Notes under the pieces: generated by a model
The model's database searches: none
What the model was told of the DNA's origin: nothing
Seen by the model: the letters and a program-made list of their open reading frames with translations, nothing else
Origin: a virus
UHGV virus genome: UHGV-0008758
Length of the DNA: 17,779 bases
Strand: one strand, 5' to 3'
Shown here: one piece after another, positions 1 to 17,779 of the stretch
How the letters are laid out: each line of letters begins with the position of its first letter
How positions within the stretch are numbered: position 1 is the first letter of the stretch
Position numbers and translations under genes: made by a program

Positions 1-450
1 CCTGCCAGTCTGGGCACTGAAATGCTGACATTCAGCGCCAGTGCAGCCCATAACCCGCTGGCAAACCGCAAGCAGAACCCCGCCAATCTCTTTACCGCTG
101 CAGAGGAAACGGTGATCGAACTGGAAGAAGTCCAGGACGAAAAACCATCCCTGTTTGCCCGTGTCACGGCGCTGTTCACCAAAAAAGAGCAGTCCGATGA
201 TGCCCGGTTCTCTGATGTGCATAAGGCCGTGGAGCTGGTCGCCACTGAGCAGCAAAACCTGAGTGCGCGCACCGAAAAATCCCTGTCTGAACAGGAAGAA
301 CGCCTGTCTGAGCTGGAGACAGCCCTGCAGGCACAGCTGACCACCTTTAATGAACTGGTGGACAAGCTGAGCCATGAAGACAGCCGCCAGGACTACCGCC
401 AGCGTGCAACAGGCGGTAATGCCCCCGCTGACACTCTGACAAATTGCTGA
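1..450 (+). CDS. O: capsid scaffolding protein GpO, C-terminal part (5' end lies outside the window)
   Basis: Frame 1 is open from position 1 to TGA at 448-450; charged, coiled-coil-like C-terminus; sits directly upstream of the major capsid gene as in the P2 O-N-M-L order. Confidence 0.75.
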   Translation, partial: PASLGTEMLTFSASAAHNPLANRKQNPANLFTAAEETVIELEEVQDEKPSLFARVTALFTKKEQSDDARFSDVHKAVELVATEQQNLSARTEKSLSEQEERLSELETALQAQLTTFNELVDKLSHEDSRQDYRQRATGGNAPADTLTNC

Positions 451-466
451 TGGAGCACAAAACCTG

Positions 467-1525
467 ATGAAGAAGAATACCCGCTTTGCTTTTAACGCTT
501 ACCTGCAGCAGCTGGCGCGTCTGAACGGTGTGGCAGTTGAAGAACTGTCCAGCAAGTTCACTGTGGAGCCGTCTGTGCAGCAGACGCTGGAAGACCAAAT
601 CCAGCAGTCCGCCGCTTTCCTGACGCTGATTAACGTCACGCCAGTGACTGAGCAGTCCGGTCAGCTGCTGGGGCTGGGTGTTGGCAGCACCATTGCCGGA
701 ACCACTGACACCACCGCGAAAGAGCGTGAACCTGTCGATCCGACGCTGATGGTCGATGTGGAATACAAATGCGAACAGACCAACTTTGACACGGTACTGA
801 CCTACGCGAAGCTGGACCTGTGGGCGAAGTTTCAGGATTTTCAGGTGCGTATCCGTGACGCCATCGTGAAACGTCAGGCACTGGACCGCATCATGATCGG
901 CTTTAACGGCGTGAAGCGTGCGAAAACCTCCAACCGTAGCGAAAACCCGCTACTGCAGGATGTGAATAAAGGCTGGCTGCAGAAAATCCGTGAGGATGCA
1001 CCGGATCACGTCATGGGCAGCACCACCACGGGCGGTGAAACCACACCGGGTGCGGTGAAAGTCGGGAAAGGTGGCGAATATGCCAACCTGGACGCCGTGG
1101 TGATGGATGCGGTCAATGAGCTTATCGACGTGGTCTACCAGGACGATGACGATCTGGTGGTGATTTGCGGGCGTGAACTGCTGTCTGACAAGTATTTCCC
1201 GCTGGTCAACAAAGAGCAGGAAAACAGTGAAAAACTGGCTGCCGATATGATCATCAGTCAGAAACGCATGGGTGGCCTGCAGGCCGTGCGTGCGCCGTTC
1301 TTCCCGCCGAATGCACTGCTGATCACCCGTCTGGATAACCTGTCCATCTACTGGCAGGAAGACACCCGCCGCCGCTCAGTTATCGACAACCCGAAACGTG
1401 ACCGGATTGAAAACTTTGAATCCGTTAACGAAGCCTATGTAGTTGAGGACTACCGCTGCGCCGCACTGGTGGAAAACATCCAGATTGGCGACTTCAGCGC
1501 CGCCGCAGCAGAAGCCGGAGCGTAA
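467..1525 (+). CDS. N: major capsid protein GpN
   Basis: 352-aa ORF with GGAG about 10 nt upstream of ATG; size and position match P2 gpN (about 357 aa); synteny O-N-M. Confidence 0.9.
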   Translation: MKKNTRFAFNAYLQQLARLNGVAVEELSSKFTVEPSVQQTLEDQIQQSAAFLTLINVTPVTEQSGQLLGLGVGSTIAGTTDTTAKEREPVDPTLMVDVEYKCEQTNFDTVLTYAKLDLWAKFQDFQVRIRDAIVKRQALDRIMIGFNGVKRAKTSNRSENPLLQDVNKGWLQKIREDAPDHVMGSTTTGGETTPGAVKVGKGGEYANLDAVVMDAVNELIDVVYQDDDDLVVICGRELLSDKYFPLVNKEQENSEKLAADMIISQKRMGGLQAVRAPFFPPNALLITRLDNLSIYWQEDTRRRSVIDNPKRDRIENFESVNEAYVVEDYRCAALVENIQIGDFSAAAAEAGA

Positions 1526-1528
1526 ACC

Positions 1529-2179
1529 ATGAGCCTGAGTCCCGCACGGCAGCATCGCCTGCGCGTTCAGGCTGAACAGGCCGCCCGTGAGGGCGGCAGT
1601 GTTCGCCACGCGTCGGGCTATGACCTGATGCTGCTGCAACTGGCGGAAGACCGCCGCCGTCTCAAGGGCGTTCAGTCCACGGTGAAAAAAGCGGAAATAA
1701 AGGTGGAGCTGCTGCCGAAATATGCCGCCTGGGCGGAGGGCGTCCTGGCTGCCGGAGGCGCTCAACAGGATGACGTGCTGATGTACGTGATGCTGTGGCG
1801 CATTGATGCCGGAGATTATGCCGGGGCGCTGGAGATCGGGCGTCATGCCCTGCGTCATGGCTGGGTGATGCCGCTGGGTAACCGCAACGTGCAGACCGTG
1901 CTGGCAGAGGAAATGGCAGACGCCGCGCAGAGCGCAATGCTTGCCGCCACCGGCTTTGATGCCGATCTGTTGCTGCAGACGCTGGAGCTGACAGACGGTC
2001 TGGATATGCCGGACCAGTCACGGGCTCGTCTGCATAAAGCGATTGGCGCGGTCCTGAGTGAAAGCAATCCGGCGTCTGCCCTTAATCATCTCAACCATGC
2101 GTTACAGCTCGATCCCCGCTGTGGCGTGAAAAAAGACAAACAGCAGCTGGAGCGCAGACTGCGCAATGACAGCCGCTGA
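1529..2179 (+). CDS. M: terminase small (endonuclease) subunit GpM
   Basis: 216-aa ORF starting 4 nt after the N stop, GGAG 7 nt upstream; Arg-rich N-terminus; position matches P2 gpM. Confidence 0.8.
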   Translation: MSLSPARQHRLRVQAEQAAREGGSVRHASGYDLMLLQLAEDRRRLKGVQSTVKKAEIKVELLPKYAAWAEGVLAAGGAQQDDVLMYVMLWRIDAGDYAGALEIGRHALRHGWVMPLGNRNVQTVLAEEMADAAQSAMLAATGFDADLLLQTLELTDGLDMPDQSRARLHKAIGAVLSESNPASALNHLNHALQLDPRCGVKKDKQQLERRLRNDSR

Positions 2180-2274
2180 CAGAACGTGCCCCCGCGCACG
2201 GGCGGCACGGGGTGGCGAAAGGCACTGCCACATCAAAACCCCGTCCACCGCCCTCTATTTCAGGAGAAAGCAGC

Positions 2275-2739
2275 ATGAAGTTTGTTGCGCCAGAACAGGC
2301 ACCGGAACAGGCGGAAATCATCAGAAATACGCCGTTCTGGCCTGATGTGGACCTGTCGGAGTTTCGCAGTGTCATGCGCACTGACGGCACGGTGACGCAG
2401 CCGCGTTTAAAGCAGGTTGCGCTGTCGGCAATTTCGGAGGTCAACGCAGAGCTGTATGAGTTTCGCAGACGCCAGCAGATGCTGGGGTATACCTCGCTGG
2501 CAGAGGTTCCGGCGGAACAGCTGGACGGCAAAAGTGAGCGCATTCAGCACTATTTCAACGCGGTTTACTGCTGGGCACGCGCCATGCTCAACGAACGTTA
2601 CCAGGACTATGACGCCACGGCATCCGGTGTGAAGCGGGGCGAGGAACTGGCGGAAGCCAGCGGTGATTTATGGCGTGACGCCCGCTGGGCCATCAGCCGG
2701 GTACAGGACGCGCCGCACTGCACAGTGGAGCTTATCTGA
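2275..2739 (+). CDS. L: head completion/stabilization protein GpL
   Basis: The track ORF 2212-2739 is trimmed to ATG 2275 (MKFVAPEQ...), which follows a strong RBS (caggagaaagcagc); about 154 aa versus P2 gpL 169 aa. Confidence 0.8.
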   Translation: MKFVAPEQAPEQAEIIRNTPFWPDVDLSEFRSVMRTDGTVTQPRLKQVALSAISEVNAELYEFRRRQQMLGYTSLAEVPAEQLDGKSERIQHYFNAVYCWARAMLNERYQDYDATASGVKRGEELAEASGDLWRDARWAISRVQDAPHCTVELI

Positions 2740-2942
2740 TGAAAGTGCGTGCGCATCAGTATGACACGGTGGACGCGCTTTGCTGGCGTCATTACGGGCG
2801 CACGCAGGGTGTCACGGAGCAGGTACTGAAGGCAAATCCGGGGCTTGCCGAATATGGCCCCTTTTTACCTCACGGGCTGCAGGTGGAGCTGCCGGACATT
2901 CCGACAACCACCACCGTGCAGACCGTCCAGCTATGGGACTGA
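2739..2942 (+). CDS. X: tail protein X
   Basis: 67-aa ORF, the same length as P2 gpX; ATGA start/stop overlap with L suggests translational coupling. Confidence 0.85.
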   Translation: MKVRAHQYDTVDALCWRHYGRTQGVTEQVLKANPGLAEYGPFLPHGLQVELPDIPTTTTVQTVQLWD

Positions 2943-2945
2943 ATT

Positions 2946-3161
2946 ATGACGCTTGAACGAATCAGCGCCTTTATCACTTACTGCATCGCCGTGCTGCTGG
3001 CATGGCTGGGCGATCTGTCGCTCAAGGATGCGTCAACGGTTGGCGGCGTACTGATTGGTGTGCTGATGCTGGCTATCAACTGGTACTACAAACACCAGTC
3101 TTTCAAATTGTTACGTGGCGGCAAAATTTCGCGGGGGGAATATGAATCCTTCAATCGTTAA
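2946..3161 (+). CDS. holin, two predicted transmembrane helices (class II, possibly pinholin-type)
   Basis: 71 aa with two hydrophobic stretches (ISAFITYCIAVLLAWL and VGGVLIGVLMLAINWYY) and a charged C-tail; immediately precedes and overlaps the endolysin gene. Confidence 0.7.
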   Translation: MTLERISAFITYCIAVLLAWLGDLSLKDASTVGGVLIGVLMLAINWYYKHQSFKLLRGGKISRGEYESFNR

Positions 3162-3651
3162 GCGCTGCCTTGTCGGGGCGGTGCTGGCTATCGCCGCCAC
3201 GCTGCCCGGTTTCCAGTCGCTTCATACCTCCGTTGAGGGGCTGAAACTGATCGCCGATTACGAGGGATGCCGCCTGCAGCCTTATCAGTGCAGCGCGGGC
3301 GTGTGGACCGACGGGATCGGCAATACGTCCGGTGTGGTGCCGGGCAAAACTATCACGGAACGGCAGGCGGCGCAGGGACTTATCACCAATGTGCTGCGCG
3401 TGGAGCGGGCGCTGGAAAAATGTGTGGTGCAGCCGATGCCGCAAAAGGTCTATGACGCGGTGGTGTCGTTTGCTTTCAACGTGGGCACCGGCAACGCCTG
3501 CAGCTCCACGCTGGTTAAGTTGCTGAACCAGCGGCGCTGGGCGGATGCCTGCCATCAGCTGCCGCGCTGGGTGTATGTCAAAGGTGTGTTTAATCAGGGG
3601 CTGGACAACCGCCGCGCGCGGGAAATGGCCTGGTGCTTAAAAGGAGCATAA
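3142..3651 (+). CDS. SAR endolysin, T4-lysozyme fold, P1 Lyz-like (Cys-containing signal-anchor-release domain)
   Basis: From ATG 3142 (G-rich SD at 3133-3138): weakly hydrophobic Ala/Gly-rich N-terminus MNPSIVKRCLVGAVLAIAATL; E41-x8-C50-x5-T56 matches the E-8-D/C-5-T lysozyme triad spacing; extra Cys at 9 and 43; GVWTDGIGNT motif. The track start at 3115 is a GTG with no RBS. Confidence 0.8.
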   Translation: MNPSIVKRCLVGAVLAIAATLPGFQSLHTSVEGLKLIADYEGCRLQPYQCSAGVWTDGIGNTSGVVPGKTITERQAAQGLITNVLRVERALEKCVVQPMPQKVYDAVVSFAFNVGTGNACSSTLVKLLNQRRWADACHQLPRWVYVKGVFNQGLDNRRAREMAWCLKGA

Positions 3652-3655
3652 CGGA

Positions 3656-4033
3656 ATGAAAAAGAAAGTCATGAGTGTTTTTTTCCAGCTGGCATGGGCT
3701 GCGCTGTTGGTTATCAGCCTGCTGTATCCGCGCAGCGGTGCGCCGGTTCTGGTTGGTGCGTCTGTCTGGGTGTCATGCTTCCTCGCCTGGCTGCTTGCTG
3801 CGCTGTGCGCTGTCGGGTGGTTCGCCGGAGATCGGGCACGCGATGAGGTCAGGGCGGCATTGCTGAAATTCAGGGCACACCCTGTAAAACCCGTGCGTAC
3901 ATGGATAATCAGGCTGCTTATTGTTCTGTGCCTGGCGTTTTCGGGATGGGTGATCACCCTGGTGTTTTACCTGCTGACGCTGGTTCTGTATCAGATTGCC
4001 CGCGCGCAGCTTCATGAGCCGATGGCGGCCTGA
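3656..4033 (+). CDS. lysA: LysA-like lysis-accessory membrane protein
   Basis: 125 aa with several hydrophobic helices; positioned between endolysin and spanins as in P2. Confidence 0.65.
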   Translation: MKKKVMSVFFQLAWAALLVISLLYPRSGAPVLVGASVWVSCFLAWLLAALCAVGWFAGDRARDEVRAALLKFRAHPVKPVRTWIIRLLIVLCLAFSGWVITLVFYLLTLVLYQIARAQLHEPMAA

Positions 4034-4485
4034 TGCGTGCGCTGGCGGTAGTGCTGGCGCTGGCACTTGCGGCGCTGGGCTGGCAGTCGTGGCGGCTTAA
4101 CAATGCCAGCAACACCATCGAGACGCAGGGCGCGGCGCTGAAAAGCAAAACGCAGGAGCTGACGAAGAAAAACAGCCAGCTGATTGGCCTGTCCATTCTG
4201 ACCGAAACCAACAGCCGGGCGCAGACGCGACTTTATGCAACAGCGGAGCAGACCACCGCATTGCTGCGAAGCCGCCAGCGCCGGATCGAGGAACTGAAAC
4301 GTGAAAACGAGGATTTGCGCCGCTGGGCTGACACTCCTTTGCCTGCTGACATTATCCGGCTGCGGGAGCGTCCGGCCCTCGCCGGAGGTGCAGCTTACCG
4401 TGAGTGGCTGTCCCAGAGTGACGCAGTGCCGCCTGGAAAGGTCAGCGCCGCGCAGCAACGGCGATCTGAATACGGTGCTGGATGA
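4033..4485 (+). CDS. lysB: i-spanin (Rz-like) LysB
   Basis: 150 aa with an N-terminal TM helix (ALAVVLALALAAL), a charged coiled-coil middle and a Pro-rich C-terminus; ATGA overlap with the LysA stop. Confidence 0.8.
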   Translation: MRALAVVLALALAALGWQSWRLNNASNTIETQGAALKSKTQELTKKNSQLIGLSILTETNSRAQTRLYATAEQTTALLRSRQRRIEELKRENEDLRRWADTPLPADIIRLRERPALAGGAAYREWLSQSDAVPPGKVSAAQQRRSEYGAG

Positions 4486-4591
4486 AACCGAGGCCGCCTG
4501 GGCGGTCTGTGCTGACAAAGTGGACACGATTATTGCGTGTCAGGAGCGAGACAGTGAACAAACCGCAGTCCTTACGCAGCGCCCTGAATAA
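4301..4591 (+). CDS. lysC: o-spanin (Rz1-like) outer-membrane lipoprotein LysC
   Basis: 96 aa in the +1 frame inside and extending past lysB; GTG start with GAGGAA RBS; lipobox LTLSGC placing Cys at about residue 21; Pro-rich mature part; same length as P2 LysC. Confidence 0.75.
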   Translation: MKTRICAAGLTLLCLLTLSGCGSVRPSPEVQLTVSGCPRVTQCRLERSAPRSNGDLNTVLDETEAAWAVCADKVDTIIACQERDSEQTAVLTQRPE

Positions 4592-4985
4592 AGCAGTTGC
4601 CTACGTCCGCGATAATCCGGACAAGCTGCACCTTTTCGTTGATAACGGCTCAATGGTGGCAACCGGTGCCAGCTCCATGTCATGGGAGTACCGCTACACC
4701 CTGAATGTGGTGATCGAAGATTTCAGCGGCGACCAGAATCTGCTGATGGCTCCTGTGCTGCTGTGGCTAAGTGACAACCAGCCGGATGCTATCAATAACC
4801 CGGAGCTGCGCGAAAAACTGTTCACCTTTGAAGTGGATATTCTGCGCAACGATGTGTGCGATATCAGCCTGAACCTGCAGCTGACGGAGCGCGTGCTGGT
4901 CAGCACTGACGGCAGCGTGTCGAGCGTTGAAGCGGTGCCGGAGCCGGACGAACCCGAAGAAATGTGGACGGTGAAACGTGGATGA
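4554..4985 (+). CDS. R: tail completion protein GpR
   Basis: GTG 4554 with AGGAG 8 nt upstream gives about 143 aa; the alternative ATG 4482 (ATGA overlap with the lysB stop) would give 167 aa, so the start is uncertain. Position between the lysis genes and S matches P2. Confidence 0.7.
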   Translation: MNKPQSLRSALNKAVAYVRDNPDKLHLFVDNGSMVATGASSMSWEYRYTLNVVIEDFSGDQNLLMAPVLLWLSDNQPDAINNPELREKLFTFEVDILRNDVCDISLNLQLTERVLVSTDGSVSSVEAVPEPDEPEEMWTVKRG

Positions 4986-5424
4986 ACTGCAGAGGATGGA
5001 TGACTGGCTGACGGCGTTACTGGCGAATCTGGAGCCTGCCGCGCGCAGCCGTATGATGCGGCAACTGGCGCAACAACTGCGCCGGACGCAGCAGCAGAAC
5101 ATCAGGCTGCAGCGTAATCCTGACGGCAGCGGCTATGAGCCGCGCCGGGTGACTGCCCGGAGCAAGAAGGGACGCATCAAACGCCAGATGTTTGCAAAGC
5201 TTCGCACCACAAAATACCTGAAAACCGCCGCCAGTGCGGACTCCGCCAGCGTGCAGTTTGATGGCAAGGTGCAGCGCATTGCCCGTGTTCACCATTACGG
5301 CCTGCGGGATCGCGTCAGCCGAAAAGGCCCGGAGGTCCGCTACGCAGAGCGCCGCCTGCTGGGCGTGAATGAAGAAGTGGAAACCGTCACCCGTGACACC
5401 CTGCTGCGCTGGCTGGCGGGGTGA
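4978..5424 (+). CDS. S: tail completion / virion morphogenesis protein GpS
   Basis: 148 aa with a GTG start overlapping the R stop; Arg/Lys-rich; P2 gpS is about 150 aa. Confidence 0.8.
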   Translation: MDELQRMDDWLTALLANLEPAARSRMMRQLAQQLRRTQQQNIRLQRNPDGSGYEPRRVTARSKKGRIKRQMFAKLRTTKYLKTAASADSASVQFDGKVQRIARVHHYGLRDRVSRKGPEVRYAERRLLGVNEEVETVTRDTLLRWLAG

Positions 5425-5428
5425 TCTT

Positions 5429-5446
5429 TGTGCCACCGCTGGTACA
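5429..5446 (+). promoter_or_regulatory. candidate P2-type late promoter activator box (TGT-N12-ACA) upstream of V
   Basis: TGTGCCACCGCTGGTACA in the S-V intergenic gap; shares the TGTGCCA start with the box upstream of FI; P2 late promoters carry a TGT-N12-ACA dyad bound by Ogr. Confidence 0.5.
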
Positions 5447-5492
5447 AGCGCTCGCACTGCCTCCCTTTTCCCTCTGATGGCAACCTTTCGTT

Positions 5493-6071
5493 ATGAACGC
5501 ACAACTGACCGAAATTATGCGCCTTATCACCAACCTGATCCGCACCGGCACCGTGACCGAAGTGGACCGGGAAAACTGGCTGTGCCGGGTGAGAGTGGGC
5601 GAGCTTGAAACCAACTGGATTAACTGGCTGACGCTGCGTGCCGGTGGTGCCCGTACATGGTGGTGTCCGTCGCCGGATGAGCAGGTGGTGCTGCTGAGTA
5701 TGGGCGGCAATCTGGAAACCGCTTTTGCGTTGCCTGCCATCTATTCCAATCAGTTTGCGCCGCCGTCGGACTCCGTGGACGGTTGCGTGACGGAGTACCC
5801 GGACGGAGGCTGGTTTGAGTATGAACCCGCCACCGGGCGGTGGCATGTCCGGGGTATCAAATCCATGGTGATCGAGGCGGCGGACAATATCACTCTCAAA
5901 ACCGGTGAGTTTGTGGTGGAGGCTGACACCACGCGCATTAACAGCGAGATGGTGATCAATGGCGGCGTCACCCAGGGCGGCGGCGCGATGAGTTCCAACG
6001 GGATCGTGGTGGATAAACACGGTCACACTGGCGTTAAGTCCGGCGGCGATACGTCAGGAGGACCGGTATGA
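5493..6071 (+). CDS. V: baseplate central spike protein GpV
   Basis: 192 aa, Gly-rich C-terminus (GGVTQGGGAMSSNGIVVDKHGHTG); position and size match P2 gpV (about 211 aa). Confidence 0.85.
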   Translation: MNAQLTEIMRLITNLIRTGTVTEVDRENWLCRVRVGELETNWINWLTLRAGGARTWWCPSPDEQVVLLSMGGNLETAFALPAIYSNQFAPPSDSVDGCVTEYPDGGWFEYEPATGRWHVRGIKSMVIEAADNITLKTGEFVVEADTTRINSEMVINGGVTQGGGAMSSNGIVVDKHGHTGVKSGGDTSGGPV

Positions 6072-6427
6072 CGCTGTATATCGGCATGAGCCAGGGCAAC
6101 GGCAAGGCCATTACTGATACTGACCATCTGCGCCAGTCAGTGCGGGATATTCTGCTGACCCCACAGGGCAGCCGGATCGCCCGCCGGGAATATGGTTCCC
6201 TGCTATCCGCCCTGATTGACCAGCCGCAGAACCCGGCGCTACGCCTGCAGGTCATGTCTGCGGTCTATGTGGCGCTGAGTCGCTGGGAGCCACGGCTTAC
6301 GCTGGATTCCATCACCATCAGCAGCAATTTTGACGGCTCCATGGTGGTTGAGCTTACCGGGCAGCGCAATAACGGCGCGTCGGTTTCCCTTTCCGTATCA
6401 ACAGGAGCAGACAATGGCAGTGATTGA
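6068..6427 (+). CDS. W: baseplate wedge protein GpW (gp25-like)
   Basis: 119 aa, ATGA overlap with the V stop; P2 gpW is about 115 aa. Confidence 0.85.
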   Translation: MTLYIGMSQGNGKAITDTDHLRQSVRDILLTPQGSRIARREYGSLLSALIDQPQNPALRLQVMSAVYVALSRWEPRLTLDSITISSNFDGSMVVELTGQRNNGASVSLSVSTGADNGSD

Positions 6428-7322
6428 CCTTTCCCAGTTGCCCGCGCCGCAGATAGTGGACGTGCCGGATTTTGAGACGCTGCTGGCTGAGCGCAAGGCC
6501 GCATTTGTGGCCCTTTATCCGGCGGATGAGCAGGACGCGGTGCGGCGCACGCTGGCGCTGGAATCTGAACCCGTCACCAAGCTTCTGCAGGAAAGCACCT
6601 ACCGTGAAATCCTTTTGCGCCAGCGTATTAACGAGGCCGCGCAGGCGGTCATGGTGGCGTATGCCATCGGCGGCGATCTCGATCAGCTGGCAGCCAACTA
6701 CAACGTGAAACGCCTGACGGTAACGCCTGCCGACAACGACGCGGTGCCGCCGGTCGCGGCAGTAATGGAAAGCGATGAGGCACTGCGCCTGCGTGTTCCG
6801 GCTGCGTTTGAAGGTTTGTCCGTTGCAGGACCGACGGCGGCCTATGAGTTTCACGCCAAAAGCGCGGACGGGCGCGTGGCGGATGCCAGCGCAACCAGCC
6901 CGGCACCGGCGGAGGTGGTGCTTACCGTACTGAGCCGTGAGGGTGACGGTACGGCAGAGGCTGATCTGCTGGCGGTGGTGGAGCAGGCGCTTAACAGTGA
7001 GAACGTGCGCCCGGTGGCAGACCGCCTGACGGTGCGCAGCGCCGAAATAATCCCGTACAGCGTGGATGCGACGATCTTTCTTTATCCGGGGCCGGAAGCT
7101 GAGCCGGTGATGGCGGCGGCAAAAGCTAGCCTGCAGAAGTACATCGCCAGCCAGACGCGGCTGGGCCGTGATATCCGTCGCAGCGCCATTTATGCCGCGC
7201 TGCACGTTGAGGGTGTCCAGCGTGTGGAACTGGCCTCCCCGCTGGATGATATGGTGCTGGATAAGACGCAGGCGGCATCCTGTACGGAATGGAGCGTAAC
7301 CAACGGGGGCACGGATGAATAG
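6414..7322 (+). CDS. J: baseplate protein GpJ
   Basis: The track ORF 6330-7322 is trimmed to ATG 6414 (MAVIDLSQ...) after RBS acaggagcagaca; 302 aa, matching P2 gpJ length. Confidence 0.85.
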   Translation: MAVIDLSQLPAPQIVDVPDFETLLAERKAAFVALYPADEQDAVRRTLALESEPVTKLLQESTYREILLRQRINEAAQAVMVAYAIGGDLDQLAANYNVKRLTVTPADNDAVPPVAAVMESDEALRLRVPAAFEGLSVAGPTAAYEFHAKSADGRVADASATSPAPAEVVLTVLSREGDGTAEADLLAVVEQALNSENVRPVADRLTVRSAEIIPYSVDATIFLYPGPEAEPVMAAAKASLQKYIASQTRLGRDIRRSAIYAALHVEGVQRVELASPLDDMVLDKTQAASCTEWSVTNGGTDE

Positions 7323-7920
7323 CCTGCTGCCGCCCGGTTCATCGCCGCTTGAGCGCCGACTGGCGCAGACCTGCAGCGGCATTTCCGATCTGCAGGTGCC
7401 GCTGCGCGACTTGTGGAACCCGGCAACGTGTCCGGTCAGCTTTCTGCCGTATCTGGCGTGGGCGTTTTCCGTCGACCGCTGGGACGAAAGCTGGACGGAG
7501 AGCGTCAAGCGCCGGGTGGTGCAGGACGCTTTCTATATCCATCAGCACAAGGGGACAACCAGCGCTGTGCGGCGCGTGGTGGAGCCGTTCGGCTTCCTGA
7601 TCCGCATCATTGAGTGGTGGCAGACCGGCGAAACGCCGGGGACGTTTCGCCTTGATATTGGCGTGCAGGAACAAGGCATCACGGAAGAAACCTATCTGGA
7701 ACTTGAGCGGCTGATCGGTGATGCCAAACCGTGCAGCCGTCACCTGATCGGCATGTCCATCAACCTGCAGACCAGTGGGCCGTATTTTATGGGGGCTGCC
7801 ACTTACACCGGCGAAGAAATCACGATCTACCCGTATATCAACGAAACCATTATTTCCGGCGGCACCGCTTATGAGGGCGGGGCAGTCCATGTTATTGACA
7901 CAATGAGAGTAAATCCATGA
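7315..7920 (+). CDS. I: baseplate protein GpI
   Basis: 201 aa, start overlapping the J 3' end; synteny J-I-H. Confidence 0.85.
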   Translation: MNSLLPPGSSPLERRLAQTCSGISDLQVPLRDLWNPATCPVSFLPYLAWAFSVDRWDESWTESVKRRVVQDAFYIHQHKGTTSAVRRVVEPFGFLIRIIEWWQTGETPGTFRLDIGVQEQGITEETYLELERLIGDAKPCSRHLIGMSINLQTSGPYFMGAATYTGEEITIYPYINETIISGGTAYEGGAVHVIDTMRVNP

Positions 7921-9116
7921 GCGCAAAATTTTACACCCTGCTGACGGAAATCGGGGCGGCGAAACTGGCAAGCGCCGCCGCGCTCGGCATTCCGTTGAAA
8001 ATTACCCAGATGGCGGTGGGCGACGGTGGTGGCGTATTACCAACGCCAAGCGCGCAACAGACCGCGTTAGTTGCTGAAAAACACCGCGCCGCGCTGAATA
8101 TGCTGTATATCGATCCGCAGAACAGCAGCCAGATTATTGCTGAGCAGGTGATCCCCGAAACGGAGGGAGGTTGGTGGATTCGTGAGGTAGGTCTGTTTGA
8201 TGAGACTGGAGCACTGATTGCTGTGGGCAACTGCCCGGAGAGCTACAAACCGCAGCTGGCGGAGGGGAGCGGGCGCACGCAGACCGTGCGCATGGTGTTG
8301 ATTACCAGCAGCACAGATAACATCACCCTGAAAATTGATCCGGCAGTGGTGCTGGCGACCCGTAAATATGTTGATGACAAGGTGCTGGAACTAAAGGTGT
8401 ATGTGGATGACCTGATGGCTAGACACCTTGCAGCTGCAGATCCTCATACGCAGTATGCACCAAAAGCCAGTCCGACATTCACTGGTACGCCAAAAGCACC
8501 AACGGCAGCGGCAGGCAATAATTCCACGCAACTTGCTAATACGGCTTTTGTGCAGGCGGCAATTGCTGCACTGGTGGCATCTTCCCCTGCAGCTCTGGAT
8601 ACACTGAATGAGCTGGCAGCAGCGCTGGGGAACGATCCAAATTTTGCCGCCACCATGACAAATGCGCTTGCCGGAAAGATGGATAAGGCAGCCAATGGGA
8701 CGGACATTGCCGACGTATCAGAATTTCTCAAAAACCTTGGTTTAGGAGATATCAGTGCTACAGGTGTTGCGACAGGTAGTATGGGCGAAACCGGATATGC
8801 CATATTTCCGATGATGATTGGCGGTGCACGTAAGACTTTTATTATGCAATGGGGATTGCTGACGCCTCTGAAATCAGGTGGCTATGTGAATATTAACCTT
8901 CCTGTCGCTTTTCCTACTATGGTGATGCAGGCATATGCAACACATGATAATGCGACACTAAACACACGCCCGACAGTATATGCAATTACTACAACAAGCC
9001 GAACCACTATCACTGCGACGGCGACGTGCTTAGATGCTGGCTCAGTGGGCGCTACAGTGACACGCAGTAGTGACGATACTGCGTGTTACGGTCGTTATTT
9101 TGCAATAGGGTGCTGA
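7917..9116 (+). CDS. H: tail fibre protein GpH: conserved N-terminal region plus the currently expressed variable C-terminal tip
   Basis: 399 aa; N-terminus MSAKFYTLLTEIGAAKLASAA... is typical of P2-type fibres; base composition becomes more AT-rich in the 3' part; an invertase crossover site lies inside at 8725-8750. Confidence 0.85.
   Translation: MSAKFYTLLTEIGAAKLASAAALGIPLKITQMAVGDGGGVLPTPSAQQTALVAEKHRAALNMLYIDPQNSSQIIAEQVIPETEGGWWIREVGLFDETGALIAVGNCPESYKPQLAEGSGRTQTVRMVLITSSTDNITLKIDPAVVLATRKYVDDKVLELKVYVDDLMARHLAAADPHTQYAPKASPTFTGTPKAPTAAAGNNSTQLANTAFVQAAIAALVASSPAALDTLNELAAALGNDPNFAATMTNALAGKMDKAANGTDIADVSEFLKNLGLGDISATGVATGSMGETGYAIFPMMIGGARKTFIMQWGLLTPLKSGGYVNINLPVAFPTMVMQAYATHDNATLNTRPTVYAITTTSRTTITATATCLDAGSVGATVTRSSDDTACYGRYFAIGC
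8725..8750. other. left crossover site of the invertible fibre segment (Hin/Gin/Cin-type 26-bp site)
   Basis: TTCTCAAAAACC TT GGTTTAGGAGAT: two 12-bp half-sites around a 2-bp core with the AAACC-NN-GGTTT centre characteristic of hix/gix/cix sites; lies in H codons for EFLKNLGLGD. Confidence 0.7.
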
Positions 9117-9117
9117 A

Positions 9118-9561
9118 ATGAATCTTAAATATTTTTCTCCATCTGAAAATGCGTTTTATGCCGGGGAGCTTAAAGAAAGCTATATCGCTGCTGGCTCATG
9201 GCCTTCTGATGCCTCGGAGGTTGATGAAAGTCTTTATCTTGAGTTTATCGATGAGCCGCCAGCAGGTAAGTATCGTGGAGTGGATGATGCAGGTATGCCC
9301 TGCTGGCTTGAAATTCCTCCACCCACCGCAGAGGAAATGGCATCGAATGCAGAGAATATGAGACAGCAGCTCATTGATGAGGCAAATGTTTATATAAACA
9401 AACGTCAGTGGCCGGGAAAAGCAGCGATAGGCCGTTTAAAGGCGGATGAACTGGAACGATATAACCTTTGGCTGGATTACCTGGACGCACTGGAACTGGT
9501 TGATACCTCCAGTGCTCCAGATATTGAATGGCCTACGCCTCCGGCAGTTCAGGCCAGATGA
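9118..9561 (+). CDS. G: tail fibre assembly chaperone GpG (Tfa)
   Basis: 147 aa directly after H; C-terminal motif LWLDYLDALELVDTSSAPDIEWPTPP is typical of Tfa proteins. Confidence 0.85.
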   Translation: MNLKYFSPSENAFYAGELKESYIAAGSWPSDASEVDESLYLEFIDEPPAGKYRGVDDAGMPCWLEIPPPTAEEMASNAENMRQQLIDEANVYINKRQWPGKAAIGRLKADELERYNLWLDYLDALELVDTSSAPDIEWPTPPAVQAR

Positions 9562-10135
9562 CATCCGGCGCGGTGCTGGTATCTGTTGCCGTCACCGCGT
9601 CAATGTAATCCAGCACGGCGTTAAGTCGGGTTGTTTCTGCCTGCGTCAACTTCCGTCCAGCCTGTAATTTCAGCTGAATCAGACTAATGGAAACCATTGC
9701 TGCATCAATCAGTGACTGGCGCTGTGCTTCTGCCGCTTCTACTGCGGCGCTATGCTGTGCCTCAGTATCCGTCACCCATTTCTCACCATCCCATTTATCA
9801 TATGGCGTTAACGGGGCGATAGTGGTTGTATTTTCAGGGTAATCACCCGGAGCTGTGATTTCTTTGGCGTCTCCCGTTTCGGTGTTATAGACGATTTCAC
9901 CGCGATGGTCTGACACATATTCCCATGATTTTAAATCCACAGAACGGCAAATTGTATAACCAGCTTTATGTGTAACTGGTGCATCTAAACAAGAATATGC
10001 CGGGATACCGACGCCAACCGCAAGATATTCAGTTGATGTGGAAATATATTCCCGCGTTTCACCATCATAGTTATAAACGGTAATATCCCCTGCCTTTGTA
10101 GCAACAAGTCCACTATTTAATATTGCTTTATCCAT
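9533..10135 (-). CDS. alternative tail fibre assembly chaperone (Tfa')
   Basis: 200 aa on the minus strand; C-terminal motif LNAVLDYIDAVTATDTSTAPDVIWPELP parallels GpG; its 3' end overlaps the G 3' end by 29 bp; its start overlaps the stop of the alternative fibre tip (TAATG). Confidence 0.8.
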   Translation of the reverse strand: MDKAILNSGLVATKAGDITVYNYDGETREYISTSTEYLAVGVGIPAYSCLDAPVTHKAGYTICRSVDLKSWEYVSDHRGEIVYNTETGDAKEITAPGDYPENTTTIAPLTPYDKWDGEKWVTDTEAQHSAAVEAAEAQRQSLIDAAMVSISLIQLKLQAGRKLTQAETTRLNAVLDYIDAVTATDTSTAPDVIWPELPEA

Positions 10136-10623
10136 TATGCTGCTCTCACGATATAGTTAAATGCAATGTTTCTTGGTCTGTTCTCTGAGGCAGTTGGCAC
10201 TACTCTTGAAGCATCAAAATTGACTAAATGAGGATTGTTTGGGGTATTTGGAATGATTGTGGTGTTACCTATCGTATTACGAAGTGCTGATTGACTTACA
10301 AAAACACCACTCGCTGTATTAAAGCTAATAGCCGCATTAGCTTCGGTTTGTCCATTACCAAATGTGCCGGTTATATTACGAATAGCATCCCCCTGAGCAG
10401 ACAGAATTTCGCGCCCCGCGTCAATACCGCGCCCGTCATCCCAACCACGAATAAACTCACCACGTAAATCAGGCAATTTATTTGTCGGATAAGCCTTTGC
10501 CAGTTCCGGGTATTCTTCAGCAGAAAAAACCGCACCGTTGCATTTCAGCCAGCCTGTTGGCGGAGTGGCGGAAGGCCACGGAACAGGGACACCAACAGGT
10601 AATGCAGAGCCTTCTCCCAAACC
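10135..10623 (-). CDS. silent alternative tail-fibre C-terminal cassette (tail-collar-type tip), with no start codon of its own
   Basis: Minus-strand frame encodes GLGEGSALPVGVPVPWPSATPPTGWLKCNGAVF...LPDLRGEFIRGWDDGRGIDAGR, the classic tail-collar motif of Mu/P1-type fibre tips; an in-frame TGA lies just upstream at 10639-10641 and no start or RBS is present; inversion would fuse it in frame to H. Confidence 0.75.
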   Translation of the reverse strand, partial: GLGEGSALPVGVPVPWPSATPPTGWLKCNGAVFSAEEYPELAKAYPTNKLPDLRGEFIRGWDDGRGIDAGREILSAQGDAIRNITGTFGNGQTEANAAISFNTASGVFVSQSALRNTIGNTTIIPNTPNNPHLVNFDASRVVPTASENRPRNIAFNYIVRAA

Positions 10624-10637
10624 AACCTTTGAAAATG
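10612..10637. other. right crossover site of the invertible segment (inner half and core conserved, outer half degenerate)
   Basis: TTCTCCCAAACC AA CCTTTGAAAATG; the inner half and core are the reverse complement of the left site's inner half and core (GGTTTGGGAGAA versus GGTTTAGGAGAT), but the outer half matches poorly. Confidence 0.55.
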
Positions 10638-10659
10638 GTCACCTATATAGGTGACCATT
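10634..10659. repeat. perfect 26-bp palindrome; candidate terminator for the minus-strand orphan gene or a protein-binding site
   Basis: AATGGTCACCTAT|ATAGGTGACCATT is an exact reverse-complement pair; starts 4 nt beyond the stop of ORF 10664-11086; on the minus strand it is followed by TTCAAAGG, a weak U-tract. Confidence 0.45.
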
Positions 10660-10663
10660 CGGG

Positions 10664-11086
10664 TTAATGCAGCGTTGTAGTTGAGCTGGACTCTGCCATT
10701 GCCACTGTCAATTCATCGCCTTCGGCTGAGATCTTAATGGTATTACTTCCTTCTGATTTAGCGCCTTTTGGTAGACCTAGCTGATCATAGATACACAAGA
10801 ATCTTGAATCATTTATAAAGGTGATTTCTGTTACAGTCCCACCTTCAACGACCTTAGAGTCTATTGATTTTATCAAATTGATATCCTGAACATTAATGTG
10901 CTTTATCGCATCCCAGTTAAGGCTGATGTCCACGTTATCCTTTTGCATCGTTATCACATGACCGGCCTTATGCTGGGTTGTGACTTTTCCATCAGGGCTC
11001 ATCGTAATCTTTTGCCCCATGTGATAAATAATTTGAGTTCCGTCTTCGAGACACTCGATTTTTGGCTCTTTAGTAAAGTCGTTCAT
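10664..11086 (-). CDS. hypothetical protein, 140 aa, AT-rich orphan (accessory/moron candidate)
   Basis: Minus-strand ORF with RBS AAGGA about 7 nt upstream of ATG; hand-counted GC about 38% versus about 60% in flanking structural genes; no TM helix or signal peptide seen; no family recognised. Confidence 0.6.
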   Translation of the reverse strand: MNDFTKEPKIECLEDGTQIIYHMGQKITMSPDGKVTTQHKAGHVITMQKDNVDISLNWDAIKHINVQDINLIKSIDSKVVEGGTVTEITFINDSRFLCIYDQLGLPKGAKSEGSNTIKISAEGDELTVAMAESSSTTTLH

Positions 11087-11291
11087 GAAAATCCTTCAAT
11101 TATCTGTTGCTGGAAGGTGCTAATCTACACGAATCCTTGGTTATGTATGTAATGAGGCTCTAGAAATCCACTTGAATATAAATAAATTTTTATGGTGTTG
11201 GCTTGTAATGCTCGCGTAGCTCTTTGTCAAAAGTGAAACTCTGATAACCTGGTTCTACTGACGAACAGAAGGATGAGCAGGAGATCGCTTT

Positions 11292-11852
11292 ATGATTATT
11301 GGGTATGCACGAGTATCAAGTAACCATCAGGACACCGAGCTTCAGATGCAGGCGCTCAGAGCTGCTGGCTGTAAGTTAATTTTTGAGGAAAAGGCTTCTG
11401 GCCGTAAGACGAATCGACCAATCTTGAAGAAAGTGGTTGAGATGCTTGAACCCGGTGACGAACTGGTCATCTGGAAGTTAGATCGTATCGGTCGCAATGT
11501 ACTGCACGCATTATTGACCTTTCAGAGCCTCGCAGAACGCAATGTTAATATTCGTTCTATTACAGATGGCGTTGACCTGAGCACTGCCAGTGGGCGCTAT
11601 AACTTCCGTAATATTCTCTCTGCGGCACAATATGAGTCTGATCTGAATAGTGAACGCACTCTGGCAGGGTTAGCGGTTGCCCGCGCTAAGGGGAGGATTG
11701 GCGGACGTAAGCCTAAGTATACTGATGAGCACTGGGATGCGTTTGAACGGGAAATTAAGTCCGGCTGCTCACATCGTGATATAGCTCTCAAATATGGGGT
11801 CGGCCTGTCGACTCTCTACAAACGTTATCCGGCTCAGCAAGAGCATCACTAA
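11292..11852 (+). CDS. serine recombinase, DNA invertase (Hin/Gin/Cin/Pin family)
   Basis: 186 aa; N-terminal [13 protein letters not shown] with the catalytic Ser in YARVSS; [11 protein letters not shown]; C-terminal HTH region GRIGGRKPK...[12 protein letters not shown]; AGGAG RBS. Confidence 0.9.
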
Positions 11853-11950
11853 ACACTCTTTGCGTTCATTTTTGCACTGTGCAGAATGTGTCTTTTTGGC
11901 ACCTTCTGGCAGTGCAAAATTTATCGCGTTTTGGTGCAAAAAAATCGCCG

Positions 11951-11980
11951 CGCTACAATCTGCGGGGATTTTTTTTGCCC
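11951..11980 (+). terminator. possible intrinsic terminator after the invertase gene (weak GC dyad plus T8 tract)
   Basis: CCGC...GCGG short stem followed by GGATTTTTTTT at 11967-11976; the stem is weak, so confidence is low. Confidence 0.3.
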
Positions 11981-11987
11981 CTTCCAT

Positions 11988-12005
11988 TGTGCCATTCTCC
12001 ACACA
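11988..12005 (+). promoter_or_regulatory. candidate P2-type late promoter activator box (TGT-N12-ACA) upstream of FI
   Basis: TGTGCCATTCTCCACACA about 75 bp upstream of the FI ATG; same TGTGCCA start as the box upstream of V. Confidence 0.6.
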
Positions 12006-12079
12006 TAGCCCGGTGCGTGCGCAGTGCGCATATCAACCAGAACATAGGCAGACACCCTGTAAACCGGAGAGACTGCCTT

Positions 12080-13252
12080 ATGGCTCAGGACTACCACCAC
12101 GGCGTGCGCGTTGTTGAAATCAACGAGGGCACCCGATCCATTACCACGGTGAGCACCGCCATTGTGGGCATGGTATGCACCGGCGATGATGCTGATGCGT
12201 CCATGTTTCCACTCAATAAGCCGGTTCTGCTGACCGATGTGTTGACCGCCAGCGGTAAAGCGGGCGAGTCCGGCACGCTGGCCCGTTCGCTGGATGCGAT
12301 TGCAGACCAGGCTAAACCCGTGACCGTCGTTGTACGTGTGGCGCAGGGCGAAACCGAAGCGGAAACCACCTCCAACATTATCGGCGGCGTGACCGCTGAC
12401 GGTAAAAAGACGGGCATGAAAGCGCTGCTTTCGGCGCAGTCGCAGCTCGGCGTCAAGCCGCGCATTCTCGGCGTGCCGGGACACGACACGCAGGCGGTTG
12501 CCACTGAGCTGCTGAGCGTGGCGCAGAGCCTGCGCGGGTTTGCTTATCTGTCCGCCTATGGCTGCAAAACGGTGGAAGAAGCGATTGCCTACCGTGACAA
12601 TTTCAGCCAGCGCGAGGGGATGCTGATCTGGCCTGACTTCATCAACTTTGACACCGTGCTGAATGCAGATGCGACGGCTTATGCCTCCGCTCGTGCGCTC
12701 GGCCTGCGTGCCAAAATTGACGAGCAGACCGGCTGGCACAAAACCCTGTCCAACGTGGGCGTGAATGGTGTCACCGGCATTTCCGCTGATGTGTTCTGGG
12801 ATCTGCAGGACCCGGCAACCGATGCGGGACTGTTGAACCAGAACGACGTCACCACGCTTATCCGCAAAGACGGCTTCCGCTTCTGGGGTTCCCGCTGCCT
12901 CAGTGACGATCCGCTGTTTGCCTTTGAGAACTACACCCGCACGGCGCAGGTGCTGGCTGACACCATCGCAGAAGCGCACATGTGGGCGGTGGATGGCGTG
13001 CTTAACCCATCGCTGGCCCGTGACATTATCGAAGGTATCCGCGCCAAGCTGCGCAGCCTGAAAGCGCAGGGTTACATCATCGGCGCAGACTGCTGGCTGG
13101 ATGAGTCGGTGAACGATAAAGACTCCCTGAAAGCCGGGAAGCTCACTATCGACTACGACTACACGCCGGTGCCGCCGCTTGAAAACCTGATGCTGCGCCA
13201 GCGCATCACCGATCAGTACCTGCTGGATTTCTCCAGCCAGGTCAGCGCGTAA
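12080..13252 (+). CDS. FI: tail sheath protein FI
   Basis: From ATG 12080 ([19 protein letters not shown]...) with GGAGAG RBS; about 390 aa versus P2 FI about 396 aa. The track ORF start at 11879 runs through the intergenic promoter region and is rejected. Confidence 0.9.
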
Positions 13253-13261
13253 GGGGACACC

Positions 13262-13777
13262 ATGGCTTTACCACGTAAGTTAAAACACCTGAACCTGTTC
13301 AACGACGGGAACAACTGGCAGGGGATCGTTGAGTCTCTGACCCTGCCGAAATTCACCCGCAAGTTTGAGAAGTATCGCGGCGGCGGTATGCCGGGCGCGG
13401 TGGACGTGGATATGGGGCTGGATGACGGCGCACTGGACACGGAATTTTCAATCGGTGGCACTGAACTGCTGTTATTCAAGCAGATGGGCAAGGCCACCGT
13501 TGACGGCATCCAGCTGCGTTTCACCGGCTCCATTCAGCGTGACGATACCGGGGAAGTGCAGGCCGTTGAGCTGGTTGTGCGCGGGCGCCATAAAGAAGTG
13601 GATTCCGGCGAGTGGAAAACCGGCGAGAGCAGCAGCACCAAAGTCAGCAGCACCAACAGCTACGCGAAGCTGACCATTAACGGTGAGGTGCTCTATGAGG
13701 TCGATCTGGTCAACATGGTTGAAATCGTTGACGGCGTGGACCTGATGGAAGAACACCGTAACGCCCTCGGCCTCTGA
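13262..13777 (+). CDS. FII: tail tube protein FII
   Basis: 171 aa immediately after FI; P2 FII is about 172 aa. Confidence 0.9.
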   Translation: MALPRKLKHLNLFNDGNNWQGIVESLTLPKFTRKFEKYRGGGMPGAVDVDMGLDDGALDTEFSIGGTELLLFKQMGKATVDGIQLRFTGSIQRDDTGEVQAVELVVRGRHKEVDSGEWKTGESSSTKVSSTNSYAKLTINGEVLYEVDLVNMVEIVDGVDLMEEHRNALGL

Positions 13778-13788
13778 TTAACCTTAAC

Positions 13789-13806
13789 GGCGCGGGAAGC
13801 CGCGCC
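13789..13806 (+). terminator. stem-loop between FII and E (candidate partial terminator/attenuator)
   Basis: GGCGCGG-gaag-CCGCGCC, a perfect 7-bp GC stem with a 4-nt loop, followed by AGTATTTCATT. Confidence 0.4.
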
Positions 13807-13831
13807 AGTATTTCATTAACAGGAAACGAAC

Positions 13832-14134
13832 ATGAGCGACAAGCTGACTGAAAAGACCGTAAAACTAGATACCACCATCATGCGCGGTAAAACTGAAATT
13901 ACCGAAATTGTGCTGCGTAAGCCGCAGTCCGGCGCACTGCGTGGCACCCGTCTGCAGGCCATTATGGATATGGACGTGGGCGCGATGATGACTGTGATCC
14001 CGCGAATCTCCTCCCCGACGCTGACTGCGCAGGAAATGGCAGAGCTGGACCCCGCCGATCTGACAGCAATGGCTGTAGAGGTGGTTACTTTTTTGTTGCC
14101 GAAGTCGGTGCTTGCCGATTTGCCGACAACCTGA
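13832..14134 (+). CDS. E: tail assembly chaperone GpE (zero-frame product)
   Basis: 100-aa ORF between the tube and tape-measure genes; contains the slippery heptamer T_TTT_TTG near its 3' end. Confidence 0.8.
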   Translation: MSDKLTEKTVKLDTTIMRGKTEITEIVLRKPQSGALRGTRLQAIMDMDVGAMMTVIPRISSPTLTAQEMAELDPADLTAMAVEVVTFLLPKSVLADLPTT

Positions 14135-14268
14135 CGGTTGATGATCTGGTGGCAGATATTGCCACCATCTTTCACTGGTCGCCGTCCATCACTGACGTTA
14201 TGCCGCTGACTGATGTGCTGGAGTGGCGGCATAAGGCAATTCAGAGAAGCGGGGCCAGCGATGAGTGA
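13832..14268 (+). CDS. tail assembly chaperone E+E' (predicted -1 frameshift fusion product)
   Basis: The -1 frame after the slip encodes about 58 further residues (VAEVGACRFADNLTVDDLVADIATIFHWSPSITDVMPLTDVLEWRHKAIQRSGASDE) ending 8 nt into the tape-measure gene, as in P2 E/E'. Confidence 0.65.
14089..14095 (+). other. programmed -1 ribosomal frameshift slippery site (T TTT TTG)
   Basis: X_XXY_YYZ heptamer in the E frame; the -1 frame stays open from here to TGA at 14266-14268. Confidence 0.7.
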
Positions 14269-16954
14269 TAATAACCTGCGACTGCAGGTAGTTCTGGGGG
14301 CGGTGGATAAGTTAACCCGCCCATTTAAAAATGCACAGGCTGGCTCTAAGGAGCTGGCATCAGCTATTCGACAAACCCGCGATCAGATTAAAAAGCTGAG
14401 TGATGCTGGAGGTCAGCTTAAATCTTTCGATCAGCTAACTCAAAGTGTTAGCCGTACTGGTGCCGAACTGGATCAGGCGAGGCTACGCGCTCAAATGATG
14501 ACGCGCGAAATGTCTTCTTTGGAATCCCCGACAAAAAAACAAACGCAGGCGCTTGAAGCTCAGTGGCGTGCTGTTTCACGTCTTGAACAAAAACAGCAAC
14601 AGGAAACTCGCCAGATGGCGGCAGCCAGGGCTGAGCTTTATCGGCTGGGGTTATCTGCTGGGGGCGGAGCGCGTGAGACGGCACGGATTGCACAAGAAAC
14701 TGAGCGGTATAACCGACAGTTGGCTGAGCAGGAGCGCAGGCTGCGTGAAGTTGGCGAGCGTCAGCGAAAGCTCAACGCCATCAAAGCCAAGGCTGAAAAG
14801 ACCCGCGAGTTAAGGAACTCTCTGGCAGGTAATGGTGCAGGGGCGATGGCGGCTGGGGTAACTACTGGCATGACGTTGCTGGCTCCAGTAAAAGCCTATT
14901 CAGAATCAGAAAATGCAGCGAATCAGCTCGCCGGTTCAATGATGGGGCCGGGCGGAAAGGTAGCGCCTGAATTTGAAAAAATTAACCGGCTTGCAGTTGC
15001 TTTGGGCGATAAGCTGCCGGGAACAACAGCCGACTTTCAGAACATGATGACTATGCTACGCCGTCAGGGTATGTCGGCGCAGGTCATCCTGGGCGGCTTG
15101 GGAGAGTCAGCAGCTTATCTTGGCGTGCAGTTACAGATGGCTCCCACTGCAGCAGCTGAGTTTGCGGCTAAGTTACAAGATGCTACCCAGACCTCCGAAA
15201 AAGACATGATGAATCTGATGGACGTGATCCAGAAAGGATTCTACGCAGGGGTAGATTCAGGAAATATGCTGCAGGGGTTCTCAAAAATCAGCAGTGCGAT
15301 GGATATTATTCATAAAAAGGGATTGGACGCGGCTAAGACATTTGCTCCTCTATTAGTTATGGCTGATCAGGCTGGTATGGCTGGAGAGTCAGCTGGTAAT
15401 GCCTACCGAAAAGTATTTCAGTCCGTCATGAATACGGAAAAAGTGAAGGATGCTAATGATGAACTAAAAGGCACCGGTGTTAAGTTCGATTTTACGGATG
15501 GCAAGGGGGAGTTTGGCGGGCTGGAGAAAATGTACACGCAGTTAGCTCAACTCCAAAAGCTTAATACTGAGAAAAGGTTAGCTACTCTAAAAGGTATTTT
15601 TGGGGATGATGCGGAAACGCTGCAGGTGCTAAATATTATGATTACCAAAGGCATCTCAGGGTATCGAGAAACGGCTTCAAAGCTACAAAATCAGGCTTCT
15701 CTGCGCGAGCGTGTTGATGCCTCCTTGAATACTCTTGGTAATAAATGGGAAGCCGCTACAGGTTCCTTTACCAATGCTATGGCTAGTATCGGTGAAACAG
15801 TCGCCCCTGCATTAAAGAAGCTGGCAGCTGGCTTTGCGATTGTTGCTACCGCCGTTGGGGTTGTTTCACTGGCGCTGGCGTCCGTGTTAGGACCGATGGC
15901 AGTAGTGCGAATGAGCGCAGGGGTGATGGGGCTAAAATTTTCATCTGCATTTGGTCTTATTGGGAAAGCAATCAGTTCTGTTGGCAAGTCAGTTATATGG
16001 CTGGGCCGATTGATGTTTGCAAATCCTATACTGGCTGTCATTGGGTTGATCGCCGCTGGTGCTATTTATATCTGGCAGAATTGGGACACGCTTGGGCCAA
16101 AGTTCAAGGCCATGTGGGATGCCGTATGTAATGCCACAGGTACGGCATGGGATTGGATTAAAGAAAAGGCCAGCGCCGCATGGGAGGGGATTAAATCACT
16201 GTTCTTTAATTATACCTTGCCGGGATTAATAGCTAAAAATTGGGATGCAATAAAATCTGGCGTTTCTGAGGCGTGGGCTAATATCAGGCAATCTATTAGT
16301 GATAAATGGAATTCGATCTTGGCTGATGTTGCCGCGCTTCCTGCGAAGTTTCAGGACATGGGCAGCGCCATTATTGACAGTATTCTTAATGGAATTAATG
16401 CCAAATGGGAGACACTAAAAAGCAAGCTTTCCTCAGTCACCGATTATCTGCCTGACTGGATGACCGGAAATAATAAAACACAAGGCAAAGCACAGGTGCA
16501 GGTGGTTGGTGGAGCAGCGGCTGCTGCGGTTCCGTTTGCTGGCATGTATGACAGCGGTGGCACGATCCCGCGTGGTCAGTTTGGCATCGTTGGGGAGAAC
16601 GGCCCCGAAATAGTGAACGGTCCCGCAAATGTGACCAGCAGACGGCGCACTGCTGCGCTGGCTTCCGTCGTTGCAGGCGTTATGGGCGTAGCGGCAGCGC
16701 CTGCAGAGGCTGCTCCACTACATCCTTACAGTCTGCCTACTGTGGCATATAAACAAAGCCAGCCAGCGAAATCAGCCAGCGCGCCGCCTGTGATGCACTT
16801 TGAAACTCACGCGCCGATCACTATCTATGCTCAGCCAGGGCAAAGTGCGCAGGATATTGCCCGTGAAGTGGCGCGGCAGCTCGACGAGCGTGAACGCAGG
16901 GCCAGGGCTAAAGCACGCAGTAATTTCAGCGATCAAGGGGGATATGAATCATGA
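14261..16954 (+). CDS. T: tail tape measure protein GpT
   Basis: About 897 aa from ATG 14261 (MSDNNLRLQ...); coiled-coil N-terminal third, Gly/Ala-rich hydrophobic segments near the C-terminal third; position after E/E'. The track start at 14213 is an upstream extension. Confidence 0.9.
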   Translation: MSDNNLRLQVVLGAVDKLTRPFKNAQAGSKELASAIRQTRDQIKKLSDAGGQLKSFDQLTQSVSRTGAELDQARLRAQMMTREMSSLESPTKKQTQALEAQWRAVSRLEQKQQQETRQMAAARAELYRLGLSAGGGARETARIAQETERYNRQLAEQERRLREVGERQRKLNAIKAKAEKTRELRNSLAGNGAGAMAAGVTTGMTLLAPVKAYSESENAANQLAGSMMGPGGKVAPEFEKINRLAVALGDKLPGTTADFQNMMTMLRRQGMSAQVILGGLGESAAYLGVQLQMAPTAAAEFAAKLQDATQTSEKDMMNLMDVIQKGFYAGVDSGNMLQGFSKISSAMDIIHKKGLDAAKTFAPLLVMADQAGMAGESAGNAYRKVFQSVMNTEKVKDANDELKGTGVKFDFTDGKGEFGGLEKMYTQLAQLQKLNTEKRLATLKGIFGDDAETLQVLNIMITKGISGYRETASKLQNQASLRERVDASLNTLGNKWEAATGSFTNAMASIGETVAPALKKLAAGFAIVATAVGVVSLALASVLGPMAVVRMSAGVMGLKFSSAFGLIGKAISSVGKSVIWLGRLMFANPILAVIGLIAAGAIYIWQNWDTLGPKFKAMWDAVCNATGTAWDWIKEKASAAWEGIKSLFFNYTLPGLIAKNWDAIKSGVSEAWANIRQSISDKWNSILADVAALPAKFQDMGSAIIDSILNGINAKWETLKSKLSSVTDYLPDWMTGNNKTQGKAQVQVVGGAAAAAVPFAGMYDSGGTIPRGQFGIVGENGPEIVNGPANVTSRRRTAALASVVAGVMGVAAAPAEAAPLHPYSLPTVAYKQSQPAKSASAPPVMHFETHAPITIYAQPGQSAQDIAREVARQLDERERRARAKARSNFSDQGGYES

Positions 16955-17436
16955 TGATGGTGCTGGGGTTATATGTCTTCATGTTGCGTACAGTGCCATA
17001 TCAGGAGCTGCAGTATCAGCGCAGCTGGCGACACGCTGCGAACAACCGGGTGAACCGTCGTCCGTCAACGCAGTTCCTTGGGCCGGATAATGACTCGCTC
17101 ACGTTATCTGGCGTACTGCTGCCGGAAGTCACCGGCGGCAGGCTGTCATTGCTGGCGCTAGAGTTGATGGCGGAGCAGGGAAAAGCCTGGCCTCTGATTG
17201 AAGGAAGTGGAACCATTTACGGTATGTTTGTGATTGAAAGTCTGAGCCAGACCAAAACGGAGTTTTTTGCAAGCGGCATGCCTCGACGCATTGAGTTTAC
17301 GATTACCCTCAAACGGGTTGATGAGTCGCTGTCTGACTTGTTCGGGAGCCTGAGTGACCAGCTGAGCAACCTGCAGGATTCTGCAGCCTCTGCAGTTGGG
17401 GGAATTAAAAACACAGTTGGAGGATTGCTGCAGTGA
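16951..17436 (+). CDS. U: tail protein GpU
   Basis: 161 aa with ATGA overlap with the T stop; P2 gpU is about 159 aa. Confidence 0.85.
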   Translation: MMMVLGLYVFMLRTVPYQELQYQRSWRHAANNRVNRRPSTQFLGPDNDSLTLSGVLLPEVTGGRLSLLALELMAEQGKAWPLIEGSGTIYGMFVIESLSQTKTEFFASGMPRRIEFTITLKRVDESLSDLFGSLSDQLSNLQDSAASAVGGIKNTVGGLLQ

Positions 17437-17779
17437 ATTTTAATTCTGATCTCCTGAACCTTAACAGCAAAAGCCCGGCTTTCAGTATCACCATTGAAGG
17501 TAAGGACGTGACTGCCGCGCTGGATGCGCGTCTGATGAGTCTGACGCTCACCGATAACCGGGGTTTTGAAGCGGACCAGCTTGATCTGGAGCTGGACGAC
17601 GCCGACGGGCAGATCGTTCTGCCGCGACGTGGTGCCGTTATTCAGCTGGCGCTGGGATGGAAGGGCCAGCCGCTTTTCCCAAAAGGGGCCTTTACCGTGG
17701 ATGAGATTGAACACACTGGCGCACCGGACCGCCTGACTATCCGGGCGCGAAGTGCTGATTTTCGTGAAACGCTGAATAC
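17433..17779 (+). CDS. D: tail protein GpD (late control D family), N-terminal part, runs off the window end
   Basis: GTG 17433 overlaps the U stop (GTGA) with GGAGG 8 nt upstream; open to the window end (VNFNSDLLNLNSKSPAFSITIEGKDV...); not in the ORF track because it has no stop inside the window. Confidence 0.8.
   Translation, partial: MNFNSDLLNLNSKSPAFSITIEGKDVTAALDARLMSLTLTDNRGFEADQLDLELDDADGQIVLPRRGAVIQLALGWKGQPLFPKGAFTVDEIEHTGAPDRLTIRARSADFRETLN

Follow-up and report, generated by a model that had tools for sequence, protein, structure and literature searches.

Lysis cassette of a Fels-2-type P2-like prophage with a predicted signal-anchor-release lysozyme of the P1 Lyz subclass and a class II holin

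The stretch of virus genome UHGV-0008758 analyzed here (17,779 nt, referred to as the window) carries a short holin gene that overlaps a lysozyme gene, which raises the question of how the lysozyme is kept inactive until lysis and what kind of hole the holin forms. Judged from sequence comparison, the cassette appears to be the ordinary set of lysis genes of a P2-like (Peduoviridae) prophage of the Fels-2/SopEPhi type, and its endolysin is predicted to belong to the P1 Lyz subclass of signal-anchor-release (SAR) lysozymes; we put the probability of this reading at roughly 0.78. The coordinates of the features are collected in Table 1.

Table 1. Features of the lysis cassette, with positions in the window and the evidence for each
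Feature	Position	Strand	Evidence
Holin, 71 aa, class II	2946..3161	+	PF16080; PHROG 20; hhalign versus S21-68; hydrophobicity scan
Predicted SAR-type GH24 endolysin, 169 aa, P1 Lyz subclass	3142..3651	+	PF00959; PDB match 1XJT; Foldseek 1XJT
Overlap of endolysin start and holin 3' end, 20 nt, different frames	3142..3161	+	-20 or -17 nt in all related loci with intact downstream gene
Predicted SAR segment C9-F24 (CLVGAVLAIAATLPGF), K7 R8 in front	3166..3213	+	Hydrophobicity; conservation
Catalytic segment E41-G-C43-x6-C50-x5-T56	3262..3309	+	P1 Lyz alignment; invariant in 76/76
LysA-like integral membrane protein, 125 aa, 3-4 hydrophobic helices	3656..4033	+	PHROG 162 (E = 2e-41)
LysB, i-spanin (Rz equivalent), 150 aa, N-terminal TM helix	4033..4485	+	PHROG 89 'Rz-like spanin' (E = 9.5e-45)
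LysC, o-spanin (Rz1 equivalent), overlaps LysB in other frame, lipobox LSGC	4301..4591	+	PF23793 LysC (E = 1.6e-13); PHROG 952 (E = 2.7e-30)

The lysozyme gene was read from the ATG at 3142 to the stop at 3651, and the product begins with MNPSIVKRCLVGAVLAIAATLPGF. The mechanical list of open reading frames puts the start further 5', at a GTG at position 3115. For comparison, 76 related loci of Enterobacterales were reached via the holin by a pattern scan of genome contigs, all with an intact lysozyme gene downstream. These loci keep the start at the ATG corresponding to 3142, with an overlap with the holin stop of always 20 or 17 nt, and so do the database clusters of 169-171 aa. The protein matched the Pfam family Phage_lysozyme (PF00959) with E = 6.3e-41 (140.1 bits against a cut-off of 22.3); this match and that of the holin to Phage_holin_2_3 are not due to chance.

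The reported Lyz103 subclass of such lysozymes (ascribed to Kuty et al., 2010) is said to keep the catalytic Asp and to have two cysteines flanking the catalytic Glu, which is caged by their disulfide. The window enzyme did not fit this arrangement, as position 50 is Cys instead of Asp and the residue preceding E41 in the family is Tyr, Phe or Leu, never Cys. The catalytic triad of GH24 enzymes has been described as Glu-8X-Asp/Cys-5X-Thr near the N-terminus of the domain, together with the mechanism of P1 Lyz (PMC3556154), and the lysozyme carries it as E41-x8-C50-x5-T56. This spacing, with an additional Cys43, had been noted from the sequence and proved exact at the level of the codons (Glu41, GAG 3262-3264; Cys43, TGC 3268-3270; Cys50, TGC 3289-3291; Thr56, ACC 3307-3309), and all four residues were invariant in the 76 lysozymes of the related loci. 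The protein contains seven cysteines, at positions 9, 43, 50, 94, 120, 137, and 165, all of which are kept in the 76 Enterobacterales lysozymes, with C165 gapped in one.

The only hydrophobic stretch of the lysozyme is C9-F24, with a 13-residue core rich in Ala, Gly, and Thr; in the best 19-residue span, Ala, Gly, Ser, and Thr make up 42%. The features that characterize a SAR domain (for the concept, see PMC6116005 and PMC9025707), namely a weakly hydrophobic, uncharged segment rich in Ala, Gly, Ser, or Thr behind a basic n-region, were found here as K7 R8 followed by CLVGAVLAIAATLPGF. Crude Hessa/Kyte-Doolittle sums failed to separate this presumed SAR segment from the stable anchor of the spanin. 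Cys9 (TGC 3166-3168) was kept without exception by 54/54 close homologues and by all 76 lysozymes of the related loci, and R8 and P22 were likewise invariant or nearly so, whereas positions 10 (S/A/L/T/V/N), 12 (A/G), 13, 17, and 20 (T/L/A) varied. A weakly hydrophobic, SAR-like N-terminus holding Cys9, as originally proposed, is supported. Cys9 was also considered as a lipoprotein cysteine, and this was rejected because V-K-R-C is no lipobox.

Next, the enzyme was compared with lysozymes of known structure. The best sequence match in the PDB was P1 Lyz (1XJT, E = 3.9e-27), and phage 21 R (R21), another GH24 relative of SAR type, was not the closest and gave a weaker match (3HDE, E = 1.9e-17). 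The best fold match of the predicted model was also 1XJT (TM 0.77, Foldseek); the AlphaFold2 model, built with 55 close homologues, served only for this overall fold match, and its pLDDT was below 50 at residues 1-10 and 41-65, the regions of Cys9, Cys43, and Cys50. According to the PDB titles, 1XJT is the active form of P1 Lyz and 1XJU the secreted inactive form. Both proteins have the GH24 fold, an uncharged hydrophobic N-terminus behind a basic n-region, a cysteine in this N-terminal segment, and seven cysteines in total, and E42/C44/C51/T57 of P1 Lyz align exactly with E41/C43/C50/T56 of the window lysozyme (E-G-C-x6-C-x5-T). The two C-terminal cysteines of P1 Lyz align with Cys137 and Cys165.

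The differences from P1 Lyz are also clear. Identity is only 37%, an 11-residue insertion that follows FNMGC in P1 Lyz is missing, and two other cysteines are placed differently. The hydrophobic segment is less Gly-rich and its core is shorter, 13-16 residues compared with the SAR segments of about 20 residues in P1 Lyz and R21, so that by length alone it resembles the h-region of a signal peptide. Cys9 lies three columns, or about one helical turn, N-terminal of P1 Cys13, right after K-R, and the HMMER alignment places L15 opposite P1 C13. The details of Cys13, Cys44, and Cys51 in P1 Lyz were taken from secondary sources (PMC9025707, PMC3556154, PMC6116005) and the PDB titles. The cysteine arrangement of P1 Lyz that had been claimed for this enzyme held residue for residue for the E/C/C/T set and for the presence of a cysteine in the N-terminal segment, but not for the column of that cysteine, which is offset by three.

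By homology with these systems, lysis would proceed as follows. The class II holin would accumulate in the inner membrane during late expression, and the lysozyme would be exported via Sec and remain attached to the membrane through its weakly hydrophobic N-terminal segment (about residues 9-24), which would not be cleaved off. The tethered periplasmic domain would be inactive, with the catalytic Cys50 held in a disulfide with Cys43 and with Cys9 shielded by the bilayer near its cytoplasmic face. Holin triggering and collapse of the membrane potential would let the N-terminal segment exit the bilayer, after which the thiol of Cys9 could attack the C43-C50 bond to give C9-C43, so that Cys50 would be freed and the active site of E41, C50, and T56 completed. 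The LysB/LysC spanin would then disrupt the outer membrane, and the LysA-like membrane protein probably tunes the timing. The seven invariant cysteines would fit three disulfides and one free thiol in either state. For the window lysozyme itself, on which no experiment was found, we infer export, release, and disulfide swap by analogy.

In R21 the catalytic residue is Asp, and refolding, not a disulfide swap, controls the enzyme. It is conceivable, but unlikely, that the window lysozyme is a SAR endolysin activated in the manner of R21, by release and refolding alone, its cysteines being structural or catalytic and no disulfide isomerization taking place. R21 and RrrD of DLP12 are also significant structural relatives, and the C43/C50 pair occurs in soluble homologues as well, where periplasmic disulfide control is impossible. 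However, P1 Lyz and not R21 is the closest relative, and the catalytic residue, for which the family triad permits Cys or Asp, is Cys50 as in P1 Lyz. Furthermore, Cys9 is invariant inside an otherwise variable hydrophobic segment. Among representatives of 50%-identity clusters, an N-terminal cysteine was present in 28/30 of those combining an N-terminal TM segment with C43/C50, the two exceptions beginning inside the hydrophobic stretch, but in 0/4 of those combining a TM segment with Asp at position 50. Because the C43/C50 pair was found also in about 30 homologue clusters without an N-terminal TM segment, it is the SAR cysteine, not the pair, that is diagnostic.

The SAR reading with a disulfide swap also has to be weighed against two accounts of the N-terminus itself. 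That it is an ordinary cleavable Sec signal peptide, leaving a soluble periplasmic lysozyme under some other control, has little probability. The short core and the positive n-region (K7 R8) are typical of signal peptides, and the T4 RI protein, long called a SAR protein, proved to be cleaved, so that a presumed SAR domain can be cleaved (PMC8385771); the homologous segments of P1 and phage 21, on the other hand, were experimentally not efficiently cleaved (PMC8385771). No conserved signal-peptidase site with small residues at -3/-1 was found across the 76 homologues, in which P22 is invariant and candidate -1 positions are occupied by M, L, Q, or D in many (A18 by M in 10/76, T20 by L in 31/76, G23 by Q, D, or N in 34/76). 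In addition, cleavage would remove Cys9, whose invariance would then be left unexplained. Least credible of all is a true start further downstream, giving a cytoplasmic enzyme that awaits a large-hole holin as in P2. The RefSeq record of Fels-2 does have such a shorter product (GTG start, 158 aa), but hundreds of protein clusters conserve the 169-171-aa form and its MNPSIVKRC, the position of its ATG relative to the overlapped holin stop is fixed, and the long form is annotated in phage MLG42 and most records. Even the shorter product would still start with a hydrophobic stretch.

The holin encoded upstream was then examined. Its 71 residues matched the HP1 holin family, Phage_holin_2_3 (PF16080), with E = 4.6e-9 (36.6 bits against a cut-off of 28.8), and PHROG 20 'holin' with E = 3e-26; the match to the P21 holin S family (PF04971) stayed under the cut-off of 26 (20.4 bits, E = 5e-4). 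The hydrophobicity scan gave two TM helices, at about residues 6-22 (nt 2961-3011) and 32-48 (nt 3039-3089), with a predicted N-in/C-in topology and a highly charged C-terminus. The small two-TM holin anticipated in front of the endolysin is therefore confirmed as an open reading frame with a family match above threshold, and the proposed check of its topology agrees. A word-indexed search for homologues of the holin returned close relatives only, with PF04971 matches again sub-threshold. When the family profile was aligned with S21-68 of phage 21, hhalign gave a probability of 86.9% (E = 4e-6) over 47 columns covering both TM helices, which points to a remote relationship with the phage 21 pinholin.

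In the phage 21 pinholin, TMD1 acts as a SAR domain and exits the membrane, while TMD2 assembles into heptameric holes about 2 nm wide, which are too small for a soluble endolysin to pass. S21 resembles the window holin in its two TM helices and in size (71 aa, as S21-71), but its six-residue G/S/A-rich insert in TMD1 and its dual-start motif have no counterpart in the window holin, upstream of which the in-frame codons read ATT followed by TGA, the stop of gpX. With regard to the partner enzyme, a SAR endolysin as the cognate endolysin is a mark of pinholins, and the related holin always lay upstream of this SAR-type lysozyme, never of a soluble one, in the 76 loci and in HP1, although this may only reflect linkage within P2-like prophages. 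On balance we lean towards a pinholin. The original prediction of a holin compatible with that role stood as regards the two TM helices, the class II organization, and the probable remote homology to S21, while pinholin function itself remains at the level of compatibility.

A canonical large-hole class II holin is a serious competitor to the favored pinholin, since a SAR endolysin would be activated by depolarization whatever the size of the hole. The Serratia homologue NucE reportedly can take the place of lambda S (work ascribed to Berkmen et al., 1997), and this would imply large holes. We take the window holin to be a homologue of NucE, to which the databases point only by the name 'secretory protein'. 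The TMD1 of the window holin also lacks the feature mentioned above for S21. Moreover, P1 Lyz works both with LydA and LydC, which are canonical holins, and with the pinholin LydD (PMC9025707), and a phage whose endolysin is exported may nevertheless carry a canonical holin (PMC6116005). Against a canonical holin stand the probable remote homology to S21 across both TM helices and the constant pairing with a SAR lysozyme. A Serratia marcescens locus (L068) considered as nucE-nucD-nucC was found instead to carry holin and lysozyme genes followed directly by tail genes. No hole-size test on any holin of the HP1/NucE family was found in the literature searched.

More tentatively, the HP1/NucE-family class II holins may represent a second, structurally trimmed lineage of pinholins, homologous to S21 but without the Gly/Ser/Ala insert in TMD1, and inherited together with SAR endolysins of the Lyz(P1) type as obligate partners throughout the P2-like phages, those of Haemophilus as well as those of Enterobacterales, the LysA-like protein serving as an antiholin encoded by its own gene. 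This is a possible view that we regard as doubtful for now.

The genes downstream of the lysozyme complete the cassette. The LysA-like protein gave no match in the local Pfam copy; the corresponding gene is labelled 'antiholin; P2 LysA-like' in phage MLG42, and its product is presumed to modulate the timing of lysis. The LysB homologue of Fels-2 has been listed as an overlapped i-spanin (PMC6139136).

A lysis cassette of this kind is already known, being present in public phage genomes and described in print, and the Fels-2 record already mentions the similarity of its lysozyme to P1 Lyz. The cassette, which joins a SAR endolysin to a class II holin in textbook fashion, is widespread in Enterobacterales prophages, and in databases the lysozyme type makes up hundreds of 90%-identity clusters, some of which exceed 1000 sequences. 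The importance of the locus beyond correct annotation is slight. Its practical value is that some reference records, such as that of Fels-2, start the lysozyme gene too late and lose the regulatory cysteine, that seven invariant cysteines set against a variable hydrophobic core make a clean comparative argument for functional constraint on the SAR cysteine, and that the present holin family is singled out as a candidate pinholin.

Compared with known systems, the window shares features with several phages. In P1, lyz is unlinked to lydA/lydB (PMC9025707), whereas the window gene lies within a cassette of holin, endolysin, LysA-like, and spanin genes. Phage P2 (Y, K, lysA, lysB, lysC) has its lysis genes at the same site of the late operon, between gpX and gpR/gpS, and the window has equivalents of LysA, LysB, and LysC, but the Y holin and K endolysin are not homologous to the HP1-family holin and GH24 endolysin found here. 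P2 K is lambda-R-like, i.e. a cytoplasmic endolysin (PMC6139136), and no P2 record was among the 66 phage records with the window holin (0/66), in agreement with the earlier suggestion that the cassette departs from the holin-triggered release of a cytoplasmic endolysin in P2.

Haemophilus phage HP1 shows the same organization, with the small hol gene directly upstream of the lysozyme gene. The Pfam family that takes its name from HP1 Hol matched the window holin above threshold, although the direct profile match to HP1 Hol was weak (hhalign 15%). In HP1 Lys, the hydrophobic N-terminus contains Cys11, the motif EGC-x6-C-x5-T is present, and the P1-like insertion is kept, unlike in the window lysozyme. 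Fels-2 and SopEPhi are closer, with about 96% DNA identity over about 81% of the 1951-base query, and have two small TM open reading frames in place of the 125-aa LysA-like gene. Similar lysis cassettes occur in RE-2010 and in Klebsiella and Escherichia P2-like phages including KP12, otherwise without meaningful difference. Gene content and order are the same in Yersinia phage vB_YpM_MLG42 and in SEN8, with DNA identities of 97% and 96.2%, respectively, over the full 1951-base query, and the lysozyme of MLG42 is 100% identical to that of the window at the protein level.

The window corresponds to the late genes of a P2-like (Peduoviridae) prophage, in which the capsid N, terminase M, head completion L and tail X genes, from left to right, are followed by a block of five lysis genes, and then by the tail completion R and S, baseplate, tail fibre, sheath, tube and tape-measure genes. 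The matches of the lysozyme to PF00959 and of the holin to PF16080 were far beyond chance. A codon-by-codon check of the lysozyme found Cys9, Glu41, Cys43, Cys50 and Thr56 at the positions named in the original prediction, and seven cysteines in total.

Features of the lysis block and of the tail-fibre region in window coordinates
Feature	Position	Product	Family	Remark
Tail X	2739-2942		PF05489
Holin	2946-3161	71 aa	PF16080	score exceeds gathering score
Lysozyme	3142-3651	169 aa	PF00959 (6e-41)	ATG overlaps holin end by 20 nt
LysA-like membrane protein	3656-4033	125 aa, multi-TM	PHROG 162	PHROGs label 'endolysin' is a mislabel
LysB, i-spanin	4033-4485
LysC, o-spanin	4301-4591			overlapped with LysB
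Tail-fibre segment	7917-11852			looks like an invertible host-range segment
Serine recombinase	11292-11852		Resolvase, HTH_7

The tail-fibre segment comprises gene H and its assembly gene, then a second tail-fibre C-terminal segment in opposite orientation with its own assembly gene, and then the serine recombinase; from its gene content it looks like the Gin/Cin/Hin type.

Among all solved structures, the best match of the window lysozyme by sequence was P1 Lyz, the phage P1 endolysin (1XJT, 3.9e-27; 1XJU, 1.2e-25). P1 Lyz was also the best match of the predicted fold, with TM scores of 0.77 and 0.60 against 1XJT (active form) and 1XJU (secreted, inactive form), respectively. Alignment with the P1 Lyz sequence (GenBank AF125376) showed 37% overall identity, and E41/C43/C50/T56 aligned exactly with P1 E42/C44/C51/T57, which confirmed the proposed P1-Lyz catalytic arrangement. 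Both proteins contain seven cysteines, the two C-terminal ones aligning, and both have a cysteine in the N-terminal hydrophobic segment. The predicted likeness in this segment held for the presence of the cysteine but not for its alignment column, as Cys9 lies three columns N-terminal of the P1 cysteine, directly after Lys-Arg. In P1 Lyz, Cys13 is said to attack the Cys44-Cys51 bond, reportedly described by Xu et al. in 2005. The AlphaFold model had a mean pLDDT of 74.6 and was unreliable at residues 1-10 and 41-65; across 41-65 (window 3262-3336), covering catalytic E41-T56 and the following loop, pLDDT was <50, against 85-96 in the rest of the domain. This low confidence may result from a shallow alignment, or may reflect a segment that differs between the two P1 Lyz crystal forms.

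SAR endolysins are exported by Sec, are tethered through an uncleaved N-terminal TM segment and refold once released, and a holin that dissipates the membrane potential speeds this release (PMC6116005, PMC9025707). The K/R-R-C motif was present in 54/54 full-length homologues (80-99% identity), with a variable hydrophobic core. A pattern scan with the holin profile over 185,579 species genomes yielded 79 distinct loci in Citrobacter, Pantoea, Rahnella, Serratia, Ewingella, Pectobacterium and other genera, with holin identity down to 35%. At each of the 76 loci whose downstream gene is intact, the overlap of this gene with the holin stop was 20 or 17 nt, and its product was a lysozyme that contains [KR]-[KRN]-C and EGC-x6-C-x5-T together with a hydrophobic stretch and an invariant Pro22. 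All seven cysteines were kept across these 76 distinct lysozymes (C165 being a gap in one), whereas positions 10 (S/A/L/T/V/N), 12 (A/G), 13 (A/V) and 20 (T/L/A) varied. That the cysteine is kept while the membrane segment around it varies points to a specific role for it, and speaks against this segment being removed by signal peptidase.

Such removal is the most serious formal alternative, namely that the N-terminus is a cleaved signal peptide; a short hydrophobic core speaks for it, and T4 RI shows that a SAR assignment can prove wrong (PMC8385771). It is disfavoured, as no conserved signal-peptidase site was found in the 76 lysozymes, each candidate -1 position being M/L/Q/D/N in a sizeable fraction, Cys9 is invariant, and the homologous P1 and phage 21 segments are experimentally not efficiently cleaved (PMC8385771). 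Activation without disulfide exchange, as in the phage 21 SAR endolysin R21, is disfavoured by the catalytic residue, which is Cys, and by co-occurrence among 126 representatives of 50%-identity clusters, all covering the catalytic segment. An N-terminal TM together with Cys at 43 and 50 was found in 30 of them, 28 with an N-terminal cysteine; the two exceptions begin within the hydrophobic stretch and are probably mis-started. None of the four that combine a TM with Asp50 had this cysteine. Approximately 30 representatives had Cys43 and Cys50 without any TM; the pair is therefore the older trait in this GH24 branch, and the SAR cysteine, rather than the pair, would be the mark of the regulated form. 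The shorter lysozyme annotated in Fels-2 (158-aa product, GTG start) is almost certainly a mis-start, given the fixed 20/17-nt overlap of the full-length start with the holin stop at 76 loci. In that record (NC_010463; coordinates of locus L002), the CDS is annotated at 976-1452 from the internal GTG versus a full frame of 943-1452, so that MNPSIVKRCLV is lost and with it the conserved SAR cysteine; the 169-aa frame is open along its whole length and is conserved.

Many database lysozyme entries were fusions through frameshifts or deletions (P0041; P0057, 296 aa; P0004, 235 aa; P0086, 288 aa). Fusions of the lysozyme with the LysA-like protein occurred in dozens of clusters, some from complete genomes, and others joined the holin to the lysozyme or the lysozyme to a gpD-like tail protein. 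Prophage decay or misassembly seems a likelier origin for these than fusion by design.

As predicted for a 71-aa two-TM holin 5' of the endolysin, the holin product has two hydrophobic segments; with its short acidic loop and strongly basic C-terminus, it fits the N-in/C-in class II topology. The dual-start motif was absent from the window holin, the in-frame upstream codons being ATT and then the gpX stop. The holin scored above the HP1 holin family threshold and below the P21 S family threshold. A holin family profile of 20 sequences was compared by hhalign with the phage 21 pinholin S21-68, the sequence used being confirmed by its 100% identity with phage SfI S. The match (86.9% probability, 47 columns spanning both TM helices) makes the window holin remotely related to the prototype pinholin, from which it differs clearly only in lacking a 6-residue Gly/Ser/Ala-rich stretch of S21 TMD1. 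This holin type was always paired with a SAR lysozyme. This pairing and the relationship to S21-68 are compatible with a pinholin, as suggested, and the pinholin reading is moderately favoured. The name 'secretory protein' on many members of its cluster points to Serratia NucE, a homologue reportedly able to replace lambda S. P1 uses canonical holins and a pinholin alike with Lyz (PMC9025707).

Distant holins in Serratia, Rahnella and Ewingella (within L054-L083) begin M-G-L-x-M/T-E-[KR]. In some (e.g. L075 and L078, MGLKMEK...), Met1 and Met5 flank a Lys, resembling the dual-start holin/antiholin motif of lambda and phage 21, whereas the window holin has a single start. Homologues of 80% and 39% identity on tiny contigs of unrelated taxa, a 3.2-kb MAG contig of 'Bacillota bacterium' (L015) and a 654-bp contig of Asticcacaulis sp. 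(L052), probably represent contamination or mis-binning. A very large (774-kb) Klebsiella replicon labelled 'plasmid' (L014) carries one copy.

Across the 1951-nt lysis region, identity was 97% to Yersinia phage vB_YpM_MLG42, 96% to Salmonella phage SEN8, approximately 96% over approximately 81% of the region to Fels-2 and SopEPhi, and 86-88% to many Klebsiella and Escherichia P2-like phages. In databases, the window lysozyme falls into very large clusters of lysozymes from Enterobacterales prophages. The Fels-2 record describes its endolysin as having 'sequence similarity to Lyz [phage P1]' and its holin as '2 transmembrane domains; putative holin'. The same cassette was described in 2023 for Klebsiella phage KP12, with tail X, a 216-nt 'possible secretory protein' gene (PHROG 20), a 513-nt lysozyme gene (PHROG 7) that shares 20 nt with the latter, a 378-nt gene for a membrane protein (PHROG 162), LysB and LysC; its authors noted that the P1 Lyz SAR domain is conserved and looked for a pinholin partner (PMC9902359). 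Nothing of substance is new: a Lyz(P1)-type SAR endolysin with a class II holin is an established kind, and the window lysozyme is 100% identical to an MLG42 protein.

The LysA-like slot (1457-1832 in the Fels-2 locus L002) is a swap point: MLG42, SEN8 and the window carry the 125-aa multi-TM protein, in Fels-2 and SopEPhi its place is taken by a pair of unrelated small TM ORFs (77 and 49 aa), and several Klebsiella and Yersinia relatives have LysB directly after the lysozyme. In Serratia marcescens MSU97 (locus L068, 2147-4452), tail X, the holin and the SAR lysozyme are followed directly by tail-completion and baseplate genes, with a repressor-like gene upstream and without a LysB/LysC spanin; this locus may be a tailocin or a degenerate prophage.

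The lysozyme of Haemophilus phage HP1, namesake of the holin family, has Cys11 in a hydrophobic N-terminus and EGC-x6-C-x5-T, as in the window. P2 was absent among the 66 phage records that carry the window-type holin, and its endolysin K is lambda-R-like (PMC6139136). The lysis module differs from that of P2 itself, as originally proposed; the contrast is real, yet it is ordinary module exchange.

What the first reader, a model, noticed from the sequence alone, without database searches (positions are those of the whole stretch)
8725..10637. Invertible tail-fibre segment with mapped crossover sites and an in-frame alternative fibre tip
The left site TTCTCAAAAACC-TT-GGTTTAGGAGAT lies inside H; the right site TTCTCCCAAACC-AA-CCTTTGAAAATG lies at 10612-10637 in inverted orientation with complementary 2-bp cores. 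Between them are the current fibre tip, Tfa (G), an oppositely oriented Tfa', and a start-less fibre tip carrying the tail-collar motif. Inverting 8739-10623 joins ...EFLKNL to GLGEGSALPVGVPVPWP... in frame, predicting a 436-aa alternative fibre (274 constant + 162 aa) in place of the current 399 aa. Both orientations encode Gly-Leu-Gly across the junction. This is a host-range switch of the Mu G / P1 C / e14 P type.
Basis: seen in the sequence. Interest (0 to 1): 0.6.

Follow-up and report, generated by a model that had tools for sequence, protein, structure and literature searches.

The report
Invertible phage tail-fibre switch (known type)

Summary
Every sequence statement in the finding is correct. 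The two 26-bp sites are at 8725-8750 and 10612-10637, in inverted orientation, with 2-bp cores TT and AA. Between them lie the current tip (Gp53-like_C), a 147-aa Tfa, an opposed 200-aa Tfa' and a start-less Collar-domain tip. In-silico inversion of 8739-10623 gives an open 436-aa fibre.

A Gin-like serine invertase (11292-11852) lies 654 bp to the right. The backbone is a Fels-2/SopEPhi-like P2 tail module. Positions 9409-10630 are about 98% identical to the experimentally invertible e14 P segment, and the right repeat matches the published e14 repeat 16/16.

Other genomes show both orientations. A prophage with 99.94%-identical flanks has a Collar tip fused to H (436 aa, 96% identical). E. 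coli GB089 and G47-1 show the mirror arrangement of the same cassette pair. Among 10 loci that share the right-hand module, homology starts at 10609-10624, the right site and its core.

Not shown: flipping of this exact element. Its predicted 436-aa product and recombinant junction were not found.

Verdict: a new member of a known kind, of low interest. The local oddities are a divergent invertase (about 50% identical to Gin and Pin-type invertases) and an orphan 140-aa gene with a terminator hairpin between the right site and the invertase.

The parts
7917..8738 (+). Constant N-terminal part of tail fibre H (274 codons), outside the invertible segment
   Evidence: PF12571 covers residues 1-150. 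822 nt = 274 codons, ending at the core. 99.94% identical to L003-L005 up to position 8749.
8725..8750 (.). Left crossover site TTCTCAAAAACC-TT-GGTTTAGGAGAT (core 8737-8738), inside the H reading frame
   Evidence: 1 mismatch to the palindromic consensus, 0 expected by chance. Equivalent sites occur at the same place in H in L001-L003, L011 and L012 and in L017-L020 and L023. e14 (L013, L014), Citrobacter phage Omnitron (L015) and Mu (L016) have sites at the corresponding place in their own fibre genes.
8739..9116 (+). Currently expressed variable fibre tip (125 aa, Gp53-like_C domain)
   Evidence: PF21882 covers residues 308-399 of H.
9118..9561 (+). Tfa, the tail-fibre assembly chaperone for the current tip (147 aa)
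   Evidence: PF02413, E=3.5e-33; phrog_188.
9533..10135 (-). Tfa', the chaperone for the silent tip (200 aa); a tfaE homologue
   Evidence: PF02413, E=4.6e-32; phrog_105. About 98% identical at the DNA level to e14 tfaE.
10135..10623 (-). Silent, start-less alternative fibre tip (162 codons plus stop, Collar domain); an stfE-like C-terminus
   Evidence: PF07484, E=1.2e-15; phrog_523 tail collar fibre protein. In frame with H after in-silico inversion.
10612..10637 (.). Right crossover site TTCTCCCAAACC-AA-CCTTTGAAAATG (core 10624-10625). The inner half is canonical; the outer half is degenerate.
   Evidence: Window 10610-10625 equals the e14 repeat CCTTCTCCCAAACCAA. Homology to 10 loci that share the right-hand module begins at 10609-10624.
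10634..10659 (-). 26-bp perfect palindrome. On the minus-strand RNA it forms a 12-bp hairpin followed by UUUU. Probably the terminator of ORF140, insulating the silent cassette.
   Evidence: I4; z = -2.88. The function is inferred.
10664..11086 (-). ORF140, an orphan 140-aa gene inserted between the right site and the invertase; function unknown
   Evidence: No Pfam, PHROG or PADLOC hit. One cluster in the 5.8-billion-protein collection and 5 representatives among 1.84 billion. A 186-aa Resolvase/HTH_7 gene is called next to it in 7 of 8 distinct contexts.
11292..11852 (+). Serine DNA invertase (186 aa), Gin/Hin/Cin/Pin family, divergent clade
   Evidence: PF00239 + PF02796. Gin 3UJ3, E=4.8e-55. 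phrog_125 DNA invertase. 48.9-50% identical to Mu Gin and to the invertases of L002, L011 and L012; 72% to that of Citrobacter phage Omnitron.

Best explanation
This is a Gin/Pin-type programmed DNA inversion switch in the tail-fibre operon of a Fels-2/SopEPhi-like (P2 family) prophage.

The serine invertase at 11292-11852 binds the two 26-bp sites, cuts with a 2-bp stagger at the cores (8737-8738 and 10624-10625), and rotates and religates the strands, flipping 8739-10623.

- In the present orientation, the constant 274-aa H stem is fused to a Gp53-like tip (399 aa) and co-expressed with its 147-aa Tfa.
- After inversion, the same stem is fused to a Collar-domain, StfE-like tip (436 aa). That tip is translationally coupled (TAATG) to the 200-aa TfaE-like chaperone.

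A lysogen population would therefore release virions with two receptor specificities.

Shown: the sites, the reading frames, the domain content, the invertase family, homology to e14 P, and both orientations among relatives. Inferred: that this copy is active, that it depends on Fis and an enhancer, and that the two tips differ in host range.
For: - Sites and the in-frame fusion are confirmed.
- Domain content is confirmed.
- The invertase is intact, aligns with Gin over residues 1-185, has S9, and keeps the GGR..PK arm and the LSTLYK recognition helix.
- The backbone is 87-90% identical to Fels-2, SopEPhi, SEN8 and related phages over about 67% of the window.
- Half of the segment is 98% identical to the e14 P segment. 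The e14 segment has been shown to invert at exactly this repeat, even under an invertase only 38% identical to PinE (PMC12529663).
- A 436-aa fused fibre exists at 96% identity (P0062) in prophages with 99.94%-identical flanks. The homology breaks at 8749 and 10619, and the interior is inverted.
- L011 and L012 carry the mirror arrangement; L002 has the same arrangement as the window.
- e14 occurs in both orientations (L013 versus L014).
- In 10 loci that share the ORF140 module, identity starts at 10609-10624. In 8 of them the sequence inside the core reads as a start-less tip that begins GLGE, GLGD or QLGE, with at least five distinct continuations.
- Inversion in P2-like prophages and Fels-2 is documented (PMC4272514; PMC7953296).
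Against: - There is no direct evidence that this copy flips. The exact 399-aa H is on 8 contigs, while the exact 436-aa product is absent from the protein collection.
- The recombinant right junction that this copy's own Gp53-like tip would make was not found. The degenerate junction pattern found no match in the genome collection and two matches in the metagenome collection, both with the other inner half-site.
- The outer half of the right site is a poor half-site, with 6 mismatches in the whole site.
- The invertase is only about 50% identical to Gin/Pin-type enzymes and lies 654 bp from the site.
- No convincing Fis/enhancer pair could be identified.
- The nearest inverted relatives differ in segment content (84.6% identity), so cassette replacement contributes to the variation as well as inversion.
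Confidence: 0.85

Rival explanations
1. Fossil switch. The architecture is that of an invertible segment, but this copy is locked in the present orientation. Possible causes are the degenerate outer half of the right site, the displacement of the invertase by ORF140, or a missing enhancer. The Collar tip and Tfa' would then be silent relics.
For: - The right site has 6 mismatches to the consensus.
- The exact 436-aa product is absent, while the 399-aa product is on 8 contigs.
- The junction scans of the metagenome and genome collections did not turn up this copy's recombinant junction.
- The enhancer was not identified.
- The sister element L003 looks locked: its inner right half-site is degenerate and its second tip has been replaced.
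Against: - The invertase ORF is intact, and the identical protein is on hundreds of contigs.
- The silent tip and Tfa' are intact and in frame.
- The outer half that begins CCTTT is shared with Citrobacter phage Omnitron, which has the same invertase clade and no ORF140. The asymmetry therefore seems native to this clade.
- From memory, not tested here: the natural hixR site also has a poor half-site.
- With the same right-hand module, Collar-type tips (window, L001, L023), Gp53-like tips (L019, L020) and tips of other types (L017, L018) sit next to the site.
Confidence: 0.1
2. The variation is generated mainly by homologous or illegitimate cassette exchange between prophages (for example with the e14 P segment), not by site-specific inversion. 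The conserved GLG-coding sites act only as module boundaries.
For: - The window and L003 share 99.94%-identical flanks, but their interiors are only 84.6% identical and differ in gene content.
- Window 9409-10630 is 98% identical to e14, whereas the H stem is about 82% identical to other P2-like prophages. This is a mosaic.
- At least five tip types sit next to the same right-hand module.
Against: - Exchange and inversion are not exclusive.
- Homology breaks fall at the 2-bp core (10624 in L021 and L022), as expected for serine-recombinase crossover.
- An intact invertase is linked in 7 of 8 contexts.
- Inversion at this very repeat has been demonstrated experimentally in e14.
Confidence: 0.05

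Closest known systems
e14 P segment / PinE (E. coli K-12 defective prophage e14: stfP-tfaP / tfaE-stfE)
   Same: - The same cassette pair: a Gp53-like tip with a roughly 147-aa Tfa, opposed to a 200-aa TfaE with a Collar-domain StfE tip.
- Window 9409-10630 is 98.3% identical to e14 in strain XH988.
- The right repeat is identical 16/16 to the published e14 repeat.
- e14 is seen in both orientations.
   Different: - The backbone here is a P2/Fels-2-type tail module (I-H...FI), not the e14 baseplate (ymfQ).
- The invertase was not compared directly with PinE, whose gene is frameshifted in the e14 locus fetched (L013). It is only about 50% identical to Mu Gin and to the invertases beside the same cassette pair in E. 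coli P2-like prophages.
- The invertase is separated from the segment by ORF140.
- The left half (8739 to about 9409) is not near-identical to e14.
Fels-2 (Fin) / SopEPhi and E. coli P2-like prophage invertible tail-fibre segments
   Same: - The same phage family: 87-90% DNA identity over about 67% of the window.
- The same position, between H and the tail sheath gene FI.
- A crossover site at the same point of H.
- Inversion is documented in EPEC P2-like prophages and in Fels-2.
- L002, L011 and L012 have the same layout.
   Different: - In those elements the invertase starts about 30 bp after the right site, and their outer half-site is near-canonical (CGTTTAAGAAAA).
- Here a different invertase allele plus ORF140 replaces that module from the core outward.
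Mu G segment / Gin and P1 C segment / Cin
   Same: - The same logic: a constant fibre stem outside the segment, two opposed tip-plus-chaperone cassettes inside, 26-bp sites with a 2-bp core, and a small serine invertase to the right (for the Mu layout; for Gin homology).
   Different: - The tips are unrelated in sequence.
- The invertase is 48.9% identical to Gin.
- Residues aligned to Gin H106 and M114 are R and Y here.
- The enhancer is not identified.
Citrobacter phage Omnitron invertase and segment
   Same: - The closest phage invertase: 72-73% identity.
- A 200-aa Tfa' and a 161-aa start-less tip lie next to the invertase.
- Its right site TTCTCCCAAACC-AA-CCTTTTTTATAA also has CC after the core.
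   Different: - No ORF140: the invertase starts about 60 bp after the site.
- The record is not annotated, so nothing is said there about inversion.

Membership tests
Gin/Hin/Cin/Pin-type DNA inversion system | Small serine recombinase with an N-terminal catalytic domain carrying the active-site Ser9 and a C-terminal HTH | tested here: met
   PF00239 + PF02796. Aligns with Gin 3UJ3 over residues 1-185, E=4.8e-55, with S9 present. The role of S9 is taken from PMC3575834.
Gin/Hin/Cin/Pin-type DNA inversion system | Two 26-bp crossover sites in inverted orientation with matching non-palindromic 2-bp cores | tested here: met
   8725-8750 (core TT) and 10612-10637 (core AA). Caveat: the outer half of the right site is degenerate.
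Gin/Hin/Cin/Pin-type DNA inversion system | Recombinational enhancer with two Fis sites in cis, classically in the 5' end of the invertase gene | tested here: inconclusive
   A crude Fis-pattern scan finds one pair 49 bp apart (11346 and 11395). The same scan is non-specific on Mu gin.
Gin/Hin/Cin/Pin-type DNA inversion system | The segment is found in both orientations | tested here: inconclusive
   Met among relatives. Not seen for this exact element. No read data were available.
Invertible tail-fibre host-range segment (Mu G / P1 C / e14 P) | A constant fibre N-terminus outside the segment; two opposed cassettes inside, each an alternative C-terminus plus its own assembly chaperone; in-frame fusion in both orientations | tested here: met
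   (399 aa versus 436 aa; two Caudo_TAP genes; Gp53-like_C versus Collar tips).
Invertible tail-fibre host-range segment (Mu G / P1 C / e14 P) | The two orientations confer different adsorption or host range | not testable with these tools
   Needs orientation-locked phages and adsorption assays.
P2-like (Peduoviridae, Fels-2-like) tail module | Gene order V-W-J-I-H-(G)...FI-FII-E-T, with P2-family domains | tested here: met
   Tail_P2_I, Phage_tail_fib and sheath domains. Gene tables of L007, which is 100% identical to window 7000-12500. 87-90% identity to Fels-2, SopEPhi and SEN8.
Shufflon (Rci tyrosine recombinase, multiple sfx sites) | A tyrosine recombinase and more than two crossover sites | tested here: not met
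   The recombinase is of the serine type. Only two sites are present in the window.

The most novel reading that the evidence does not exclude
The orphan ORF140 and its hairpin, wedged between the right crossover site and a divergent invertase clade, may be a functional accessory of the switch rather than a passive moron. The invertase has R and Y at the positions of Gin H106 and M114; M114V makes Gin Fis-independent. Possible roles for ORF140: a directionality or regulatory factor, a way of uncoupling invertase expression from site occupancy, or a lysogen-expressed protein whose transcription is deliberately insulated from the silent cassette. The module travels as a unit: it sits next to invertible fibre cassettes in six P2-like contexts and also occurs in a Mu-like baseplate context that lacks an inner half-site.
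Probability: 0.1. Interest if true: 0.5.

Novelty: new member of a known kind. Interest (0 to 1): 0.15.

Why it matters
The case shows that a careful reader can map serine-invertase crossover sites and predict the alternative fibre from raw sequence alone. Biologically it adds one more mosaic: a Fels-2-like backbone, an e14-type P-segment cassette and a divergent invertase. The class has been understood since the 1980s.

Practical value:
- Annotation pipelines call the silent tip a stand-alone "phage tail protein" and miss the alternative 436-aa fibre.
- The shared cassette (98% identical to e14) breaks metagenome assemblies.

The only open question of some interest is what the widespread orphan ORF140 does next to this invertase clade.

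Tried and rejected
- An exact look-up of the predicted 436-aa fusion found nothing in the collection.
- Exact junction scans covering both possible inner half-sites found two metagenome loci, both with TTCTCCCAAACC, and none in the genome collection. Neither locus is the window's own recombinant junction.
- A search for further crossover sites (a shufflon or Min-like multi-site system) found none: only two sites, plus one probable chance match at 14997.
- A Fis/enhancer search with a hand-made pattern was non-specific.
- ORF140 has no Pfam, PHROG or PADLOC hit. Homologue searches gave one cluster and five representatives. AlphaFold models reached pLDDT 42.7 (single sequence) and 61.2 (4-sequence alignment). 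Foldseek against the PDB gave nothing with TM above 0.35. Its function is left unknown.
- Rfam found no RNA family in the window.
- The sigma-70 promoter scan found fewer sites than the shuffled controls, so it was uninformative.
- The contig breaks in Tfa (L008-L010) were considered as a sign of inversion and rejected. They fall at about 9400-9462, not at the sites, and coincide with the start of the stretch that is 98% identical to e14.
Full report
OBSERVATION

The left site TTCTCAAAAACC-TT-GGTTTAGGAGAT is at 8725-8750, inside the 399-aa ORF 7917-9116. The right site TTCTCCCAAACC-AA-CCTTTGAAAATG is at 10612-10637. The 2-bp cores are TT (8737-8738) and AA (10624-10625). They are complementary, so the sites are inverted repeats, which is the geometry a serine invertase needs for inversion.

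A palindromic invertase-site consensus (TTCTCNNAAACCNNGGTTTNNGAGAA, up to 3 mismatches) hits only the left site, with 0 expected by chance. The core plus inner half-site pattern TTGGTTTRGGAGAW matches both sites exactly. One further match with 2 mismatches lies in the tape-measure gene, against 0.23 expected. The right site is asymmetric: its inner half is canonical, and its outer half carries all 6 mismatches.

Pfam confirms the gene content:
- H has Phage_tail_fib at the N-terminus and Gp53-like_C at the tip.
- 9118-9561 (+) is a Caudo_TAP chaperone of 147 aa.
- 9533-10135 (-) is a Caudo_TAP chaperone of 200 aa.
- 10135-10620 (-) carries a Collar domain and has no ATG or GTG start. An in-frame TGA lies just outside the site at 10639-10641.

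Inverting 8739-10623 in silico yields ...EFLKNL|GLGEGSALPVGVPVPWP... and an open 436-aa ORF (274 + 162 aa). G-L-G is encoded across the junction in both states. No stop was miscounted.

CONTEXT

The window is a P2-family tail and head module. It is 87-90% identical to Yersinia phage MLG42, Salmonella phages SEN8, Fels-2, SopEPhi and RE2010 over about 67% of its length. Window 7000-12500 is 100% identical to a 32-kb Hadza gut metagenome contig (L007).

To the right of the segment lie:
- a 26-bp perfect palindrome (10634-10659);
- an orphan 140-aa ORF on the minus strand (10664-11086);
- a 205-bp intergenic region;
- a 186-aa serine recombinase (11292-11852) with Resolvase + HTH_7 domains.

The recombinase aligns with Mu Gin over residues 1-185 (3UJ3, E=4.8e-55). 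It keeps the serine aligned with Gin's catalytic S9, the GGR-x-PK arm and the LSTLYK recognition helix. It falls in PHROG 125, "DNA invertase". It is nevertheless a divergent allele. It is 48.9-50% identical to Mu Gin and to the invertases beside the same cassettes in E. coli P2-like prophages, and 72% identical to the invertase of Citrobacter phage Omnitron.

WHAT THE SEGMENT IS

Window 9409-10630 (the end of Tfa, Tfa' and the Collar tip) is 98.3% identical to the tfaE/stfE half of the e14 element in E. coli XH988, whose neighbours are ymfQ, pinE and mcrA. Window 10610-10625 (CCTTCTCCCAAACCAA) is identical to the published e14 P-segment inverted repeat. Inversion at that repeat has been shown by sequencing and qPCR, driven by PinE and even by PinQ, which is only 38% identical to PinE (PMC12529663).

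BOTH ORIENTATIONS IN NATURE

1. The predicted fusion exists. P0062 is 436 aa long, 96% identical, and covers 100% of the query. Its contigs (L003-L005) are 99.94% identical to the window up to 8749 and again from 10619. Between those points the Collar tip and Tfa' lie in the opposite orientation, at 84.6% identity.

2. E. coli GB089 (L011) and G47-1 (L012) carry the exact mirror layout: H-Collar fused, a 200-aa Tfa, then on the opposite strand a 147-aa Tfa and a start-less gp53-like tip next to the recombinase. Their DNA is 98% identical to window 9409-10625. E. coli LT883142 (L002) has the window's layout.

3. e14 itself appears in both orientations (L013 versus L014).

4. The exact ORF140 protein is listed in 1750 index blocks of the contig collection. 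In 7 of 8 distinct contexts a 186-aa Resolvase/HTH_7 gene is called next to it. In L001, L003, L017-L023 and L025-L026, near-100% identity to the window starts at 10609-10624, that is, at the right site and its core. In 8 of the 10 loci aligned at that junction, the sequence inside the core reads on the reverse strand as a start-less tip that begins GLGE, GLGD or QLGE, with at least five distinct continuations. With this same module, the tip next to the site is a Collar type in some loci, a Gp53-like type in others and another type in the rest.

Homology breaks that fall on the 2-bp core are what a serine-recombinase crossover predicts. Inversion of tail-fibre segments in P2-like prophages (EPEC) and in Fels-2 is already in the literature (PMC4272514; PMC7953296).

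WHAT IS NOT SHOWN

I found no copy of this very segment in the flipped state.
- The exact 399-aa H is on 8 contigs, while the exact 436-aa product is not in the collection.
- The junction scans did not find the recombinant junction that the window's own Gp53-like tip would make (ATCTCCTAAACC-AA-CCTTTG...). The genome collection gave no match, and the two metagenome matches both carry the other inner half-site.
- The closest inverted relative differs in cassette content, so cassette replacement operates as well as inversion.
- A Fis/enhancer pair could not be identified with a crude scan.
- The degenerate outer half-site is a concern, but it is shared (CC after the core) with Omnitron, which has the same invertase clade and no ORF140. 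The asymmetry therefore appears native to this clade and not damage from the insertion.

MECHANISM (BEST ESTIMATE, 0.85)

The mechanism is Gin/Pin-type inversion. Invertase dimers bind the two sites, cut with a 2-bp stagger at the cores, rotate subunits by 180 degrees and religate. This swaps which tip-plus-chaperone cassette is fused to, and transcribed with, the constant H stem. In the alternative state the fibre stop and the Tfa' start overlap (TAATG), which suggests translational coupling (sequence).

The hairpin at 10634-10659 followed by UUUU on the minus strand (z = -2.9) probably terminates ORF140 transcription before it enters the silent cassette. This is inferred.

Rivals:
- a locked fossil (0.10);
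- variation that arises only by cassette exchange (0.05).

COMPARISON AND NOVELTY

The element meets the defining features of the Gin/Hin/Cin/Pin inversion family that could be tested: the recombinase type, the site pair and core geometry, and the opposed tip-plus-chaperone cassettes. The enhancer test and the orientation test for this exact element are inconclusive. It is a new member of a known kind.

Local peculiarities:
- The invertase belongs to a divergent clade, with R and Y at the positions of Gin H106 and M114. M114V makes Gin Fis-independent (PMC3575834).
- The invertase is displaced 654 bp from its site by an orphan gene.

ORF140 has no family hit. It has one 90% cluster in the 5.8-billion-protein collection and five 50% representatives among 1.84 billion. 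Its AlphaFold model is low-confidence and all-beta, with no structural match. Whether ORF140 has anything to do with the switch is unknown; I put that at about 0.1.

VERDICT

Interest is low (0.15), because this class of host-range switch is textbook and this architecture is abundant in public genomes.

Noticed in passing
window 10664-11086 (-): ORF140 is a near-orphan 140-aa gene between the right crossover site and the invertase. It has no Pfam, PHROG or PADLOC hit. It has one cluster in the 5.8-billion-protein collection and 5 representatives among 1.84 billion (the best distant homologue is 38% identical and also 140 aa). The AlphaFold model is all-beta with low confidence, and no fold match was found. 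The exact protein is listed in 1750 index blocks of the contig collection, and a 186-aa Resolvase/HTH_7 gene is called next to it in 7 of 8 distinct contexts.
   Followed up: partly
window 10634-10659: A 26-bp perfect palindrome (AATGGTCACCTAT/ATAGGTGACCATT) overlaps the last 4 bp of the right crossover site. On the minus-strand RNA it forms a 12-bp hairpin followed by UUUU (z = -2.9). It is probably the ORF140 terminator, so the U-tract doubles as the outer half-site. A protein-binding operator is not excluded.
   Followed up: partly
window 11292-11852, residues 106 and 114: The invertase has Arg and Tyr where Gin has H106 and M114, and the whole helix-E stretch differs ([19 protein letters not shown] versus GRFFFHVMGALAEMERELI). 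M114V makes Gin Fis-independent (PMC3575834), so this clade (which includes Citrobacter phage Omnitron) might be regulated differently.
   Followed up: no
L008, L009, L010 (contig ends correspond to window ~9400-9462): Three metagenome contigs carrying the identical H gene all stop inside Tfa. This is just where about 98% identity to the e14 P segment of E. coli begins (9409). The break is probably an assembly-graph break caused by the shared cassette, not by inversion.
   Followed up: partly
L003 6809-8850 (also L004, L005): This sister prophage has 99.94%-identical flanks and the Collar tip fused to H. The other half of its segment is replaced by a 242-aa ORF with no Pfam hit. Its inner right half-site is degenerate (ACGCGCAAAACC), so the element is probably locked. 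An orphan copy of the left outer half-site TTCTCAAAAACC sits at L003 8097.
   Followed up: partly
L017 (left and right junctions): Both ends of this segment encode the same start of the variable region (GLGDLVDALIKTNN...). This is an inverted duplication that extends beyond the 26-bp site.
   Followed up: no
L022 3735-4923 and flanks: Here the ORF140 module and a 186-aa Resolvase/HTH_7 gene occur in a Mu-like baseplate context (Gp45, Gp46, Gp48), next to a gene with an AadA_C nucleotidyltransferase domain. No inner half-site is present, and homology to the window starts exactly at the core (10624).
   Followed up: no
L026 3938-5149: This metagenome contig is 100% identical to window 7450-8448. 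It then reaches the right crossover site after only about 180 bp. It is either a deletion variant of the fibre region or a chimeric assembly.
   Followed up: no

Follow-up and report, generated by a model that had tools for sequence, protein, structure and literature searches.

The sequence at positions 10612–10637 is best explained as the invertase-proximal crossover site of a PinL-like switch of the Din family, and we consider it probable that a moron was inserted here 5 bp outside the core, that the adjoining hairpin is a likely terminator and that the site is still active. The right site of the PinL-like subclade is naturally asymmetric: the inner half is canonical, since the GLGE with which the silent fibre C-terminus starts is encoded there, the core is AA and the non-coding outer arm keeps CCTTT only. 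An AT-rich moron of 572 bp (10631–11202) lies 5 bp outside this core and has replaced 13 bp, including seven unconserved distal bases of the arm. The finding is largely ordinary, as the whole combines a tail-fibre switch of the usual Din type, from the PinL-like subclade, with a moron in the P2 Z/fun hotspot, and its practical significance is modest. It provides a base-pair-resolved example of cargo insertion within a recombination site at the P2 tail-fibre and Z/fun hotspot.

Organization of the tail-fibre switch and its right crossover site

The window, which is the whole stretch of 17,779 nucleotides analysed here (virus genome UHGV-0008758), is the late region of a P2-like prophage. The genes are arranged in the order V, W, J, I, H, tfa, two opposed silent genes, the orphan gene, invertase, sheath and tube. 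The gene table was taken from L031, a contig from a Hadza gut metagenome; the invertible segments of L031 and the window are identical. The switch and its surroundings contain the following features.

7917–9116, plus strand: tail-fibre gene H in its expressed form, 399 aa (Pfam Phage_tail_fib and Gp53-like_C; P2-like gene order around H in L031)
8725–8750, plus strand: left crossover site TTCTCAAAAACC TT GGTTTAGGAGAT inside H (half-site scan, halves scoring 10/10 and 9/10, both canonical)
9118–9561, plus strand: tail-fibre assembly gene of the expressed cassette, 147 aa (Pfam Caudo_TAP)
9533–10135, minus strand: tail-fibre assembly gene of the silent cassette, 200 aa (Pfam Caudo_TAP)
10135–10620, minus strand: silent alternative fibre C-terminus with a Collar domain (Pfam Collar; in-silico inversion)
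10612–10637, plus strand: right crossover site TTCTCCCAAACC AA CCTTTGAAAATG (sequence read, half-site scan and comparison of relatives)
10631–11202, no strand assigned: inserted accessory block (moron), 572 bp, of low GC content (comparison of L048 with L010 and the window)
10634–10659, no strand assigned: perfect 26-bp palindrome, interpreted as a hairpin at the 3' end of the orphan gene and as a probable terminator or insulator
10664–11086, minus strand: orphan gene, 140 aa (AT-rich open reading frame)
11203–11291, plus strand: conserved invertase leader, common to orphan-less relatives
11292–11852, plus strand: PinL-like serine DNA invertase, 186 aa (Pfam Resolvase, 2.8e-37, and HTH_7)
11948–11975, plus strand: terminator-like hairpin with a T-run between the invertase and sheath genes (terminator scan)

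The H gene consists of a constant N-terminal part and a Gp53-like C-terminal cassette. When the segment between the two cores is inverted in silico, H is fused in frame to the silent Collar C-terminus and generates a 436-aa fibre, which is directly followed by its own 200-aa assembly gene. After a flip of the window's segment, the left junction is predicted to read ...TTTCTCAAAAACCTTGGTTTGGGAGAAGGCTCTGC... and the right junction ...GCACTGATATCTCCTAAACCAACCTTTGAAAATGGTCACC...; the isolates with this exact right site (E. coli E41, MB51 and ET734 and Citrobacter murliniae 24249) carry other cassettes. The open reading frame of the invertase and both fibre cassettes are preserved, and the switch is structurally intact. 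The invertase shares 50–73% identity with PinL, Cin and Gin, and its identity to the invertases of mEp237, HK225 and Omnitron is ∼72%. A search for the Fis enhancer with a G-N13-C pattern, which misses the annotated P7 cin enhancer as a pair, gave a conserved candidate at nucleotides 20–34 of the invertase gene.

The switch shares its overall architecture with those of the Din family (Gin/gix of Mu, Cin/cix of P1 and P7, Pin/pix of e14, Min of p15B and PinL of phi80). In each, a serine invertase with Resolvase and HTH_7 domains adjoins a segment of ∼1.9 kb that contains two opposed cassettes of a fibre C-terminus and an assembly gene, the 26-bp sites have a 2-bp core, one site lies inside the fibre gene and inversion would yield an in-frame alternative fibre. 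Three features distinguish the switch of the window. The invertase is only ∼52% identical to Cin and Gin and groups with phi80 PinL (∼72%). The right site contains CC, not GG, beside the core, and the rest of its outer arm is unconserved. The invertase start is located 654 bp from the right site, not 54–95 bp, because a gene is inserted between them.

Sites were defined by the Din pattern of 26 bp, in which two inverted 12-bp half-sites (approximately TTATCNNAAACC) flank a 2-bp core, and the canonical version of the outer arm is GGTTTAGGAGAA. A half-site scan of the whole window located two crossover sites, the left and the right, which are in inverted orientation and have complementary cores (TT and AA, respectively). 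The right site is composed of the inner half (10612–10623), the AA core (10624–10625) and the outer half (10626–10637). The inner half scores 10/10, and the outer half scores 5/10 under relaxed matching and 4/10 against the strict GGTTTNNGATAA. As an observation, the original prediction is confirmed in every detail: it described a conserved inner half and core, a degenerate outer half and, straight beyond the site, a palindrome and an AT-rich orphan gene. Beyond the palindrome, the GC content drops to 0.35–0.40 over 10700–11300 compared with 0.47–0.62 in neighbouring phage genes.

Outer arm of the right site and boundaries of the inserted block

In more than 12 orphan-less relatives, only 54–95 nt separate the right site from the invertase start downstream of it, and no gene intervenes. 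Besides phi80-type phages, the relatives surveyed come from Morganella, Kluyvera, Erwinia, Trabulsiella, Shimwellia and others, and their invertases are 63–88% identical to that of the window. Nearly all of these orphan-less sites read ...AAACC AA CCTTT and continue with unconserved bases. The outer arm is CCTTTCAAATAT in phi80, mEp237 and SKA5, CCTTTTTTATAA in Omnitron and Trabulsiella, CCTTTTGTGAAC in Morganella psychrotolerans, CCTTTTAAAGTA in M. morganii, CCTTTAGTGGGC in Kluyvera, CCTTTCATGGAG in Erwinia and CCTTTTGTAGAA in a metagenome-assembled genome, and CCTTTTTAAAAC is a further whole arm among clade relatives. Three orphan-less plasmid copies (L048, L004 and L049), whose invertase region is 96–97.5% identical to that of the window, carry the arm CCTTTTGTGGAT. 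The outer arm of the window's right site has just its first 5 bp (10626–10630) in common with the relatives.

Judged from these alignments, the odd outer arm is mostly a clade trait. The presence of CC instead of GG beside the core, together with a poor distal arm, is normal for this group of enzymes because nearly all relatives read AA CCTTT followed by unconserved bases. The earlier proposal that the insertion made the outer arm degenerate does not hold, given that the ancestral arm CCTTTTGTGGAT is equally poor: it and the present arm each match the hix/gix consensus at 4/10 positions. A hix/gix-style consensus is the wrong yardstick for PinL-like right sites, whose clade keeps only CCTTT in the outer arm.

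Comparable asymmetry is known from other invertase sites, in which, as in the window, one half-site, usually the non-coding outer one, strays from the consensus. The Salmonella hixR site is naturally asymmetric, with one half-site that is far from the consensus yet recombines. In E. coli EC958, the 3' site of prophage Phi2, GAGAGATAAACG TT GGTTTGGGGGAA, is reported to be active in inversion and has a degenerate outer half (PMC4134206, Table 3). The right site of the window differs from both in that the distal 7 bp of its poor arm are demonstrably foreign and in that its activity is only predicted.

The cleanest comparison of the insertion boundaries is provided by L048, which lacks the orphan gene, and L010 from Citrobacter murliniae, which contains it; both have the same inner arrangement, GTTCGAAACG AA. 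The L010 invertase is 100% identical to that of the window. Homology between L048 and L010 stops right after ...GTTCGAAACG AA CCTTT and restarts at window position 11203. The 572 bp at 10631–11202 occupy the place of 13 bp, TGTGGATTGAGAT, in the orphan-less state, and these 13 bp include the distal 7 bp of the outer arm. In the orphan-less plasmid copies, ...AA CCTTTTGTGGAT is followed by tgagatttttaatgtcggcgaagctcttcgtcaaaag and then by the invertase. The block itself comprises GAAAATG, which makes up the seven distal bases of the arm as it now stands, together with the palindrome and the orphan gene with its upstream region. Its left junction could fall anywhere from the core to position +5, CCTTT being common to both states, and its right boundary is uncertain by ∼15 bp, with anchored identity upstream of the leader significant only for 11201–11218 (p = 0.002). 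An alignment by MAFFT suggested a ghost of the ancestral outer arm at 11184–11197, which was rejected on an anchored identity of 8/18 over the 18-nt stretch (p = 0.19).

Arms of the CCTTTTGTG type recur in Morganella psychrotolerans and a metagenome-assembled genome, and the orphan-less state is therefore ancestral. Alignment of the junction with orphan-less relatives, which had been put forward as the way to recover the ancestral half-site, shows this arm to be CCTTTTGTGGAT in L048. The present arm CCTTTGAAAATG was never found apart from the palindrome and the orphan gene among the 20 loci retrieved (19 distinct), so the same outer half-site is not seen in these loci beside a different neighbour. 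The idea that the accessory module replaced the outer arm of the site is correct for part of it: the block starts inside the outer half-site and its distal 7 bp were replaced, but CCTTT was kept and the degeneracy is older.

The palindrome and the orphan gene

The palindrome consists of AATGGTCACCTAT and ATAGGTGACCATT (13 + 13 bp, spacerless). It overlaps the outer half of the right site by 4 bp and begins 4 nt past the orphan stop codon. The window contains no second copy even when 3 mismatches are allowed, and such a palindrome is not expected by chance (0/200 shuffles). In RNA of the orphan strand, an 11–12-bp stem and a 4-nt loop are predicted (−17.8 kcal/mol, z = −5.5), and the minus-strand tail UUUUCAAAGG presents 4 U once three weak basal pairs open. 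Folding thereby bears out the earlier remark that a minus-strand hairpin is followed by UUUUCAAAGG. The plus-strand hairpin is equally good, and its tail, UUCGGGUU, is poorer. A terminator scan that calls at least 5 T in 8 positions did not select the palindrome, the T-run being too short. An Rfam search over 10300–11400 gave a sub-threshold snoRNA match only.

On the basis of its position and predicted fold, the palindrome is most likely, with moderate confidence, the 3' terminator or insulator hairpin of the inserted gene, with a weak U-tract. In the proposed mechanism, the moron carries the minus-strand gene for the 140-aa protein together with the upstream region of that gene, and the palindrome would constitute the 3' hairpin of the moron, which is followed by UUUU and would act as an intrinsic terminator and a 3'-end stabiliser. 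The terminator would halt transcription of the moron, presumed to take place in the lysogen, before it reaches the silent fibre cassette, which is encoded on the same strand and lacks a promoter.

The palindrome could also be a protein-binding dyad, recognised by the product of the orphan gene or by a regulator from the host or a phage, that controls whether the invertase can reach the right site or that serves as an operator. Such a role would fit the perfection of the dyad over all 26 bp, its overlap with the crossover site and its invariance across all loci, which at the same time makes covariation uninformative. We regard this explanation as very unlikely. An operator or a dispersed regulatory element is disfavoured because the dyad is located at the 3' end of a gene, far from gene starts (∼430 bp from the orphan upstream region and 630 bp from the invertase start), and is absent downstream of the distant orphan homologues. 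The orphan protein has no recognisable DNA-binding domain. A search for further copies, which had been suggested along with the original prediction and was extended to 5,426 E. coli genomes and IMG/VR, found the palindrome in the orphan context only; dispersed copies were considered and dismissed, the one E. coli look-alike being an unrelated imperfect hairpin (E = 2). The length of the dyad is not in itself unusual because an 11-bp stem with a self-complementary UAUA loop suffices for a perfect 26-bp dyad. Of the two roles first envisaged for the palindrome, that of a terminator is plausible, and that of an operator is unlikely for a dyad at a gene's 3' end that has no other copies.

The orphan protein gave no match in Pfam, PHROG or PADLOC and no meaningful match in NCBIfam, and none of these resources assigns it an anti-phage or accessory function. 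It forms one cluster at 99% identity among 5.8 billion proteins. The gene was found in ∼1750 assembly blocks and, everywhere it was read, it adjoins an invertase of the window type or is located just upstream of one. Its hosts are mostly P2-like prophages, and it sometimes occurs at the end of Mu-like-tail prophages (L028). An exhaustive HMMER search identified three true distant homologues (33–42% identity), two of which are encoded beside gp25/TssE-like baseplate genes; these homologues occur at other loci that lack crossover sites. A 538-aa match (P0005) proved to be a spurious hit to a eukaryotic Ig-repeat protein. Matches in the PDB were restricted to designed 'Pizza' propellers (E ∼1e-3, no passing stretch) and were judged meaningless, and an AlphaFold model built with no alignment was unusable (mean pLDDT 42.7). 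A consensus scan detected no minus-strand sigma-70 promoter in 11087–11202, and the sole minus-strand match, at 9/12 positions, lies at 11319–11292 inside the start of the invertase gene.

The orphan and invertase genes are flanked by the tail-fibre and assembly genes on one side and by the sheath gene FI on the other. The same interval in P2 is the Z/fun locus, a known hotspot for cargo in which invertases are often present (bioRxiv 10.1101/2024.10.15.618418; PMC9122126). Like phage morons and Z/fun cargo (bioRxiv 10.1101/2024.10.15.618418; PMC9122126; PMC13586616), the insert is a single AT-rich gene between genes that are adjacent in relatives, and it opposes the late operon, ends in a hairpin and sits in a locus of variable cargo that often contains an invertase. 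Unlike such cargo, the orphan gene matches no known defence family, yielded no promoter in the consensus scan and was inserted inside a recombination site, not into a plain intergenic spacer. The orphan and invertase genes also differ from it in travelling as a pair on Mu-like-tail prophages.

Probable strand exchange at the right site

The same invertible segment as that of the window is carried by L034 and L033. Both are prophages of the SKA5 type; their tail module is Mu-like, and their invertase (187 aa) shares 68% identity with that of the window. The flanks of the two prophages are collinear at 97–99.4% identity, and a 1889-bp segment is inverted at 99.8% identity, with the exchange mapping at or beside the core. 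The left junctions of the two orientations are CTCTCGAAAACC TT GGTTTAGGAGAT and ...GGTTTGGGAGAA. The right junctions are TTCTCCCAAACC and ATCTCCTAAACC, each of which is followed by AA CCTTTCAAATAT. L034 and L033 are natural flip isomers with a CCTTT-type right site. A second pair of flip isomers, L038 and L040, encodes a 197-aa invertase and flips at TTCTCCCAAACC AA CGTTTATGAAAA. Both pairs thus recombine at a right site whose outer arm (CCTTTCAAATAT or CGTTTATGAAAA) is far from the consensus.

In all 20 orphan-bearing loci (19 distinct), AA, CCTTTGAAAATG and the palindrome are invariant, and the inner half varies up to the core. The core, outer arm, palindrome, orphan gene and invertase are 99.6–100% identical across these loci. 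At least 10 inner halves meet the invariant core in orphan-bearing prophages: TTCTCCCAAACC, TTCTCCCAGACC, GTCTCCCAAACC, CTCTCCCAAACC, CTCTTTTAAACC, TTCTCCCAATTG, CAGTTCGAAACG, ATCCTGCATAGG, TAGCAGAATAGG and GAGTAGGAAATG. Four of the junctions (L010, L028, L041 and L042) are found on one Mu-like-tail backbone, whose baseplate region is 98–99.8% identical, and two inner arrangements also exist without the orphan gene, one in L048 and the other in L004 and L049. Repeated strand exchange at the core after the block was acquired is the simplest reading of these junctions because homologous recombination cannot join unrelated sequences at a 2-bp core.

These comparisons bear on the suggestion, made in the original prediction, that the fibre is frozen as a consequence of the insertion. 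Loss of the distal arm could have crippled binding of the second invertase subunit, so that the segment no longer inverts, or does so far more slowly, and the fibre stays locked in its current form. The distal 7 bp indeed differ from those of the nearest orphan-less relatives, and many orphan-bearing loci have a single cassette or are degenerate. Flip isomers were also sought among orphan-bearing prophages: none of at least 97% identity was detected among the 16 orphan-bearing loci compared, and none emerged from pattern scans of IMG/VR and metagenomes, exact-protein look-ups of both assembly genes or an all-versus-all comparison of the loci. The exact combination of segment and module in the window occurs once in the collections searched. 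A frozen fibre is nonetheless unlikely. The distal arm is unconserved throughout the clade, and the ancestral arm was as far from the consensus as the present one. In L033 and L034, the same segment flips in nature at a site with an equally poor arm. Diversity of core-exact junctions beside a module of 99.6–100% identity implies strand exchange after the insertion, and the invertase gene and both fibre cassettes of the window are intact.

Continued activity is the reading that we prefer. The right site probably still supports inversion because the part of the arm that is conserved in the clade and the rest of the switch are intact. Where orphan-bearing loci contain a single cassette or a degenerate inner half, as several do, the switch could be decaying, which leaves the frozen fibre with some probability.

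The block might have been captured by the invertase itself, not by an illegitimate insertion 5 bp outside the core: the AA core would have undergone strand exchange with a right-type site of foreign origin that possessed the arm CCTTTGAAAATG and was adjoined by the palindrome. The uncertain left junction, which may fall anywhere from the core to position +5 within the shared CCTTT, is compatible with this route, and core-exact junctions are common in the orphan-bearing lineage. Moreover, the 8-mer TGAAAATG also occurs, offset by 2 bp, in the right-site outer arm (AA CGTTTATGAAAATG) of P2-like prophages with a 197-aa invertase. Capture of this kind is highly improbable, as no donor context was found and the orphan gene occurs only in its present arrangement, the distant homologues belong to loci devoid of crossover sites and a second, non-site-specific junction near 11190–11202 would still be needed.

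In a broader and quite unlikely version, the AA core would be a seam for the exchange of fibre cassettes and cargo between unrelated phages, through which the orphan block entered by invertase-catalysed exchange. If so, the core-exact junctions in P2-like and Mu-like-tail prophages would record repeated recombinase-mediated exchange of cassettes and cargo and would explain in concrete terms how the content of the P2 Z/fun hotspot turns over. According to a recent survey, the recombination processes responsible for turnover at the hotspot are still to be elucidated (PMC13586616).

The orphan-bearing loci resemble products of Cin quasi-site (cixQ) recombination in that an invariant core and outer arm are joined to unrelated, non-canonical inner sequences. 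In the cixQ reaction, secondary sites are reportedly chosen by the core dinucleotide (Iida and Hiestand-Nauer 1987, as cited in PMC4134206), and exchange with such sites would produce junctions of this kind. The present case differs from cixQ in being deduced from comparative junctions alone, and import of cassettes by other routes is also possible. The orphan–invertase pair, with its ∼1750 assembly blocks and at least 10 inner sequences that are always joined at the 2-bp core, constitutes a natural test set for the length of outer arm that a Din invertase needs and for whether such enzymes drive cassette exchange between phages.

Recurrence and inversion of the invertible segment

The ~1.9-kb invertible segment of the window (8739-10623) recurs in other loci (compared: L032-L040 and L051-L059 of the retrieved comparison loci). 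The 147-aa and 200-aa assembly proteins of the segment are exactly identical across at least four different phage backbones, and four different invertases (186, 187, 197 and 182 aa) adjoin it. The backbones that carry the segment are as follows:

P2-like
Mu-like tail
Phage_Wedge1-type baseplate
P2-like variant without an adjacent invertase

On these sequence comparisons, it acts as a mobile cassette. Two natural pairs of flip isomers are observed (L033 versus L034 and L038 versus L040), and the two members of a pair come from separate isolates. Within each pair, one segment is the inverse of the other at 99.6-99.8% identity, and the exchange points map to the crossover cores.

In the phi80-type phages (L005, phi80; L007, mEp237), the accessory genes, consisting of the dinI-like gene dinL and pseudogene fragments, sit inside the former invertible segment (locus coordinates 2900-3941). 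A Collar-domain pseudogene fragment there still ends at a right crossover site that looks intact. The phi80-type arrangement differs from that of the window in that the cargo replaced cassettes, rather than lying outside the crossover site.

Single-cassette, rearranged and plasmid-borne loci

Single-cassette arrangements are found in four loci that carry the orphan gene (L010, L028, L041 and L042) and in three orphan-less loci (L004, L048 and L049). In L028, L041, L042 and L004/L049, just 1-7 bp separate the AA core from the stop codon that ends the fibre-assembly gene (e.g. ...ATAGG AA CCTTT); in L010 and L048 the distance is ~120 bp. One Mu-like-tail backbone, 98-99.8% identical, carries four different junctions (L010, L028, L041 and L042). 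Judged from their sequences, the single-cassette junctions may be products of secondary-site exchange or of deletion.

A further rearrangement is observed in the metagenome contig PPYF01017283.1 (L046 3938-5140), whose backbone matches that of the window at 99.9-100%. The H gene of this contig stops at the equivalent of window position 8448 and is fused, just before the right site, to 180 bp left over from another silent cassette. The upstream genes are rearranged as well, and the contig reflects either decay of the prophage or an assembly error.

The three orphan-less loci (L004, L048 and L049) lie on the plasmids pMCR10_2641_2, pRHBSTW-00119_2 and OW968028 P2, which contain near-identical copies of the window's invertase together with tail-fibre or baseplate remnants. 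In Citrobacter and Enterobacter the plasmids concerned are conjugative (IncFII and IncL/M); the remaining one is from E. coli (L004), and on it an IS26 copy adjoins the invertase gene and the tail remnants. Plasmids thus carry fragments of phage switches around.

Sequences and homologues around the orphan gene

Three further sequence elements lie near the right site and the invertase gene:

10629-10637, 8-mer TGAAAATG of the right-site outer arm
11184-11197, AA ATTTTTATGGTG at the inserted block's right edge
11948-11975 (+), terminator-like hairpin, CCGCGCTACAATCTGCGG then GGATTTTTTT, between the invertase and sheath genes

The 8-mer recurs in the right-site outer arm (AA CGTTTATGAAAATG) of P2-like prophages with the 197-aa invertase (compared: L038), with a 2-bp offset relative to the window. 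The shared 8-mer is either a relic of an arm inherited in common or a chance match. The element at 11184-11197 loosely resembles the ancestral core and outer arm (AA CCTTTTGTGGAT); it may be a decayed duplicate, but the match is not significant (8/18, p = 0.19) and was rejected as evidence.

Distant homologues of the orphan protein (33-42% identity) are encoded in L060 (Logan ERR11525562), L062 (ERZ27287608) and L061, and gp25/TssE-like baseplate genes adjoin at least two of them. A downstream fragment in L060 looks like the N-terminus of T6SS TssA/ImpA, a resemblance that Pfam does not bear out. This gene context hints that the small protein family of the orphan is linked to contractile injection systems.

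The hairpin at 11948-11975 is predicted to close the invertase transcription unit. A near-identical counterpart of the 26-bp palindrome beside the orphan gene, the hairpin AATGGTCACCT-ATAAA-AGGTGACCAT, is present in ~12 E. coli genomes (at 701-727 of L063, E. coli 90-9281, NZ_CP024243.1). The likeness may be due to chance because the BLAST E-value is 2. This hairpin occupies a 33-nt gap between two convergent genes, one for a hypothetical protein and the other for an S8 peptidase, a position typical of bidirectional terminators.

Follow-up and report, generated by a model that had tools for sequence, protein, structure and literature searches.

A low-GC 140-codon gene beside the invertible fibre segment of a P2-like prophage is best read as accessory cargo of the Z/fun slot

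The open reading frame (ORF) of 140 codons described here is best read as an accessory cassette, or 'moron', carried as hotspot cargo by a P2-like prophage. Its anatomy is likely to be that of an autonomous accessory cassette that occupies the Z/fun slot and rides with a mobile fibre-switch module. The window (by which we mean the whole stretch of 17,779 nucleotides that was analysed) is the late region of such a prophage. Its gene order runs from capsid and lysis genes through the baseplate genes V, W, J and I to H and G, and continues with an inverted alternative fibre cassette, the ORF, a recombinase, FI, and the tube, E, tape-measure and U genes (Table 1).

Table 1. Features of the window around the ORF; positions are counted from the first letter of the window.
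Feature	Coordinates	Strand	Remarks
Tail-fibre gene H	7917-9116
Left crossover site	8725-8750		TTCTCAAAAACC TT GGTTTAGGAGAT; hix/gix-like, inside H at the constant/variable junction
Fibre-assembly gene G	9118-9561
Silent alternative cassette	9533-10620	-	fibre C-terminus (10135-10620) and fibre-assembly protein (9533-10135); co-directional with the ORF
Right crossover site	10612-10637		TTCTCCCAAACC AA CCTTTGAAAATG; hix/gix-like, outer half-site degenerate
Unit travelling together	10624-11957		crossover core, outer half-site, palindrome, ORF, spacer, invertase and about 105 bp past it
Palindrome, terminator candidate	10634-10659	-	12-bp stem, 4-nt loop, then UUUUC; -23.2 kcal/mol, z = -3.9
ORF-specific cassette	10638-11202		about 565 bp, 40.5% GC; missing from ORF-less alleles of the same invertase lineage
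140-aa ORF	10664-11086	-	ATG start; translation agrees with the earlier note; product WP_003030314.1
Divergent spacer, ORF/invertase	11087-11291		205 bp, AT-rich, 38.5% GC; promoter candidates weak or ambiguous
Shine-Dalgarno sequence AAGGA	11092-11096	-	5 nt before the ATG; read from the sequence
Gin/Hin-type serine DNA invertase, 186 aa	11292-11852	+	match to Mu Gin (3uj3); PF00239, HTH_7
Ogr-type box, probable late promoter P_F	11988-12005	+	TGT-N12-ACA; 83 bp before the ATG of FI (12080)
Sheath gene FI	starts at 12080

Organization of the invertible fibre segment

The recombinase aligned end to end with the Gin invertase of phage Mu (3uj3, residues 1-185, E = 5e-55), and its membership of the Hin/Gin group was established by the presence of both the resolvase catalytic domain PF00239 and a C-terminal HTH_7 domain. 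The system neighbouring the ORF is one of the switches exemplified by the Mu G segment with gin, the P1 C segment with cin and the e14 P segment with pin. It has in common with them a Gin-like invertase, 26-bp sites at the constant/variable junction, and alternative cassettes for the fibre tip and its chaperone. The two 26-bp crossover sites, at 8725 and 10612, are the only strong hix-like sites in the window, and the homology with related loci breaks off at 10611-10625. In the related prophages L009 and L010, the cassette 10403-10625 has the opposite orientation and is fused to H, which shows that both states of the invertible segment exist in nature. The position of the ORF is immediately outside this segment, beyond the right site, and thus between the invertible fibre cassette and the invertase, as the earlier note had placed it.

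Other features of this region were recorded. An IS1A insertion was present within the invertible fibre segment of the E. coli E41 prophage (L002, locus 3109-3806). Directly past the invertase stop codon there is an inverted repeat, TTTTGCACTG...CAGTGCAAAA (11869-11919), and on its 3' side a terminator-like GC hairpin followed by T8 (11948-11975); the block common to the Mu-like prophage and the plasmids described below stops within this hairpin, at 11957/11958.

Composition and expression signals of the ORF

On comparative sequence grounds the ORF is a genuine gene, because full-length relatives exist at 27-42% identity and dN/dS between two of them (P0020 and P0018) is 0.31; this ratio, together with the conserved length and residues, points to purifying selection on the family. 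Disruption in close relatives, which the earlier note had named as an observation that would overturn its proposal, was not found, the ORF being intact in every relative seen. The encoded protein has a mass of 15 kDa, is soluble and mildly acidic (pI 5.1), and has neither a transmembrane helix nor a signal peptide, as had been claimed (maximum Kyte-Doolittle(19) value, 0.51). It is predicted to be cytoplasmic and all-beta. Its description as an orphan stands in the sense that no described family was matched, but not in the sense of a unique protein: the index of public assemblies lists the identical sequence in 1750 blocks, under the title 'MULTISPECIES hypothetical protein [Enterobacterales]', although only 3 of 5426 complete E. 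coli genomes encode it.

The low GC content attributed to the ORF was found, at 40.7% instead of the approximately 38% counted by hand. The surrounding backbone of about 60% GC holds for the left arm only (1-7900, 59.4%), since the right arm has 54.1% and the window as a whole 54.9%; moreover, the low-GC zone exceeds the ORF, and the variable part of H, both fibre-assembly genes, the silent cassette and the invertase gene have 46-49% GC. The proposed ribosome-binding site AAGGA is present (11096-11092), but its spacer, TTTTC, has 5 nt, and the 7 nt given previously are approximated only when counting from the middle of the motif.

An inverted-repeat search recovered the perfect 26-bp palindrome reported on the 3' side of the ORF, which consists of 13+13 bp (AATGGTCACCTAT/ATAGGTGACCATT) and has a chance expectation in 17.8 kb of about 17779/4^13 = 3e-4. 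This element is probably the ORF's own intrinsic terminator, because on the ORF strand it would fold into the stem and loop given in Table 1, followed by UUUUC; in terms of folding energy and z-score, it corresponds to the factor-independent terminator that is part of the definition of a moron. A scan with a strict terminator consensus, which demands at least 5 T, did not list the hairpin. The palindrome shares 4 bp with the outer half of the right crossover site. Two other roles were considered for it and rejected: as a second crossover site, its half-sites are unlike hix/gix half-sites and its central TA would be symmetric, and as an operator with a partner site, a second copy of the half-site is absent from the window.

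On the 5' side, the AT-rich divergent region has exactly the 205 bp that had been reported. A strict promoter scan returned nothing in this spacer (11087-11291). The best sigma-70 candidate on the ORF strand in a lenient scan consists of TTGACA (11230-11225), a 17-nt spacer and TACAAG, which is a poor -10 element; its -35 element overlaps that of the best candidate on the invertase strand (plus-strand TTGTCA at 11224). An Rfam scan of 10300-12200 revealed nothing real.

Four Ogr-type TGT-N12-ACA boxes were found in the window (5429, 11988, 13296 and 14572), about the frequency expected by chance. Those at 13296 and 14572 are inside late genes. The boxes at 5429-5446, before V, and 11988-12005, before FI, are probably the Ogr-dependent late promoters P_V and P_F, judging from sequence and position, and the distance from the latter to the FI start codon equals that of the annotated activator site of P2 pF. 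A scan of the whole window placed no such box in the ORF-invertase spacer; given this and the location of the P_F box, the ORF lies outside the late regulon.

The ORF cassette as an indel in the fibre-to-FI slot

Alleles of the same invertase lineage that lack the ORF were found in three PLSDB plasmids and in pMCR10_2641_2, one copy belonging to a Mu-like prophage within an IncFII plasmid. These alleles have 96-98% nucleotide identity to the invertase of the window and differ from it by 2-3 amino acids. In them the homology to the window starts again at 11203, and the distance from the crossover core to the invertase ATG is about 105 bp; therefore, the ORF-specific DNA corresponds approximately to the interval 10638-11202. 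Likewise, the sequenced phages pro483 and MET_P1 and the prophage L021 show no annotated ORF at this place. The distance from the segment to the start of the invertase gene was about 30-430 bp in the sequenced P2-like examples that we compared, and the annotations place no ORF there. The window differs from them in having a gene cassette of 565 bp at this point and a changed outer half-site.

The term moron, applied to genes of HK97 and HK022, is reportedly owed to Juhala, Hendrix and colleagues. As in the morons of temperate phages, we found here a single gene placed between elements that are adjacent in relatives (pro483, MET_P1, L021 and the ORF-less alleles), with a deviant base composition (40.5% GC for the cassette; the left arm has 59.4%, the whole window 54.9% and the adjoining genes 46-49%) and a terminator-like hairpin. 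In contrast to those morons, the promoter of the ORF is represented by weak or ambiguous candidates.

The correspondence with the Z/fun locus proposed in the earlier note was also borne out. The ORF occupies the same slot as P2 fun(Z), from the fibre-assembly gene G to the sheath gene FI, on the same minus strand, between the end of the V operon and P_F, and hence outside the late operons, where the cargo of the P2 Z/fun hotspot is found. The comparison among relatives suggested there revealed that the slot is variable: P2 carries fun(Z), pro483 and MET_P1 carry the invertase alone, and the window carries the ORF plus the invertase. Like fun(Z), the ORF is non-essential, low-GC cargo. It differs in that the two proteins have no sequence similarity (tblastn, E <= 1) and very different sizes (140 aa for the ORF product, 528 aa for Fun(Z)), and in that the invertase module to which the ORF is coupled is found in a Mu-like phage as well. 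The fibre-to-FI slot has been described as a mixed-purpose hotspot, with fibre swapping, frequent invertases and defence-like cargo (bioRxiv 10.1101/2024.10.15.618418); Rousset et al., in a large survey of P2 hotspots, dealt with the cos-adjacent old/tin locus, not with the Z/fun slot.

A very small protein family and its predicted fold

Profile searches, one of the checks proposed in the earlier note, gave no clear match to a structural or fibre family (0 PHROG families), and the scans of the ORF product against Pfam, PHROGs, PADLOC and NCBIfam indicated no membership; the defence models of PADLOC-DB 2.0 yielded 0 families at E <= 1. A tblastn search of 50,697 phage records, P2 and phi80 included, likewise gave no match at this threshold, and no homologue was found among 72,556 plasmid records. 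Degenerate-pattern scans of the GTDB species-representative genomes and of JGI metagenomes found no relative, and IMG/VR contained only two copies, both identical. An exhaustive HMMER search of 1.84 billion representatives, combined with profile and word-indexed searches, delimited the family to seven 90%-identity clusters among 5.8 billion. The family is therefore undescribed and very small.

One of its clusters comprises near-identical Enterobacterales sequences, with 24 variants from E. coli, Citrobacter and Kluyvera; all the copies fetched within this cluster have 100% nucleotide identity. The closest relatives outside it are P0017 (42% identity to the ORF product; its N-terminus is frameshifted in contig L006) and P0016 (37%), followed by P0018 and P0020 (28-33%, the latter from Serratia plymuthica) and P0022 from Raoultella (27-29%); P0021 is a fragment. 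A match to a 538-aa eukaryotic Ig-repeat protein (P0019, E = 8e-6) was judged spurious.

The N-terminal half of the protein contains repeated DG-turn hairpins (EDGTQIIYHMGQKITMSPDGKVTTQHKAGHVITM), and the relatives have one more repeat. When the family profile was compared with the PDB, it matched the CPAP G-box/TCP10 domain (E = 0.0016). Sub-threshold matches to Pfam Tcp10_C (PF07202) were obtained for 4 of 8 members, with a best E value of 3.4e-5 and 15-24 bits against a cut-off of 36 bits; the gathering threshold was not reached by any of them, and the Pfam scan of the window protein itself gave no match. The resemblance covers only the N-terminal third to half of the protein. These sub-threshold repeats suggest that the N-terminal half is made of TCP10/G-box-like beta-hairpin repeats, and thus that the protein may be a binder or scaffold rather than an enzyme. 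Since the G-box (TCP10 C-terminal domain, CPAP/SAS-4) belongs to a eukaryotic centriole protein and the scores remain under 36 bits, the likeness is a resemblance of fold, not family membership or orthology. AlphaFold modelling from the single sequence was useless (pLDDT 46), and the model from eight sequences was marginal (pLDDT 63, pTM 0.44). A Foldseek search of the predicted structure against the PDB and BFVD, as the earlier note had recommended, found no match at E <= 0.001.

Genomic context of the relatives and proposed function

The relatives located elsewhere have the same single-gene layout as the ORF, with an AT-rich upstream region, a strong Shine-Dalgarno sequence and a hairpin terminator. 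Their contexts are all accessory loci, and none indicates one function. P0016 and P0017 are encoded directly downstream of tssE in clusters that resemble type VI secretion systems (T6SS); P0020 and P0018 are convergent with the gene for a giant LPD/MuF polyvalent protein or its remnant; P0022 is found at the edge of an element with dinI, umuDC and a Hin-like recombinase gene, and P0021 near a TacA antitoxin gene.

The mechanism that we propose for the ORF starts from its layout as a cassette, in which the 140 codons are preceded by a strong Shine-Dalgarno sequence and an AT-rich region and followed by a putative hairpin terminator (palindrome plus UUUU). The protein would be made in the lysogen from its own promoter, and the hairpin would stop the transcript at the edge of the invertible segment; the ORF is dispensable for the invertase and is not under an Ogr-type late promoter. 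The N-terminal DG-turn hairpins would form an open beta-meander that serves as a binding surface, not as an enzyme, and the protein would act in stoichiometric amounts, neutralising by binding a foreign protein that enters or is made in the cell. The likeliest target would be a component of a superinfecting phage, and both the host and the prophage would benefit. We infer expression in the lysogen, this mode of binding and a protective role; neutralisation is proposed because of the position and strand of the ORF, the lack of a late-promoter box, the moron layout and the apparently non-enzymatic fold. As a tentative proposal, expression in the lysogen together with neutralisation of an incoming foreign protein by binding, including protection from non-phage proteins, is quite possible. 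The predicted cytoplasmic location counts against this proposal, given that most known exclusion proteins are membrane or periplasmic proteins, and so do the ambiguous promoter candidates, the weak structure model and the low Tcp10_C scores; the PADLOC scan connected the protein with no known defence or exclusion system. A wider proposal is that the ORF is the founder of a family of stand-alone, non-enzymatic beta-hairpin-repeat proteins that confer single-gene immunity or defence by sequestering an incoming protein, and that are common to prophage host-range-switch modules, T6SS clusters and other mobile elements of Enterobacterales; this we regard as rather unlikely.

By their T6SS context, the closest relatives suggest competition between bacteria more than an involvement of phages. 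The tssE genes beside P0016 and P0017 scored 80 and 60 bits, above the TIGR03357 cut-off of 53 bits, and genes for effectors and for immunity proteins are known among the non-core genes embedded in Enterobacterales T6SS clusters (PMC3533786); the literature also notes orphan immunity genes (PMC10539506). A small non-enzymatic binder would suit an immunity role. It could then be that the family derives from T6SS loci and that the prophage copy is an orphan immunity or accessory protein against an interbacterial toxin, shielding the lysogen from an effector of competitors. However, no recognisable effector adjoins any family member, and in the T6SS contexts the neighbours had no Pfam or NCBIfam match; in L016 the family gene stands alone between tssE and the next gene. 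In addition, the other relatives are in non-T6SS contexts, and the link comes from only two short contigs, of 1.1-4.3 kb. We consider this explanation improbable. PADLOC found no matches among the neighbours of the relatives.

In the T6SS-like fragments of L006 (1-3226) and L016, proteins of 395 aa (partial) and 359 aa are encoded before tssE, and one of 156 aa after it, none with a Pfam or NCBIfam match. Two assignments considered for these neighbours, a TssA/ImpA-like protein encoded after P0016 and a toxin domain at the end of the 395-aa protein of L006, received no support from Pfam.

The neighbourhood of P0020 and P0018 bears on another explanation, in which the phage or mobile element uses the protein against a host immune protein upon entry or induction. 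LPD/MuF polyvalent proteins, next to which these two relatives are encoded, are probably delivered with incoming DNA, and a small, acidic, non-enzymatic and rapidly spreading protein with its own candidate promoter would be consistent with counter-defence. Nevertheless, early anti-defence genes are not expected deep in a late tail region and on the opposite strand, the relatives in chromosomal T6SS clusters do not fit, and no similarity to known anti-defence families was detected in Pfam or PHROGs. Such a role has, in our estimate, a low probability.

Linkage with one invertase lineage

In the eight distinct contexts of the identical protein that we read (seven P2-like and one Mu-like, L013), the gene is always beside fibre genes and divergent from this invertase gene, with a common spacer. 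The invertase is intact in seven of them and frameshifted in L012, which is P2-like; in this prophage (CP063956.1, locus 5304-5795) it is reduced to 163 aa with an altered C-terminus, and the adjoining ORF is intact. The unit 10624-11957 is present in the Mu-like prophage with 99.85% identity, and its start there coincides exactly with the crossover core. For L010 the identity of the block is 99.6%, and that of the longer interval 10613-14383, which includes it, averages only 91.5%, so that the DNA to the right of the block is more diverged. In these sequence comparisons the ORF goes with one lineage of the invertase and not with the P2 locus itself.

In L013 (GCA_042742115.1, locus 5129-6463) the unit ends a Mu-like tail module that has only one fibre-plus-chaperone cassette, with a hix-like site within the fibre gene and an NTP_transf_2/AadA_C gene past the invertase. 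The window itself is a mosaic: its left part (1-8671) has 82-86% identity to the E. coli prophages L001, L008 and L010, its right part (10613-17779) has 99-99.9% identity to L001 and L008, and the two parts join within the invertible fibre region. In the tape-measure gene, at about 15818-15825, the alignment with L001 and L008 is broken by an indel (913 aa in the window, 925 aa in the relatives). RefSeq records six frameshifted genes in L001, a prophage of E. coli ET734 (terminase endonuclease subunit, baseplate J, tail assembly, tape-measure, U and one hypothetical protein), which suggests a decaying prophage or assembly errors. In L008 (GCA_046246055.1, locus 11266-12423), a gene with a SIR2_2 domain, likely a defence gene, adjoins the baseplate gene V, in a different slot.

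A linkage as tight as that of the ORF and the invertase could reflect function rather than mere physical linkage. The protein might modulate the fibre switch by binding the Gin-type invertase, the crossover site or Fis, thereby biasing or gating inversion. Besides the constant pairing, which is also maintained as a unit in the Mu-like phage, the replacement of the outer half of the right site by the cassette, the overlap of the palindrome with this site and the overlapping -35 elements of the two candidate promoters would be in line with such a role. Against it, the invertase alleles without the ORF are conserved, which rules out the ORF as an obligatory cofactor of the invertase; the more distant members of the family have no invertase next to them, L012 combines an intact ORF with a frameshifted invertase gene, and both orientations of a cassette are seen with the ORF present. 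We know of no phage-encoded accessory protein for the Hin/Gin invertases. Because the invertase is kept without the ORF, the ORF is kept intact in L012, and the distant relatives are found away from invertases, the simplest reading is that the linkage is physical, both genes lying between two flanking recombination breakpoints, and we consider modulation of the switch quite improbable.

An accessory role in the virion or tail fibre is most improbable, as is an origin as a fibre-tip cassette left over from a multi-inversion system, since the ORF has its own ATG and Shine-Dalgarno sequence and an N-terminus conserved in stand-alone relatives, no crossover site at its 5' end, no late-promoter box, no PHROG match and no homologue in the phage records searched, and is absent from functional phages such as pro483. 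The ORF was likewise rejected as an alternative fibre-tip cassette of the present switch, as it has its own start, is beyond the right site and is not flanked by a crossover site.

Precedent and significance

For the preferred reading, in which the accessory cassette encodes a protein that neutralises a foreign one by binding, the nearest conceptual precedent is that of the Tai proteins of prophages, PICIs and P4-like satellites. These tail-assembly-interference proteins act by binding a structural protein of the competing phage (PMC11364771), and each is, like the ORF product, a single non-enzymatic protein borne by a hotspot, in parallel with the mechanism proposed here. They differ from it in that they have no sequence similarity to the ORF product (phi80, which encodes TaiEcA, had no tblastn match) and occupy another genomic position.

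The cargo genes of prophage hotspots have repeatedly proved to be new immune or competition factors. As things stand, the ORF is one well-delimited gene among many; with 423 bp it is compact, it hardly varies among the prophages of E. coli, Citrobacter and Kluyvera, and it can easily be cloned. Were its product to contact the invertase, a phage-encoded partner would have been found for a Gin/Hin-type switch for the first time. If the protein is protective, a very small non-enzymatic cytoplasmic binder would be added to the repertoire of defence and immunity, and the Z/fun slot together with the mobile fibre-inversion module would spread such factors between P2-like and Mu-like phages. If, further, the ORF is the founder of a family of sequestering proteins, a phage cassette for receptor switching would also carry a factor that protects the lysogen.
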